A DNA stretch of 64,000 bases, taken from positions 49,215-113,214 of the forward strand of contig DASPXD010000231.1 in NCBI GenBank assembly GCA_035637435.1, read 5' to 3'. The position numbers and the translations under genes were made by a program. Positions 1-64,000 of this stretch are shown here, piece after piece. This DNA is from Gemmatimonadales bacterium (GTDB taxonomy: Bacteria; Gemmatimonadota; Gemmatimonadetes; Gemmatimonadales; GWC2-71-9). The notes below the pieces were generated by a model that did no database searches, was not told the DNA's origin, and saw only the letters and a list, made by a program, of their open reading frames with translations. Every line of letters begins with the position of its first letter. The stretch's first letter is position 1.

Positions 1-2061
1 GTGTTTCTCCAGTCGAGTCGCGCGGCTCTCGTGCGAATGCAGGCCTTCGATGAAGGGGGCAACTATGTGGCATTCGTCGACGCGGTGCCGGCCGACACGG
101 GGTTGTTCGCTCACGCCACAGGGCGGTTTCAACGCGTCGCCGCGGGTCCGGTCAAGCTCAGGGTCTTCGGAGAATCCGATCATTCCGTCACCGACACGGG
201 TGCGTACCGGTTCTACGTCTACAAAGTGAATCCGGCGCCCGAGCACGTCCCCGCCGCGATCGCGCTCGGTGACACCGTTGCTGGGGAATCGATCGACAGA
301 CCCGGCGATGTGGACGAGTTCACGTTCTCGGGCAACGCCGGAGACGAGATGAACCTCGCGTTCCAGTCGCTGCCCTCGAGTGACGTGCTGCGCGCGGACA
401 TTGTCAGCCCGGGTAACCAGTCAATCGCAAATGCGCAGACGTTTTCCTCCGATACCACCCTCTACCAAAGCGTCACCGGCACATTCACGCTCCCGGCGAC
501 CGGGACATACCGCGTGCGTGTGGCGAGCCCGAACTCGAGGAGTAGCAACGACGTTGGGCCGTACCGCTTCTTTCTGTATCGAATCAACCGCCAACCGGAA
601 ACTCGGCCCGCGACGCTAGCGTTGGGCGACAGCGTGAGCGGGGAGGCGATCGACGTGGCGGGAGACATCGACGAATTCCGCGTGGCGGTCCCCGATTCGA
701 CGGGCGCGCTTCTCGTGGTCGAACTCGCAGCCGCCCCGCAGGGCTCCAGCGTGGTCACGGCCGAGCTCGTCGATTCCGTCACGGGCCAGGTACAGGGCTC
801 CGCGTCGATTGGGACCGCCGGCACCCGAAGCCCGAGCGGCCGGCTCAGACTCGGCCCGGGCACGCACATCGTGCGGGTTTCGACCGGCTATTACCTCCCG
901 ACTCTGCGCGGGCCTTACCGGATCTGGCTGTACGCTTTCAGCTGGGGGCCGGAGACCGTCTCGAATATGTTCGCGATCGGCGATACCGTCTCGGGCGAAT
1001 CGATCGAGCCCTGGGGTGACTCGGACTTATTCCACTTCTATGGAGTGCGTGGTCAGCACGTCAATCTAAAGTTCCAGGGACTGGACCCCGCCGGTGGGAT
1101 CAACGGGCTGGTGGCCTCGGTGAGGCCGCCCGGGCAGAGCTACGGGCTCACGGCGGCAGTATTCACCCAGATGTCGGCGCCATCGCTCGAGAGTTTTCAG
1201 AGCATGCGCCTGGACCTGCCCGCCACCGGCTGGTATGACCTCACGATCGCTGATCCGGTCCTTGGCCTTGAGGCGCGCGGTCCTTATCGCTTCGCGCTCG
1301 TGCCTGAGGACAGTCTCCCTGAACACGTTTCGCCGGCGCTCGTGCCCGGCGACTCGGTAGGCGCCGAGCGAATCGACACTCCGGGGGACTGGGACCAGTT
1401 CTCGGTCACGGCGGCGCCCGGGCAGGAGTTGGGTCTCATCTTCGACGGCAAAGACGGGGATGCGGAGCCGTTCCCGTACGTGCGCGCCCGGAATCCCGCC
1501 AACGACGACAGTTTGGCCGGCACCGTCGGTCAATCCGAACGATTCACGGGGCCTTTCACGGTGCCGCCAGGCGGTCAGGTGAAGATCACCGTGTACGAGC
1601 CGGCCAGTTTCTTCCGCTTGTGCTCCGACGCGACGTGTGGCTCCGCGTTCAGGTTCGTCGGTCCCTACGGGCTGAAAGTCGTCAGCGTGAATCGAGCGCC
1701 GGAATCCGCTGCGGCCGCCTACACCGTGGGCGATACGCTCCGCGGCGAAGCCATCGAAACGATCGGCGACTTCGACGAGTTCACGTCCCCCGGCACGCCG
1801 GGCGAGCCGCTCGCCGTGTTCTTCCGCATGACGGCGCCTCCCGTGGGACCCGCGGGCTACGGTCTCACGATCGAAATCATCAATCCCGCCACGGGCGACA
1901 CGCTGGCGGGCCGCGGCGCGCAGACCTTCGGCCAGCAGTTCTGGCAGGTGGGTTCGTTCAATGTCCCCGCCGGCGGCAGTTTCGTGATCCGCGTGCGGGG
2001 CACCGGCACCTTTGGGGAGGGCCTGATGACCGGGCCTTACGAATTCGTCATCAAGCCCTAA
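1..2061 (+). CDS. Repeat protein, 5'-truncated by the window edge, with 5 complete plus 1 partial tandem ~110-aa modules resembling bacterial pre-peptidase C-terminal (PPC) domains
   Basis: The frame is open from base 1. The motif GD(T/S)(V/L).GE.I(D/E)..GD.D.F occurs five times, each followed by GPYR(F/I) or GPYG. Stop TAA at 2059-2061. Confidence 0.6.
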   Translation: MFLQSSRAALVRMQAFDEGGNYVAFVDAVPADTGLFAHATGRFQRVAAGPVKLRVFGESDHSVTDTGAYRFYVYKVNPAPEHVPAAIALGDTVAGESIDRPGDVDEFTFSGNAGDEMNLAFQSLPSSDVLRADIVSPGNQSIANAQTFSSDTTLYQSVTGTFTLPATGTYRVRVASPNSRSSNDVGPYRFFLYRINRQPETRPATLALGDSVSGEAIDVAGDIDEFRVAVPDSTGALLVVELAAAPQGSSVVTAELVDSVTGQVQGSASIGTAGTRSPSGRLRLGPGTHIVRVSTGYYLPTLRGPYRIWLYAFSWGPETVSNMFAIGDTVSGESIEPWGDSDLFHFYGVRGQHVNLKFQGLDPAGGINGLVASVRPPGQSYGLTAAVFTQMSAPSLESFQSMRLDLPATGWYDLTIADPVLGLEARGPYRFALVPEDSLPEHVSPALVPGDSVGAERIDTPGDWDQFSVTAAPGQELGLIFDGKDGDAEPFPYVRARNPANDDSLAGTVGQSERFTGPFTVPPGGQVKITVYEPASFFRLCSDATCGSAFRFVGPYGLKVVSVNRAPESAAAAYTVGDTLRGEAIETIGDFDEFTSPGTPGEPLAVFFRMTAPPVGPAGYGLTIEIINPATGDTLAGRGAQTFGQQFWQVGSFNVPAGGSFVIRVRGTGTFGEGLMTGPYEFVIKP

Positions 2062-2095
2062 CGCAACGAAAGGCCGACGTCGAGCGCGACCGAAA

Positions 2096-3537
<1,442 letters not shown>

Positions 3538-3553
3538 TGGAATGTAGCGGGTT

Positions 3554-4099
3554 CTAAATTTCGCGCGGGCGTGGTGGCCCGTAGCGCTCCGTCGGCTTGT
3601 GATGCTTTTCCCATTCCGCTTTGTAGGCGAAGGGATCGAGGCCACTGGGCTGGTCGAGGGCGAGGATGCCGTCCAGATGGTCGAGCTCATGTTGCAACAG
3701 CTCCGCCATCGGGCCCTCGAGGTCCATTGTGACCGCCTTGCCCTTCATGTCGGTGTAGCGGAGCGTGGCGCGGTAGGCGCGGGTTACGCGCACCAGCAGG
3801 TTGGGAAACGAAAAGCAGTCGTCCCAGACGTGGAAGTCCTCGGCCCCGACGTCGGTAATCTCGGGGTTCACCATCGTCGCCCGAAACTTCCCGACCTCCA
3901 CCAGGACAACACGCACGGGCGCGCCGATCTGCGGTGCGGCCAGCGCACGCCCCATGTCGTACTTCTTGCGGCCGGCATGCAGGGTATCGCGCAAATCGTC
4001 GGAAAGCAGCCGCACCGCCGGCGACTTGGGGTCTTCGACCGGGGTGCAGCGGACCCTGAGGATCGGGTCGCCGAGCTGGCGAATGCGTCGGACTGCCAT
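3554..4099 (-). CDS. def: Peptide deformylase
   Basis: 181 aa starting MAVRRIRQLGDPILR, with motifs GRALAAPQIG, DDCFSFP and QHELDHLDG. Trimmed from the 396-aa ORF to the ATG at 4099. Confidence 0.9.
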   Translation of the reverse strand: MAVRRIRQLGDPILRVRCTPVEDPKSPAVRLLSDDLRDTLHAGRKKYDMGRALAAPQIGAPVRVVLVEVGKFRATMVNPEITDVGAEDFHVWDDCFSFPNLLVRVTRAYRATLRYTDMKGKAVTMDLEGPMAELLQHELDHLDGILALDQPSGLDPFAYKAEWEKHHKPTERYGPPRPREI

Positions 4100-4184
4100 G
4101 TGGGCGCGCCAAATGTGGGGGATTTGGCCGCGCATGCAACCCTCTAGCGGGGATGTGCCGTAGCGACGTAGTGTCTTTCCACGT

Positions 4185-4796
4185 ATGTCGTTAGCAGGCG
4201 TCGTCCTGGCAGCCGGCCGGTCGGCCCGAATGGGCTCTCCCAAGGCCCTGTTGGACTTCCTCGGCTTGCCGTTCGCGGTGCGGATCCTGGAGGCGCTCGA
4301 AGCGCTGGAGGTGAAGACCCGCGTCATCGTCTTGGGACCCGACGCGCCCCGGATACAGCCCGTTTTAGCAGGCCACGACTGCATGATCGTAGAGAACCTG
4401 GAACCGGAGACCGGCCCAATCGCGTCACTACGGGTTGCTTTGCGCGCGCTGCAACCCTTGCAGCCCAGCGCCGTTCTCGTCTGGCCGGTCGATCTGCCGC
4501 ACGTCCGCGTGACTACCGTGGAACGCCTGCTCGAGACGCACCGCCGCACGGATACGCCGGCTGTCGTTCCGACTTTCGGCGAACGGCGCGGACACCCCGT
4601 GATCTGGGGATCGGCGCTGTTCAGCGAGCTCCTGGAGAGCCCGGCTGCCACTCGTGAGGGTGCGCGGGCCGTGTTGCACCGGCACGAAAAGGACGTCGTC
4701 AGCGTGCCGGTCGACGATCCAGCCGTAATCGACGAGTTGAACACGCCGGAGGACTACGAACGGCTGGTGAGGGAGTGGAATCGGGACATTTATTGA
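4185..4796 (+). CDS. MobA/MocA-like nucleotidyltransferase family protein
   Basis: 203 aa with N-terminal GVVLAAGRSARMGSPKALL nucleotidyltransferase signature. Divergent from def. Confidence 0.7.
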   Translation: MSLAGVVLAAGRSARMGSPKALLDFLGLPFAVRILEALEALEVKTRVIVLGPDAPRIQPVLAGHDCMIVENLEPETGPIASLRVALRALQPLQPSAVLVWPVDLPHVRVTTVERLLETHRRTDTPAVVPTFGERRGHPVIWGSALFSELLESPAATREGARAVLHRHEKDVVSVPVDDPAVIDELNTPEDYERLVREWNRDIY

Positions 4797-4800
4797 GTTC

Positions 4801-4829
4801 ATTGACAATCCCGACAAAACCATTAGGAT
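4801..4829 (+). promoter_or_regulatory. Candidate sigma70-type promoter and operator of the suf operon
   Basis: TTGACA (4801-4806), 16-nt spacer, TAGGAT (4823-4828) in an AT-rich gap. The inverted repeat AATCC(4806-4810)-N14-GGATT(4825-4829) spans the spacer. Confidence 0.35.
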
Positions 4830-4891
4830 TCCGAGCTAGGCCGTCGTTTTGATTGCCAAGCGTATGTCCGGTAACGACTTCCGGGAGCATC

Positions 4892-6325
4892 ATGACCAGT
4901 ATTGAAGCGCACGTCCAGCAACCGTACAAGTACGGCTTCGTCACCGACATCGAATCCGAGGTCGTGCCGGCCGGCTTGAACGAGGACGTGATCCGGCTGA
5001 TTTCCGCCAAGAAGAGCGAGCCGGCGTGGATGCTGGAGTGGCGGCTCAAGGCGTATCGCAACTGGCTCAAGATGTCCGAGCCGCATTGGCCGAACGTGAA
5101 GTACGGGCCGATCGACTATCAGGCGATCAGCTACTACGCCGCGCCCAAACAGCGGGCCAAACTGGACTCGCTCGATCAGGTCGATCCGAAGCTCGTCGCG
5201 ACCTTCGAGAAGCTCGGGATTCCGATCGAGGAGCAGAAGCGGCTCAGCGGGGTCGCCGTCGATGCCGTGTTCGACAGTGTCTCGGTGGCGACGACGTTCC
5301 AGGCGGAGCTCGCCAAGTACGGCGTGATCTTCTGTCCGATCTCGCAGGCGATTCGCGAGCACGCCGACCTCGTGCAGCAGTACCTCGGCACCGTTGTCCC
5401 GTACAACGACAACTTCTTTGCGGCGCTCAACTCGGCCGTCTTCACCGACGGTTCGTTCGTGTACGTGCCGAAGGGCGTGCGCTGCCCGCTGGAGCTATCG
5501 ACCTACTTCCGGATCAATGCATCGTCCACGGGCCAGTTCGAGCGCACGCTCATCATCGCCGACGAGGGCAGCTACGTCAGCTACCTCGAAGGCTGCTCGG
5601 CGCCGATGCGCGACGAGAATCAGCTGCATGCCGCGGTCGTCGAGCTGGTCGCGCTCGATCGCGCGACGATCAAGTACTCGACGATCCAGAACTGGTATCC
5701 GGGGGACGAGGAGGGCCGAGGCGGCATCTACAACTTCGTCACGAAGCGCGGCAAGTGCGCCGGCGCGAATTCCAAAATCTCGTGGACGCAGGTCGAAACC
5801 GGCTCGGCGATCACCTGGAAGTATCCCGGCTGCATTCTCCAGGGCGACAACTCGATCGGCGAATTCTATTCGGTCGCCGTCACGAGCCATCGCCAGCAGG
5901 CCGACACCGGAACCAAGATGATTCACCTCGGCAAGAACACGCGCTCGACGATCGTGTCGAAAGGCATTTCGGCGGGCCGCGGGCAGAACACCTATCGAGG
6001 GTTAGTGAAGATCATGAAGGGCGCCGAGGGCGCGCGGAATTATTCGCAGTGCGACTCGATGTTGATAGGTGATAAATGTGGAGCGCACACCTTCCCGTAC
6101 ATCGACGTGCGCAACAGCACGGCGATCATGGAGCACGAGGCGTCCACGTCCAAGATCGGTGAGGATCAGATCTTTTATCTGCGCCAGCGCGGTCTGTCGT
6201 CGGAGGACGCGGTGTCGATGATCGTGAACGGCTTTTGCAAGGAAGTCTTCAAGGAGCTGCCGATGGAGTTCGCGGTCGAAGCGACGCGGTTGCTCGGCAT
6301 AAGCTTGGAGGGGAGCGTTGGCTAA
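4892..6325 (+). CDS. sufB: Fe-S cluster assembly protein SufB
   Basis: SufB-like sequence starting [19 protein letters not shown] at 4892 preceded by GGGAG; an alternative TTG lies at 4853. First gene of a sufBCD-U-S run. Confidence 0.93.
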
Positions 6326-7091
6326 GAGCAAAGTGGTGCTCGACGTGAAAGGGCTGCGCGTCGCCGTTGCGGGCAACGAAATCCTGAAGGGCGTCGATCT
6401 CACGATTCGCGACGGCGAAGTGCACGCGCTCATGGGGCCGAACGGCTCGGGCAAGAGCACGCTGGCGCAGGTGCTCGCCGGGCATCCGGCCTACACGGTG
6501 CTCGCCGGGGCCGCGAAGTACGAAGGCAAGGATTTATTCGACTTGAAACCGGAGGAGCGTGCCCGGGCAGGTGTGTTTCTCGCGTTCCAGTATCCGGTCG
6601 AGATCCGCGGCATCACGAATTCCTATTTCCTGCGCTCGGCGCTGAACGCGCTGCGCAGGGAGCGGGGGGAACCGGAGCTCGATCCGATCGACTTCCTGCA
6701 GTTTCTGGAACAGAAGCTCAAGGCGATCGGCTGGGATGACGCGATGATGAACCGTCCCGTGAACGAGGGTTTCTCCGGCGGCGAAAAGAAGCGCAACGAG
6801 ATTCTCCAGCTCGCCGTGCTCGAGCCCCGGCTCGCGATTCTCGATGAGACGGACTCGGGACTCGACATCGACGCGCTGAAAACCGTCGCGGAGACCGTGA
6901 ACACCCTGCGGCGCCCCGATCGCGCCTTCCTGATCGTGACGCACTACCAGCGGCTCTTGAACTACATCACGCCCGACGTCGTCCACGTCCTCGCCGACGG
7001 CCGGATCGTTAAATCGGGCGGGCCCGAATTGGCGCAGGAGCTCGAGGCTCGCGGCTACGACTGGCTGCGTGATGGCGTAATGGTGTCGTGA
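6318..7091 (+). CDS. sufC: Fe-S cluster assembly ATPase SufC
   Basis: Walker [13 protein letters not shown] signature FSGGEKKR and Walker [16 protein letters not shown] start preceded by GGAGGGGAG. Overlaps sufB by 8 nt. Confidence 0.93.
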
Positions 7092-8401
7092 CGATGGCAG
7101 TGAAAACAGGCTCGGTAGAACGGCTGGTGGGCTCCTATCATGCGTGGGCAGCGAATGGCGCGTCCCGCGCTCCCGCCTGGCTCAAGGATCTCCGCGCAGG
7201 CGGCATCGCCCGCTTCAGTGAGCTCGGCTTCCCGAACATGAAGCAGGAGGCGTGGCGCTTCACGAGCGTCGCGCCGATTGCTGATGGCACCTTCGCGCTC
7301 GCCCATCCGCCCGCTCGCCTTCCGAGTCTCGTAGAGATCCAGCCGTTTCTGCTGGGCGACACCGGGCATCGTTTGGTCTTCGTCAATGGCTTCTATCAGC
7401 GCTCTCTGTCGACGGCCGTTGCCGACACGCTGCGTGTCCAGAGCCTGGCGGATGCGCTCGCCGAAGACCCGGATGCTGTCCGTGCGCATTTGTGCAGGTA
7501 TGCCGCGACGCAGGACCGGCCGTTCTGCGCGCTGAACACGGCATTCGTCGGTGAGGGCGCATTCGTCCACATACCGGCCAAGGTGTCGCTCGCGGATCCG
7601 ATCCAGCTGCTGTTCCTCGTCACCGACGAGAACCTCGTCATGCATCCCCGCAATCTCGTCGTGCTCGAGCGCGAAGCGCGCGCGAGCATCGTCGAGACGT
7701 ACGCGTCGCTGAACCACGCTCGCTACTGGACGAATACGGTCACCGAAGTGGTGGCCGGCGACGCCGCCCGGGTCGACTACCATCGCGTCCAGCGGGAGAG
7801 CCCGCGCGCCTATCACGTCGCCGCGACCGAGACGCATCAGGGGCGGGACAGCACCGTCAATCTGCACACGGTCGCGTTCGGCGCCGCACTCGCGCGGCAC
7901 GACCTCGGCAGCGTCATGGCGCGTCCGGGCGGCACGCTGATTCTCAACGGGTTGTATCTGCTCGCCGGCGAGCAGCACGCCGACCATCACACGACGATCG
8001 ATCATGCCGCCGACCACTGCGCAAGCCATGAGTACTTCAACGGCGTGCTCGACGAAAAGTCGCGCGGCGTGTTCACCGGGCGGATCATCGTGCGGCCCGG
8101 TGCGCAAAAGACGGACTCGAAGCAGACCAACAACAATCTCCTGCTGTCGGCCGACGCGCATGCCGACAGCCAGCCGCAGCTCGAGATCTATGCCGACGAC
8201 GTGAAGTGCACGCACGGCTCCACGGTGGGGCCGCTCGACCCGCGCGCGCTGTTCTATCTGCGCAGCCGCGGCGTGGGCGAGGATGAAGCGCGCCGGCTGC
8301 TCACCTACGGGTTCGCCGCCGAGATCCTCGGCCGGATGGAAGTCGCTCCGCTGCGCGCGCAGCTCGACGCCGTCGTGCGCGGCCGCCTGGCGGGACAATG
8401 A
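7088..8401 (+). CDS. sufD: Fe-S cluster assembly protein SufD
   Basis: 437 aa, SufB/SufD-family C-terminal half (for example LEIYADDVKCTHG). GTGA overlap with sufC. Confidence 0.9.
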   Translation: MTMAVKTGSVERLVGSYHAWAANGASRAPAWLKDLRAGGIARFSELGFPNMKQEAWRFTSVAPIADGTFALAHPPARLPSLVEIQPFLLGDTGHRLVFVNGFYQRSLSTAVADTLRVQSLADALAEDPDAVRAHLCRYAATQDRPFCALNTAFVGEGAFVHIPAKVSLADPIQLLFLVTDENLVMHPRNLVVLEREARASIVETYASLNHARYWTNTVTEVVAGDAARVDYHRVQRESPRAYHVAATETHQGRDSTVNLHTVAFGAALARHDLGSVMARPGGTLILNGLYLLAGEQHADHHTTIDHAADHCASHEYFNGVLDEKSRGVFTGRIIVRPGAQKTDSKQTNNNLLLSADAHADSQPQLEIYADDVKCTHGSTVGPLDPRALFYLRSRGVGEDEARRLLTYGFAAEILGRMEVAPLRAQLDAVVRGRLAGQ

Positions 8402-8868
8402 GCTCCGCCCCTCCCGATCTTGGCGAGCTGTATCAGCAGGTCATCCTCGACCACAACCGCAATCCGCGGAACTTCAAGCGCCTGGACGCGGCGAACCGCA
8501 AGGCGGAGGGCAACAACCCGCTGTGCGGCGACCGCATTCAACTGTTCGTGCAGGTCGACGGTGACACGATCAGCGACATCGGGTTCCAGATGCCGCAGGG
8601 TGCGGGTTGCGCGATCTCGAAAGCGTCGGCGTCGCTCATGACCGAGGCGGTGAAGGGTCAGAAGGTGGGTGATGCCGAAACGATGTTTCAGGCGGTTCGC
8701 GATATGCTCGCCGGCGGCGCGAATGCGCCGGGCAAGCTGGCGGCGTTTTCGGGCGTGCGGGCATTCCCGAGCCGCATCAAATGCGCGAATCTCGCGTGGC
8801 ACGCGCTGCACGCCGCGTTGCAGAACAGCGCGGAGCCGGTGACGACCGAATCGGCGCGGGACTTCTGA
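8398..8868 (+). CDS. sufU: SUF-type Fe-S scaffold / sulfur acceptor SufU (NifU-like N-terminal family)
   Basis: 156 aa with NPLCGD, GCAISKASASLMTE and KCANLAW cysteine motifs. ATGA overlap with sufD. Confidence 0.85.
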   Translation: MSSAPPDLGELYQQVILDHNRNPRNFKRLDAANRKAEGNNPLCGDRIQLFVQVDGDTISDIGFQMPQGAGCAISKASASLMTEAVKGQKVGDAETMFQAVRDMLAGGANAPGKLAAFSGVRAFPSRIKCANLAWHALHAALQNSAEPVTTESARDF

Positions 8869-10097
8869 TGCTCGATACCGCCCGGATTCGTCCTGACTTC
8901 CCCATTCTCGCGCAGCAGGAGAACGGTCACCGTCTCGTCTATCTCGACAACGCGGCAACCAGTCAGAAGCCGCGCAAAGTCATCGATGCGATCGTCCACT
9001 ACTACAACTTCCATAACGCGAACGTCCACCGCGGTGCCTACGCGCTCGCGGTCGAGGCGACAGAGGCGTACGAAGCGGCCCGTACCGCCGTAGCCCGCTT
9101 CGTCAACGCGTGGGCCCGCGAAGGGGTCGTGTTCACGCGGGGGACGACCGAATCGATCAATCTGGTCGCCGCTGCGTACGGCAGGACCAACGTGCGGCGC
9201 GGCGATACCGTGGTGGTGACGGCGATGGACCACCACTCCAACATCGTCCCGTGGCAGATCCTGTGTCAGGAAAAGGGCGCCACGCTCCGCATGGTCGAGA
9301 TCACGGAAGACGGGCGGATCGATCTGTCCGACTTCGGCCGGGCGCTCGAATCGAAGCCCAAGATCGTCGCGTTTCCCTCCGTCTCGAACTCGCTCGGCAC
9401 CGTCAACCCGGCCGCCCAGCTGAGCAAGCTGGCCCATGCGGCCGGCGCGGTGACCGTCGTGGACGGGGCGCAATCCACTCCACACCTTCGCGTGGACGTG
9501 CAGAGCCTGGATTGCGATTTCTACGCGCTGTCCGGTCACAAGATGCTCGGGCCGATGGGCAGCGGTGCGCTGATCGCGAAGCCGGCGCTGCTCGATGCGA
9601 TGCCGCCCTACCACGGCGGCGGAGAGATGATCGAACGGGTGTGGGACGACCGTTCCACCTGGAACAAGATTCCCCACAAGTTCGAAGGTGGCACGCCCAA
9701 CGTCGAAGCCGCGGTCGGACTCGGCGCCGCGATCGCCTACCTCGAGCAGCTGGGAATGGAGCGCGTGTCGGAGCACGAGCAGGAGCTCGCGCGTCTCGCG
9801 ATCGAGCGCCTGACGCAGATCGACGGCGTCACGGTCTACGGGCCGAAGGGCCACCGGGCGGGCGTGGTGCCGTTCACCTACGGCGACATTCACCCGCACG
9901 ATCTGGCGACCATCCTGGACCGGGACGGCGTCTGTATCCGCGCCGGTCATCACTGCACGCAGCCGCTCATGCGCCGGCTGGGCGTTGCCGCGACCGCGCG
10001 CGCGTCGTTCTACATCTATAACGATGTCGACGACATCGACGCGCTTGTCACGGCCGTTCGCAAAGCCGGCGAGCTGTTCGGGGTCCTAGCGTCGTAG
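8868..10097 (+). CDS. sufS: Cysteine desulfurase SufS (class V aminotransferase fold)
   Basis: Starts MLDTARIRPDFPIL at the ATG overlapping the sufU stop (TGATG). PLP lysine context SGHKMLGP and catalytic Cys context RAGHHCTQPL. The ORF-track start at 8781 is an upstream extension. Confidence 0.9.
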   Translation: MLDTARIRPDFPILAQQENGHRLVYLDNAATSQKPRKVIDAIVHYYNFHNANVHRGAYALAVEATEAYEAARTAVARFVNAWAREGVVFTRGTTESINLVAAAYGRTNVRRGDTVVVTAMDHHSNIVPWQILCQEKGATLRMVEITEDGRIDLSDFGRALESKPKIVAFPSVSNSLGTVNPAAQLSKLAHAAGAVTVVDGAQSTPHLRVDVQSLDCDFYALSGHKMLGPMGSGALIAKPALLDAMPPYHGGGEMIERVWDDRSTWNKIPHKFEGGTPNVEAAVGLGAAIAYLEQLGMERVSEHEQELARLAIERLTQIDGVTVYGPKGHRAGVVPFTYGDIHPHDLATILDRDGVCIRAGHHCTQPLMRRLGVAATARASFYIYNDVDDIDALVTAVRKAGELFGVLAS

Positions 10098-10120
10098 GCT
10101 CCTCTTCGTAGCTTCGGGGC

Positions 10121-11092
10121 ATGACCGAACCGGTCGTTGTCGATCGCGTCACAAAGAGATTCGCGGGCCACACCGCGGTCGATGCGCTTTCGTTGAGCGT
10201 CCCGGCCGGCCAGATCTATGGCCTGCTCGGCCCCAACGGCGCCGGCAAGACGACCACGCTGCGCATGATCATGGATATCTACGAGCCCGATGCGGGCGCC
10301 GTGCGGCTGTTCAACGACGTCGGCGGCGGGCGCACGCACTCGGCGCGCATCGGCTATCTGCCCGAAGAGCGCGGCCTCTACCCGCGCATGCGCGTCATCG
10401 ACGTGCTCGTCTTCCTGGCGGAGGCGAAGGGCGTCGCGCGCCGTGCGGCGCGCACGCGCGCGCTCGAATGGCTGGACCGGCTGGGCCTCGCCGACTGGCG
10501 CCTGCGCAAGGTGTCGGACTTATCGAAAGGCATGCAGCAGAAGGTGCAGTTCATTTCCACGATTCTGCACGACCCCGAGCTGGTGATTCTCGACGAGCCG
10601 TTCTCCGGTCTCGATCCCGTGAACTCGCAGGTGCTGCGCGACACCGTCGTCGATTATCGGCGGCGGGGCAAGACCGTCCTCTTTTCCACGCACATCATGG
10701 AGCACGCCGAGAAGCTATGCGACCGGCTGTGCATCATCGCGCGCGGCAAGAAGCTGATCGACGGCACGTTGGCGGAAGTGAAGCGGACCCATGGCGGCAA
10801 GCACGTCATCGTCGCGTTCGACGGCAGCCAGGGCGGCGCGCAGCAGATCTTCGCCGACCGCCGGCTCGTCGCCAGGATCCAGGACTTTGGCCAGCAGGCG
10901 GAGCTGGAGCTGGCGCCGGGCGCGGACGCTCAGGAGATCCTGCGGGCGCTGGTGCAGTCCGGCGCCCGGCTTGCGCATTTCGAGCTCGCCAGCCCATCGC
11001 TGCATAAGATCTTTGTCGATCTCGTTGGTCCGGAGGCCGCGACGGCGGCGGCCGTGCCGGGGACGCCGCAAGCGATCACTGCCAGTGCATAA
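10121..11092 (+). CDS. ABC transporter ATP-binding protein (ABC-2 / NatA-like)
   Basis: Walker A GPNGAGKTT, signature LSKGMQQK and Walker B LVILDEPFSGLD. Confidence 0.9.
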   Translation: MTEPVVVDRVTKRFAGHTAVDALSLSVPAGQIYGLLGPNGAGKTTTLRMIMDIYEPDAGAVRLFNDVGGGRTHSARIGYLPEERGLYPRMRVIDVLVFLAEAKGVARRAARTRALEWLDRLGLADWRLRKVSDLSKGMQQKVQFISTILHDPELVILDEPFSGLDPVNSQVLRDTVVDYRRRGKTVLFSTHIMEHAEKLCDRLCIIARGKKLIDGTLAEVKRTHGGKHVIVAFDGSQGGAQQIFADRRLVARIQDFGQQAELELAPGADAQEILRALVQSGARLAHFELASPSLHKIFVDLVGPEAATAAAVPGTPQAITASA

Positions 11093-12341
11093 AGTCTGGG
11101 CCGTGATCCGGCGCGAGTTCGTGGAACGCGTGCGCACCAGGTGGTTTTGGATCTCCGCGATCTTGGGGCCGGTCCTCTTCGGTGGTGTGATCGTCTACCA
11201 GATCATGCAGTCTCTTGGTGGCGCCGTGCGGGATATCGCCGTCGTGGACAGCACCACATCGGCGTTCGGGCAACGGGTCACCGAGGCCGTGGCGGCGAAC
11301 CCCAGCTTCCGAGTGACGCGCGTGCCTGCCGCGCCCGGTGTCGTCGACTCCCTGACCCGTCTCGTGGAATCCAAGCAGCTGAACGGTTTCCTGATCATTT
11401 CGAACGAGCTGAGCGAGACCGGCAAGGCTGAATACCGAGCTTCCAACCTGTCGCTTCAGACGGTTGAAGGCCTCGAGCGGTTGCTGAACAAGGTGGTGGT
11501 GAAAGTGAGGCTGGAGACACGGGGCGTGAATCCGGAAGTCGTGGATTGGGCGCAGGGAATCAGGATTACGCTCGATCAGAAGAAGATCGCACGGGGGCGG
11601 ACGACCACCGAGAGCGCGGGCGAGTCGTTCGTCCTCGCCTATGTAATGGCCGTGCTGCTATTCATGGCGATCCTGCTCTACGGTGTGAACGTCATGAGCT
11701 CGGTTCTGGAAGAAAAGACCACGCGCATCGTCGAGGTGCTCGTATCGTCGCTGCGGCCGTTTCAACTGATGCTGGGGAAAGTGGCCGGGGCGGGCGCGGT
11801 GTCCTTCTTCCAGTTCCTCATCTGGGGCGTCTCCGCACGGCTGCTCATCAGCCTGCGGGTACCCATTGCCCGTCTCCTGGGCGCGGATGCTTCCGCGGCT
11901 CAAGGCATCAAGCTGCCGCACATCCCCTTCGCGACGCTCTCTATCTTCATGGCGTTCTTCCTCGGCGGATTCCTGCTCTACTCGGCGATGTTCGCAGCGG
12001 TGGGGGCGATGTCCAGCAACGAGCAAGAGGCGCGCCAGGCGCAGCAGCCCGTGACCTACTTGCTGATGATCTCGTATCTCTCGATCATCGGACTCACGAA
12101 CGATCCGAGCTCGGCATTCGCCCGCACACTATCGATTGTGCCGTTTACGTCACCGATCGCGACGCCGGTCAGATGGACAGCCGGCAGCATGGGCGCCGGC
12201 GAATTGGCAGGATCGCTGGCGATGCTGGCGATTGGGATTGTCGCAGTTACGTGGATCGCAGCGCGGATCTACAGAGTGGGGATTCTGATGACGGGCAAGC
12301 GCCCGACGATGAAAGAGCTCGTGCGGTGGGTTAGGGCCTAA
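11085..12341 (+). CDS. ABC-2 family transporter permease (NatB-like)
   Basis: N-terminal TM helix, large extracytoplasmic loop, then several hydrophobic helices. In-frame GTG at 11085 overlaps the ATPase stop. The 516-aa ORF-track call is an upstream extension. Confidence 0.8.
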   Translation: MHKVWAVIRREFVERVRTRWFWISAILGPVLFGGVIVYQIMQSLGGAVRDIAVVDSTTSAFGQRVTEAVAANPSFRVTRVPAAPGVVDSLTRLVESKQLNGFLIISNELSETGKAEYRASNLSLQTVEGLERLLNKVVVKVRLETRGVNPEVVDWAQGIRITLDQKKIARGRTTTESAGESFVLAYVMAVLLFMAILLYGVNVMSSVLEEKTTRIVEVLVSSLRPFQLMLGKVAGAGAVSFFQFLIWGVSARLLISLRVPIARLLGADASAAQGIKLPHIPFATLSIFMAFFLGGFLLYSAMFAAVGAMSSNEQEARQAQQPVTYLLMISYLSIIGLTNDPSSAFARTLSIVPFTSPIATPVRWTAGSMGAGELAGSLAMLAIGIVAVTWIAARIYRVGILMTGKRPTMKELVRWVRA

Positions 12342-12457
12342 CTGCTTAGGACATGCAAAAACCTAGACGCACCGACGCACCGCGGGGTCGAGTAAACGGG
12401 ATACGGGACGAGATAAAATGATTCGGTGATTGGCCGTCCACCGGTTATCCTGGCGTC

Positions 12458-12835
12458 ATGCCTATCCATCACACCCTCAAAGCTTGGCAATTCGCCGAAA
12501 GATTGGCCGTCGAGTGCTCGAAAGCTGCTCAACGGTTCCCGGATTTCGAGCAGGAGAGACTCGCGGATCAACTTCGAAGAGCATCGTACAGCGTACCACT
12601 CAATATTGCCGAGGGGGCGACGAAAAAGGGGACGAGGGATTACCGCAAGTATCTCGATATAGCGTGGGGTTCACTCGCCGAAGTACAAACCGGACTCACC
12701 CTGGCTCGTGACATCGGCTATCTCCGGCCGGCGGAGTACGGACGCTTAGAGGCCCTAGCAACGGAAACCAGCAAGACATTGTTTGGTTTGCTTCGAAAAA
12801 TCAGTCAGGCGGCCGATCGTCCCAAACCCCGTTGA
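12458..12835 (+). CDS. Four-helix-bundle protein (23S rRNA intervening-sequence protein / Avd family)
   Basis: 125 aa with the family pattern ...QLRRASYSVPLNIAEGATKKGTRDYRKYLDIAWGSLAEVQT.L.LA. GC is clearly lower than in the neighbouring genes. Confidence 0.85.
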   Translation: MPIHHTLKAWQFAERLAVECSKAAQRFPDFEQERLADQLRRASYSVPLNIAEGATKKGTRDYRKYLDIAWGSLAEVQTGLTLARDIGYLRPAEYGRLEALATETSKTLFGLLRKISQAADRPKPR

Positions 12836-12898
12836 CTGTGACCCGCGGCTGCGTCTGTAGCCTAGCCTTTGCAGGTCCTGAGTTAGTAGTTTCTCGCC

Positions 12899-14770
12899 AT
12901 GCCTGACTATGACGTAATCGTCGTTGGCGGCGGCCACGCCGGCACCGAAGCCGCTGCCATGTCGGCTCGCCTCGGCGCACGGACTCTGCTGCTCACTTCG
13001 GTCCTGGATACGATCGGGCAGATGTCCTGCAATCCCGCCATCGGCGGCATTGCCAAGGGTACCGTCGTCCGCGAGGTCGATGCTCTCGGTGGCCTCATGG
13101 GCCGTGCCGCCGATCGGGCCACCATTCAATTCCGCATGCTCAATCGCTCCAAGGGCCCCGCCGTCTGGGCTCCGCGCGCCCAGGCCGATCGGACGCTCTA
13201 CCGTCGCGCCGTGCGCGCATTGCTCGAGCAATTCCCTTCCCTCGAGCTGACGCAGGGCATGGTCACAAATCTGCTCCTCGACGAGCGAGGGACTCAGATC
13301 ACCGGCGTCGAAACGGGAGACGGCCGTCGCTTCGACGCGCGCGCCGTCATCATCACGGCCGGCACCTTCCTGCGCGGTCGCATCCACCTTGGCACCGATA
13401 CCCAAATCCCCGCGGGTCGGGCGGGCGACGCGCCCTCCGTTCAGATGGCGCAAGTCATTGCGAATATTGGACTTACAGTCGCGCGCTTCAAGACCGGCAC
13501 GCCGCCGCGCATCGATGGCCGCTCCGTCAACTGGAGTAAGGTCGAGCGTCAGGACGGCGACGGCGACGAGTTTCGATTCTCCTTCCATGAGCGAGTGGAG
13601 CGGCCACGGCAGGTGCCCTGCTGGATCACGTGGGCTGGCGAAGAGGTGAAGGAAATCATCCAGCAGCATCTGAAGGAATCTGCGTTGTACGGCGGCGCGA
13701 TCAGCGGGCGCGGGCCGCGCTATTGTCCCTCGGTCGAAGACAAGATCGTGAAGTTCCCGGCGGCCAAGCGCCACCAGATCTTTCTCGAGCCGGAGGGGCT
13801 CGACACGACGGAGTTGTACGTGAACGGGCTCTCCACTTCCCTGCCCGTAGCCGTCCAGCTCGAGTTCCTGCACGCCGTCCCCGGCCTCGAGCGCGCGAAG
13901 ATGACGCGCCCCGGGTATGCGATCGAGTACGACTACTATCCCCCCACCCAGCTCACGCCGTGGCTCGAGGTGAAGACGGTCGAGCACCTGTTCTTCGCGG
14001 GACAGATCAACGGGACGACGGGTTACGAGGAAGCGGCGGGACAAGGCGTCATCGCCGGCATCAATGCGGTGCGGCGGATCCGCGGCGCCGAGCCGGTCGT
14101 GCTCGGTCGGGACGACGCCTACATCGGTGTGCTGGTCGACGACCTCGTGACCCGCGGCGTTGACGAGCCATACCGGCTCTTCACGTCGCGCTCCGAGTTC
14201 CGGCTGCTGCTGCGCCAGGACAATGCGCTGCGCCGGCTGCTGCCGCTCGCCGATCGCCTTGGCCTGCTGTCTGATGGCGAGCTCCGAGCGGCGGAATGCC
14301 GGCTCGAGGCGGAGGAGTCGGTATTGCACCTGGCGCGTGAGACGACTATCACGCCGGCTCAGGCCGGCGCGGCGCTCGCGGCAAGCGGCACTGGTTTGAC
14401 GGAGACCGACCGCATCGCCGTCGTCGCGAAGCGACCGGGTGTCTCACTCGGCGCGTTGCTCACGGCGGCTGGGGTCGGGGGTGGCGCGCCCGCGGATGCC
14501 GTTCTCGCCGCGGAGATCGAGATCAAGTATGACGGGTACCTGGCACGCGAGCGCGACGCTGCGGCGCGACTGGCCGAGCTGGCGTCGTTCACCCTGCCGG
14601 CTGACATGCCCTACCTCGAGCTGCGCACCTTGGCCACGGAAGCTCGGCAAAAGCTCGATCGCGTGCGTCCCACATCACTCGCGCAAGCGGCGCGGGTTCC
14701 TGGCGTCACGCCCAGCGATCTTCACAACCTCGTGTTGGAGGCGACGCGCTGGCGTCGCCGAGTGGCTTAG
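12899..14770 (+). CDS. mnmG: tRNA uridine 5-carboxymethylaminomethyl modification enzyme MnmG (GidA)
   Basis: 623 aa with FAD motif YDVIVVGGGHAGTEAA and MnmG-like sequence throughout. Confidence 0.95.
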   Translation: MPDYDVIVVGGGHAGTEAAAMSARLGARTLLLTSVLDTIGQMSCNPAIGGIAKGTVVREVDALGGLMGRAADRATIQFRMLNRSKGPAVWAPRAQADRTLYRRAVRALLEQFPSLELTQGMVTNLLLDERGTQITGVETGDGRRFDARAVIITAGTFLRGRIHLGTDTQIPAGRAGDAPSVQMAQVIANIGLTVARFKTGTPPRIDGRSVNWSKVERQDGDGDEFRFSFHERVERPRQVPCWITWAGEEVKEIIQQHLKESALYGGAISGRGPRYCPSVEDKIVKFPAAKRHQIFLEPEGLDTTELYVNGLSTSLPVAVQLEFLHAVPGLERAKMTRPGYAIEYDYYPPTQLTPWLEVKTVEHLFFAGQINGTTGYEEAAGQGVIAGINAVRRIRGAEPVVLGRDDAYIGVLVDDLVTRGVDEPYRLFTSRSEFRLLLRQDNALRRLLPLADRLGLLSDGELRAAECRLEAEESVLHLARETTITPAQAGAALAASGTGLTETDRIAVVAKRPGVSLGALLTAAGVGGGAPADAVLAAEIEIKYDGYLARERDAAARLAELASFTLPADMPYLELRTLATEARQKLDRVRPTSLAQAARVPGVTPSDLHNLVLEATRWRRRVA

Positions 14771-14785
14771 GGCGCGCATCGTTGC

Positions 14786-14801
14786 AGTTTCACGTGAAAC
14801 T
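14786..14801. promoter_or_regulatory. parS centromere-like site 1
   Basis: AGTTTCACGTGAAACT is a perfect 16-bp palindrome with the canonical parS core GTTTCACGTGAAAC. Confidence 0.85.
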
Positions 14802-14811
14802 TACGCTCTTC

Positions 14812-14827
14812 CGTTTCACGTGAAACG
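14812..14827. promoter_or_regulatory. parS centromere-like site 2
   Basis: CGTTTCACGTGAAACG is a perfect 16-bp palindrome, centred 26 bp from site 1. Confidence 0.85.
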
Positions 14828-14890
14828 AACGTATATTGGACGCGCCATAATTATTTAGCTGCATAAATCATTATAAATCAACGAGTTATA

Positions 14891-15718
14891 ATGTCGCGTG
14901 TAATCGCTATCGCGAACCAGAAAGGCGGCGTCGGTAAAACGACGACGGCCGTGAACCTCGCGGCCTCTCTGGCGATCGCCGAGCGCAAGACGCTGCTCAT
15001 TGATGCGGATCCGCAGGGCAACTCGACGAGCGGCGTCGGGATCGAGCGCGACCGCATCCGTCATTCGCTCTATGACGCGCTCATCGACGGCGCTGCGTTG
15101 ACCCAGTCGCGTTTCCCGCACGTGCACTTTCCTTATCTCGACGTCGTTCCCGCGACTCAGGACCTGGTCGGCGCCGAGCTGGAGCTCGTCAACCAGCGCT
15201 CGCGCGAGACCCGCATGCGCGATGCGCTGCAGGATGTCCGCGGCGAGTACACCTACGTCATCATCGATTGCCCGCCGTCGCTTGGCCTCATCACGCTGAA
15301 CATGCTGACCGCGGCCGACAGCGTCGTCATCCCGATCCAGTGCGAGTACTACGCGCTCGAAGGACTCTCGCAGCTCCTCAACACCGTAAAGTTGGTGCAG
15401 CGCAATTTCAATCCCACGCTCGCCATCGAAGGCGTGTTGCTGACGATGTACGACGCCCGCCTCAATCTCTGCAAGCAGGTCGCTGAGGAAGCGAAGGAGT
15501 ATTTCGGCGGCCGGATGTTCGCCGTGACCATTCCGCGGAACGTGCGCCTAGCGGAAGCGCCAAGCTTTGGAAAGCCGATCGTGCTGTATGACGTGCAGTC
15601 GGTGGGAGCGAAGAGCTACCTGGCGGTCGCACAGGAGCTGATTCGCCGGGTCGAGCAGGACGCTCCACCGTCCCCAAGCCTCCCCGCAATTGAACAGGTG
15701 CCGGAGGTACCCGCATGA
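14891..15718 (+). CDS. parA: Chromosome partitioning ATPase ParA (Soj)
   Basis: Deviant Walker [12 protein letters not shown] and ParA-like sequence throughout. Confidence 0.95.
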
Positions 15719-16608
15719 GACAAACTGCGGCAGGAGGACGCCGCCTCGGGCGGGGGCTCGAAGCGCTGCTCGGGCCGACCCGGGAGGAAGCAGAACGGGA
15801 AGGGAGTTTGGTCGAGCTGCCCATCAAGGACATCCGGCCCAACCCGTTCCAACCCCGGAAGACCGTCGACCCCACCGCGCTGGAGGAGCTGGTCTCATCG
15901 ATCAAGCAGGCGGGATTGCTGCAACCGATCGTGGTGCGCCGCGCGAATGGTGGGGCGACGGGATTCGAGCTGATCGCCGGCGAGCGGCGGCTGCGGGCCT
16001 GCCAGCAGCTGGGATGGGAACGCATCCCTGCCGTACAGCGTGACGCTGATGACCGTACGCTCCTCACGCTGGCGCTGATCGAGAACCTGCAGCGCGACGA
16101 CCTGTCGCCCGTAGACGAAGCGCGCGGGTACGAGCGGCTCATTGCGGAGTTCAAGCTGGCCCAGCAGGATGTCGCCGACGCCGTGGGCCGCGACCGCTCG
16201 ACCGTCGCCAACGCGCTGCGTCTCCTGAAGCTTCCCGAAGACGTGTTGCAGCTGCTGCACGAAGGCCAGCTGTCGGTTGGTCACGCACGCGCGCTGCTCG
16301 CGATCGAGGATTCGCGCGTCGTCACGAACCTCGCGCGCGAGGCGGTTGCCCAAGGCCTGTCGGTGCGCGAAGTGGAGGATCGGGTGCGCGGCGGGCGCGC
16401 ACCCGAGCGCCGTCCGCGCATGAAGCGCGGCATGGGCGCCGCCCCCGAAGTCCGCAGGGTCGAGGACGCACTGCGTCGCCGTCTCGGGACCGATGTACGC
16501 GTTAGCTTGCGCGCGAAGGGCAAAGGGCAGATTCACGTGTCGTTCTACTCGAACGACGATCTCGCGCGGTTGCTCGAGCTGATCCTCGGCGCGCCATTCG
16601 ACGGATGA
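15715..16608 (+). CDS. parB: Chromosome partitioning protein ParB (Spo0J)
   Basis: ParB boxes [18 protein letters not shown] and [16 protein letters not shown] overlap with parA. Confidence 0.95.
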
Positions 16609-17462
16609 CGAGGGACACGAAGAAGACCAAAGGGACTCGCGGCGTCACGATCGTCGTCCATGCCGACGGCGATCTCGAGTCCAAGCAGTACCGTTTCCCA
16701 CGCTGGGCGGTGATGGCGGGGAAGTGGGGCGCCGGCGCGATTGCCGTGTCGATCGTGTTGTTCTTCGCGTTCGCAGGGCCGATCACGCGCAACGCGTTAC
16801 GTGTGCCAGGACTCGAGCGCGAAGTCTCCCGGCTTCGCGTCGAGAACAGTCGTGTACAGCAACTCGCGTCGGCGTTGAATCGCGCCGAAGCGAACTACCA
16901 GGAGCTGCGCCAAATGCTCGGCGTGAAAGCTCCTCCCGTCTCCCGCACCGCTGGCGGCGGGGGGGGCGGGGGAGGGACCGTGGCTCGCAGCACCGATTTC
17001 ACGACGACCATGCGCGCCGTGCCGATTCGGGCGGTGTTGCCGGGTGCTGCCACTCGCTATGAAACGGGCCCGTCGGCACCATCGCACTGGCCCCTCGATG
17101 TCCAGGGGTTTGTCACTCGCGGCCAGGTTCGGCCCGGAGTGGTCGACGAATCCCACCCCGGTATCGATATCGCTGTCCCGCTCGGGACGCCGGTCCGGGC
17201 ATCGGGGGGAGGCTCGGTGACGGCGGCAGGGTACGATGTCGATTACGGCTTGTTCGTCCTCTTGCGGCATCCGTCCGGGTATGAGACGATGTATGGTCAC
17301 ATGTCACGGCTCATTGCAGCCGAGGGCGACGATGTTCAGGCCGGTGAAGTCATTGGGCTATCAGGAAACTCGGGGCGGTCAACGGCACCGCACCTGCACT
17401 TTGAGATTCGAAGGGACAACAAGACAGTCGATCCGCTGGACCTCGTGAAGGAGGGACGCTGA
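16605..17462 (+). CDS. M23 (LytM-domain) family metallopeptidase with N-terminal TM helix, coiled coil and poly-Gly linker
   Basis: HPGIDIAVPLGTPV and GNSGRSTAPHLHFEIR motifs. ATGA overlap with parB. Confidence 0.9.
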   Translation: MTRDTKKTKGTRGVTIVVHADGDLESKQYRFPRWAVMAGKWGAGAIAVSIVLFFAFAGPITRNALRVPGLEREVSRLRVENSRVQQLASALNRAEANYQELRQMLGVKAPPVSRTAGGGGGGGGTVARSTDFTTTMRAVPIRAVLPGAATRYETGPSAPSHWPLDVQGFVTRGQVRPGVVDESHPGIDIAVPLGTPVRASGGGSVTAAGYDVDYGLFVLLRHPSGYETMYGHMSRLIAAEGDDVQAGEVIGLSGNSGRSTAPHLHFEIRRDNKTVDPLDLVKEGR

Positions 17463-17887
17463 TGGCGGTGTTTTCAGATAAAAACGCAACACCCGGCGGC
17501 GGGCGTGAGGGCGTTCCCGGACTATCGATCATCGGCGCCGGAATGCGCGTCGTCGGTGACATCTCGGCCGACGGCGTCGTGAAGATCGAGGGATCCGTGA
17601 ACGGCACGGTCCGCGCCGCCAAGCAGGTCCTCGTCGCGAGGGGCGGGGAAGTCGAAGGCGACGTCGTCAGCCGCGAGGCCATCATCGGCGGGGAAGTGCG
17701 TGGCGCCATCTACGCGGAAGAACGCGTCGAGCTGCAGGCCACGAGCGTCGTCCACGGTGATGTGCATACCAAACGTCTCTTGATTCAAGAAGGCGGAGAG
17801 ATCAACGGCGTACTTCGAATGGGAGAAGACGCTGGTCAGCCGCCGCAGGTTGCTCAGCGCACTGGCCAAGCCTTGGCTCGAGTATAA
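17462..17887 (+). CDS. Bactofilin (polymer-forming cytoskeletal protein)
   Basis: 141 aa with repetitive beta-helix pattern G.V.G.V....V.I...G.V.G typical of the bactofilin domain. TGATG junction with the M23 gene. Confidence 0.85.
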   Translation: MAVFSDKNATPGGGREGVPGLSIIGAGMRVVGDISADGVVKIEGSVNGTVRAAKQVLVARGGEVEGDVVSREAIIGGEVRGAIYAEERVELQATSVVHGDVHTKRLLIQEGGEINGVLRMGEDAGQPPQVAQRTGQALARV

Positions 17888-17892
17888 GAGAT

Positions 17893-17923
17893 ATCCACAC
17901 GGCGGCTGGGACTCCGTGTGGAT
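17893..17923 (+). terminator. Stem-loop after the bactofilin gene (possible terminator; also a DnaA-box-like inverted pair)
   Basis: ATCCACACGG (17893-17902) pairs with CCGTGTGGAT (17914-17923) across an 11-nt loop. No clear T-tract follows. Confidence 0.35.
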
Positions 17924-18013
17924 TGTCTAACTAGTTATGTTATAACGCGTTATCTAACAACCCAATGTGGAAAGTTGTCCGGCTGCTGCGATACTGTGCT
18001 TACGGTGTCTTAA

Positions 18014-18769
18014 GTGCGCCTAGACAGTTTGGTCCGTTTTCTCGACGACTACCTTCGGATCGCCGAGGAGGTCGCTGACGCGCCCGAGGCCCTGAACGGC
18101 TTGCAGGTCAGCAACTCGGGCGACGTGAGCCGGCTGGCCGCTGCAGTCGACGTCTGCGAGGCGACCGTCCGGCAAGCCACGGAGCAGCACGCCGACTGCC
18201 TGCTGGTCCATCACGGAATGTTTTGGGGTGGTCTCAGGCCGCTTGTTGGTCCCGCCTATCGTCGCCTTGCAGGACTGATCAAAGGAAACATCGCGCTCTA
18301 CGCTGCGCACCTGCCGCTCGATCGTCATCCCGTCGTCGGCAACAACACCGTGCTGGCACGCCTGCTCGGAATCACGGTGCGCGGCGAGTTCGGGTCGTAT
18401 CACGGAGCGCCCATCGGCGTCTGGGGTGAATACGCCGGTAAACGGGAGGAGCTGAGTTGGGCGCTGACGAAGGCACTCGGAACGGCGCCGCGGTTATTCC
18501 CGTTCGGGCCCGAGCGCGTGCAGCGCGTCGGCATCGTGACCGGGGCGGGAGGCGCGCTGATCCCACAGGCCGCGGCTGCGGGACTCGATAGCTACGTCAC
18601 CGGAGAAGGGCAGCACTGGACGTTTTTCGACGGCGAGGAGCTCGGCGTCAACGTGTTCTATGCGGGCCATTACGCAACCGAGACCGTCGGCGTCAAGGCG
18701 TTAGCCGAGCACGTTGCCAAGACGTTCGATTTACCCTGGGTGTTTCTGGATCATCCCACGGGGTTGTGA
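18014..18769 (+). CDS. Nif3-like dinuclear metal centre protein (YbgI/NIF3 family)
   Basis: 251 aa with the N-terminal pattern L..FLD.....E..D....NGLQV and LLVHHGMFWGG. GTG start. Confidence 0.85.
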   Translation: MRLDSLVRFLDDYLRIAEEVADAPEALNGLQVSNSGDVSRLAAAVDVCEATVRQATEQHADCLLVHHGMFWGGLRPLVGPAYRRLAGLIKGNIALYAAHLPLDRHPVVGNNTVLARLLGITVRGEFGSYHGAPIGVWGEYAGKREELSWALTKALGTAPRLFPFGPERVQRVGIVTGAGGALIPQAAAAGLDSYVTGEGQHWTFFDGEELGVNVFYAGHYATETVGVKALAEHVAKTFDLPWVFLDHPTGL

Positions 18770-19950
18770 GCCCGCGGCGCGTGTTGGCGGTCCTGGCCGC
18801 CGCCGAGTTGCTCGCGATGGCTCCGTGGTTCAGTGCTTCCGCCGTTGCTCCCACCCTGGTGCGCGTTTGGCAGCTCTCACCCACCACCACTGCGTGGCTC
18901 ACGATCTCAGTGCAGCTGGGGTTCGTCGCCGGCGCGTTGGTGAGCGCTGTTCTCACGCTCGCCGATCGTTTGTCCGCCCGGCGTCTGGTCGCCGGCTCCG
19001 CTGGGCTCGCCGCAGTCGCCACAATCGGCGTGGCGGCCGCGCCGAGTATCACACTGGGAATCGCCTGCCGGCTGCTCACCGGCGCTGCACTCGCGGGCGT
19101 GTATCCGCCTGGGATGAAGATCGCGGCCGGCTGGTTTAAAGAAGGAAGAGGGCTCGCCATCGGGATTCTGGTCGGCGCGCTTACGCTGGGGTCGGCGAGT
19201 CCACATCTGGTTCGCTGGGCGGTATCGCCGGCCGCGTGGCGCTGGGTTTTGGTCGTCGCCGCGGTGAGCGCGGTCGCAGGAGGCCTCCTGGTCCTCCTCG
19301 TTCCTAATGACGGTCCATACGCCGCCCCATCGCCACCGTTTTCCCTCGCCGCCGCTCCGCGGATTCTAAAAGACCGCGCGGTCACGCTCGCGAACCTCGG
19401 CTATCTCGGTCACATGTGGGAGCTGTATGCGATGTGGACGTGGATGGCCGTCTTCGTCGCTGCCAGCGAGCGCGCGCGGCGCGGCGCCGACGCCGATGTC
19501 ACCGGGCTCGCCGCGCTCGTCACGTTCGCCGTCGTCGGCAGCGGCGCGATCGGATGCTGGCTGGGCGGCAAGTACGGAGACCGCTGGGGACGCTCGGTCG
19601 TGACCAGCGTTGCGATGGCGGTGTCGGGAAGCTGTTCTCTCGCTGTCGGCCTGCTGTACGGAGCGCCTCTGCTTCTGCTGTTTCCCCTGCTCCTATTGTG
19701 GGGCATCACGGTCGTCGCCGACTCGGCGCAGTTTTCCGCCGCGGTCACTGAGCTCGCGCCGCGCGACTACGTCGGCACTGCGCTCACCCTGCAAACGAGC
19801 CTCGGCTTTCTGCTGACGTGCGCGACGATCTATCTGCTCCCGATCGTCGCCGCCACGATCGGTTGGCGATGGAGCATGAGCGTGTTGGCGATCGGACCGG
19901 CACTCGGGATTTGGGCGATGCTCACTCTGAGACAGCGCACCGGCCTGTAG
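18766..19950 (+). CDS. MFS transporter
   Basis: 394 aa with about 12 hydrophobic segments. GTGA overlap with the NIF3 gene. Confidence 0.8.
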   Translation: MSPRRVLAVLAAAELLAMAPWFSASAVAPTLVRVWQLSPTTTAWLTISVQLGFVAGALVSAVLTLADRLSARRLVAGSAGLAAVATIGVAAAPSITLGIACRLLTGAALAGVYPPGMKIAAGWFKEGRGLAIGILVGALTLGSASPHLVRWAVSPAAWRWVLVVAAVSAVAGGLLVLLVPNDGPYAAPSPPFSLAAAPRILKDRAVTLANLGYLGHMWELYAMWTWMAVFVAASERARRGADADVTGLAALVTFAVVGSGAIGCWLGGKYGDRWGRSVVTSVAMAVSGSCSLAVGLLYGAPLLLLFPLLLLWGITVVADSAQFSAAVTELAPRDYVGTALTLQTSLGFLLTCATIYLLPIVAATIGWRWSMSVLAIGPALGIWAMLTLRQRTGL

Positions 19951-19958
19951 CGGGAGTG

Positions 19959-21086
19959 TTATGGCAGGACAAAGACACCGACTTCGCCGTCGTAATCGTC
20001 GTTACTGCGTGTCGTGCCGGCCGGCGCCATCCAGCGGCCGCCGTCCCGCCGCACGTTGATACGATGGACCCCGCGGGAAATCCGGAACGTTCCCGTCCAG
20101 ACGTCGCCTGCCGAGCGGCTGAGGGGCACCGGCTGCCAATCGGTGAAGTCGCCACTCACTTCGACCGTGGTCGCGCCCGCGGCGTAGAGCGTGATCCGCA
20201 CGTCGTCATCGGTGTCGGCCGTCGGTTGGATCTCCAGTCGTGTTTCTTCGCTGCTCGAGCCGCTCGCGTGAGTAGCGACCGGCAGGATGGGAGTGGGCCG
20301 CCGGACGGCCAGCGTCCCAAATCGGAGGGCGACGGTGATGTAGCGGCCGGCGATGCTCCCGCTGACGACGTCGGTCGGATAGCGCCCGGCGGACACTACG
20401 AAGGCCGCCTGCGGGGTCAGCGTGAGCGCCGCGCTGCCCTCACCGAACACACCCCGCCCCCCGCCGCGACTCCACATTCGCGCCCCGACAATCCCTTCCA
20501 GCGCGAGGTTGCCGCGCCGCCAGCGTCCGGACGAGCGGAGATCGGTATAGGCCGTGTCGCCCACGAACGAGCGGTCCAGCGACACGAAAATGGTGCGGTC
20601 GGTGTGCACCAGCCACAGTCCGGTTGCAACGACGAGGACGCGGCGTGGGCCGCCCCCGAATGACGAGCGTCCGATGGTGGCCCCGACCCAACCGCCGCGG
20701 CTCCCGCCCATCAGATGAAGCCGGGCTTCCGCTTCGGTATGGCTGAAGCTCGCGATGGTGGCGTATTGGCTCGAGCCTCCTGACAGACCGAACTGCCCGC
20801 GCCACCGCCCCCCGAGCGGCGCGAACCAGGAGCCGCTCGCCGAGCCGTCGAGACTATGGCGCCCGCTTTCGAATCGCAGATAGGTGCCGCGGGCGCTCAC
20901 GAACGCGCGTCCCCGCGACTGCTCCCACCACACCGTCGGAGAAATGGATGCGGCAGCGGACGCCAGGAAGCCGTCGTAGCGGACGTCTGACAGACCGGCT
21001 TCGACGTTGGCCACGACTTGCGCGCTGGCAGAATGGACGTCGGCCTCCACCGCACACGCCAATGCGATGAGGGCGAGCGTCCGCAT
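19959..21086 (-). CDS. Secreted protein: beta-barrel-like N-terminal region plus C-terminal CBM48 / AMPK glycogen-binding-like domain
   Basis: Signal peptide MRTLALIALACAVEADVHSASAQ. About 270 aa of alternating Gly/Ser/Arg-rich beta-strand-like pattern. The C-terminus reads VRITLYAAGATTVEVSGDFTDWQPVPL...GVHRINVRRDG. Confidence 0.6.
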   Translation of the reverse strand: MRTLALIALACAVEADVHSASAQVVANVEAGLSDVRYDGFLASAAASISPTVWWEQSRGRAFVSARGTYLRFESGRHSLDGSASGSWFAPLGGRWRGQFGLSGGSSQYATIASFSHTEAEARLHLMGGSRGGWVGATIGRSSFGGGPRRVLVVATGLWLVHTDRTIFVSLDRSFVGDTAYTDLRSSGRWRRGNLALEGIVGARMWSRGGGRGVFGEGSAALTLTPQAAFVVSAGRYPTDVVSGSIAGRYITVALRFGTLAVRRPTPILPVATHASGSSSEETRLEIQPTADTDDDVRITLYAAGATTVEVSGDFTDWQPVPLSRSAGDVWTGTFRISRGVHRINVRRDGGRWMAPAGTTRSNDDYDGEVGVFVLP

Positions 21087-21101
21087 GGCGATGCGACGCG
21101 A

Positions 21102-21707
21102 CTACGGCCGACGGGGACGAGGGACGGTGCCGGGGGAGCCGGATGAATTGCCGAAGTCCGCACCCGCATTCACGCGCACCGACGTCGCGGCGCCAGGCGG
21201 CGCGCCGAGGGCGATGTCGTGCTCCACGGCGCGACGAAACTCCACGAGATCGGCGTCGCGCGCCTTCGGCGCGAGCGCGAGCACGGCCGTCGCGGCACTG
21301 TCCGCGGGGACGCCGCTCGCGACGAGGTCGGCCAGCACGGACAGCGCGATGGTGAGCGGGGGGCGACGCACGTCGCGCAGATGGGCGATCACTTGCGGCG
21401 TCGCGCCGGCGCGCAGCGCCGCGACGCCGGCCTCGAGCTCCGGCGTCGATGCGCCGGTGCCGAGTGCCACCCGCGCAGCGCCGAGGTCGACGGCGAGCCG
21501 GCGAACGGCGGCGACGATGCGGGCTCCGGCCGCTCCCTTGCTCGTGCCTTCGAGCGCGCGCTGGATCAGTGGCTCGACCGGCAGGCCCGCGCCCCGCGCC
21601 GAGTCGACGACGATGGTCACGGCGGAGCGCGTGTCCGGATCGAGCCGCTCGAGTCGCGGGTTCTGGGCGGTGACCTGCACGGCCAGTAGCAGCGCAGCGA
21701 CGATCAT
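21102..21707 (-). CDS. Hypothetical secreted Ala/Leu-rich helical protein
   Basis: Starts MIVAALLLAVQVTAQ (signal-like) at the ATG that forms an ATGA overlap with the upstream gene. High GC3. The longer 230-aa ORF was trimmed. Confidence 0.55.
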   Translation of the reverse strand: MIVAALLLAVQVTAQNPRLERLDPDTRSAVTIVVDSARGAGLPVEPLIQRALEGTSKGAAGARIVAAVRRLAVDLGAARVALGTGASTPELEAGVAALRAGATPQVIAHLRDVRRPPLTIALSVLADLVASGVPADSAATAVLALAPKARDADLVEFRRAVEHDIALGAPPGAATSVRVNAGADFGNSSGSPGTVPRPRRP

Positions 21708-22192
21708 GATCCTCTCCCTCCGACGGTCACCACCGAGCTCGGCGTGTCGAACTCGTCGTCTTTCGCGGCCGGCGCGCCGGGGTCGGCACGCCATTCGACG
21801 CCGTTCACGAGAAACGCGTAGCGGTAGCGGCCGGGCGCGAGGCGCACCGCGGTTGCCCAGACACCCTGCGCCGTCTGCATCGGCGAACGCGCGGGATCCC
21901 AGTCGTTGAAGTCGCCGACGAGGGACACCGATGCGGCCTGCGGCGCCACCAGGACGAACTGGAATGCGTCCGTGCTCGTGCCGGAACCCCGCGTCCAGGG
22001 GTGCGCGATGACGACCGCGCCCAGGACGGCGGCGGCGCCCGCGGCGAGCCAGGGCCAGGTGCGTTTTCTTCCTGGGTGAGCCGGCGCGGCGATTTCGCCC
22101 ATCACGCGCGCGGCCAAACCGGGATCCAGCGACACCGGCCGGCGCAGCTGGCGAATCATCCGCTCTACGATGTCGTCGTCGTGCTCAAACAT
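21704..22192 (-). CDS. Putative anti-sigma factor: short cytoplasmic N-terminus, one TM helix, periplasmic CBM48 / AMPK-GBD-like domain
   Basis: Overlaps the sigma-factor stop by 8 nt. TM helix WPWLAAGAAAVLGAVVIAHPW. The C-terminus reads FQFVLVAPQAASVSLVGDFNDWDPARSPM...GRYRYAFLVNGVEW. Confidence 0.65.
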   Translation of the reverse strand: MFEHDDDIVERMIRQLRRPVSLDPGLAARVMGEIAAPAHPGRKRTWPWLAAGAAAVLGAVVIAHPWTRGSGTSTDAFQFVLVAPQAASVSLVGDFNDWDPARSPMQTAQGVWATAVRLAPGRYRYAFLVNGVEWRADPGAPAAKDDEFDTPSSVVTVGGRGS

Positions 22193-22754
22193 GCTCCGCC
22201 TCTCGCAAGAACTTCTGCAACTGCTCGCGCGCGCGCTTCACGCGCATCTTCAGAGCCGATATGCCGTTGCCCGTCAACTGCGCGATCTGCTCGTACTCGA
22301 GCTCCTCGACATGCTTGAGGAGAAAGACCTCGCGATACTCGGGCGCGAGCCGCGCCAGCGCGCGTTCGACGGCGTCGGTCCATTCCAGCCGCTCCATCGC
22401 GTCCGGATGCGAGGCATCATTCAAAGCCTCGGCGTCGTAAACGAACAAGCGGCGTCGACGCGCGGCCCGTGCGCCGGTGGTGCGACAGCGGTTGACCAGA
22501 ATCCCGTAGAGCCATGCGCCGAACCGCGCGGGATCGTAGCATCGCTCCAGTGAGCGGTAGGCACGCACGAAGCTGTCCTGCAGAGCTTCCTCGGCGTCTT
22601 CGCGGTCGCCGATCATGTGGACGGCGTAGCGACCCAGGCGATCACGATAGCGCGCGACGAGCGCGCCGTACGCGCCGATGTCGCCGGCCCGGACCCGGCG
22701 CACCAGCTCTGCGTCGCCTGTCTCCACTCTGTCTATACCCATCCGGCCGACCAC
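22185..22754 (-). CDS. ECF-type RNA polymerase sigma-70 family factor
   Basis: Region 2 (DAEEALQDSFVRAYRSL) and region 4 (EYREVFLLKHVEELEYEQIAQLTGNGISALKMRVKRAR). The start may be 22754 or 22742. Confidence 0.9.
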   Translation of the reverse strand: MVGRMGIDRVETGDAELVRRVRAGDIGAYGALVARYRDRLGRYAVHMIGDREDAEEALQDSFVRAYRSLERCYDPARFGAWLYGILVNRCRTTGARAARRRRLFVYDAEALNDASHPDAMERLEWTDAVERALARLAPEYREVFLLKHVEELEYEQIAQLTGNGISALKMRVKRAREQLQKFLREAEHV

Positions 22755-22861
22755 CGCGTCACAAGGTCAGAACAACGCGGCGTTTGTGACGCCACGTGAG
22801 GCGATACGGGTATTCAATGCAACGAACCGGACTGCGCAACACCCTCGGGAGGAATTTGACG

Positions 22862-24001
22862 ATGTCCAGACTGAATCTCACGCTGCTCACCATGGTTGTC
22901 CTCGCCGCCGCCTGCTACAAGGATGACGCCAGCGGACCCGCCAGTCGCAAACCGATGGCCAAGGTGCTGCTCACGGACGATCCATTTCCCTTCGACACGG
23001 TCCAGAGCGTCAACGTCTACATCGTGAGCATCGCCGCCTCGACCGCCGCCGACACGAGCGACCCGGGCTTACAGTGGGTCACCATCACCGCACCGCGTAA
23101 GCGGTTCGACCTGCTCGCGTTGCAGCAGGGGACCACGGCTTTGTTGGGCGAAGGGGAGATCCCAGCGGACCAGTATCGCTCGGTACGCCTGATCATCGAT
23201 GCGGATTCCTCCAACGTTCGGTTCGCGGACGGCACGCCGGCGGTCGTGCAGAACTGGAATGGGTCGGGCGAGTGGTCGATCTACGCCTTCGTAGAGGCGG
23301 CGCTTCAGGTCCCCGACTCGGGGGCCGAAATCGTGATCGATTTCGACGTGGGGCGCAGCTTCCAATACAACGTCGCGGGGGACGGCACGTTCACATTCAT
23401 CCCCTGGATCCGCGCCGTCAACAAGGCAGCCACCGGATCCATCGCCGGCACCGTGCTGGGCGCGGCCGACTCGGGGTCGGCAACTCCGATCGCAAACGCG
23501 ACGGTCAGCGGCTACGGTGCGGACCAGGGGACATGGCGGATCTTCTCGACCGCCCGCACCGATGGCGTCGGGCACTATCGGCTGGCCTACCTGCTGCCCG
23601 GCACCTACATCGTCGGCGTGGATCCGCCATCGGGGAGCAGCGTGGGATCGGCCCTCGATTCCAACGTCGTTGTGACTCGCGGGGCTGAGACGACGCACGA
23701 CGTGACGTTGTCGGCGTTGCGTGGCTCATTATTGATCAACGGTGCCAGCTCGATGCTGGTGAATCACACCAATCGACTCGAAGCATTCGTTGTGAACGCG
23801 CACCACCAGCAGGACACGACCGCGGCGGTCGTCTGGCAGAACCTCGATACGGCCGTGCTGGGCCTCGCCATGTACGTGGACAGCACACGGGTTGCACGAG
23901 TAACATCGAAGGCAGTCGGCAGCGGCCGCATCATCGCGACGAGCGGCTCATTGGCCGACACGCTCACGATCTTCGTGGCGCCCGACAGTTCATCGCATTA
24001 A
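22862..24001 (+). CDS. Lipoprotein: DUF4382-like N-terminal domain, carboxypeptidase-regulatory-like domain and Ig-like (Big_2-like) C-terminus
   Basis: Lipobox MSRLNLTLLTMVVLAAAC. DUF4382-like segment KVLLTDDPFPFD...RFDLLALQ...YRSVRLII. Carboxypeptidase-regulatory-like segment GSIAGTVLG...TDGVGHYRLAYLLPGTYIV. ATG at 22862; the ORF-track start at 22796 was trimmed. Confidence 0.7.
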   Translation: MSRLNLTLLTMVVLAAACYKDDASGPASRKPMAKVLLTDDPFPFDTVQSVNVYIVSIAASTAADTSDPGLQWVTITAPRKRFDLLALQQGTTALLGEGEIPADQYRSVRLIIDADSSNVRFADGTPAVVQNWNGSGEWSIYAFVEAALQVPDSGAEIVIDFDVGRSFQYNVAGDGTFTFIPWIRAVNKAATGSIAGTVLGAADSGSATPIANATVSGYGADQGTWRIFSTARTDGVGHYRLAYLLPGTYIVGVDPPSGSSVGSALDSNVVVTRGAETTHDVTLSALRGSLLINGASSMLVNHTNRLEAFVVNAHHQQDTTAAVVWQNLDTAVLGLAMYVDSTRVARVTSKAVGSGRIIATSGSLADTLTIFVAPDSSSH

Positions 24002-24025
24002 GCGGGGCGTCACGGCGCGGCTATA

Positions 24026-25024
24026 TTGCGCGCCGTGACGCCCTCTGCACTTCCCTCGCATCATCGCCTCGGCGGCGGGTTTCGTAATCCGTGGGTTGAC
24101 CAGGCCGTGCCGGGGTTCGGCAGTCTCCTCAAGTGGATGCTCGTCCATCGCACGACGCGGCCGCGGCCCAAGGATCCCGATCCAGCGGTTTTCGCGCGCG
24201 TGCGTCCGGCGTTCGTAGCGCCGCACGCGTCGGCATCACAGCTGACGGTAACGTGGGTCGGACATGCCAGCCTGTTGGTGCAAATGAGCGGGCTCAACAT
24301 TCTTACCGACCCGATGTGGAGCGAGCGGGCCTCACCCGTCGGATTCGCCGGCCCGCGACGCTGGGTGCCGCCGGGAATCGCTCTCGACGATCTCCCGCCG
24401 CTCGATGTCGTGCTGCAGTCGCACAACCATTACGACCATCTCGACGACCACACGGTGCGGTCGCTGGCGCAGCGTCACCCGCACGCGTCGTGGGTCGTGC
24501 CACTTGGCCTGGGATCGTTCGTCCAAAAGCGCGGCGCGCGTGCTGCGGTAGTCGAGCTGGACTGGTGGCAGGAGCACACCATCGACTCGCTGCGCATCGC
24601 GGCCACTCCGGCGATGCACTTCAGCAGCCGGGGCATCGGCGATCGCGGCGACACGCTGTGGTGCGGGTTTGCGCTGACCGCGGCGCACAGGTGGCGCGTG
24701 TTCTTTGCGGGCGACACGGGATACCATCCGGACTTCGGAGCGATCGGCGCACGCTACGGTCCCTTCGATGTCGCCTTGCTTCCGATCGGCGCCTATGAGC
24801 CGCGCTGGTTCATGCGCTATGTCCACATGAATCCGGAAGAAGCGGTGGACGCGTTTCGTTCGCTCGACGCCCGCATGATGGTGCCCATTCACTGGGGCAC
24901 GTTCAAGTTGACCGATGAGGCGATGGACGAGCCGCCGATCCGCGCGCGCGCGGCGTGGCAAGCGGCGGGGCTGGCACCCGATCGATACCGTCAACTTGCG
25001 CACGGCGAGACTCTGACGCTCTAG
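24026..25024 (+). CDS. MBL-fold metallo-hydrolase (NAPE-PLD-like)
   Basis: HNHYDHLD metal motif and N-terminal GGFRNPW. TTG start at 24026 or GTG at 24035. Confidence 0.85.
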   Translation: MRAVTPSALPSHHRLGGGFRNPWVDQAVPGFGSLLKWMLVHRTTRPRPKDPDPAVFARVRPAFVAPHASASQLTVTWVGHASLLVQMSGLNILTDPMWSERASPVGFAGPRRWVPPGIALDDLPPLDVVLQSHNHYDHLDDHTVRSLAQRHPHASWVVPLGLGSFVQKRGARAAVVELDWWQEHTIDSLRIAATPAMHFSSRGIGDRGDTLWCGFALTAAHRWRVFFAGDTGYHPDFGAIGARYGPFDVALLPIGAYEPRWFMRYVHMNPEEAVDAFRSLDARMMVPIHWGTFKLTDEAMDEPPIRARAAWQAAGLAPDRYRQLAHGETLTL

Positions 25025-25039
25025 GAAGGATGGTGGAGG

Positions 25040-26518
25040 ATGGTGAACGTTCGTGGAGGTTGGTGGAGGATTTTGTTCGTGCTGTCGCTCGCAGCATGCG
25101 CGCGACGGGCACCTCCGCTAGCTGGACCGTCGAATGCTCCCGTCCTGGTGACGCCCACACGCGTCACACTCCGCACGGCGCCGGGCGACGCGGAATGGAA
25201 GGCACTGGGCGACGAAGCGACGGCGCTGCTGTCGCAGTACGTCCGCATCAACACGACCAACCCGCCGGGCAACGAAATCGCCGCGGCGCGCTGGATTGCG
25301 GAGGTGCTGCGGCGCGACGGCATCGAAGCCCGGATCTTTGAGCCGGCGCCCGGCAAGGCGAACCTGTACGCCCGCCTGCCCGGCGACGGCAGCGCACGGC
25401 CGCTGATTCTCCTGAATCACATGGACGTGGTCCTGGCGTCCCCCGAATACTGGACCGTCGATCCGTTCAGCGGCGTGATCAAGGACGGCTACGTCTGGGG
25501 ACGGGGCACGCTGGACATGAAAGGCGAGGCGATCGCGCAGCTGATGACGATGCTGGTGCTGAAACGCGCCCACGTCCCCTTGAAGCGCGACATCATCTTT
25601 TTGGCGACGGCGGACGAGGAGATCGGCGCCGGGGTGGGAGCGGCATGGATCAGCGAGCAGCGGCCGGATCTGGTGCGGGACGCCGAGTTTCTGTTGACCG
25701 AAGGCGGCTTGACGCGGGCCGATGCACGAGGCGGCGTCGAGTTCTATGGGGTGGGTACGACCGAGAAGTCCCCTTTCTGGCTGGACGTCAGCGCGCGGGG
25801 GACGGCCGGCCACGGCTCGCGGCCGACACCGGACAACCCCGTCCACCGCCTGATCCGCGCGCTCAATCGCATCGCCGCCTGGCAAACGCCACTGATCGTC
25901 ACGCCGCCCGTCGAGCGCTCATTCCGCGATCTGGCGACGATCGAGCCCGATTCCACGGTCCGCCGCTGGCTCAGCGACATCCGTACCGCGCTGCGCGATT
26001 CCGTCGCGGTCCGGGCGATCACCGCGGATCTCACCTACAACGCGTTGCTGCGCAATACGGTCTCCATTACCGGCTTGAAGGGCAGCGACAAGACGAACGT
26101 GATTCCGCCGATTGCGACGGCGGCGATCGACGTCAGACTGTTGCCGGGTCAGGACCCGGCGGCGTTTCTCGCGGAGTTGACGCGGGTAGTCGGCGACAGC
26201 GCCGTGACGTTCCGGCCGCAGAGCCAGACCTGGCCGGCGACGGAAAGCTCAACGGACACCGAGCTGTTCCGCGCGATTACCGCGGTCGCGCACGCGCGCC
26301 ATCCCAACGCCCTCGTCACGACCATGATGCTGCCCGGATTCACCGACAGCCACTACTTTCGGCGCCTCGGCATCGCGAGCTACGGGGTGGGGCCGTTTCC
26401 GCTGACGCAGGGCGACTCACGCGGCGTGCACGGCAACGACGAGCGCGTCAGCGTCGCGGCGCTGCGGTTCGGCGTGCGGTTCTACTACGACATCGTCGAG
26501 CGCGTCGCCGCAAAATAG
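25040..26518 (+). CDS. M20 family peptidase (secreted or lipoprotein)
   Basis: 492 aa with YVRINTTNPPGNE, NHMDVV and ADEEIG motifs. Signal-like N-terminus with LSLAAC. RBS GGTGGAGG. Confidence 0.85.
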   Translation: MVNVRGGWWRILFVLSLAACARRAPPLAGPSNAPVLVTPTRVTLRTAPGDAEWKALGDEATALLSQYVRINTTNPPGNEIAAARWIAEVLRRDGIEARIFEPAPGKANLYARLPGDGSARPLILLNHMDVVLASPEYWTVDPFSGVIKDGYVWGRGTLDMKGEAIAQLMTMLVLKRAHVPLKRDIIFLATADEEIGAGVGAAWISEQRPDLVRDAEFLLTEGGLTRADARGGVEFYGVGTTEKSPFWLDVSARGTAGHGSRPTPDNPVHRLIRALNRIAAWQTPLIVTPPVERSFRDLATIEPDSTVRRWLSDIRTALRDSVAVRAITADLTYNALLRNTVSITGLKGSDKTNVIPPIATAAIDVRLLPGQDPAAFLAELTRVVGDSAVTFRPQSQTWPATESSTDTELFRAITAVAHARHPNALVTTMMLPGFTDSHYFRRLGIASYGVGPFPLTQGDSRGVHGNDERVSVAALRFGVRFYYDIVERVAAK

Positions 26519-26533
26519 GGCGTCAAGCACCGC

Positions 26534-26803
26534 CTACTTCAGGCGAACGACAAACCTGACGGTCAGTTGCTCAGCGGTCTGCGGGCTCACGCTGCAGAAG
26601 CAATCGCCGATGATCTGCTTGACGCCGAGGACTTCCGCCTCGGCGATCCCCGCCACGTCGCGATAGGTGATCTCGAGCGTCTGGCCGTCGACGAGCCGGT
26701 AGCTGACGGGACGTCCCAGCAGCCGGTGGTGCGGATCGATTCTGGCGAGCCCCTCGGCGAGCTTGCGCTGCAGCTCGTTGATCGCTTCAGTCGACGAGAG
26801 CAT
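26534..26803 (-). CDS. Hypothetical protein (89 aa)
   Basis: High GC3 codon usage. Overlaps the queG stop by 17 nt. No family recognised. Confidence 0.5.
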   Translation of the reverse strand: MLSSTEAINELQRKLAEGLARIDPHHRLLGRPVSYRLVDGQTLEITYRDVAGIAEAEVLGVKQIIGDCFCSVSPQTAEQLTVRFVVRLK

Positions 26804-27698
26804 TGCGCCGCATCCCCTCGAGGCCCGGCCGCGTGAACGGCGTGTCGCCGTAGCGGCGATCGAACTCGGCTTCGGTCATTGTCGCGAACGCCGATCCGTC
26901 CGGCGCGGCGACGTCGGCGCGCGGCGCGAAACCGGGATCGCGCGTCTCGGCTGCGAAGCTCACGTTCCACGGACACACGTCCTGGCAGACGTCGCAGCCA
27001 AACAGCCAATCGCCCACCTGGGTGCGCTGCGTGCCGGTGAACGCGCCGCGATGCTCGATCGTGAGGTACGAGATACAGGCGCGCGCATCGAGATCGCGCG
27101 GTCCCACGAACGCCTGCGTGGGGCACGCCTCGAGGCAACGGGTGCACGTGCCGCAGCGATCGGCTTCGAAGGGCAGGTCCGGGGCCAGCTCCGCATCGGT
27201 CAGGACGACACCGATGAACGTGAACGAGCCGATTTCCGGATGGATGAGCATCATGTTCTTGCCGATCCATCCCAGCCCCGCCAGCTGGGCGAGCTCGCGC
27301 TCGGGCACCGGTCCCGCGTCGACGTAGCAGCGCGTCGTCGCGCCGGGCACGAGCTCGCGGATTGCGGTGGCCAGCTGCTCGAGTCGCTCGCCGAGGACGT
27401 CGTGGTAGTCGGGAGACCACGCGTACTGGGCGACCCGGCGCCGGGGCGCGGCCCCGGGGCTCGCTACCCTGGCGCCATGGTAGTAGTTCGTCAATGTCAC
27501 CACGGCCGTCCGCGCCCCTGGCATGATCCGCCGCGGATCCTTCCGCTTCTCCGCCTGGCGATTGAGGTACGTCATCGTCCCCGCGTGTCCGTCGGCGAGC
27601 CAGCGGTCCAGCTCTTGGGCGTGGGGGTTGTGATCGAGCCGCGCGATGCCGGTGGCGGCGAAGCCGAGCGCCGCGGCGCGGCGTTTGATCTCGATCAC
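26787..27698 (-). CDS. queG: tRNA epoxyqueuosine(34) reductase QueG
   Basis: N-terminus VIEIKRRAAALGFAATGIARL, ferredoxin-type motifs CGTCTRCLEACPTQA and CDVCQDVCPWN, and YLTIEHRG. GTG start at 27698. The 426-aa ORF-track call is an extension. Confidence 0.85.
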   Translation of the reverse strand: MIEIKRRAAALGFAATGIARLDHNPHAQELDRWLADGHAGTMTYLNRQAEKRKDPRRIMPGARTAVVTLTNYYHGARVASPGAAPRRRVAQYAWSPDYHDVLGERLEQLATAIRELVPGATTRCYVDAGPVPERELAQLAGLGWIGKNMMLIHPEIGSFTFIGVVLTDAELAPDLPFEADRCGTCTRCLEACPTQAFVGPRDLDARACISYLTIEHRGAFTGTQRTQVGDWLFGCDVCQDVCPWNVSFAAETRDPGFAPRADVAAPDGSAFATMTEAEFDRRYGDTPFTRPGLEGMRRNALVD

Positions 27699-27904
27699 AG
27701 GCCCATCGTTTCGCGGCGCCAGCGCGCGAAGTTCACGACATCGTCGACGGGCGGGATCGCCTGCTCGTCGCCATACGCCGTGAACATCCGCCACTGCATG
27801 TAGTCGCGGGGTGGGACCGGCAAAAAAGGCGGGCGCCGGTACCAGTCGCGCGCGCGGAAACTCCACGCGAGTCGCAACAGGTCGACAGCGAGTCGCGGGC
27901 GCAC
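27695..27904 (-). CDS. Hypothetical protein (69 aa), translationally coupled to queG
   Basis: High GC3. Its TGA stop overlaps the queG GTG (GTGA). No family recognised. Confidence 0.5.
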   Translation of the reverse strand: MRPRLAVDLLRLAWSFRARDWYRRPPFLPVPPRDYMQWRMFTAYGDEQAIPPVDDVVNFARWRRETMGL

Positions 27905-27984
27905 GAGCGACCTCAGCGCTAAACGTAGATAAAGTGCGGGCCAACTCGCTATACGCCGTATTCCTTCTGTATATTGACCGGCCT

Positions 27985-29154
27985 ATGACGCTCGCCAGCA
28001 GCGTGAAGCCGCGCGCGCTTGGGCTCGCCAGATACCGCGGCGAGTTCCCGATTTTCAAGGACCGCATCTACTTGAACACCTGCTCGCTGGGCGCGCTGGG
28101 CGAGCGGTCTCGCCGCAAGGTAGCCGAATTCCTGGACCAGTGGCAGAGCCGCGGCGCCGCCGCGTGGTACGACGTCTGGTGGGAGGCCCTGGGCGATCTG
28201 CGGGCGCGGTACGGCCGCATCGTCAATGCCCGGCCCGGTGAGGTCGCGCTGGCGCCGAGCATTTCCGTCGCGCTGAGCACGGTGGCGGAGTCGCTCGACT
28301 ACACGCGCCGGCCCAGAGTGGTCATCACGTCGCTCGATTTCCCGACCGTTGCGTACCAGTGGCTCGCGAAAGCCCCGCGGGGTGTCGAGCTCGTGGTCGT
28401 CGAAAGCCCCGACAAGATCAGTGTGCCGGTCGAGGCGATTGCGCGCGCCGTCGACGATCGCACGGCCCTGGTCGCGACCTCTCACGTGTATTTCACGAGC
28501 GGAGCGATTCAGGACATCAAGCGCGTCGCGGAGGTCGCGCACGCGCGCGGCGCGCTGTGTCTCATCGATGCCTACCAATCGGTCGGCCAGATTCCCGTCG
28601 ACGTGCAGGACGCCGGTGTGGACGCCCTCGTCGCCGGCGGCCTCAAGTGGCTGCTGGGCGGGCCGGGGATCGTCTTCCTGTATATGCAGCAGGCGCTGGC
28701 ACGGCGGCTCGAGCCGGGCATTGCCGGGTGGTTCGGGCAGCGCGAGCAATTCAGCTTCGACCCCAGAGCGTTGACGTTCCACGACGACACGCGCCGCTTC
28801 GAGCTGGGCACGCCGCCGCTCGCCGCGGTCTACGCGCAGCTCGGCGGTCTCGAGTACATCGAGGAGATCGGCGTTCCCGCGATCCGCGAGGCGACCGCCG
28901 CGCTGACCGAGGATCTGATCGCCACGGCGCGCGCCGCCGGATTCACGCCCAAGGTCGCCGCCGAGCCGGAGCGCCGCTCGGCAATCGTAATGATTCCCAT
29001 GCCGGATCCCGCGGCGAGTGTGCGGCACCTGGCGGCGGGCGGTGTGATCGCCGACAGCCGGCCGGGACACGTCCGGTTCTCGCCCTTCTTCTATAACGTG
29101 CAGGATGACCATGTCAGAGCAACCGAGCGCCTCGCCACGCAGCCCGCTCACTGA
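27985..29154 (+). CDS. Aminotransferase class V-fold PLP-dependent enzyme (kynureninase / desulfurase-like)
   Basis: Starts MTLASSVKPRALG at the ATG at 27985. PLP-lysine context GGLKWLLGGPG. IYLNTCSLG near the N-terminus. Confidence 0.8.
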   Translation: MTLASSVKPRALGLARYRGEFPIFKDRIYLNTCSLGALGERSRRKVAEFLDQWQSRGAAAWYDVWWEALGDLRARYGRIVNARPGEVALAPSISVALSTVAESLDYTRRPRVVITSLDFPTVAYQWLAKAPRGVELVVVESPDKISVPVEAIARAVDDRTALVATSHVYFTSGAIQDIKRVAEVAHARGALCLIDAYQSVGQIPVDVQDAGVDALVAGGLKWLLGGPGIVFLYMQQALARRLEPGIAGWFGQREQFSFDPRALTFHDDTRRFELGTPPLAAVYAQLGGLEYIEEIGVPAIREATAALTEDLIATARAAGFTPKVAAEPERRSAIVMIPMPDPAASVRHLAAGGVIADSRPGHVRFSPFFYNVQDDHVRATERLATQPAH

Positions 29155-29881
29155 GGACGAGCAACTTCTCATCCCGCCGCAGGTCGTTCCGATCGAGCGG
29201 CGGGCCTCCTTCACGAGCACCGATCCGTGGCGCGTGCTGCGCATCATGGGGGAGTTCGTCGAGGGGTTCGACACGCTGTCCGACGTGCGCAACGCGGTCA
29301 CGATCTTCGGCTCGGCGCGCACGCCGGAGAGTGATCCCTACTACGAGGCGGCACATAAAACCGCCCGCATGCTCGCGAAAGAGGGGTTCGCGATCATCAC
29401 CGGTGGTGGGCCGGGCATCATGGAAGCGGCGAATCGCGGCGCCAAGGAAGGAGGCGGCCTGTCGATCGGCTGTAACATCGAGCTGCCCTTCGAGCAGGGC
29501 ACGAACCAGTGGGTCGAGCGGTCGATCAATTTCCGCTACTTCTTCGTCCGCAAGACGATGTTCGTGAAGTACTCGACCGCGTTCATCACCTTCCCCGGAG
29601 GCTATGGCACGATGGACGAGCTGTTCGAGGCGCTGACCCTCGTGCAAACGGGCAAGGTGAAGCAATTCCCCGTCGTGCTGTTTGGCCGCGCCTACTGGGG
29701 CGGGCTCGCCGACTGGCTGAAGCAGCGCGTGGCCGGCGAAGGAAAGATCTCGCCGGAGGACTTGAACCTCTTCCTCGTGACGGACGATCCCAAGGAAGCG
29801 CTCGGCTGGATCGTCGACGCGCGCGAGCGCCGCACGCGGGCGTTCCGCGCGATGAGCCAGATCGCCCAGGCCACGCGATGA
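29105..29881 (+). CDS. LOG family protein (TIGR00730-type nucleotide 5'-monophosphate nucleosidase)
   Basis: [21 protein letters not shown] and [12 protein letters not shown] motifs. Overlaps the upstream gene by 50 nt (44 nt if the start is 29111). Confidence 0.9.
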
Positions 29882-31014
29882 CGCAAAACGAATTCCTGCG
29901 CGGGCAGCGTATCAATCCGAAGCCGGTGAGCGGGAAGGAAACCGTCGCCGATCTCGTCGATAATGCGTTTCTCGCGTACAACGCGGGCCGCCTGGCGGAG
30001 GGCTGCCGGCTGTTTGCCGAGCGCATGCTGGAAGACGAGGTGACCGTGGGGATGAGCCTCACCGGCGCGATGACGCCGGCGGGGCTCGGGATGTCGACGA
30101 TCATCCCGCTCATCGAAGCGGGGTTCGTCGACTGGATCGTGTCGACGGGCGCCAACCTCTACCACGACGCCCACTTTGGGCTCGGCATGGCGATGCACCG
30201 CGGCACGCCGTTCGCCGACGACGTCGTGCTGCGCGAGGAAGGCGTCGTACGGATCTACGACATCTTCTTCGATTACGACGTCCTGCTCTCCACCGATCGC
30301 TTCGTGCGCGAAGTCTCCGCCCGGGCGGAATTTCAGCGTCCGATGAGCACGGCGGAGTATCACTTCATGCTCGGCGGCTACGTGCTGGAGCGCGAAAAGG
30401 CGCTCGGGTTGTCGCGTAAGTCGGTGCTCGGCGCCGCGCACGCCGCCGCCGTCCCGATTTACACGTCCTCTCCCGGCGATTCGTCCATCGGCATGAACGT
30501 GGCCGAGCAGGCGCTCTCGGGCAGCCAGCTCCGGTTCGACGTCAGCGCGGACGTGAACGAGACCTCTTCCATCGTTTTCTCGGCGAAGGTGCACGGCGGC
30601 AAGAGCGGCGTGCTGATCATCGGCGGCGGCAGTCCCAAGAACTTCGTGCTCCAGACGGAGCCGCAGATTCAGGAAGTGCTCGGGATCAGCGAGAAAGGCC
30701 ACGATTACTACCTGCAGCTCACGGACGCACGCCCCGACACCGGCGGACTTTCCGGTGCGACGCCATCGGAGGCGGTGAGCTGGGGCAAGGTCGATCCCGA
30801 CAAGCTTCCCGGCACCGTCGTGGCGTACCTCGACAACACCGTGGCCTTCCCGATTCTCGCGGCGTACGCGTTGGCGCGGCGCAAGCCCCGCAAGTTGAAG
30901 CGTCTCTATGACAAGCGCGCGGAGATGATGCGCGAGCTGACCGACTCCTATCTCGAGGCAAAGGCGGATCGCGACGCGCGCGCCGAGGCAGCAACTGGCG
31001 GCCGCGCGACCTGA
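29878..31014 (+). CDS. Deoxyhypusine synthase family protein
   Basis: 378 aa starting [25 protein letters not shown] and GGGSPKNF motifs, plus the catalytic-lysine context [13 protein letters not shown] overlap with the LOG gene. Confidence 0.9.
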
Positions 31015-31018
31015 CAGG

Positions 31019-32542
31019 TTGCAGTCCCCCCCCCTCCCCCCTCCCGCTACCGCGACCAGGGCATACGCCGCCTACGTCCTGGGGTTGCTCACCGTGGTCA
31101 ACCTTCTCAACTACCTCGACCGCAACGTCGTCTACGCGGTGTTCGAGCCGATCAAGCGCGATCTCCAGCTTTCGGACGCGCAGCTGGGCTGGCTCGGCTC
31201 GGCCTACATCGTCGTGCTGTCGCTCGCCGCATTGCCGCTCGGAGTGATCGGAGACCTGCGCTCGCGGCGCAGCGTCATTACGCTGGGCGTTGCGGTGTGG
31301 AGTGCATCCACCGCGGCGGGCGGCTTCGTCAGAAAGTTCTGGCAGCTGTTCACGTGCCGCGCGCTGGTGGGCTTCGGCGAGGCGGGCTATGCACCCGCCT
31401 CGCAGGCGATCATCGCCCAGTACTATCGTGGCAAGCGGCGCGCGTTCGCGATCGGCGTCTACTCGGTGGGGATGGCGCTCGGCGGCGTGCTCGGCATCTG
31501 GTTCGGCGGCGTGATTGCCGAGCGCTACGGCTGGCGCTGGGCGTTCATCTGGATGGGGTTCCCCGGCCTCGTGCTCGCTTTGCTCGCGTCACGGTTGCGC
31601 GAGCTCGATCGCAAGCCGCCACCGCCGGTCCGCGACATTCTGCGCAGCTGGTGGCAACATGGCATGCACGGCGTCACGCGCTATGTCGCGCCGCTGGCCA
31701 TCTGCGCCGGCGTCGGCGCCGGGCTCGCGGGTATCCTGGCGTTGTTCGAAGGCATTCCATCGCAGATCGGCACGGCGCTGTTCGGTGTCGGTGTCAGCAT
31801 CGGGATCGCCTGGACCGTGTACCGGCTGGTGCCGCTCGCCGTGAGGCGAACGACCGAAGCGGGCGCGGTCGCGGCGGGCGCGTTCGACGACTTCCAGGAC
31901 GCCGCCATCCTCGTGCTGCGTACGCCGACGCTGATCTGGATATTTCTGGGCGGAGCGATGGTCACGTTCGCCGTGAATGGGCTGGTCGCCTGGGCGGCGG
32001 CATTCATGCAGCGCACGCACGGGATGTCGATCGCCAACGTCGGCGCGCAATTCGGGCTCTGGGCGCTCGGCGGCGGAGTGCTGGGCGCCCTGAGCGGCGG
32101 AAGGCTCGGAGACCGCGTGCAACAGTATTGGCATGGGGGCCGCGTGCTCGTCTCGGGCGCCGGTTTCGTACTCGGTGGGCCGGTCTGCGCGGCCTTGTTG
32201 TTGGTCGAGGATCTGCGCTGGTTCGCGCCGCTGATTATGGCGACGTATTTCCTGTACACCTGGTACAACGGGCCCCTGGCCGCCGTGATCCTCGACGTCG
32301 TACCGCCGGCGGTCCAGGCATCGGTGCTGGGCGCGTTCGTGTTGTTCTCGCACCTGGCCGGGGACGCCCTCGCGCCGCCGCTGATCGGCTATCTGTCGGA
32401 CCGGACCGGCAATCTACGGACGGCGATGCTGCTGCTGCCCGCCGTCGGCCTGCTCGGCGGCCTGGTGATTCTCATCGCGTTACGGACGGTGGCGCGCGAC
32501 ATGCGGCGCGTGACCGCGCTCGACATCCATGTGTCCGGCTGA
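31019..32542 (+). CDS. MFS transporter (Spinster-like)
   Basis: 507 aa with NLLNYLDRNV near TM1 and about 12 TM segments. Apparent TTG start 5 nt after the DHS-like stop. A C9/C6 tract covers codons 3-8. Confidence 0.8.
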   Translation: MQSPPLPPPATATRAYAAYVLGLLTVVNLLNYLDRNVVYAVFEPIKRDLQLSDAQLGWLGSAYIVVLSLAALPLGVIGDLRSRRSVITLGVAVWSASTAAGGFVRKFWQLFTCRALVGFGEAGYAPASQAIIAQYYRGKRRAFAIGVYSVGMALGGVLGIWFGGVIAERYGWRWAFIWMGFPGLVLALLASRLRELDRKPPPPVRDILRSWWQHGMHGVTRYVAPLAICAGVGAGLAGILALFEGIPSQIGTALFGVGVSIGIAWTVYRLVPLAVRRTTEAGAVAAGAFDDFQDAAILVLRTPTLIWIFLGGAMVTFAVNGLVAWAAAFMQRTHGMSIANVGAQFGLWALGGGVLGALSGGRLGDRVQQYWHGGRVLVSGAGFVLGGPVCAALLLVEDLRWFAPLIMATYFLYTWYNGPLAAVILDVVPPAVQASVLGAFVLFSHLAGDALAPPLIGYLSDRTGNLRTAMLLLPAVGLLGGLVILIALRTVARDMRRVTALDIHVSG

Positions 32543-32557
32543 GATTGAGGTGGGGTC

Positions 32558-33556
32558 ATGAAGATCGCGGTGATCTTCGATTCGCTGCATCCCGAGTGGG
32601 AAGACGCGGCCTTCAAGCGTGAAGTCGAGGAGAAAGCCGAAGAGGCGGAGTACGATGTCGCGCGCGCGCTGCTGGCGGGCGGCCACGACGTCCTCATGAT
32701 CGGCATCGGCGACGACGTCGCGCCATTACTCGCCAAACTGGCGGATTTCCAGCCCAAGCTGGTGTTCAACGGCTGCGAGGGCTTTCGCAAGAACGCGCGC
32801 CACGAATACGCGGTCGCGGCGCTGCTCGACATGTACGGCTATCGCTACACCGGATCGTCGCCGACCGCGTTGCTCGTCGCCCGCAACAAGTCGCTCACCA
32901 AAAAGATCCTGGCCTACCATGGCATCCGGGTGCCGGCGTTTGCGGAATTCCACGACGGCGACGAGCTGGTGCGGCCGTCGGAGCTGCGCTTTCCCCTGAT
33001 CGTGAAGCCGCTGCTCGAGGACGCGTCGATCGGCATCGCCCAGGCGTCGGTTGTCGAGGACGACGCGTCCCTGAAGCAGCGCGTCGAGTTCATCCACACG
33101 AAATACCATCAGGCCGCGATCGTGGAAGAGCTGGTCGAAGGGCGCGAGGTCTACGTCGGGCTGATCGGCAACGACGAGCTCGAAGTGCTGCCGCTGACGG
33201 AGATGACCTTCGGCGAGCCGGAGACCGCCGAGCACCGCATCGCGACGTACAAGGCGAAATGGGACGAGGATTACCGCAAGAAGAAGAAGATCAAGAACGT
33301 GTTCGCCAAGGGTGTGTCGGAGCCGTTGACGCGCCGCATCGGCGAGATCTGCAGCACCGCGTTCCACGCGCTGTGGCTGCAGGACTATGGCCGCGTCGAC
33401 GTCCGGCTGGCGCATGACGACGAGGTCTACGTGCTCGAGGTGAACCCCAACCCGTTCATCGCCGCCGAGCATGAACTGGCGGAGGCCGCCGAGAAAGCGG
33501 GCCTCAAGTACAACGCCTTCATTCAGCGGATCGTGGACGAGGCCATGGCCCGGTGA
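32558..33556 (+). CDS. ATP-grasp ligase, D-alanine--D-alanine ligase-like family
   Basis: 332 aa starting MKIAVIFDS, with PLIVKPLLEDASIG and VLEVNPNP ATP-grasp motifs. Confidence 0.8.
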   Translation: MKIAVIFDSLHPEWEDAAFKREVEEKAEEAEYDVARALLAGGHDVLMIGIGDDVAPLLAKLADFQPKLVFNGCEGFRKNARHEYAVAALLDMYGYRYTGSSPTALLVARNKSLTKKILAYHGIRVPAFAEFHDGDELVRPSELRFPLIVKPLLEDASIGIAQASVVEDDASLKQRVEFIHTKYHQAAIVEELVEGREVYVGLIGNDELEVLPLTEMTFGEPETAEHRIATYKAKWDEDYRKKKKIKNVFAKGVSEPLTRRIGEICSTAFHALWLQDYGRVDVRLAHDDEVYVLEVNPNPFIAAEHELAEAAEKAGLKYNAFIQRIVDEAMAR

Positions 33557-34545
33557 GCCGCCGCGAGGTCCCCACCCCGGAGCTGCGCTGCCCCACGTGC
33601 CACACCGAGCTGGAGCGGTTCTGGAGTTACTGCCCGAGCTGCAGCCGGCGGCTGGAATGGCCCGACACCCAGCGCGAGACCGGCGCCGAGTGCGCGTACT
33701 GCGGGTGGATGGTATCGGACGCGTCGTCGTTCTGTCCCTGGTGCGGGCGCAACATCAAGGACGAGGATTCCAGCGAGGAGCCGCTCAAGGCGCCGAAGGG
33801 ATTCAAATTCCACGCCCGCTGCGATTGGGGTTGCGGCGGCGGCGTCATGTACCCGATGCGCTTCTGCCCCTGGTGCGGGCGCGCGCAATCGTGGCGCTAC
33901 GATCACTTCCAGAACGCCTGCCCGCATTGCGACCGGGGCGTGGACGACTGGATGGCGACGTGCCCGTGGTGCGGCGAGGACGCGACCGGCCGCGATCTGA
34001 TCCCGCGTGCCCTGCGCCGGGCGCGGCGCTTGCTCATTGTGGCGCGCCTGCGCGACTGGCATTACCGCGTGGTATTGCGGCCGGGCGTATCGGGCGTCGC
34101 GCCGCGGGCGCCGAAGGTGATCGAGCTGGACCGCCGCTTCGTGACCGGCAAGCGCCGCCGCGATGAGATCTCGTGGAGCATGCTCACCGGCCTGTTGCTG
34201 CACGAGCTCGGCCACTCATTCCTCTATCATCACTGGGCGTGGACGCGCACCGGCCGGTTTCGCCGCGCCTTCGGCGAGGTGCGCAAAGCCTATCGCGTCG
34301 CCGACGAGCACTGGGTGGATTTCGAGCGGCGCCGCATTGCGACGACACTGACCGACTACGTCAGTGCCTATGCGGCGACCCACCCGCAGGAGGATTTTGC
34401 GGAGACGTTCCGGTTTTACGTCGCGCGGCGCGGGCGGCTGCGGGAGCTGTTCGCGGAGTTCGGCCGCAAGCGCAAGGGCGTGAGGGTGTATGAGAAATTT
34501 TTGGTCTTGCATGACTTCGTGCGAAGTTTGAGAGGCTGGAAGTAG
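33553..34545 (+). CDS. Four zinc ribbons followed by a putative HExxH zinc-metallopeptidase domain
   Basis: Ribbons CPTCH..x..CPSC, CAYCG..x..CPWC, CDWGCG..x..CPWC and CPHCD..x..CPWC, then LLHELGHSFLYHHW. GTGA overlap with the ATP-grasp gene. Confidence 0.65.
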   Translation: MSRREVPTPELRCPTCHTELERFWSYCPSCSRRLEWPDTQRETGAECAYCGWMVSDASSFCPWCGRNIKDEDSSEEPLKAPKGFKFHARCDWGCGGGVMYPMRFCPWCGRAQSWRYDHFQNACPHCDRGVDDWMATCPWCGEDATGRDLIPRALRRARRLLIVARLRDWHYRVVLRPGVSGVAPRAPKVIELDRRFVTGKRRRDEISWSMLTGLLLHELGHSFLYHHWAWTRTGRFRRAFGEVRKAYRVADEHWVDFERRRIATTLTDYVSAYAATHPQEDFAETFRFYVARRGRLRELFAEFGRKRKGVRVYEKFLVLHDFVRSLRGWK

Positions 34546-34549
34546 AAGC

Positions 34550-34574
34550 GGCGAGGGTTTGCCGCCCCCTCGCC
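34550..34574. terminator. GC-rich stem-loop between convergent genes (possible bidirectional terminator)
   Basis: GGCGAGGG (34550-34557) pairs with CCCTCGCC (34567-34574) across a 9-nt loop. Confidence 0.4.
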
Positions 34575-34589
34575 GCCCCTTCGCCGCCC

Positions 34590-35030
34590 TTAGTACAAGG
34601 TCACATTCAGGCCCGCGACCAGCTGCACTGACGAGTTGTCGTGGAATATCCCGCGCAGCTCGAGATACGGATGTGTGCGGCCATAGCGCGTTTCCAGGCC
34701 GCCAAATAAATCGAAGCCCGTGTCCGAGTTCCCACTCGTCTTGAGGATGTTCAAGCCGCCGCCGAGGTACAGCGGCGCGCCTGGTGTCCGAAATTGCAGA
34801 TCGGCGTTGAGGCCGAACAACGAGCCGGGGTCGACGAAGTAATAATCGAACGACGGATACAGTTCGATCGAGCGCGAGAGTGGCAGATGAACTTGCGCGC
34901 CGATCAGCCAGTCATCGCCGTCGACGTTGTAGCCAGTATGCACGCCAAAGTGCGAGCGCTGGGCAGCCGCGCGGGAAACGCCGGCTGCGCCGAGCAGCAG
35001 GACGAGCATTGCGAAAATGCGTCGCATCAT
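34590..35030 (-). CDS. Small outer-membrane beta-barrel protein
   Basis: Signal peptide MMRRIFAMLVLLLGAAGVSRAAAQ, alternating beta-strand pattern, C-terminal ...VTLY. Confidence 0.65.
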   Translation of the reverse strand: MMRRIFAMLVLLLGAAGVSRAAAQRSHFGVHTGYNVDGDDWLIGAQVHLPLSRSIELYPSFDYYFVDPGSLFGLNADLQFRTPGAPLYLGGGLNILKTSGNSDTGFDLFGGLETRYGRTHPYLELRGIFHDNSSVQLVAGLNVTLY

Positions 35031-35153
35031 CCGGTCCTCCGGTTATGGTGCGGCCTCCTCTACCCGGGGACCGGACACGGGTTCGCGGGTTCCTGCGCGC
35101 GCCCGATGGACCGGTGAGCCGTGTCACACGGCGTGAATGGGACCGCGCGCGCG

Positions 35154-35828
35154 TTAGCCCGCGAAACAGTACCCGCAGCCCTTCTCCTGCGCACGGCTCA
35201 CTGCCAGCACGCCCGACGGCACGACTTGCGAGCCCGGAATGAGACCGGCTATCCACTCGGCCTTCACGGCTGCCGGGTCCATTCCCATCTTCTGCGCGAC
35301 CGCGCCGCTGTAAATCGTCAGCGCGACGTTGCAGACGCCGAACTGCACGCCGCTGGCGAGCAGCGCTTCGACGCCCGTGCCCGGCAGCGGCAGCGGCATC
35401 ACCTTCGCGAACGTGTTGCGGACCGCCGGCGCGTCGCCGTCCTTCAGATTGAACACCTCACCCAGCTTGTACTTCGCCCACAGCTCATCCTTCATCGCGA
35501 GCGGAATCGCCGCATGCCGCAGAATCACGACCGCGGAGTTGTCCGCGTCCTTGGTGCCGTAATTGTCGTTGTAGCTGTTGAGCCAGACGCGCGGCCAGAC
35601 CACCGGCATGCCGCCGTTCACCTCGGGCGCGTCGAACACCATCTTGTGCTTCCCGGTGATGCGGTTGAGCCATGCCTCGAACGACGGGTCGATCGCTTTG
35701 CTCGCGCTCGTGCGGGGATTCGCCTCGAGACGCAGCGGCGTCAGGCTCGCGAAACCGGCAGCGGCAGCGGCGGCGAGAGTGCCCAAAAAGCCGCGCCGTG
35801 GAGTGGTGGCATCGTTGAATTCGAACAT
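35154..35828 (-). CDS. Tat-exported protein, possibly DsrE/DsrF-like
   Basis: 224 aa starting MFEFNDATTPRRGFLGTLAAAAAAGFA (twin-arginine signal). Candidate reactive Cys in GVQFGVCNVAL and C-terminal CGYC. RBS GGAGG. Trimmed from the 330-aa ORF. The gene call is firmer than the family assignment. Confidence 0.55.
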   Translation of the reverse strand: MFEFNDATTPRRGFLGTLAAAAAAGFASLTPLRLEANPRTSASKAIDPSFEAWLNRITGKHKMVFDAPEVNGGMPVVWPRVWLNSYNDNYGTKDADNSAVVILRHAAIPLAMKDELWAKYKLGEVFNLKDGDAPAVRNTFAKVMPLPLPGTGVEALLASGVQFGVCNVALTIYSGAVAQKMGMDPAAVKAEWIAGLIPGSQVVPSGVLAVSRAQEKGCGYCFAG

Positions 35829-35838
35829 CGACAGCCTC

Positions 35839-36648
35839 CTAGTGGTGAGTCCGTGTTGGATATGCGACATCGGGTGGTGAATCGCCATTCGGCCAATCAT
35901 TCTCTTTCCCCCGGAAATCGGGGCGCGGACGCGCGTTGATATACGCGGCGGCGTCGAACGCCTGCTGGTCGGCGAGCGTGGCGGGCGCATCGAACGGCAT
36001 GTTGCGGCTGATGAACTCGGCGGCGGTGCGGACCCGCGCCATGCCGGCGCCGATATTGTAGGACGCGGCGCCCCACAGCGGTGGCGCGCCCGCGGTTCCC
36101 TCGCCCGCCGCCCCGTGGCATTTCGCGCAGGAACCCGTGAACACACGCGCGCCGGCCGCCGTGTCCGCCTTGAACGCGGCCCATTTCTGCAACCGTGTGC
36201 TCGGCGCCGGGGGTGATACGGACGCGCCGCGAGACAGAAACGCGAAATAGGTGACGATGTCTCGCATATCGGCGCCCGCCGGATCGATTGCCGTGCCGTT
36301 CATGCTACGGCGAAAGCAATCGTTGACGCGGTACTCGATCGTCTCGATCATGCCGCTGCGCGAGCGATACTGCGGATAGCGCGCGAATACACCCATCCAC
36401 GTCCCGCTCTCACGCCGTCCTTCGTCGAGGTGGCAGCTGGTGCAGCGCAGCCGGTTGCCGACGTGGCTGGGCAGGCTGTCACGCGTCGCCGTGAGGAGCG
36501 CCCGGCCGCGCCGCACTGCGTCGCCATACGGACCCGCGGGAATGATCGCGTCGGCCGCCGCCGTGGCGCTCGCGGCCGCCGGCAGGCGAGCGGAATCGGC
36601 TCGAGAGCAACCGGTAATGCAGACGGTGCAGAAAAGGACAACCCACAT
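35839..36648 (-). CDS. Dihaem c-type cytochrome, thiosulfate dehydrogenase (TsdA)-like
   Basis: Two CxxCH motifs (CTSCH, CAKCH). A conserved-looking Cys in RVNDCFRRSMNG lies 38 aa after the first haem His. Lipoprotein-like N-terminus MWVVLFCTVCITGC. Confidence 0.6.
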   Translation of the reverse strand: MWVVLFCTVCITGCSRADSARLPAAASATAAADAIIPAGPYGDAVRRGRALLTATRDSLPSHVGNRLRCTSCHLDEGRRESGTWMGVFARYPQYRSRSGMIETIEYRVNDCFRRSMNGTAIDPAGADMRDIVTYFAFLSRGASVSPPAPSTRLQKWAAFKADTAAGARVFTGSCAKCHGAAGEGTAGAPPLWGAASYNIGAGMARVRTAAEFISRNMPFDAPATLADQQAFDAAAYINARPRPDFRGKENDWPNGDSPPDVAYPTRTHH

Positions 36649-36728
36649 ACTGGAACGCACGGGGCGAGATAATACAACCTTCCGGGCAGGCGGGCTATCC
36701 AACGGGGAGCCTCCACCCGGGATTTCCC

Positions 36729-38009
36729 ATGATTGCACCGTTGATCGCGTCGCTGCTGCTCGGCCTCCAAAACCAAGCGCCGCTCGACTCCGCCACGATT
36801 ACGCGTGTGCTCGGTCAGTTGCGCACCAGCGACTCCGTCGTCTGCGCGCTCGCCGGTCAGGCGCTGACCAACTACGGCGGTTGGTGGGGCTGGAGCCATT
36901 CAGATCCAGGCATGCCGATGCCCCGTCCCATGCCCACGCCCATGCCGATGCCGGGTGGCGGTGGGGGCGGTGGGGGAGGCGTGCATGTGGACTTTCATGA
37001 GCGCAATCACGACCTGGATCCCGCCGTCCTGCGGGCGTTCCGCGCGGTCGTAAGAGACGAGAACCGTTGCATCCGCAACATCGCCGTGCGCCTGCTCGGC
37101 GGGCATGGCGGCTCGGGGACGTATGACCTCTTCCTGTCACTGCTGCGCGACTCACGGTCCGATCTGCGCGAAAGCGGCGCCCTCGGCCTCGGCGAGCTCG
37201 AAGATTCGCGCGCGATCAGCCCGCTGAGCGACGCGCTCGGCGGTGACGCCAGCCCGCAGGTGCGCGCGACCGCGGCGTGGGCCCTTGGGGAAATCGAAGA
37301 GAAGGTCGCGATCGACGCTCTGGCGCGCGCGCTCGGCGATCGTGCACCGGAAGTCCGACGCACGGCCGCCTGGGCGCTGGGAGCAATCGAGGATCAGCGG
37401 GCAGTCCGGCCGCTGAGCGGCGCGCTCAATGACGCCGTGCTCGACGTGCGCCTCGCGGCGGTGTGGGCGCTCGGCGAAATCGAAGACGCGTCCGCGGTGC
37501 CGCTGCTGGTGATCGCGACGAAAGATCGCGAGCCGCGCGTGCGCCAGGCCGCGGCATGGGCGCTCGGCGAAATCGAAAGCCGGCAAGGCGTCGGCCCGCT
37601 CGAAGCGTTGGTGCGCGATCCGGTCGTCGACGTGCGCAAGACCGCCATCTGGGCCCTCGGCGAAATCGAGGACGGCAGCGGCGTCGCTCCCGCCGCGACC
37701 GCACTCAAGGACGCCGATCCCGAGGTGCGCGTGCTGGCGGCCTGGGCACTCGGCGAGATCGAAGGCGACGCGGCGGTTGAGCCGCTGGTCGCGGCGCTCA
37801 AGGACAGCGACATCGACGTTCGGGCGACCGCCGCGTGGGCGTTAGGCGAGATCGAGAGCCCGCGGGCGCGCGATGGGCTCACCGCGGCGCAGCGCGATGA
37901 AGCCGGCTCGGTCCGCCATGCGGCCACGTGGGCGCTGCGGCAGATCGACGACGAAGACGATCCCCACGTGCGCGTGCACGTGCGCCCGCGCGTGAAGGTC
38001 AAGCCTTGA
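36729..38009 (+). CDS. HEAT-repeat (PBS-lyase HEAT-like) protein with Met/Pro-rich and poly-Gly N-terminal segment
   Basis: About 8 tandem ~31-aa units with consensus D..VR..AAWALGEIED..AV.PL..AL.D, preceded by PGMPMPRPMPTPMPMPGGGGGGGGG. Confidence 0.85.
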   Translation: MIAPLIASLLLGLQNQAPLDSATITRVLGQLRTSDSVVCALAGQALTNYGGWWGWSHSDPGMPMPRPMPTPMPMPGGGGGGGGGVHVDFHERNHDLDPAVLRAFRAVVRDENRCIRNIAVRLLGGHGGSGTYDLFLSLLRDSRSDLRESGALGLGELEDSRAISPLSDALGGDASPQVRATAAWALGEIEEKVAIDALARALGDRAPEVRRTAAWALGAIEDQRAVRPLSGALNDAVLDVRLAAVWALGEIEDASAVPLLVIATKDREPRVRQAAAWALGEIESRQGVGPLEALVRDPVVDVRKTAIWALGEIEDGSGVAPAATALKDADPEVRVLAAWALGEIEGDAAVEPLVAALKDSDIDVRATAAWALGEIESPRARDGLTAAQRDEAGSVRHAATWALRQIDDEDDPHVRVHVRPRVKVKP

Positions 38010-39606
38010 AGTAGTCGCGCAGCTCCTCGGCTTCACGGGTCCCGTCCCAGCCGAGCAGCTTGCGCATCCGGGCGGCCACAGGGGCGACGACCCCCTGGGC
38101 GTGGTCGCGAAACTCATAGAAGAGATGCAGCCGCCGGATCAAGACGTCTCGCACGCGCACCGCCAGTTCGCGCTCGACGGCATAGTCGACCTCGGCCCAG
38201 ATCTCCGGCCGGCCCGCGATCAGCGGGTCGCCAAGACGGCGGTCGCGATCGACGAGGTTCAGGACCGCGGCCGCCTCACTGCCGTAGTTGGCGACGAGAT
38301 GTCGCGCCGTCGCCTCGGACGCGCCTCGCGCCCGCGCCGCTTCCACGAGCACCTCCAGCTCGGCGGCCTCGCCACCGGGCAGGGGCAGCCGATCGGTCGC
38401 TACGCGACGCGCGGTGGGACGGCCATCGAGCTCGTGCAAGCGCGCCGCGACGCGGTCGACCACGTCACGCGCCATGACGCGATAGGTCGTCAGCTTGCCG
38501 CCGGCGATCGTGATCATCCCATGCGCGCTTTCCTCGATCCGATGCTCGCGCGACAGCTGTGACGGGTTCGCGTGATCCTGCCGCAACAGCGGCCGCAGCC
38601 CCGCCCAGGCCGACACCACGTCGTTCGACGTCAGGTGCGCGTCCGGGAACGCGGCGTTGGCGGAGCGGAGCAGATACGTGACGTCGCTGGCGGTCACGCG
38701 GAGGGCATCGGGAGACGAGTCGGCGTCCGTGTCGGTCGTTCCGATGTACGCAAAGTCGCTCCAGGGAAGAACGAACATCACCCGGCCATCGATTTGCGAC
38801 AGCAGCGTCACCGCGTGCTCGTTCCCCATGCGGCGGCGCGGCACGATGACGTGAGCCCCTTTGGTCAGCCGCAGTAGCGGCGCGGCTCGAGGATCGTCGA
38901 GCCGCCGCAGCATGTCGGCCCACGGTCCCGTCGCGTTCACGACGACGTGCGCGCGAATACTCGCCGTCTGGCCGGTGAGCACGTCGCGCACGACCGCTCC
39001 GCGCACCCGCCCATCGGGCGTCAGCAGCGCCGTGGTCTCGACGTAATTGGCCACCAGCGCGCCCGCGCGCGCGGCGCTGCGGATGGTCGCGATGACCAGG
39101 CGCGCATCGTCCGTCTGCGCGTCGTAGTAGAGCGCGGCGCCGATGAGCCCGCGATCCCGCAGGCCCGGCTCCACGCGCCGTACTTTCTTGGCGCGGAGCC
39201 AGCGATGCCGCCGCACGTTGCGGAAGGCGGACAGGATGTCGTAGAGCCACATGCCGGCGCGCAGCTTCCACGCCGGGATGCGCCCGCCCCGATAGACAGG
39301 AAAGAGGAAAGCGAGCGGCCGGACGAGATGCGGGGCGATCCTGAGGAGCACGCGGCGCTCGCGGCTCGCCTCGAACACCAGCCGCAGCGCTCCCTGCTCG
39401 AGATAGCGGATGCCGCCGTGAATGAGTCGCGACGAGTGCGACGACGTGCCTGCCCCGAAGTCCGCTTTGTCCACGAGCGCCACGCGGAACCCGCGCAATG
39501 CCGCATCCCGCGCGATCCCCGCACCCGTGATGCCGCCACCGATGATCAGCACATCCACGGGCGCCTCGAACATTGCGGCCAGGGATTGGGCGCGGGTTGG
39601 CTCCAA
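37999..39606 (-). CDS. glpD: FAD-dependent glycerol-3-phosphate dehydrogenase
   Basis: 535 aa with DVLIIGGGITGAGIARDAALRG and GlpD-like sequence throughout. 11-nt convergent overlap with the HEAT gene. Confidence 0.88.
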   Translation of the reverse strand: MEPTRAQSLAAMFEAPVDVLIIGGGITGAGIARDAALRGFRVALVDKADFGAGTSSHSSRLIHGGIRYLEQGALRLVFEASRERRVLLRIAPHLVRPLAFLFPVYRGGRIPAWKLRAGMWLYDILSAFRNVRRHRWLRAKKVRRVEPGLRDRGLIGAALYYDAQTDDARLVIATIRSAARAGALVANYVETTALLTPDGRVRGAVVRDVLTGQTASIRAHVVVNATGPWADMLRRLDDPRAAPLLRLTKGAHVIVPRRRMGNEHAVTLLSQIDGRVMFVLPWSDFAYIGTTDTDADSSPDALRVTASDVTYLLRSANAAFPDAHLTSNDVVSAWAGLRPLLRQDHANPSQLSREHRIEESAHGMITIAGGKLTTYRVMARDVVDRVAARLHELDGRPTARRVATDRLPLPGGEAAELEVLVEAARARGASEATARHLVANYGSEAAAVLNLVDRDRRLGDPLIAGRPEIWAEVDYAVERELAVRVRDVLIRRLHLFYEFRDHAQGVVAPVAARMRKLLGWDGTREAEELRDYFKA

Positions 39607-39665
39607 CTCCCCTCCACTTGGGGCTGGTGGTAGGTTTCGATTCCCAGGAAGAGGGAAAGAATCTA

Positions 39666-40925
39666 ATGCCGAGTCTCAACGGTCGTCGCGTGGCTGTCAT
39701 CGCCGGCGTCCGGACGCCATTTGCCAAAGCCGGCACGCTGCTGAAGGACGTGCGGGCCGTTGATCTTGCGCGGTACGCCGCGCGCGAGCTGCTCGAGCGC
39801 ACGAATCTGGACGGCGATGAGGTCGACGAAGTCATCTTCGGCCAGGTCGTGCCCTCCGCGCTCGTGCCGAACATCGGGCGCGAAGTGAGCCTGCTGCCGC
39901 AGCTCCCCAAGGAAATCCCCGCATACTCGTTGAACCGTGCCTGCGCCTCCGCGAATCAGGCGATCACCGCCGGGCAGGATCAGATCGCGCTCGGCAATGC
40001 GAACGTGATCATCGCGGGCGGCGCCGAGGCGCTGTCCGACATTCCCATCCTCGCCTCGCGCCGGCTCGCCGATATCCTGGTCGAGGCGAGCAAGGCGAAG
40101 TCGCTCGGCGCGCGCATCAGAACCTTCGCGAAGATCCGACCGCGCGACCTCGTGCCGGTCGCGCCCGCGATCGCCGAGCCGTCGACCGGTGAGTCGATGG
40201 GCCAGTCGGCGGAGAAGATGGCGAAGGAAAACCACATCCCGCGCGAGGAGCAGGACCGCTGGGCGCTGCGCAGCCATACGCTGGCGGCGCAAGGCACGGC
40301 CGACGGCCGGCTCACGGCGGAGATCGTGCCCTGGCTTCCCACCCGTCCCGGCCAGGCGATCGTCGCGCAGGACAACGGCATCAGAAGCGACACGTCGCTC
40401 GAGCAGATGGCGAAGCTCAAGCCCGTCTTCGATCGCCGCTACGGCAGTGTGACCGCCGCGAACTCCTCGCCCCTCACCGACGGCGCCTCCGCGGTCCTGC
40501 TGATGAGCGACGAAGCGGCGCGGGCGCTCGGATATGAGCCCCTCACCTTCATCCGGTCGTACGCGGTTGCCGCGGTCGATCCCGGCTGGCAGCTGCTCCA
40601 GGCGCCGATCTTTGCGGTACCCAAGGCGCTGGAGCGCGCCGGAATCCAATGGAAGGACCTCGGCCTGATCGAGATTCACGAGGCATTCGCGTCGCAAGTG
40701 CTGTCGAATCTCCAGGGTTTCGCCGCCAAGGGGTGGGAGATCAACGAGGACATCATCAACGTGATGGGGGGCTCGATCGCGATCGGGCATCCGTTCGGCG
40801 CGACCGGGGGCCGTCTCGTGACGACGCTCTCGAACGAGATGCGCCGCCGCGACGTCCAGTACGGTCTCATCTCGGTATGTGCGCAGGGCGGCATGGGGTT
40901 CGCCATGGTACTGGAGCGCCGCTAG
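39666..40925 (+). CDS. Acetyl-CoA C-acyltransferase (thiolase, FadA/FadI-like)
   Basis: Starts MPSLNGRRVAVIAGVRTPFAKAG. Active-site context NRACASANQAI and C-terminal CAQGGMG. Confidence 0.9.
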   Translation: MPSLNGRRVAVIAGVRTPFAKAGTLLKDVRAVDLARYAARELLERTNLDGDEVDEVIFGQVVPSALVPNIGREVSLLPQLPKEIPAYSLNRACASANQAITAGQDQIALGNANVIIAGGAEALSDIPILASRRLADILVEASKAKSLGARIRTFAKIRPRDLVPVAPAIAEPSTGESMGQSAEKMAKENHIPREEQDRWALRSHTLAAQGTADGRLTAEIVPWLPTRPGQAIVAQDNGIRSDTSLEQMAKLKPVFDRRYGSVTAANSSPLTDGASAVLLMSDEAARALGYEPLTFIRSYAVAAVDPGWQLLQAPIFAVPKALERAGIQWKDLGLIEIHEAFASQVLSNLQGFAAKGWEINEDIINVMGGSIAIGHPFGATGGRLVTTLSNEMRRRDVQYGLISVCAQGGMGFAMVLERR

Positions 40926-43081
40926 TGGCGACGATCGCTCCACCGCGCGCTGCGCCCACCGTCACCTGGGATGTGGACGACGGGATCGCGACCGTCGTGC
41001 TCGACCTGAAGAGCCAGCCGGTCAACGTCATTTCCCGCGCGGTGAAAGACGAGTTTCTGGCCTGCTTTGCGGCATTGGCCGACGACGCCCGCGTCCGTGC
41101 CGTCGCCTTCTTCTCCGGGAAAGCGGACAACTTCATCGCCGGCGCCGACATCGAGGAGTTCGTCGCGCTCAGCTCGGCCGCCGAAGCTGAACGCCTGTCG
41201 GCGGACGGTCAGGACATGTTGGACCGCGTGGCCCGCTTTCCCAAGCCGATCGCCGTCGGAATCCACGGCGCCTGCCTCGGCGGCGGATTCGAGTTCGCCC
41301 TCGCGTGCCACTATCGCGTTGCCACGGACCACCCCAAGACGCAAATCGGGCTGCCCGAGGTTCAGCTCGGCATTTTGCCGGCGGCCGGCGGCTGCCAGCG
41401 GCTGCCGCGGCTGGTGGGTGCGCGGGCGGCGCTCGACATGATTCTCGCCGGGAAGACCGAGCGCGCCGCGAAAGCCTTCCGCCTGGGGATGATCGACGAG
41501 CTGGTGCCTCCCGCGATCCTCGGCGAGATCACGCTCGCGGCGGCGCGCCGCATGGCCGGCGGGTGGCGACCCAGGCGCCGGCGCCAGGGTGGCTTCGTGG
41601 GCTTTTTGTTGGATGGGAATCCGCTCGGACGCCGGCTCGTCTTTCGTATGGCCCGCAAGCAGGTGCTCGAGCGCACCGGCGGGAATTATCCGGCCCCGCC
41701 CGCCGCCCTCGAAGCGGTTGAGTACGGCTTGCGGCACGGCATGGCGGAAGGATTGCGGCGCGAGGCGCAGCTGTTCGGCCAGCTCGCGGTGACCGACGTG
41801 TCCCGCAAGCTCGTCCAGATCTTCTTCGCGACCAATCAGCTCAAGAAGGATCCGGGAGTCGCGAACGCGCCGCCGGCCGTGCGTGTGCACCGGCTCGGCA
41901 TCATCGGCTCAGGGTTCATGGGCTCCGGCATCGCGGGCACCGCCGTGGCCCAGGCGGAGGTCGACGTGCGGATGAAGGACGCCGACCTCGGCCGCGTCGC
42001 CCAGGGAACTCTCGCAGCCCGCGCCATCCTCGACGATCGGCTGAAACGGCGTCGCATCACGAAGTACGAATACGCGCGGCTCGTCGCCTTGCTCTCCGGC
42101 AGCGATACCTACGCCGGGTTCGGTCGCGCCGAGCTGACGATCGAGGCGGTGTTCGAGGACCTCGCCGTCAAGCAGGAGGTGCTGCGGGAAGTCGAGCAGG
42201 TGCTCCCCCAAGACGGCGCGTTCGCATCCAACACCTCCACGATTCCGATCACGCGCATCGCCGAGGCGGCGCACGACCCGGAGCGCGTCATCGGGATGCA
42301 TTTTTTCTCGCCCGTCGCGAAGATGCCGCTGCTCGAGGTGATCCCCGGCGCCCGCACGTCGCCGCAGACGATCAGCACGGCGGTTGCGTTTGGGCGGCGG
42401 CTGGGCAAGACCGTGATTGTCGTGCAGGACAGCCCCGGCTTCTGGGTGAACCGGATCCTGGCGCCCTACGCCAACGAAGTCGGTCACCTCCTGGCCGAGG
42501 GGGCGTCGATCGAGGAGATCGACAGCATGGCGGTGCGTTTCGGGTTCCCCGTCGGGCCGGTGACGCTGCTCGATGAGGTGGGCCTCGACGTCGCGATCAA
42601 AGTCGCGGGTGTGATGCAGGAAGCCTATGGCGATCACATCAAGCCGGCGCCGGGACCGGGCATCGCGGCGTTGGTGAAAGCCGGCCGCCTGGGGCGCAAA
42701 TCCGGCGGCGGCTTTTACATCTACAAGGGCGGCAAGAAGCGTGGCGTGGACGAGAGCGTCTACGGATTGCTCGGCGTCCATCCCAACGGCGGGCCACGCC
42801 CGGCGGAGATTCTCCAGCGCCTGCTGCTCGGCATGGTGAATGAAGCCGCGCGCGCGCTGGGCGAAGGGGTAGTGAGAAACCCCCGCGACGGCGACATCGG
42901 CGCGATCTTCGGGTTCGGCTTTCCGCCGTTCCGCGGCGGACCGCTGCGCTACGCCGATGACCTGGGCGCCGAGCGCGTGGTGACTGATCTCGAGCGTCTC
43001 GCCGAGCGCTACGGGGTACGCTTCGCGCCGTGCGAAGTGTTGCAGGAGCATGCTCGCCAAGGGACCAAGTTCTACTCCTGA
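40925..43081 (+). CDS. Bifunctional enoyl-CoA hydratase / 3-hydroxyacyl-CoA dehydrogenase (FadJ/FadB-like)
   Basis: 718 aa from the GTG overlapping the thiolase stop (TAGTG). Crotonase-like N-terminus and NAD motif IIGSGFMGSGIA. The 810-aa ORF-track call is an extension. Confidence 0.9.
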   Translation: MATIAPPRAAPTVTWDVDDGIATVVLDLKSQPVNVISRAVKDEFLACFAALADDARVRAVAFFSGKADNFIAGADIEEFVALSSAAEAERLSADGQDMLDRVARFPKPIAVGIHGACLGGGFEFALACHYRVATDHPKTQIGLPEVQLGILPAAGGCQRLPRLVGARAALDMILAGKTERAAKAFRLGMIDELVPPAILGEITLAAARRMAGGWRPRRRRQGGFVGFLLDGNPLGRRLVFRMARKQVLERTGGNYPAPPAALEAVEYGLRHGMAEGLRREAQLFGQLAVTDVSRKLVQIFFATNQLKKDPGVANAPPAVRVHRLGIIGSGFMGSGIAGTAVAQAEVDVRMKDADLGRVAQGTLAARAILDDRLKRRRITKYEYARLVALLSGSDTYAGFGRAELTIEAVFEDLAVKQEVLREVEQVLPQDGAFASNTSTIPITRIAEAAHDPERVIGMHFFSPVAKMPLLEVIPGARTSPQTISTAVAFGRRLGKTVIVVQDSPGFWVNRILAPYANEVGHLLAEGASIEEIDSMAVRFGFPVGPVTLLDEVGLDVAIKVAGVMQEAYGDHIKPAPGPGIAALVKAGRLGRKSGGGFYIYKGGKKRGVDESVYGLLGVHPNGGPRPAEILQRLLLGMVNEAARALGEGVVRNPRDGDIGAIFGFGFPPFRGGPLRYADDLGAERVVTDLERLAERYGVRFAPCEVLQEHARQGTKFYS

Positions 43082-44007
43082 TGCTGCGCGCCGCTTTTCT
43101 CTGGTTGAGCGAGCAGCCGCGCATCTTTCGTTTCGTCCGGAAGAACCGCGTCGCCCGCAAGCTGGCGTCGCGCTTCGTCGCGGGCGAGACGGTGGACGAG
43201 GCAATCACCACGCTGCGCGACCTGAATGCCCTCTCGGCGTCCCTCGATCTGCTCGGCGAGTCCGTCCTGCACGCCGAGGAAGCACAACGCGCCTGTAAGA
43301 CGTATCTCGACGTCCTCGAGCGGATTCACCGCGCGAACGCCAACGCCAACGTCTCCGTCAAGCTGACGCAGATGGGGCTCGACATCGACGAGCAGCTGTG
43401 CCTGGGCAACACGCGGTCCATCATCCGCAAGGCGAAGCAGTACGACTCGTTCGTGCGCATCGACATGGAGCAGTCCAGCTACACCGCGCGGACACTCCAG
43501 CTCTTTACGGACGTGTTCTATCCCGAATTCGGGAACGCCGTAGGGGTGGTGCTGCAGTCCTATCTGCGGCGGACCGGCGCCGACGTGGATGCGATGATCG
43601 GGTTGGGCGCCCGCGTGCGGCTCTGCAAGGGTGCGTACCAGGAACCCGAGGACGTCGCATTCCCGGACAAGCGCGACGTGGACGCGAATTACATCGCCTG
43701 CATGGAGCGGCTCCTCGAAGACGGCAACTATCCCGGCATTGCGACGCATGACGTGGCCATCATCGACCACGCCAAGGCATTTACGAAGCAGCGCAGGATT
43801 CCCGCCGAGCGATTCGAGTTCCAAATGCTGTACGGGGTGCGACGCGACCTTCAGTATCGGCTGCGGCGCGAGGGGTACAACATGCGCGTGTACGTCCCGT
43901 TCGGGACGCACTGGTATCCGTATCTGATGCGCCGCCTCGCCGAACGCCCCGCCAACGTCGCCTTTATCGCCACGAACATCCTCAAAGAATGGACGACACG
44001 ACGTTAG
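43081..44007 (+). CDS. Proline dehydrogenase family protein
   Basis: Starts MLRAAFLWLSEQPRIF at the ATG overlapping the upstream stop (TGATG). RLCKGAY and FEFQMLYGVR motifs. Confidence 0.85.
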   Translation: MLRAAFLWLSEQPRIFRFVRKNRVARKLASRFVAGETVDEAITTLRDLNALSASLDLLGESVLHAEEAQRACKTYLDVLERIHRANANANVSVKLTQMGLDIDEQLCLGNTRSIIRKAKQYDSFVRIDMEQSSYTARTLQLFTDVFYPEFGNAVGVVLQSYLRRTGADVDAMIGLGARVRLCKGAYQEPEDVAFPDKRDVDANYIACMERLLEDGNYPGIATHDVAIIDHAKAFTKQRRIPAERFEFQMLYGVRRDLQYRLRREGYNMRVYVPFGTHWYPYLMRRLAERPANVAFIATNILKEWTTRR

Positions 44008-44291
44008 GCGGTTACCAACACGTGCATGGCCGCCCCCCCGCCTTTGGGGCGGCGGACGGCCAGGCCTACTCGGTCGCCACATTCGCCGACGATGCGGCTG
44101 AAGCGGGGCGGTACGGCGCCGCCCTCCTGTTCGTGCGCTGGGGTGAAGGCGAGCGCCCGGTCGGACATCTCGAGACCGATTACCTGGCGTTCGGTTCGAC
44201 ACCCGATGAAGCGCTCGCGCCGGTGCTGGCGCTGACGCTCGAGCAAGTGAAGGCTCACCTCGATGCATGCGTGATCCGTGCAGCTCACTAA
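43989..44291 (+). CDS. Hypothetical protein (100 aa)
   Basis: High GC3. Overlaps both neighbours (19 and 14 nt). No family recognised. Confidence 0.4.
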   Translation: MDDTTLGGYQHVHGRPPAFGAADGQAYSVATFADDAAEAGRYGAALLFVRWGEGERPVGHLETDYLAFGSTPDEALAPVLALTLEQVKAHLDACVIRAAH

Positions 44292-45204
44292 CGGCGTGGT
44301 GCTGGCGCGCACCGCGGGCGGTTATCGGGTGCACACCGATGCCGGTGAAATCACGGCCTCGCTGCGCGGCAAACTCAAGCACCAGGACGACGATCGGGTC
44401 GTGCCGGGGGACGTTGTGGTGCTCGAGGGCTCGACCATCGCCGAAATCCGTCCGCGCCGCTCCGTGCTTGCGCGTCGGGCGGCGCAGGGCAGCAGCGGGG
44501 CCGGTCCACGGCGCGCACAGCTGGTCGCGGCCAACGTGGATCAGGTGATCGTCGTGACCTCCGCCCGTGATCCGGAGCCGAGTCCCCGGATGATCGACCG
44601 GTTCCTCGTGATCGCGGAAGCGAACGGTCTTCCCGCTGCCGTTGTCCTGAACAAGATCGAGCTCGACCGCGCGATCGAGGAGACTCTGGCGCGGCGCTTC
44701 AAGCCGGCCGGCTATCAGCTGCTGGCGACGTCCGTCAAGGCGGACGAAGGCCTGTCCGCATTGCGCGACCTGCTGCGAGGCCGGCACTCGGTCTTTACCG
44801 GGGCGTCAGGAGCAGGGAAATCGAGCCTGCTCAACGCGCTCGAGCCCGGCCTCAAGCTGCGCGTCGGGGCGATCAGCGAGAAATGGCGGACCGGCAAGCA
44901 CACGACCACCGTGGCGGAGCTCGTGCCCGTTGCCGGCGTCGGGTATGTCGTCGATACGCCTGGCCTGCGGGAAGTCGGTGCCTGGGGCATCGATCCCAAC
45001 GAACTGGGCGCCTGCTTTCCGGAATTCCGGCCCTATCTCGATCAATGCCGGTTCGACAACTGCCGGCACCTGGCGGAGCCGGGCTGCGCCGTCCGCAGCG
45101 CGCCCGCGGGCGCGATCGATCCGGACCGTCTAGTGTCCTACGCGCGGATTTACGAGGAAGTCAGCGAGCCTTCCTGGTCCAGCGGCCGGCGTCGCGGGCG
45201 ATGA
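44278..45204 (+). CDS. rsgA: Ribosome small-subunit-dependent GTPase A
   Basis: P-loop GASGAGKSSLLNAL and zinc-knuckle CRFDNCRHLAEPGCAV. GTG start. Confidence 0.9.
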   Translation: MQLTNGVVLARTAGGYRVHTDAGEITASLRGKLKHQDDDRVVPGDVVVLEGSTIAEIRPRRSVLARRAAQGSSGAGPRRAQLVAANVDQVIVVTSARDPEPSPRMIDRFLVIAEANGLPAAVVLNKIELDRAIEETLARRFKPAGYQLLATSVKADEGLSALRDLLRGRHSVFTGASGAGKSSLLNALEPGLKLRVGAISEKWRTGKHTTTVAELVPVAGVGYVVDTPGLREVGAWGIDPNELGACFPEFRPYLDQCRFDNCRHLAEPGCAVRSAPAGAIDPDRLVSYARIYEEVSEPSWSSGRRRGR

Positions 45205-45481
45205 CTTTGGCCATCATCTGCGCGAAGGCGTCATCGAGATCGATCTGCTGCGAGTTGGCGATGCAGATCACGACGAAGAGAATGTCGGCCAGCTCCATGG
45301 CAATCGAGCCCGGCGCTTCATTGGATTTCTTCGGCTTCGGACCGAACTGGTGATTGACCTCGCGAGCCAGTTCGCCGACTTCCTCGGCGAGACGCGCGAC
45401 GTTCGCGAGCGGCGGGAAATATCCCTGCTCGAATTGCCCCACCCACTGATCGACGGCCTGTTGCGCTTCTCGAAAACTCAT
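45161..45481 (-). CDS. MazG-like nucleotide pyrophosphohydrolase domain protein
   Basis: 106 aa starting MSFREAQQAVDQWV, with EEVGELAREV and ELADILFVV motifs. Trimmed from the 150-aa ORF. Confidence 0.8.
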   Translation of the reverse strand: MSFREAQQAVDQWVGQFEQGYFPPLANVARLAEEVGELAREVNHQFGPKPKKSNEAPGSIAMELADILFVVICIANSQQIDLDDAFAQMMAKVIARDAGRWTRKAR

Positions 45482-46715
45482 GTCTGACCTCGTCGCGCCT
45501 TTTCGGGGTGAGCGGTATGCCGACGTTGCCCGGCTCAGCCGTCTGATCGCGCCTCCGTATGACGTGATCGATCCGGCGGAGCGCGCGCGTCTCGCGGCGC
45601 TCGACGCTGACAATATCGTCCACGTGATGCTGCCGGAAGCACCGCCCGGGCGACCCGAGGACGACCGCTATCGCGTCGCCGCGGAACGCCTCACCACTTG
45701 GCGGCGCAACGGCGTGTTGCGCCGCGAAGCGGAGCCGGTGCTGTACGTCCTGGCGCAAGACTTCACGTTGCCGACCGGCGAGCGCCGGACACGACGCGGC
45801 GTGTTCGCGGCAGTCGCCGCGGAAGGGTACGAGCCACGCCGGATTCGCCCCCACGAGCGTACGCACGCCGGACCCAAGGCGGACCGGCTGGCGCTGCTGC
45901 GCGCGACCGCGACCAACATCGAATCGATCTTTTTGCTGGCGCCCGATCACGACCGCGCCCTGGCGAACGCCGTGGCTCGGGCAACGCAGGGTACGCCGGA
46001 TGCGACGGCCGAATTGAACGACGGCGGGATTCGCCTCTGGATCGTACGCGACGTTTCCCGTTTCCCGTTTCCCGCTGGGCCGTTATACATCGCCGACGGG
46101 CATCACCGTTATGAGACCGCCAGCGCGTACGCTCGGGAGAACCCGAAGGCGGATCGCGTGCTGGCGCTCATCGTATCGGCACAAGATCCCGGTCTCGCCG
46201 TGTTGCCGACGCATCGCGTGATCTTTGGTACGGGGCGGGAGCTGGAGCGGATGCTTCCGCAGTGGCGGGAGTGGTTCGATGTCCAGACGGTCCCCGCGGG
46301 ACGCGATCCCGTCGCCGTCCTCACCTCGTTGGGCCGCGACCGCACGGCCTGTCTGGTCGCGGACCGCTCGCGCGTCATCGCGTTACTGCTCCGCCTAGGC
46401 GCCTTGGCGGACCGGTTGCCGAGCCTGGCGCAGAGCGACGCCGTGCGTGACCTGGACGTCGCGCGTATCGAGTCGCTCGTCGTGAAGCAGATTCTTGGCG
46501 CCGAGACGTCGACGCCGATCGTGCGGTACGTCGCCGACGCCAGTGAAGCGCTGGCGATGGTCCAGCGTGGCGGGGCCGCGGTTGCGGTGCTGCTCAACGC
46601 AACCAGGGTCGATCAGGTTTTTGCGGTCGCCGATGCCGGCGACGTGATGCCGCCGAAGTCGACCTACTTCGTTCCCAAGGTGCCGAGCGGACTAGTCTTG
46701 AGGCCCCTGACGTAA
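45480..46715 (+). CDS. DUF1015 domain-containing protein
   Basis: 411 aa with N-terminus MSDLVAPFRGERY...IAPPYDVI and YIADGHHRYE, as typical for DUF1015. Confidence 0.85.
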   Translation: MSDLVAPFRGERYADVARLSRLIAPPYDVIDPAERARLAALDADNIVHVMLPEAPPGRPEDDRYRVAAERLTTWRRNGVLRREAEPVLYVLAQDFTLPTGERRTRRGVFAAVAAEGYEPRRIRPHERTHAGPKADRLALLRATATNIESIFLLAPDHDRALANAVARATQGTPDATAELNDGGIRLWIVRDVSRFPFPAGPLYIADGHHRYETASAYARENPKADRVLALIVSAQDPGLAVLPTHRVIFGTGRELERMLPQWREWFDVQTVPAGRDPVAVLTSLGRDRTACLVADRSRVIALLLRLGALADRLPSLAQSDAVRDLDVARIESLVVKQILGAETSTPIVRYVADASEALAMVQRGGAAVAVLLNATRVDQVFAVADAGDVMPPKSTYFVPKVPSGLVLRPLT

Positions 46716-47222
46716 CGCGGCGATCAGCGCTTTGCAGAATTGCGGCAAATCGGCCGGCGTGCGTGAAGAGATGAGATTGCCGTCGACCACGACCGCGCTA
46801 TCCTCCCACACCACGCCCGCGTTTTCCATGTCATCCTTGATCGCACGGACGCTGGTGGCGCGCTTGCCCTTCAGGATCTTGGCCGAGATCGGCACCCAGC
46901 CCGCGTGGCAAATGAACGCCACCGGTTTGCCGGCCTGGTACACCTCGCGCGTCAGCCGCAGCACCTTGTCGGAGCGGCGCAGCTGGTCGGGCGCGAACCC
47001 ACCGGGGATCACCAGGGCGTCGAAGTCTGCCGCGTCGATCTGGTTGACGTCGGTATCGACGGTGACCGGATAGCCGCGCTTCCCTTGATAGGTGCGGTCG
47101 CCCATGCCGGCCACCGTCGTGGCCGCGCCTTCTTCCTCGAGCCGGATCTTGGGATACCACAGCTCCAGATCTTCGTACTGCGCGGCGGCAAAAATGAGGA
47201 CACGCTTCCCTTTGAGCGTCAT
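46692..47222 (-). CDS. DJ-1/PfpI family protein (type 1 glutamine amidotransferase-like)
   Basis: 176 aa with nucleophile elbow AFICHAGW and PfpI-like sequence. Confidence 0.9.
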   Translation of the reverse strand: MTLKGKRVLIFAAAQYEDLELWYPKIRLEEEGAATTVAGMGDRTYQGKRGYPVTVDTDVNQIDAADFDALVIPGGFAPDQLRRSDKVLRLTREVYQAGKPVAFICHAGWVPISAKILKGKRATSVRAIKDDMENAGVVWEDSAVVVDGNLISSRTPADLPQFCKALIAALRQGPQD

Positions 47223-47248
47223 GCGCGGAACCTATATCTTTTTCAGTC

Positions 47249-48880
47249 ATGAATCCACGCCTGCTATTACTTCTCGCGGTAGTCTCAGCCTGCGGCCACA
47301 AAGCTGATCTCGTCATCACGGGTGGGAGTGTATGGACTGGTCTCTCTACGGGACGCGGGCGCCCCGGCGCCGTCGCCATCGCCGACGACAAGATCCTCGC
47401 CGTAGGTGACTCGGCCGACATCGCGCGCTATGTCGGTTCCAGGACCGAAGTGCTACGCGCCCATGGCGGCCTCATTCTGCCCGGCTTTGCGGATGGGCAC
47501 ACCCACTTCATCGACGGCGGCTTCCAGCTCGCGTCGATAAATCTCCGCGATGCGGCGACCCCACAAGAATTCGTGCGTCGATTGAAAGAGTACGCGGCGC
47601 ATCTCAAGCCGGGCGAATGGATCACGGGCGGCGACTGGGATCACACGCTGTGGCGCGGCGCACCGCTGCCCCAACACAGCTGGATCGATTCCGTAACGCC
47701 CAATAACCCCGTCTTCGTGAACCGGCTCGACGGGCATGAAGCGTTGGCGAATAGCGCGGCGATGCGTGCGGCCGGCGTCACCAAAGCCACTCCGGCTCCG
47801 CCGGGCGGCGAGATTACAAGCGGAGGAGTCTTCAAGGATCAGGCGATGGGGCTGATCTGGCGCGCCGCGCCCGATCCCTCGCCCGAGCAGCGCGATTCCG
47901 CGCTCGCGCGTGCCCTCGCGCATGCCGCGTCGCTCGGCGTCACCGCGACGGGGCACATGTCCGCGTCGTGGGCCGACCTCGCCACTTACCGGCGGCTGGA
48001 GCACGCGAACCGTCAAACCATCCGCGTGTTCCTCTATTTGCCGCTCGACGATTGGCGCACCGTCGCCGAGAGTGTCGGGCGCGCCGGCACGGCCGACGAC
48101 TGGGTGCGGATCGGCGGCGTGAAGGGTTACATGGATGGCTCCGCCGGATCGCGCACCGCGTATTTCTTCGAGCCGTTCTCTGATTCGGCGAATTACCGCG
48201 GCTTGATGCAGCACCCGGAAGCCGACATGCGGAAATGGATCGGCGCGGCGGATTCAGCCGGATTGCAGATCGCGGTGCATGCGATCGGCGACCGGGCGAA
48301 CGCGATTCTGCTTGCGATCTATGACAGCGTGGCCCGCGCGCATGGCGCCCGCGACCGCCGCTTCCGCGTTGAGCACGCGCAACACCTGCGCGCCGAGGAC
48401 ATTCCGCGCTTCGGCCGGCTGCGCGTGGTGCCGTCGATGCAGCCGTATCACGCGATCGACGATGGTCGCTGGGTCGAGCAGCGCATCGGCCCTGAACGAA
48501 TCAAGACGACGTACGCGTTCCGCACCCTGCTCGACACCGAAGCGCCGCTCGCCTTCGGCTCCGATTGGACCGTCGCGCCGCTCGATCCGATGCTCGGCGT
48601 CTATGCGGCGGTGACCCGGCGGACGCTCGACGACAAGAATCCCAATGGCTGGGTGCCCGAACAGAAGATCACGGTCGGGGAAGCGCTCCGCGCGTACACC
48701 TACGGGAACGCCTGGGCGACCTTCAACGAGCAGAAGTGGGGTACCCTCGCGGCCGGCCGCTTCGCCGACGTCGTCGTCCTGGACCGGGACCCGTTTGCGA
48801 TCCCGCCGGATTCCCTCGGCGCCGTCAAGCCACTCTACACGATCGTGGGGGGGAGAGTGGTCTACCGGAAGCAATTATGA
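47249..48880 (+). CDS. Amidohydrolase family (Amidohydro_3-like) lipoprotein
   Basis: Lipobox LLLAVVSAC, HxH metal motif GFADGHTHF and later VHAIGD. Confidence 0.85.
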   Translation: MNPRLLLLLAVVSACGHKADLVITGGSVWTGLSTGRGRPGAVAIADDKILAVGDSADIARYVGSRTEVLRAHGGLILPGFADGHTHFIDGGFQLASINLRDAATPQEFVRRLKEYAAHLKPGEWITGGDWDHTLWRGAPLPQHSWIDSVTPNNPVFVNRLDGHEALANSAAMRAAGVTKATPAPPGGEITSGGVFKDQAMGLIWRAAPDPSPEQRDSALARALAHAASLGVTATGHMSASWADLATYRRLEHANRQTIRVFLYLPLDDWRTVAESVGRAGTADDWVRIGGVKGYMDGSAGSRTAYFFEPFSDSANYRGLMQHPEADMRKWIGAADSAGLQIAVHAIGDRANAILLAIYDSVARAHGARDRRFRVEHAQHLRAEDIPRFGRLRVVPSMQPYHAIDDGRWVEQRIGPERIKTTYAFRTLLDTEAPLAFGSDWTVAPLDPMLGVYAAVTRRTLDDKNPNGWVPEQKITVGEALRAYTYGNAWATFNEQKWGTLAAGRFADVVVLDRDPFAIPPDSLGAVKPLYTIVGGRVVYRKQL

Positions 48881-48955
48881 CGTTTGGCGCGGGCCGGGAA
48901 GCCGGGGAATAGCAACCAGGATATATTCGCTCAAACACGCCCTCTCCGGAGCGGC

Positions 48956-50146
48956 ATGTTGCGAAGGTTCTCATTCGTTCTATTGGGGCTGTTCACCGCG
49001 GCGGGCCCGGTGCAGGGCCAGCGGCTCGCCGTCCTCGATCGCAAACTGAAGGAAGTGGAAACCTGGGCCCGCGAGGACACGAACGACGCGGAGCGCCAGT
49101 ACTTTCTCGCCATCAGGCACTGGAAGGAACACCACTGGCGGGAGACGGATAGTCTCCTGCGGCTCGCGATCCAGCTCGAGCCGCGCTACGCCGAAGCATA
49201 CCTCGCGTTGTATTACCTCCCCTTCGCTCGCCGGCCGTCACTGCGAGACGAGGAATTGAACGGCCGCGTCCCGGATGCCTGGAAGTCCCCGCTCGAAGAA
49301 GCGAATCGGTTCTATCAACGGGCGTTCCGCACCGACCCGATGGTCGCCTTCAACATCCTCAGCGTCGCTTACGATATCGAGGAACCGCGAGCAATCGATC
49401 TCTCTCCCAGTGAGTATCTCGCGTATCAGCGCTGCTGCGCCTGGGCTGTGGACTTCGGGCTCGGCCGCTACCGCTCCGCCTACGAGCGGCTGAAGGCGCT
49501 CGCCCAGCGGGAATACGACGAGGCGAAGCATCCTGAGCGGGTCCCCGACGGACTCTTGTGGTTTCGCGGGCTTGCCGGCGCGCACACGCTGCAGATCGAC
49601 GCCGCGATCGCCGATTTTCGCGCGCTGCTCGACCGCTCGCTCAAGAAGTTACAGCGCGACGAGATCGTGCACGTGCCGTTGGGGGATAACGAATATCGCT
49701 TCATGCTCGCCGCTCTCCACCATGTTGCCGGCCATACCGACAGCGCCGTCGCGCTGTATCAGGAGGCGCTCGAGCATGATCTGGGGCTCGTGATGGCGCA
49801 CACCTACCTGGCCAGTATTTACGACAAGGCCGGGAGAGCGGAGGACGCCATGTTGGAGCGGCGGCGCGCCGCCGAAGTGAGCAGCGACGATCCTACGGCG
49901 CTGTTCGATCTGGGAATGTCGCTGTTCAATTGGGGGATGACCACGCAGGCTGAAGAGCCCTTGCGCCAGGCGATCGCGCTGAACGCGCGCTACTCGCCGC
50001 CGTACTATCTGCTGGCCCGCGTGGATGAGGAGCTCGGCCGCATCGGCGACGCGCGCGCGCATTACAAGCAGTTTCTGGCGCTCGCGCCGCTGCGGCTGGA
50101 TGACCTGCGTGGCAGTGCCCAGCAACGGCTGGACAACCTGAAGTGA
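48956..50146 (+). CDS. Secreted TPR-repeat protein, paralogue A
   Basis: Signal peptide MLRRFSFVLLGLFTAAGPVQGQ. Colinear with paralogues B and C (LEPRYAEAYLALYYLPFARRPSL, NEYRFMLA, DLGLVMAH). Confidence 0.75.
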   Translation: MLRRFSFVLLGLFTAAGPVQGQRLAVLDRKLKEVETWAREDTNDAERQYFLAIRHWKEHHWRETDSLLRLAIQLEPRYAEAYLALYYLPFARRPSLRDEELNGRVPDAWKSPLEEANRFYQRAFRTDPMVAFNILSVAYDIEEPRAIDLSPSEYLAYQRCCAWAVDFGLGRYRSAYERLKALAQREYDEAKHPERVPDGLLWFRGLAGAHTLQIDAAIADFRALLDRSLKKLQRDEIVHVPLGDNEYRFMLAALHHVAGHTDSAVALYQEALEHDLGLVMAHTYLASIYDKAGRAEDAMLERRRAAEVSSDDPTALFDLGMSLFNWGMTTQAEEPLRQAIALNARYSPPYYLLARVDEELGRIGDARAHYKQFLALAPLRLDDLRGSAQQRLDNLK

Positions 50147-50148
50147 GC

Positions 50149-50628
50149 TCAACCGGAGTACTTGAACCCTGCTTCTTGCAAGGTGAGCGGCTCGCCCTCG
50201 TGCTCGACGCCCGCGGCGACCACTTCGCCGAGCACGAGCGTGTGATCGCCGGAGGGCAGCGTCGCGACGACCCGGCACTCGACCCAGCCGAGGGCGTCCG
50301 TCAGCACGGGCACACCTGACACCGGCGCCGGCTTGGTCTTGATGCCCTTGAGTTTTTGTGGCGCCTGCTCAGAGCTGCGTCCCAGCTTGCCGGCGAGGTC
50401 GCGTTGCCCGGTCAGCAGGAGATTGATGGCACAATGGCGGGAATCGCGAATCAGGCCGATGGTCTTGGACGTGTTTTCGATCGCGACCACGATCATCGGC
50501 GGCTCGAAGGAGGCCTGCGTGAGCCAGTTCGCGGTCATGCCGTGCCCGTCGCCGTCGTGGGCGACGGTCACAACGTACAGGCCATAGGGAAAGTGGCGGA
50601 GAATGGCCTTCTTGGCGGCCTCGTCCAT
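50149..50628 (-). CDS. Flavin reductase family protein
   Basis: 159 aa with HFPYGLYVVTV and a flavin-reductase-like fold pattern. Confidence 0.85.
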   Translation of the reverse strand: MDEAAKKAILRHFPYGLYVVTVAHDGDGHGMTANWLTQASFEPPMIVVAIENTSKTIGLIRDSRHCAINLLLTGQRDLAGKLGRSSEQAPQKLKGIKTKPAPVSGVPVLTDALGWVECRVVATLPSGDHTLVLGEVVAAGVEHEGEPLTLQEAGFKYSG

Positions 50629-50673
50629 GGACGGAAGTTACTTCTATTTGCTCGACCGTGCGGTCAGATTTCC

Positions 50674-52968
50674 GTGACCGTGCCTCTGCTCGCGCTGTTC
50701 TCCGCCGTTGCGCTGCTGCGTGCCGATACCAGCACATCCAACGATTACATCGATCGGTATCGGGAGATCAATGGACTCGCGCCATTGCCGGAACAGATCG
50801 CGGCAGTGACCAACTTCGTGCTGCGGCGCGGTGGTGCAGAGATCGTTCTGTCGCAGGGCACCTTGTACCTGCTGTCACCCGTCGGCGGGCGCACCGTGGG
50901 CGCCGTGTTTCGCGGCGCCGGCCGCATCACGTTGCATCCCCCGCATCCCGCCGAGCAAGAGGCGCTGCGCCGGCTCGTTGGGTCGGCCGCGCTGAATGAC
51001 AGCGTCGACGAAGTCATCCTGATCTTCTCCGACTCCACGGCGAATCAGCTGCGCAGTCTCACGTTCGCAGCGGGGGACGTGCCGGGGGACGTGCGGGGCG
51101 ACGTCCGCGATTTCATCGGCAGCCTGCGGGGACGAAAGGACAACACCTTCAACGCCAGCGTGCTGCGCTCACTGTTGAACGATGAGTCCGACGGGTTTTT
51201 CATGGCGCACGTGCGGCGCGTGCACGGTACACCGCTGATTCTCCAGATCGATCCCGCGATCGTGGAGTCGGTGCAACTCCTCAAACCCGCGTCGGGCCTG
51301 ATCCGGTTCACCAACTGGTCGCTCGTCACGCAGTTCGCGCCGACTGGCTCGCCGGGTGAGGCTCCCATGTATTTCCGCCAGCGCGTGGCGACGCCTCGCT
51401 ACCAAATCGAGACCTGGCTCAAGCCGACGCCCGGGATGGATCTCGACTTCTCGGCGGTCGCCCGCGTCACACTCGCGGCGCGCGAACCCACCGGCCCATG
51501 GCTCTACTTCGGTCTGCACCCCCGGTTGCTGATCGACTCCGCGCGCTGGGGCGATGGCACTGTCGCGGCGACATTCAAAGCGAAGGACGACGATGATCTG
51601 TGGGTGCGCGCGCCTCGTCGCCTGATGCCGGGCGACACGATGGTGTTGTCCGTGTCCTATCACGGCAACCTCATCGATCGCTATGACAACTTCTTCTACA
51701 TCGATCCGGGCGCGGACTGGTTCCCATCGAACCGCCAGGGTGATGACGCGGCGCTCTACGACCTATCATTCCACAGCCCCGGGTGGTATCCGATCGCCAG
51801 CGTCGGCGCGCGGACCGATTCGTCGCTCGCTGGCAAGGTTATGACCACGCGCTGGGTCACCAAGCTCCCGTCGCCGTCCGCCACGTTCAATCTGGGACTC
51901 TTCAAGGTCAGTCACGTGCAGTTCGAAGGGGCGCCCGCCCTCGACGTCATGATGTCCGAGGAAGCCCATCGGGCCTTCCGAAATCAGATGGAAGCAGCGG
52001 GCTACATCGTCACCGCGCAGCCGCGGATGTCGGAGACCGTGGCGGCCGACGTGTCCAACAGCCTCAAATGGTTCACCAACGCCTTCGGACCGCCGCTGTT
52101 CGACCACTTCTACGTTACGGAGATCCCGTATTTCGAAGGCGTTTCCTTCCCCGGACTCATCGACCTGTCCTGGACGACGTTCCAGTACACGCGGCTCGAT
52201 GGCTTCGATGAGTTCTTTCGCGCCCACGAGGTCGCCCATCAATGGTGGTTCAACGGCGTGCGTCCCGCGACGTATCGCGACGTCTGGCTGAGTGAGGGCA
52301 TCGCCACGTTCTGCGGTCTGTGGTATCTGCAAGGCGTCCGCAAAGGCAACAAGGAGTACTTCCGCTTCCTCGATGAGTACTTCCGTAACATCAAAGATCT
52401 CAAAGATCGCACCGGTGCGACGTGGCTCGGTTACCGCAACGCTTCGCGCGAGGCGGACTACGGATACCAGGCGCTCATCTACGAGAAGGGCGCGTGGGTG
52501 ATGCACATGCTGCGCATGCTGATGCTCGATCTGAACACCGCCAAGGACGACCGCTTCAGCGCCATGATGCGGGACTTTCACGATACCTTCGCCGGCGCCA
52601 GCGCCACGACGGACGATTTTCGCGCGGTCGTCGAAAAGCACGTCGGTATGCCGATGGACTGGTTCTTCGATCAGTGGGTGAAAGGAAACGCGATCCCCAC
52701 CTACCATGTCGCCTGGACCAACGAGACCACGCCGGAGGGTCGGTCACGGGTGCGCTTGCGGGTCACGCAGGAGAATGTCCCGCCCGAATTCCAAGCCTGG
52801 GTGCTGGTCTCCGCCGATCTGGGCCAGAGCCGTTTTGCCAACTTCCGGATAAAGGTCAGTGGCGCTCAGACCGAATACACGGGCCCGCTGCTTCCCAACG
52901 CCGCCAAATCGATCACGTTCAACGAGCTGCATAGCGTGCTTGCCGACGTGAAAATGGAGAGCTGGTGA
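50674..52968 (+). CDS. M1 family metallopeptidase (aminopeptidase N-like), secreted
   Basis: HEVAHQWWFNGV-x-WLSEG fits HExxH-X18-E. Start tentatively the GTG at 50674; the 870-aa ORF-track call overlaps the flavin reductase gene. Confidence 0.85.
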   Translation: MTVPLLALFSAVALLRADTSTSNDYIDRYREINGLAPLPEQIAAVTNFVLRRGGAEIVLSQGTLYLLSPVGGRTVGAVFRGAGRITLHPPHPAEQEALRRLVGSAALNDSVDEVILIFSDSTANQLRSLTFAAGDVPGDVRGDVRDFIGSLRGRKDNTFNASVLRSLLNDESDGFFMAHVRRVHGTPLILQIDPAIVESVQLLKPASGLIRFTNWSLVTQFAPTGSPGEAPMYFRQRVATPRYQIETWLKPTPGMDLDFSAVARVTLAAREPTGPWLYFGLHPRLLIDSARWGDGTVAATFKAKDDDDLWVRAPRRLMPGDTMVLSVSYHGNLIDRYDNFFYIDPGADWFPSNRQGDDAALYDLSFHSPGWYPIASVGARTDSSLAGKVMTTRWVTKLPSPSATFNLGLFKVSHVQFEGAPALDVMMSEEAHRAFRNQMEAAGYIVTAQPRMSETVAADVSNSLKWFTNAFGPPLFDHFYVTEIPYFEGVSFPGLIDLSWTTFQYTRLDGFDEFFRAHEVAHQWWFNGVRPATYRDVWLSEGIATFCGLWYLQGVRKGNKEYFRFLDEYFRNIKDLKDRTGATWLGYRNASREADYGYQALIYEKGAWVMHMLRMLMLDLNTAKDDRFSAMMRDFHDTFAGASATTDDFRAVVEKHVGMPMDWFFDQWVKGNAIPTYHVAWTNETTPEGRSRVRLRVTQENVPPEFQAWVLVSADLGQSRFANFRIKVSGAQTEYTGPLLPNAAKSITFNELHSVLADVKMESW

Positions 52969-54152
52969 TGATCGGACGCTGTCTTGTCCTGCTGACTGCG
53001 AGCGTCGTTCCCATCGCCTCCGCCCAGCAGCCGCGCGCCCAGCCGCCCCGTCTCGAAGAGCTCGAGGCGCGCGCACGCCAGGATTCGCTCGACCCCGAGG
53101 CGCATTTCCGCCTCGCGGCGCGCTATTACACGCTCAAGCGCTTCGCCGATGAAGAGCGTGAGCTGCGCGCCACGATCGCGATCGATCCCCGCTACGCCCC
53201 CGCCTACCTCTGGCTCGGTTACCTGCCCTTCGACCGGCGGCCGAAGCTGTGGGCGGAGTATCGGAAGGACAAGATTCCCGCGGAATTGCAACCGGCGGTC
53301 GAGGAGTCGTTCCGCCTGTGGCAGCAGGCGGTGCTCATCGATCCCATGGTCGACTTTCGTGTCCAGGGAACGACCGCTCCGCCGGAGGACATGATGGTGA
53401 TCCCCGAGTACGGCGGGATCACGACCGATTACCTCCTGTGGCTCGGCCTCGGCGCCTTCGGCGTCGCGCGCTACGAGCTCGCGTACAGCGGCCTCGATCT
53501 CTGGGCGCAGCGCACCTACGCGAACGAGCCGCAGGATTCGATTCCCGATTTCCTCTTCCTGTATCGCGGACTCGCCGCCGGTCATCTCAAGGCATACAAC
53601 AAGGCGATCGCGGACATCCAGGTGCTGTATGCGAGGTCACTGCAAGCGGAGCGGACCGACTCGCTGCTCCCCTTCCCCCTCGAGACGAACGACTATCGCT
53701 ACATCCTCGCCGTGCTGAACCAGTCGTGGGGCAAGTCGGCGGATGCCATTCGGCTGTTCGAAGAGGTACTCGCGAGCGATCTCGGCCTCTACATGGCGCA
53801 TGTCCGCATGGCGCAGATCTATCGCGCCCACAAGATGTGGGGCCAGAGCATCGCGGAAGCGCGGCGCGCCATCGAGACGAATCCGAATGACCCCACCTCC
53901 ATCAGGGAATTGGGCGTCATTCTCGACGAAGCGGGTCAGGCCGCCGAAGCGGCCACCACGCTGCGGCAGGCGGCCAATGCCAATCCGCGCGACCCGCGCA
54001 CGCTGTATCACCTCGGCGTCGTCCAGCACGAGCTGGCCCAGCCCGCCGAGGCCCGCGAGACACTGGGTCGTTTCATCGCTATCGCGCCGGTGGGCCGGTA
54101 CGAACAGGAGCTTGCCGACGCGAAGCAACGCCTGGCGGCGCTGCCGCAATAG
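52965..54152 (+). CDS. Secreted TPR-repeat protein, paralogue B
   Basis: Signal-like MMIGRCLVLLTASVVPIASAQQ. Motifs IDPRYAPAYLWLGYLPFDRRPKL, NDYRYILA, DLGLYMAHV, ANPRDPR. Start overlaps the M1 stop. Confidence 0.8.
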   Translation: MMIGRCLVLLTASVVPIASAQQPRAQPPRLEELEARARQDSLDPEAHFRLAARYYTLKRFADEERELRATIAIDPRYAPAYLWLGYLPFDRRPKLWAEYRKDKIPAELQPAVEESFRLWQQAVLIDPMVDFRVQGTTAPPEDMMVIPEYGGITTDYLLWLGLGAFGVARYELAYSGLDLWAQRTYANEPQDSIPDFLFLYRGLAAGHLKAYNKAIADIQVLYARSLQAERTDSLLPFPLETNDYRYILAVLNQSWGKSADAIRLFEEVLASDLGLYMAHVRMAQIYRAHKMWGQSIAEARRAIETNPNDPTSIRELGVILDEAGQAAEAATTLRQAANANPRDPRTLYHLGVVQHELAQPAEARETLGRFIAIAPVGRYEQELADAKQRLAALPQ

Positions 54153-54177
54153 CCTGCGAGGGAGGAAGGGGGGCGCG

Positions 54178-55362
54178 ATGTATCGGTTCGTGGTTGTCGT
54201 GACTGTCCTCGGGCTCGGCATGGGAGCCGGGACCGCCCGGGCGCAATTCCGGCTGCCGATGAAGCTCGAAGAGCTCGAGCGCCGCGTGCACGCCGATTCC
54301 AATGACCCGGCCGCGCACTTCAACGTGGCGCTGGCGTACTGGAATGCGAAACGCTGGCAGGACGCGGATCACGCGTTGCGCACCGCCATCATGCTGGATC
54401 CGCGGTTCGCGCCCGCCTACGTCGCGTTGAATTACCTGCCCTTCGCGCAGCGCCCGAGCTTGTGGGATGAAGTCCGCGAGAACCGAGTTCCGGACGAGTG
54501 GAAGGCGCGCATGGAGGAGTCGGACCAGTTCTTCCGCCATGCCTACATGATCGACCCCTTCGTGGAGTTGCGCAGTGGTGACGTCGTGCAGCCGCGGTCC
54601 GCGCCGTATCTGGAAGCGCTGCAGATGATTTATGGCGAGTACGTACGTGATTACTTCGATGGGTTGGACATGTACTTCCAGGCGAAGTACCAGGATTCGT
54701 ATGATCGCTTCACCCGCGTCATCAACTATCTCGACGGTGATCGCCATCCCGACCGAGTTCCGAGCAACGTCTTCTGGTGGCACGGCCTCGCGTCGGCGCG
54801 GGTGGAGAAGTGGCCCGATGCCATCGCCGATTTCGACAGGCTGGTTGATCGGTCGCTGGAGCCCACTAAGCGTGATTCGCTGGTGCATTTTCCGCTGCGC
54901 ACCAACGAGTTCCGCTACATCCTGGCGTACGTCAAACAACGCTCGGGCGCCGTGAACGAAGCGATCGACCTGTATCGCGAGGCGCTGACGAACGACATCG
55001 GCTTGTACATGGCGCACGTCCGGCTCGCCGAGATTTACGAGACGGCCCAGATGTTTCCCCAGGCGATCACCTCCCGGCGGAACGCCGTGAACGCCAATCC
55101 CGACGACGAATCGCTGCTCCTCGACCTGGGGAAGACACTCGTGAATGCCGGCCAGTCACAGGAAGCCGTTACCGCGCTGCGGCAGGCGAATACGGCGAAC
55201 CCCCGCGATCCCCGCCCACCGTTCTTTCTCGGTTTGGTGCTCGAGCAGCTGGGCCGGAAGGACGACGCGCGGGCCGCCTTTACGCAGTTCACCTCTCTTG
55301 CTCCGAGCCGGTATGATCGCCAGATCACGATCGCCAAGCAGCATCTCGCGGCGCTGCAGTAG
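54178..55362 (+). CDS. Secreted TPR-repeat protein, paralogue C
   Basis: Signal peptide MYRFVVVVTVLGLGMGAGTARAQ. Motifs LDPRFAPAYVALNYLPFAQRPSL, NEFRYILA, DIGLYMAHV, ANPRDPR. RBS GGGAGGAAGG. The 539-aa ORF-track call is an extension. Confidence 0.8.
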   Translation: MYRFVVVVTVLGLGMGAGTARAQFRLPMKLEELERRVHADSNDPAAHFNVALAYWNAKRWQDADHALRTAIMLDPRFAPAYVALNYLPFAQRPSLWDEVRENRVPDEWKARMEESDQFFRHAYMIDPFVELRSGDVVQPRSAPYLEALQMIYGEYVRDYFDGLDMYFQAKYQDSYDRFTRVINYLDGDRHPDRVPSNVFWWHGLASARVEKWPDAIADFDRLVDRSLEPTKRDSLVHFPLRTNEFRYILAYVKQRSGAVNEAIDLYREALTNDIGLYMAHVRLAEIYETAQMFPQAITSRRNAVNANPDDESLLLDLGKTLVNAGQSQEAVTALRQANTANPRDPRPPFFLGLVLEQLGRKDDARAAFTQFTSLAPSRYDRQITIAKQHLAALQ

Positions 55363-56920
55363 CGTTCTCTGCGCACTCGCGACGGCCGCCCTGATCGCGA
55401 GTGCCCCGTGCCCGGCCGCGGCGCAGACGCGGGCCGCGTACGAGGAGCTGCAGACCTTCTCCGGCGTCCTGAACCACATCCGGCTCAATTACCCAGACTC
55501 GGTCGGCTACACGGAGCTGGTCGCGGCGGCGATCCGCGGCGTGCTGCGAGCGCTCGATCCGCACAGCCACTACGAATCGCGCCTGGAATGGCAGAGGCAA
55601 AACGCGCTGGAACGGGGCGAGTTGCTCACCGTTGGGGTCTCCCTGGAAGAGGTCGAGGGCGCCGCGACCGTCCTGGCGATCGCACCGAAGAGCCCCGCCG
55701 CCAAGGGCGGGATACTCCCGGGCGATCGGATTCTCACGATGAACGACACGTCGGTGGCCGGCCTCGACATGGCGACACTCGCCCTGCGGCTCGCCGGCGA
55801 GAAGGGCTCCAAGGTGCGGCTGCGGCTCGAGCGTGGCCCGCGCCTCGAGCCCGACACGTTCAGCGTGACGCTCAAACGCAACCCGTTCGACGTGCGTTCG
55901 GTCTCCATCGTCCGCATGGTCGATTCGGTGACCGGGTACCTGCGGCTGGAGGAGTTCGCCCCCACCGCGGCGGACGACGTGCACAACGGCATGAAGCAGC
56001 TGCGCAGCATGCATGCGCAGCGCGTGATCCTCGACTTGCGCGCCAACCCCGGCGGCATCGTCGTCTCCGCCGTGGAGATCGCGAGCGAGTTCCTGCCCAA
56101 GAACGCCGTGGTGTTTCGCACGCGCGGCCGCAAACGCGATACCGATACGACCTTCGTCACCAAGCGTGACGGCGAATTCCGCGAGATCCCGCTCGTGGTG
56201 CTGATCGATGAGCGCAGCGCGAGCGCGGCGGAAGCGCTCGCCAGCTCGCTGCAGGACCATGACCGGGCCGTGCTGGTCGGACGCCGCAGCTTCGGCAAGG
56301 CGCTGATGCAGTCGATCTTCTTTCTCCCGTCGGGCGACATCGTGTGGCTGACCGTCGGCCGGGTGATCACGCCGAGCGGGCGCGTCATTCAGCGGCGCTA
56401 TCACGGCATCGGCTACGAGCAGTACCTGAGCTTTGCGGGACGATCCGGTGCCGAGGAAGACACGCTCGCCGTGTTCAAGACCGACGCGGGACGCGCCGTC
56501 CGCGGTGGCGGCGGCATCGTGCCCGACATCGTCGTGCCGATCATCGCGCCGCTGCCGGTCTGGTGGAGCGCGGCCGCCGATTCGGGATTCGACGACGCGG
56601 TGTCGGATAGCGTCGCGCAAACGCTGCCGGCGACGCCAGCCGCGCGCACCGCGTGGCTGACCGCGGAAACCGAATGGCGAGCGAAGTTACTACCACCGTT
56701 CCTGTCGCGCGTGCGCACGCGCCTCGGCGTGAGCGCAGTGACCGACAGCCTGCTGGATCAGCGCCTGGCGCGGATTCTTGCCGCCCGCGCGGCGGAGGTG
56801 CGCTGGGGTCCCGAAGCTCGCGAGGCGTTCGTGCTGCGCAACGACCGGACGATCCGCGTCGCCACCGAGCAATTCCCCCGGCTGCGCGAGTTATTGGCCG
56901 CACCGAAGGCACCGAACTAG
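55313..56920 (+). CDS. S41 family C-terminal processing (tail-specific) peptidase with PDZ domain
   Basis: PDZ-like [21 protein letters not shown]. Catalytic contexts [12 protein letters not shown] and [10 protein letters not shown]. Start tentatively the ATG at 55313, giving a signal peptide ...[13 protein letters not shown]. Confidence 0.83.
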
Positions 56921-56934
56921 GCTATTTTTGGGGC

Positions 56935-59052
56935 ATGGCAACACGCTCCCGCGCGGCGACGAAGACGCGCGCGCTCCAAAAGGCCGATCTCCTCGATATG
57001 TACCGGCTGATGCTCCTGTCGCGCCGCATCGACGACAAGGAGATTCAGCTCAAGCGTCAGAACAAGATCTTCTTTCAGATCTCGGGCGCCGGCCACGAAG
57101 CAGTGCTCGTCGCCGCCGGCAAGGTGCTGCGGCCCGGCTACGATTGGTTCTATCCATACTACCGCGACCGGGCCCTGGCTCTGACCCTCGGCATGACGCC
57201 GACGGAGATGCTGCTCGCGGGGGTCGGGGCCGCGGACGACCCCAATTCGGGCGGCCGCCAGATGCCTTCCCACTGGGGCCATAAGCAGCTCAACATCGTG
57301 AGCCAGTCGAGCCCCACCGGCACGCAATTCCTCCAGTCGGTCGGCTGCGCGGAGGCGTGGCTCCGCTACGACCGGATCGACGAGATCAAGGACAAGCCGA
57401 TCCACGGCGACGAGATGGTCTACTGCTCCGCCGGTGACGGCACGACCAGCGAGGGCGAGTGGTGGGAAGCGTTGAACAGCGCCACCAACCTCAAGCTGCC
57501 GGTGCTGTTCCTCATCGAGGACAACAAATACGCGATTTCGGTGCCGATCGAGGTGCAGACCGCTGGCGGCTCCGTATCCAAGCTGGTGAGCAACTTCCCC
57601 AATCTCTGCATCGAAGAGGTGGACGGCTGCGACCCGGTGGCCTCTTACGAAGCCATCACTCGCGCCGCGGAGTGGTGCCGGCAGCGCAAGGGGCCGGCGT
57701 TGGTGCACGCGCACGTAATCCGGCCGTACTCGCACTCGCTGTCCGACGATGAGATTCTCTACAAACCTCCGCGCGAGCGCGAGGAAGAAGCCAAGCGTGA
57801 CCCCGTGACCGCGTTCCCCAAACGCCTGCTCGACGAGGGCGTCGCCACGGCGTCCGAGATCGCGGCCATCAAGGCTCAGGTGGAAGAAGAGATACAGGTC
57901 GCGGCGGACATGGCGCTCGCGTCGCCGCAACCCAAGCCGGAATCCGCGCTGCTCTGGGTCTATTCGCCCGACGTCGATCCGACGTCTGAGCAATTCGATA
58001 CCGAAGAAGATCCGCACTTTACCGGCGAGCCCACCACGATGGTGGACTTGCTGAATGGGTGCATGAAAGACGAGATGACGCGCGACCCGCGCATCGTCGT
58101 CTTCGGCCAGGACGTCGCGGACGTCAGCCGGGAGCAATACCTGAAGGAAGTGAAGGGCAAAGGCGGCGTGTTCAAGGTGACGTGGGGCCTGCAGCGCCAG
58201 TTCGGCGGCACCCGCGTCTACAACTCGCCGCTCGCCGAAGCCAACATCATCGGACGCGCGGTCGGCCTCGCGACGCGCGGGCTGAAGCCCGTCGTCGAAA
58301 TCCAGTTCTTCGATTACATCTGGCCGGCATATCACCAGCTGCGCAACGAGCTGGCGACGATCCGCTGGCGCTCGAGCAACGCATTCAGCGCGCCGGTGGT
58401 CGTGCGCGTGACGTACGGCGGCTACCTGAAGGGCGGCTCCGTGTACCACTCGCAGACCGGCGCCGTCGTCTTCACGTCCGTTCCGGGGCTGCGGGTCATC
58501 TGCCCGTCCACCGCCCTGGATGCCAACGGGCTGCTGCGCACGGCGATTCGCTGCGACGATCCCGTCCTCTTCCTCGAACACAAGCACCTCTACCGCCAGA
58601 CCTACAACAAAGCCCCGAATCCCGGCCCCAACTTCATGATTCCGTTCGGGAAAGCGAAGGTGGTGCGGGAGGGGACGGCGCTGACGGTGGTCGCGTATGG
58701 AGCGGTGGTGCAGCGTGCGCTCGTCGCTGCCAAGGGGCTGGAGGAGAGCGAGGGCATCAGCGTCGAAGTCATCGACCTGCGCTCGCTGTCGCCCGTGGAC
58801 TGGGGCACGATCGAAGCCTCCATCCGCAAGACCAACCGCGTGATCGTCGCCTACGAAGACGCGCAGTCGTGGGGCTACGGCGCCGAGATCGCGGCGCGTA
58901 TCGCGGACCAGTGCTTCCCCTGGCTGGACGCGCCGGTCAAGCGCGTGGCGTCGACGGACACGTTCGTCGGGTACGCGCCCGACCTCGAGGACTACATTTT
59001 GCCCCAGGTGGAGGATCTCGCGCAGGCGATGCGCGAGCTGCATGCGTTCTAA
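56935..59052 (+). CDS. Fused 2-oxoacid dehydrogenase E1 component (alpha plus beta subunits in one polypeptide)
   Basis: 705 aa. The N-terminal half has the TPP motif [15 protein letters not shown]. The C-terminal half is E1-beta/transketolase-like ([13 protein letters not shown]). ATG at 56935. Confidence 0.85.
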
Positions 59053-62000
59053 GCCGGCACTCGCCTACACATTCCTATTCTTTCTGTCGGGCGCCACCGG
59101 GCTCATCTACGAGCTCCTCTGGGTCCGCGTCCTGTATCAATCCTTCGGTTCGACAATTCAATCGGTCACGACCGTCGTCGCCGCCTACATGGGCGGCCTC
59201 GGCCTGGGTGCCTGGCTGCTGGGACGCATGGCGGATCGCTCGCCGCGCCCGGCGGTGCTGTACGGCTGGCTCGAGATCGCGATCGGCGTCTTCGGCATCA
59301 TCTCCCCGTTGGTGCTCGCGCTCGCGCACTGGGCCTACATCGGAATCGCGGGCGCGCTCGGCCTCGAAGGCGGCGCAGTCACCGTAGCGCTGCGCTTCGG
59401 GCTCGCCGCGCTCGTGTTGCTCATCCCCACGACACTCATGGGCGGCACCCTGCCGGTGTTGACCCGGGCGCTCATGGGCGAGGATCGGGGGCTGCTGAAG
59501 CCGTGGCTTGGCCGTCTCTATGGCCTGAATACGCTCGGTGCCATGACCGGCACGGCGCTCGCCGGATTCTTTCTGATCGAGTTTGTCGGTGTTCGGGCCT
59601 CGCTCTGGGCGACGGCCGCGGTCAACCTCGCGATTGGCGCCGCTGCGATCGCACTGGGGCGCGACCAGAGTGTCCTTGACCCCGGGCGCCAGCCCGGGGA
59701 AGAACCAATACCGACTCGTGATCACTTGAGAACTCTGGCCCTGATCCTGCTCGGCCTCACCGCCTTTGCCGCTTTGCTCAACGAGATCGCGTGGACTCGC
59801 GTCCTGGTGATGGTCGTCGGCGGATCCACCTATGCCTTCACCCTGATCCTGCTGGTCTTCCTCCTCGGCATCGGCCTCGGCAGCGTGCTGGTCGCCCGGC
59901 GCAGCTTGCCGCGCGCTGATACGGCCGCGAGCGCTGCGCTGGCGCAGGGTGTGACGGGCGTCGGCGCCGCCGCCTTGTTTCTGTTCTTTGGATTCCTGCC
60001 GTCCTACATCATTGCCGTGTTCCAGATTCCCGACCTGAGCGCGGCGTCCCGCTTGGGGCTCATGGGTGTGGCGGTCGGAGCAGTCGTCCTGATTCCGGCG
60101 ATCGGCATGGGGATGACGTTCCCGCTGCTCACCGATCTCACGGCACGCACGCGCCAGGCGCGCGGCGCCGATGTCGGCGCGGCCTACGCCCTCAACACGA
60201 TCGGCAGCATACTCGGCGCGGTGCTCACCGGATTCTTGCTCGTCGTGGTGCTGGGAACCCAGGTCACGCTGCGCGTCGGTCTCGTCGTCAACGGCCTTGC
60301 CGCACTCGCGCTTGCGGCAATCGCCGCGCGCGGTGTCGCCGAAGCCTCAGCCGAGCACCGGCGCCTGCGGGTGCGCGTGCTGGCGGGAGGCGCATTAGGC
60401 ACCCTGGCCCTGTTGTCTGCTGCGGCGGCGCCGGGGTGGAGTACTCGCCTCATCGACCTCGGCCCCACGATCTACGCGCGCCAGCGTATGGACAAGGCGG
60501 AGCGGCAGCGGTTCCTGACGCACCGTGGCGTGCGCCAGCTGGCGTACCGAGAAGGCCCGAATGCCACCGTGAGTGTGTGGGAAGGTGAAACGGGCCGGTC
60601 GCTGCGGGTGAACGGCAAGGTCGACGGATCCGACCGCGGCGACATGGACACGCAGATCATGCTCGGCCTGGCGCCCGCGGCGGCGCGCGTCGCGCCGACG
60701 TCGGCGCTGGTGATCGGGTACGGAACGGGCGTGACCGCCCACGTGCTTGCCAGCGTGCCCGGGCTGACGCGCGTCAAGGTGGTCGAGATCGAGCCGGCCG
60801 TCGTGCAGATGGACAGCTTCTTTCTCGCCGTGAACGACTCGGTGCTTGCCCGGCGCAGAGCGTCGGTCGTCGTCGACGATGCACGCAGCGCCTTCCAACT
60901 GGATCGCGAACGCTACGACGTGATCGTTTCCGAGCCGTCCAATCCGTGGGTTGCGGGCATCGCGACGCTCTACACGCCCGAGTTCTTCCGCATCGCCAAA
61001 GCGCGGCTCGCCGATGACGGCGTCTTCTGCCAATGGATCCAGCTGTATCAGCTGCCGCTGCCGGTCGTCGCCGGGATCGTGCGCAGCCTGCACGAGGTGT
61101 TCCCCCACATCAACGTCTGGTTCGGAGGCACGGCGGACCTGATCGTGCTCGCGTCGGCGCGTCCGCTTACCTACGACCACGACTGGTTGACGCTGTTGCT
61201 GCGTCCGGGCAGTGCAGTAGGAACGCTGTCGCGCGAGTGGCTGAACGTCGAATCGCCGGACCAGTACGCCGGCCGGTTACTCCTCGGGGACTCCGGCGTC
61301 GCACGTCTCGTAACGCGCGCGACCTTTCGCCACAGCGATGACCGGCCGCGGCTCGAGTTTGTCGCGGCACGACGCTTCCTCGATCCCGACGGCGGGACCT
61401 ATGCCGTTTTCGACTCGCTCGTGCAGATCGGCAACCGGGGAGACGCGACGTCGCCGTTCCAGCTGCTGCGGATCCTCGCGGCGCGGCGCAGTGACGCGAG
61501 TCTACTCCCCTACCTCGAGGCCGCCCATCGCGCGCAACCGGATGTGGCGGAGTGGAGCGTTCGCACCGCGGGCATTCGTCTCGCGCTCGGCGATACGGCA
61601 CAAGCGGATTCGCTTCTCAACGTTGTCATCGCTCGCACGCCACGCCCCGACGCTTTGTTGATGCGTGCGCTGCTGGCGGCGGCGCGTAACAAGCCGTCAG
61701 CCGCGATGGCGCTCAGGGAGGCGCTGGCCGCGGGTGCGGACACCGCGCAGGCACGCGCCGCACTTTCGTTGCTCGCCGTGCGGGGCTCCCGCTGGTCGGA
61801 GGCCGCGATCCAGGCGCGTGGTGCACTCAGCGCGGCCGAAGGCACATTCCACCATCCCTTCCCCGGAGAATTCCTCTCCCAAGCGCTCGGCCAGATTGCC
61901 CTGGACGCGCCGGCGCCCCAGGCCGACAGCGTGCTCGGCTACGCGGCGGCACGTCGTCCCGGCTCGGCGCGGTACCGCGAGCTCGCCGCGGTCGCTGCCC

Positions 62001-62176
62001 TACGTGCGGGACGCTGCGAGGAGGCCGCCGCGAGCTTCGTCGAGTTGTTGGATTTCGCGCTACAGCGTGACAACGGTCCCGCGCTGGTACGGGAATGCTG
62101 GGCCGGTCAGGAGCCTACGGTGGGGACTGGGACCTCGGCCCGCCGGGCTGCTGCAGGGGGGAAGGCGAAGCACTGA
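59042..62176 (+). CDS. Fused polytopic membrane domain / spermidine synthase-like domain / C-terminal TPR-like region
   Basis: 1044 aa. About 400 aa of TM helices, then an aminopropyltransferase-like core ([26 protein letters not shown]), then an Ala-rich helical tail. Overlaps the E1 stop by 11 nt. Confidence 0.8.
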
Positions 62177-64000
62177 GGACGTCGCGGATCTCGCCCGCGG
62201 CCGCAATGACGTGATCCACATCGCGCGACAGCGCGCGCGCCTGTTGCGTCGCGTGCGTCAGATCGCTCAGCACCGCCGCGACGCCGGCAGACCGCAGCCG
62301 TAGCAAGTCGAAGCGCACATTCTGCATGGCGAGGACGCACGATTCGATTTGCTCCTCGACGTTGCGCCGCCTGCTGAGCAGATCGCTCAACGCCTGACGG
62401 TTCCGCTCGAGCAATGAGAGCTGTCGTTCGCGCTCGCTCCCCTCTTCGTAGCGCTTCACCGCCTCGATCCGCACCTCGATGCGCTCCAGCGCGCCATCGT
62501 CGACGTCGGCGCTCATGCCATGCAGCATCCGCGCGAGCTCCTCGGCGCGCTTGAGCAGCCCGTCGACCGTCGCCACGACGTCGGGCAACAGCTTTCGCTC
62601 CGACGTCGGGACGCGCTCCATGATCTTGAGAATCGCTTCCCGATCGTTGCGCACCTGTCGGACCTTGTCGACGTTGTGCCCGAATTCATCGGCTTTGGGC
62701 GGAGGCAGATTGCGGCGTGGCCCTCCGCCGGAACCGCCCCCCCCCCACCCCGCCCCCCCCAGCGCCTGCTGCGCGTCGGGCGCGGCCGGACGGTTCAGCA
62801 CGTCGCGCCAGGAATAACCCGTCTGCCACAGCTTCATGTACTGCGGCAGCAGGCCAAAGGCGGCCCACGGGACGGTCACGAACAACGACCACCCGAGGCC
62901 GCCGCCCTGAATCATGTCGATCAGCATCAACCCGCCACAGACCGAAGCCCAGGAGACGAACCCGTCACGGAACTTCGCGACCATCTTCGGCTCGCCGGCC
63001 GGCGTCAGGTCAGACTTCGGATCGCGCTTCGTGGGCCGGCTCGCGCGGCGCCGTTCCAGGGGGCGGCCACCGCCGGAGAGCCGCGCCGGGGGTCCACCCC
63101 CGCCACCCCCGCCACCGCCCAGGCGCGTGTTACCGCGAGCCGCGCCCGCCCCGCCGCTGGTGCGGCGCGATGGGCGGTACGGCGGCGCGGTGCGCGATTC
63201 GAGCGCGCGACGCAGCGCGTCTGCTGTCGGCCAACGCGCTTCCGGTTCTTTCTCGAGCGAGCGCATGACGCACGACGCCAGATCGTCCGGGCAGGTCGGT
63301 GTCTTGTCCTGGAGGTTGGGCGCTTGCTCGGTGATTTGTTTGAGCAGCAATCCCGGAACGGTCGGCGCCGAGAAAGGCAACTCACCGGCGAGCATCTGGT
63401 AGCCGACGACGCCCAGGCTGTAGATGTCCGAGCGTCCGTCGATCTCGCGATCGCCCGCGGCCTGCTCCGGGCTCATATAGTGCGGTGTGCCAATCGCGAC
63501 ACCCGTGGCCGTCAGTGTTCCGGGCCCCGTGGTCGAGGTCAGCGCCTTGGCGATTCCGAAATCGGTGAGGACGGTCCTGCCGCGGCTGCCTTCGAGCAGG
63601 ATGTTGTCCGGCTTGACGTCGCGGTGGATGATGCCGAGGGCATGTCCCGCTCCCAATGCATCAGCCGTCTCCATCATGATGCGGCGGGCTTCTTCAGGCG
63701 GCAGTCGCTCGCGGCGTTTGAGGCGCGCCGCGAGCGACTCCCCATCCACGTAGGCCATCACGAAATAGACGAGGCCGTCCGGTCCTTCGCCGACGGAGTG
63801 AATCGGCACGATGTGCGGATGGGACAAGCGCGCGGCCGTTTCCGCCTCGCGCAGGAAGCGGATGCGGATTTCCTCACGGAAGGCGAGCTCCGGCGGCAGG
63901 ACCTTGACCGCCACCTTCCGCTTGAGCCGCTCATCCCGCGCATGGTAGACGACCCCCATCCCGCCGCGGCCAATCTCCCCCTCCAGGGTAAAGGAGGAGC
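62115..64000 (-). CDS. Ser/Thr protein kinase (N-terminus beyond the window) with Gly-rich linker, 2TM segment and C-terminal coiled-coil domain
   Basis: The frame stays open to base 64000 (..EGEIGRGGMGVVY). Kinase motifs HRDVKPDNILL, DFGIA and SPEQ. Hydrophobic pair LMLIDMIQ..WSLFVTVPWAAFGLL. Confidence 0.9.
   Translation of the reverse strand, partial: SSFTLEGEIGRGGMGVVYHARDERLKRKVAVKVLPPELAFREEIRIRFLREAETAARLSHPHIVPIHSVGEGPDGLVYFVMAYVDGESLAARLKRRERLPPEEARRIMMETADALGAGHALGIIHRDVKPDNILLEGSRGRTVLTDFGIAKALTSTTGPGTLTATGVAIGTPHYMSPEQAAGDREIDGRSDIYSLGVVGYQMLAGELPFSAPTVPGLLLKQITEQAPNLQDKTPTCPDDLASCVMRSLEKEPEARWPTADALRRALESRTAPPYRPSRRTSGGAGAARGNTRLGGGGGGGGGPPARLSGGGRPLERRRASRPTKRDPKSDLTPAGEPKMVAKFRDGFVSWASVCGGLMLIDMIQGGGLGWSLFVTVPWAAFGLLPQYMKLWQTGYSWRDVLNRPAAPDAQQALGGAGWGGGGSGGGPRRNLPPPKADEFGHNVDKVRQVRNDREAILKIMERVPTSERKLLPDVVATVDGLLKRAEELARMLHGMSADVDDGALERIEVRIEAVKRYEEGSERERQLSLLERNRQALSDLLSRRRNVEEQIESCVLAMQNVRFDLLRLRSAGVAAVLSDLTHATQQARALSRDVDHVIAAAGEIRDVLSASPSPLQQPGGPRSQSPP

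Follow-up and report, generated by a model that had tools for sequence, protein, structure and literature searches.

The LOG-family gene and the deoxyhypusine synthase (DHS) homologue that overlap in the stretch of Gemmatimonadales DNA analysed here (64 kb, hereafter the window) most probably belong to a phylum-specific operon which joins two independent housekeeping enzymes of already known types through inherited gene order, with no new pathway behind it. The DHS homologue can now be placed in the SpeY homospermidine pathway, and its pairing with LOG is a gene order specific to Gemmatimonadota, kept throughout this phylum and found nowhere else, and thus looks inherited.

Organisation of the LOG-SpeY locus

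The LOG gene (positions 29105-29881, plus strand; 258 aa, with an alternative ATG start at 29111) is followed by the SpeY-type DHS homologue (29878-31014, plus strand; 378 aa), and the span 29105-31014 delimited by the sequence-only reading corresponds exactly to these two genes together. The SpeY start codon ATG occupies 29878-29880 and the LOG stop codon TGA 29879-29881, so that the ATGA stop/start overlap (29878-29881, plus strand), read directly from the sequence, is exact, as that reading had described it. Its assignment of the two genes to the LOG and DHS families is borne out by profile matches (PF03641, 1.7e-34, and TIGR00730 for LOG; PF01916, 9.3e-68, for the DHS homologue), and the motifs it quoted are present in the translations, namely both LOG motifs and the retained catalytic-lysine context SEAVSWGK with the predicted catalytic Lys304. 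The tight junction is conserved among the Gemmatimonadales: with some start codons assigned by us, the 4-nt overlap recurs in 31 of 79 loci and the gap is at most 30 nt in 74 of 79. Within the window, such an overlap is not unusual, and 4-nt overlaps were also found for SufC/SufD, SufD/NifU-like, ParA/ParB and ATP-grasp/Zn-ribbon.

The pair lies in a compact co-directional gene run. The gene preceding LOG encodes a PLP enzyme of class V (fold type I) with a distant resemblance to kynureninases or cysteine desulfurases (27811-29154, plus strand; PF00266, 7.2e-36; best PDB match the kynureninase 1qz9, 1.2e-34; below every NCBIfam cut-off), and its 3' end runs 44-50 nt into LOG; its true start probably lies near 27982, as judged from the onset of homology and the overlap with queG. 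Directly 3' of SpeY, after a nominal 4-nt gap, follows an MFS transporter gene (31019-32542, plus strand; PF07690, 1.3e-51), and then a D-Ala-D-Ala-ligase-like ATP-grasp gene (32558-33556, plus strand; PF07478, 1.3e-27; below the Ddl NCBIfam cut-offs) and a gene for a zinc-ribbon/Peptidase_Mx protein (33553-34545, plus strand; PF12773 and PF15887), the latter two overlapping by 4 nt. Every junction from the PLP enzyme to the Zn-ribbon gene is either an overlap or a gap of no more than 15 nt. By synteny, LOG has the PLP enzyme gene as its neighbour in the majority of Gemmatimonadales loci and also in the metagenome locus L172, while the ATP-grasp and Zn-ribbon genes form a tail of the run that is present only in closer relatives. 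The MFS gene is kept 3' of SpeY in most Gemmatimonadales loci only and was not found next to SpeY in other lineages. Counts from a promoter and terminator scan equalled the shuffled expectation.

The LOG protein

Besides PF03641 (119.3 bits, cut-off 27), the LOG protein matched PF18306 and TIGR00730 (150.5 bits, cut-off 96.35). Among solved structures it scored 274 bits with 5zi9 and 262 bits with 5wq3, both deposited as cytokinin riboside 5'-monophosphate phosphoribohydrolase, and 230 bits with 1wek, deposited as hypothetical protein TT1465, as against just 41-51 bits with the short type I LOGs 5its, 2a33, 3sbx and 1t35; the type I and type II labels of these structures follow the C. glutamicum LOG literature. 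The signature motifs GGGxGxM...R and PGGxGTxxE are intact and aligned identically with 5zi9, 5wq3 and 1wek. The PpnN nucleosidase model NF038390 gave 32.7 bits (cut-off 450), confined to a 46-residue stretch and without the 450-residue architecture. Judged by its sequence, the gene encodes a typical type II LOG, and nothing in its unchanged catalytic motifs or in the residues conserved along the whole printed alignment points to neofunctionalisation.

The DHS homologue belongs to the SpeY/CdmS family

The sequence-only reading had left the DHS homologue functionally open. Its score exceeds the curated threshold of the NCBIfam equivalog NF001980 (548.3 bits, cut-off 450, profile positions 1-349 of 350), and we identify it from profile and residue comparisons as a member of the known bacterial SpeY/CdmS family. 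NCBI labels the NF001980 family only as "homospermidine biosynthesis protein" and models the Thermus-type synthase separately; that second model, NF002699, was not passed (162.4 bits, cut-off 500). Nor was any of the archaeal DHS equivalogs TIGR00321, NF002006, NF002630, NF002294 and NF003052, which gave 92.7-226.6 bits against cut-offs of 304.25-434. Experiments on enzymes from several phyla have shown that SpeY/CdmS condenses two molecules of agmatine to bis-guanidino-homospermidine (PMC10981699, PMC13625781), and the phylogenetically diverse SpeYs tested so far all use agmatine and all yield the bis-guanidino product (PMC13625781).

The active-site residues were compared with Thermus CdmS through the positions described in PMC10981699, where the pocket comprises Lys299, Glu293 and Leu286, and where human Asp316 stands 13 residues before the catalytic lysine. 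Lys304 of the window protein aligns with the catalytic lysine in archaeal DHS structures, and E298 (-6 from K304) and L291 (-13) have the same offsets as Glu293 and Leu286 have to Lys299 in CdmS. The position equivalent to human Asp243 is occupied by the hydrophobic Met206, and by Phe in the Nostoc and Sphingomonas homologues. GGGSPKNF is a motif that the window protein shares with every bacterial SpeY-type sequence in the comparison.

Clustering of all flanking ORFs of the metagenome loci revealed the neighbours of a sister clade of the same SpeY family, 52-63% identical, among them Orn/Arg-decarboxylase-like genes of the alanine-racemase fold (AR-fold) in 38 of 80 metagenome loci, agmatine-deiminase-like genes (PF04371) in 12 and arginase-family genes in 5. 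A protein in which AdoMet_dc is fused to SpeY likewise supports the SpeY assignment. The five conserved motifs compared are essentially identical across the two clades, and K304, E298, L291, M206 and GGGSPKNF are identical. The clade of the window protein, which we call "orphan", comprises SpeYs of Gemmatimonadota, Acidobacteriota and Binataceae-like and Bacteroidota-like lineages and has no polyamine neighbours: no decarboxylase, agmatinase or deiminase gene adjoined any of its members in the loci examined, and neither the window nor any Gemmatimonadota locus examined yielded a gene that would produce agmatine or remove guanidino groups. A large SpeY clade thus stands without neighbouring agmatine-pathway genes. 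We know of no assayed member of this clade, and its nearest characterised relatives perhaps share no more than ~30-40% identity with it.

Distribution of the LOG-SpeY adjacency

The initial homologue search and genome scan gave Gemmatimonadales relatives only, and loci across phyla were found with a profile built from representatives of 50% clusters. LOG adjoins SpeY in 79 of 80 Gemmatimonadales loci, in both Longimicrobiaceae loci and in the Gemmatimonadales-like metagenome locus L172. In two Gemmatimonadales loci SpeY is kept without LOG as its direct neighbour, a PQQ dehydrogenase gene lying between the two in L048 and an NDH-2 gene replacing LOG in L073. Between Gemmatimonadales and Longimicrobiaceae, the order and strand of the pair are kept and all other flanking genes differ; persistence across two classes despite different flanks suggests selection for co-expression and goes beyond recent shared ancestry alone.

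Outside Gemmatimonadota, no LOG adjoined SpeY in ~86 distinct loci sampled: the adjacency is lacking from the loci of Blastocatellia, Binataceae, Bacteroidota and three further lineages, and of 80 metagenomic SpeY-family loci 79 lack it. Among plasmids, only 13 distant SpeY matches were found, none with LOG nearby, and the SpeY copies on Nostoc and Sphingomonas plasmids have no LOG neighbour. Other lineages have conserved SpeY neighbours of their own, such as adh_short/Hc1 in Bacteroidota and Inositol_P in the Binataceae-like loci. In Thermus, the type II LOG TT1465 does not adjoin CdmS; a distance of 3.3 kb separates it from the arginine decarboxylase gene, and metK and prs are in the vicinity. 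LOG-SpeY fusions were not seen among the best 150 family representatives, in which the long proteins are an AdoMet_dc-SpeY fusion (P0262), intein-containing SpeYs and mis-joined fragments. The "fixed pairing" proposed from the sequence therefore holds within Gemmatimonadota and breaks down in every other lineage sampled, where linkage of LOG and DHS homologues was looked for and not found, and where the recurrent SpeY neighbours are polyamine genes, as would be expected. On the terms set by the sequence-only reading itself this counts as a refutation: the homologue falls among enzymes of the homospermidine pathway that have no LOG in their neighbourhoods.

Proposed function and alternative explanations

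We infer that LOG and SpeY of Gemmatimonadota are co-transcribed and often translationally coupled, the ATGA overlap permitting termination-reinitiation. By analogy with characterised relatives, SpeY would join two molecules of agmatine by means of a tightly bound NAD and an imine intermediate at Lys304, releasing N1,N9-bis(guanidino)homospermidine and ammonia. The former would be turned into homospermidine by a ureohydrolase or an iminohydrolase/amidohydrolase with its gene at another site of the genome. LOG, to judge from its solved and assayed relatives, would split the N-glycosidic bond of nucleoside 5'-monophosphates into base and ribose 5-phosphate. The overlap would reflect the compact PLP enzyme-LOG-SpeY-MFS-ATP-grasp-Zn-ribbon operon and probably not a shared pathway; our analysis found no evidence for a common LOG-DHS pathway, and in the literature searched, "deoxyhypusine synthase" and "lonely guy" never occurred in the same paper, nor did any paper link Gemmatimonadetes with sym-homospermidine. 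LOG was also considered as a stand-in for the missing ureohydrolase, a role that its expected chemistry would not allow.

Two of the alternatives concern the DHS homologue. The DS fold, the NAD-binding-type motifs, the conserved catalytic lysine and a window without polyamine partner genes would all suit a true deoxyhypusine synthase that modifies EF-P or a lysine of another bacterial protein and makes no polyamine, but we consider this extremely improbable: all archaeal DHS equivalogs failed and the homospermidine-biosynthesis equivalog was passed, the archaeal GGG(V)PKHH is replaced by the SpeY-type motif, the equivalent of human Asp316 is Leu291 as in the agmatine-coupling CdmS, close relatives lie within decarboxylase, deiminase and arginase-family clusters, and every SpeY tested makes the agmatine dimer (PMC13625781). 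The missing decarboxylase, agmatinase and deiminase neighbours, together with a non-specific NCBI family name and a separately modelled Thermus-type synthase, could also mean that the SpeYs of the "orphan" clade use another amine, e.g. putrescine or spermidine, and reach homospermidine or another polyamine without a bis-guanidino intermediate. This seems to us very improbable in view of the five motifs, CdmS pocket residues included, that are shared almost unchanged with the decarboxylase-linked sister clade, and of the use of agmatine by all diverse SpeYs tested so far (PMC13625781).

The remaining alternative concerns LOG, which might be functionally coupled to SpeY in Gemmatimonadota by supplying, removing or sensing a metabolite (e.g. 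a nucleotide or an NAD-derived compound), by acting on a modified (e.g. ribosylated) polyamine intermediate or by forming a complex with SpeY. The preserved order and strand of the pair amid changing neighbours in both classes and the usually very tight junction argue for such coupling, and the short distance between the type II LOG and the arginine decarboxylase gene in Thermus is a weak hint in the same direction. We nevertheless find it very unlikely, as none of the SpeY loci sampled from other lineages has LOG alongside, the LOG is highly conserved with unchanged catalytic motifs and 274 bits to 5zi9, the SpeY reaction uses up no nucleotide (PMC10981699), SpeY has been kept in two Gemmatimonadales lineages where the pair is broken up, and no paper was found that names both proteins together. 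The stronger form, in which the two have been a true functional pair since the origin of the phylum and LOG activity (turnover of nucleotides or NAD-related compounds, or of a substrate not yet recognised) is required for or regulates homospermidine synthesis, is very unlikely; if it were true, type II LOGs, which are poorly understood in bacteria, may gain a physiological role in polyamine metabolism. The pair is deeply conserved within this one phylum. Under the preferred explanation, an inherited operon of two independent enzymes, the significance of the pairing as it stands is small.

Comparison with known systems

Like the SpeY/CdmS enzymes, the window protein has the PF01916 fold, the SWGK lysine, Glu at -6, Leu at -13, a hydrophobic residue in place of human Asp243 and the PKNF motif. 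It shares ~29-34% identity with the copies on Sphingomonas and Nostoc plasmids, differs from the Thermus-type synthase in its low score on NF002699 (162 bits, cut-off 500), and departs from the known SpeY/CdmS context in that it adjoins LOG and has no polyamine partner genes. With archaeal DHS (1e-20 to 7cmc and 8put) and human DHS (1rlz, 2.7e-10) it shares the fold, the NAD-site motifs and the catalytic lysine. The differences from DHS lie in the change of KHH to KNF and of the Asp316 equivalent to Leu, in the bacterial host and in a family context of polyamine synthesis: Haloferax DHS has GGGVPKHH, and 7cmc and 8put have KH, where the window SpeY has GGGSPKNF. The first His of the DHS motif GGGxxKHH is equivalent to human His288.

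Bacterial homospermidine synthase (HSS; putrescine-dependent, PDB 4TVB type) has the same expected end product, homospermidine, and an NAD prosthetic group (PMC4725965, PMC13625781). It is not homologous to the window SpeY, which matches the DS family only, and the HSS and SpeY pathways are mutually exclusive (PMC13625781).

The window LOG resembles the type II LOGs of C. glutamicum (5wq3), 5zi9 and Thermus 1wek over ~200 residues (230-274 bits). It has both motifs, and a conserved DPWRVLRI helix precedes its core, as is the case in the long type II LOGs. Unlike these proteins, it carries a variable extra N-terminal stretch of ~33 residues, and it shares its predicted operon with SpeY, whereas the Thermus LOG does not.

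Gene pair and genomic surroundings

The window has a G+C content of 66%, and its nearest relatives are all Gemmatimonadales metagenome-assembled genomes. Within it, an ORF of 258 aa (29105-29881, +) matches PF03641 (1.7e-34) and the LOG family TIGR00730 (150.5 bits, cut-off 96.35) and contains [13 protein letters not shown] and [12 protein letters not shown], while a second ORF of 378 aa (29878-31014, +) matches the deoxyhypusine synthase (DHS) family PF01916 (9.3e-68) and carries SEAVSWGK. The ATG of the DHS homologue (29878-29880) overlaps the TGA stop of LOG (29879-29881). The two genes, their coordinates, the ATGA overlap and the lysine motif, all described in a sequence-only reading, were borne out by ORF positions, Pfam/NCBIfam matches and motif reading. 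By itself the overlap is unremarkable, and 4-nt overlaps also occur in the window at SufC/SufD, SufD/NifU-like and ParA/ParB. Both genes belong to a co-directional run with junctions that are overlaps or gaps of at most 15 nt. A class-V PLP enzyme (27811-29154, +) comes first, then LOG and the DHS homologue; these are followed by genes for an MFS transporter (31019-32542, +), an ATP-grasp ligase (32558-33556, +) and, last, a zinc-ribbon/Peptidase_Mx protein (33553-34545, +).

Pseudomonas kynureninase (1qz9, 1.2e-34) is the best PDB match to the PLP enzyme, which falls under every NCBIfam cut-off and whose gene runs 44-50 nt past the start of LOG at its 3' end; the true start of this gene is probably near 27982, because the annotated N-terminus overlaps the opposite-strand queG. 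The ATP-grasp gene is D-Ala-D-Ala-ligase-like, under all Ddl equivalog cut-offs, and overlaps by 4 nt the next gene, whose product combines a Peptidase_Mx metallopeptidase domain with several zinc ribbons (together 32558-34545, +), a pair kept together in closer Gemmatimonadales relatives. At 13-27 kb upstream of LOG (2096-16608) the window encodes ThiC, MnmG/GidA, ParA, ParB and all of a Suf cluster (SufB, SufC, SufD, NifU-like, SufS), thus the locus is probably in a housekeeping neighbourhood near the chromosomal origin region.

Comparison with solved structures places the LOG gene as a typical member of the long (type II) group: it scores 274 bits against 5zi9, 262 bits against 5wq3 and 230 bits against Thermus TT1465 (1wek), but 41-51 bits against several short LOGs. 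Its two catalytic motifs are unaltered and no sign of altered function was seen in its sequence. Identity with PpnN was rejected (32.7 bits, cut-off 450).

The DHS homologue as a SpeY protein

The DHS homologue scored 548.3 bits against the NCBIfam equivalog NF001980 “homospermidine biosynthesis protein” (cut-off 450) and stayed under all cut-offs of the archaeal DHS equivalogs (92.7-226.6 bits, cut-offs 304.25-434) and under that of the Thermus-type model NF002699 (162.4 bits, cut-off 500). Among solved structures, archaeal DHS come closest, with no better than E = 1e-20. The SWGK lysine aligns with their catalytic lysine. GGGVPKHH of the aligned archaeal DHS reads GGGSPKNF in the window protein. 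That the window protein is a protein-modifying DHS is very improbable. In the bacterial SpeY/CdmS family, Thermus CdmS joins two agmatines into the bis-guanidino homospermidine “caldomycin”, which a ureohydrolase converts to homospermidine (PMC10981699). SpeY homologues of diverse phyla all perform the same agmatine coupling, unlike eukaryotic DHS and unrelated bacterial HSS (PMC13625781). In CdmS, Lys299 is catalytic, Glu293 is the guanidino ligand, and Phe204 and Leu286 replace human Asp243 and Asp316 (PMC10981699); judged by offset or alignment, their counterparts in the window protein are K304, E298 (-6), M206 and L291 (-13), respectively.

Among 1.84 billion cluster representatives searched, 350 relatives reached E <= 1e-30, and the top 150 include no LOG fusion. 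One relative (P0262, 581 aa) joins an S-adenosylmethionine-decarboxylase-fold domain (7-118) to a SpeY domain (259-554), which fits the SpeD-like arginine decarboxylases adjoining speY, S-adenosylmethionine-decarboxylase-fold homologues described as neofunctionalised (PMC13625781). Two others, P0121 (645 aa) and P0137 (725 aa), carry an intein that follows roughly residue 294 (numbered as in the window protein), in or beside the active-site segment [16 protein letters not shown]; Intein_splicing is all that the P0121 intein has, and the P0137 intein contains homing-endonuclease parts (HNH, NUMOD3) as well.

Scanning metagenome contigs with a profile yielded 80 SpeY-family loci (52-72% identity to the window protein), of which all flanking ORFs were clustered and the recurrent families scanned. 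Three neighbour families emerged: an alanine-racemase-fold (AR-fold) Orn/Arg decarboxylase of about 377 aa (38/80), a PF04371 agmatine-deiminase-like protein (12/80) and an arginase-family protein (5/80). An NJ tree separated a polyamine-linked clade from an orphan clade without polyamine neighbours, comprising Gemmatimonadales, Longimicrobiaceae, Blastocatellia, Binataceae-like and Bacteroidota-like sequences. Loci of the former (many of L097-L159, e.g. L118:4009-7473 and L112) are compact homospermidine modules, with the AR-fold decarboxylase flanking SpeY on the same strand, often a divergent PF04371 gene and less often an arginase-family gene. Neither the 64-kb window nor any Gemmatimonadota locus examined contains decarboxylase, agmatinase or deiminase genes; a 1044-aa ORF about 28 kb from SpeY (59042-62176, +), with an MFS-like membrane region (13-393) and a spermine/spermidine-synthase-like domain (540-691), gives the window a second feature related to polyamines. 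Since five compared motifs are essentially identical in both clades, we infer that the window protein would catalyse the SpeY reaction. That the orphan clade, from which we know of no assayed enzyme, uses another amine substrate is quite unlikely.

Distribution of the LOG-SpeY pair

LOG lies directly 5' of SpeY in 79 of 80 Gemmatimonadales genomes, down to 75% SpeY and 61% LOG identity, with the flanking PLP enzyme, MFS, ATP-grasp and zinc-ribbon genes variably present. The junction is a 4-nt overlap in 31/79 and a gap of at most 30 nt in 74/79. The pair is broken and SpeY retained in two Gemmatimonadales lineages: in one (L048) the genes are 2 kb apart, with an opposite-strand cytochrome-c-fused PQQ dehydrogenase (3901-5913, -) between them, and in the other (L073) an NDH-2-type oxidoreductase (4361-5623, -) takes the place of LOG, which is absent within 6 kb of SpeY. 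In two loci of Longimicrobiaceae, from the other class of the phylum (taxon assigned via named neighbouring proteins), LOG is upstream of SpeY at gaps of 122-152 nt and every other neighbour differs.

Among the lineages sampled outside Gemmatimonadota, LOG was never found beside SpeY, including Blastocatellia, Binataceae and Binataceae-like loci (L081, L083, L090), Bacteroidota and a related locus (L084, L091), loci L088 and L092, and the Nostoc and Sphingomonas plasmid copies. It was missing from 79/80 metagenome loci, the exception (L172) also having the Gemmatimonadales-type PLP enzyme and QueG. Conserved SpeY neighbours form an own set in each lineage; on the Sphingomonas plasmid an AR-fold PLP decarboxylase is upstream, as described in a related sphingomonad (PMC13625781). 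In Thermus thermophilus, TT1465 is not beside CdmS and lies between Asp/Glu racemase and MutS2. On a T. thermophilus-type contig (L177:2793-8654) the gene for biosynthetic arginine decarboxylase lies 3.3 kb upstream of it, and metK and PRPP synthetase are close by, a proximity that is probably coincidental.

Significance of the pairing

Because the pairing is kept in two classes with otherwise unrelated flanks, it suggests selection for co-expression, the only observation that speaks for a functional link. However, the absence of the pair everywhere else sampled, a LOG sequence unchanged from typical type II forms, the SpeY reaction, which includes no nucleotide chemistry, and the retention of SpeY in both natural splits all weigh against a shared pathway. 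The DHS homologue groups with homospermidine-pathway enzymes whose neighbourhoods lack LOG, an outcome that the sequence-only reading had itself named as counting against its view. We give a true functional module a low probability, and there is a slight chance that type II LOG has a real polyamine-related role in Gemmatimonadota. Most likely, two independent enzymes of known type came together in a compact operon early in Gemmatimonadota and were kept there. Our literature search found no paper naming LOG together with DHS. The synteny appears to be undescribed, as a lineage-specific arrangement without mechanistic support, and the LOG and SpeY genes themselves are new members of families already known.
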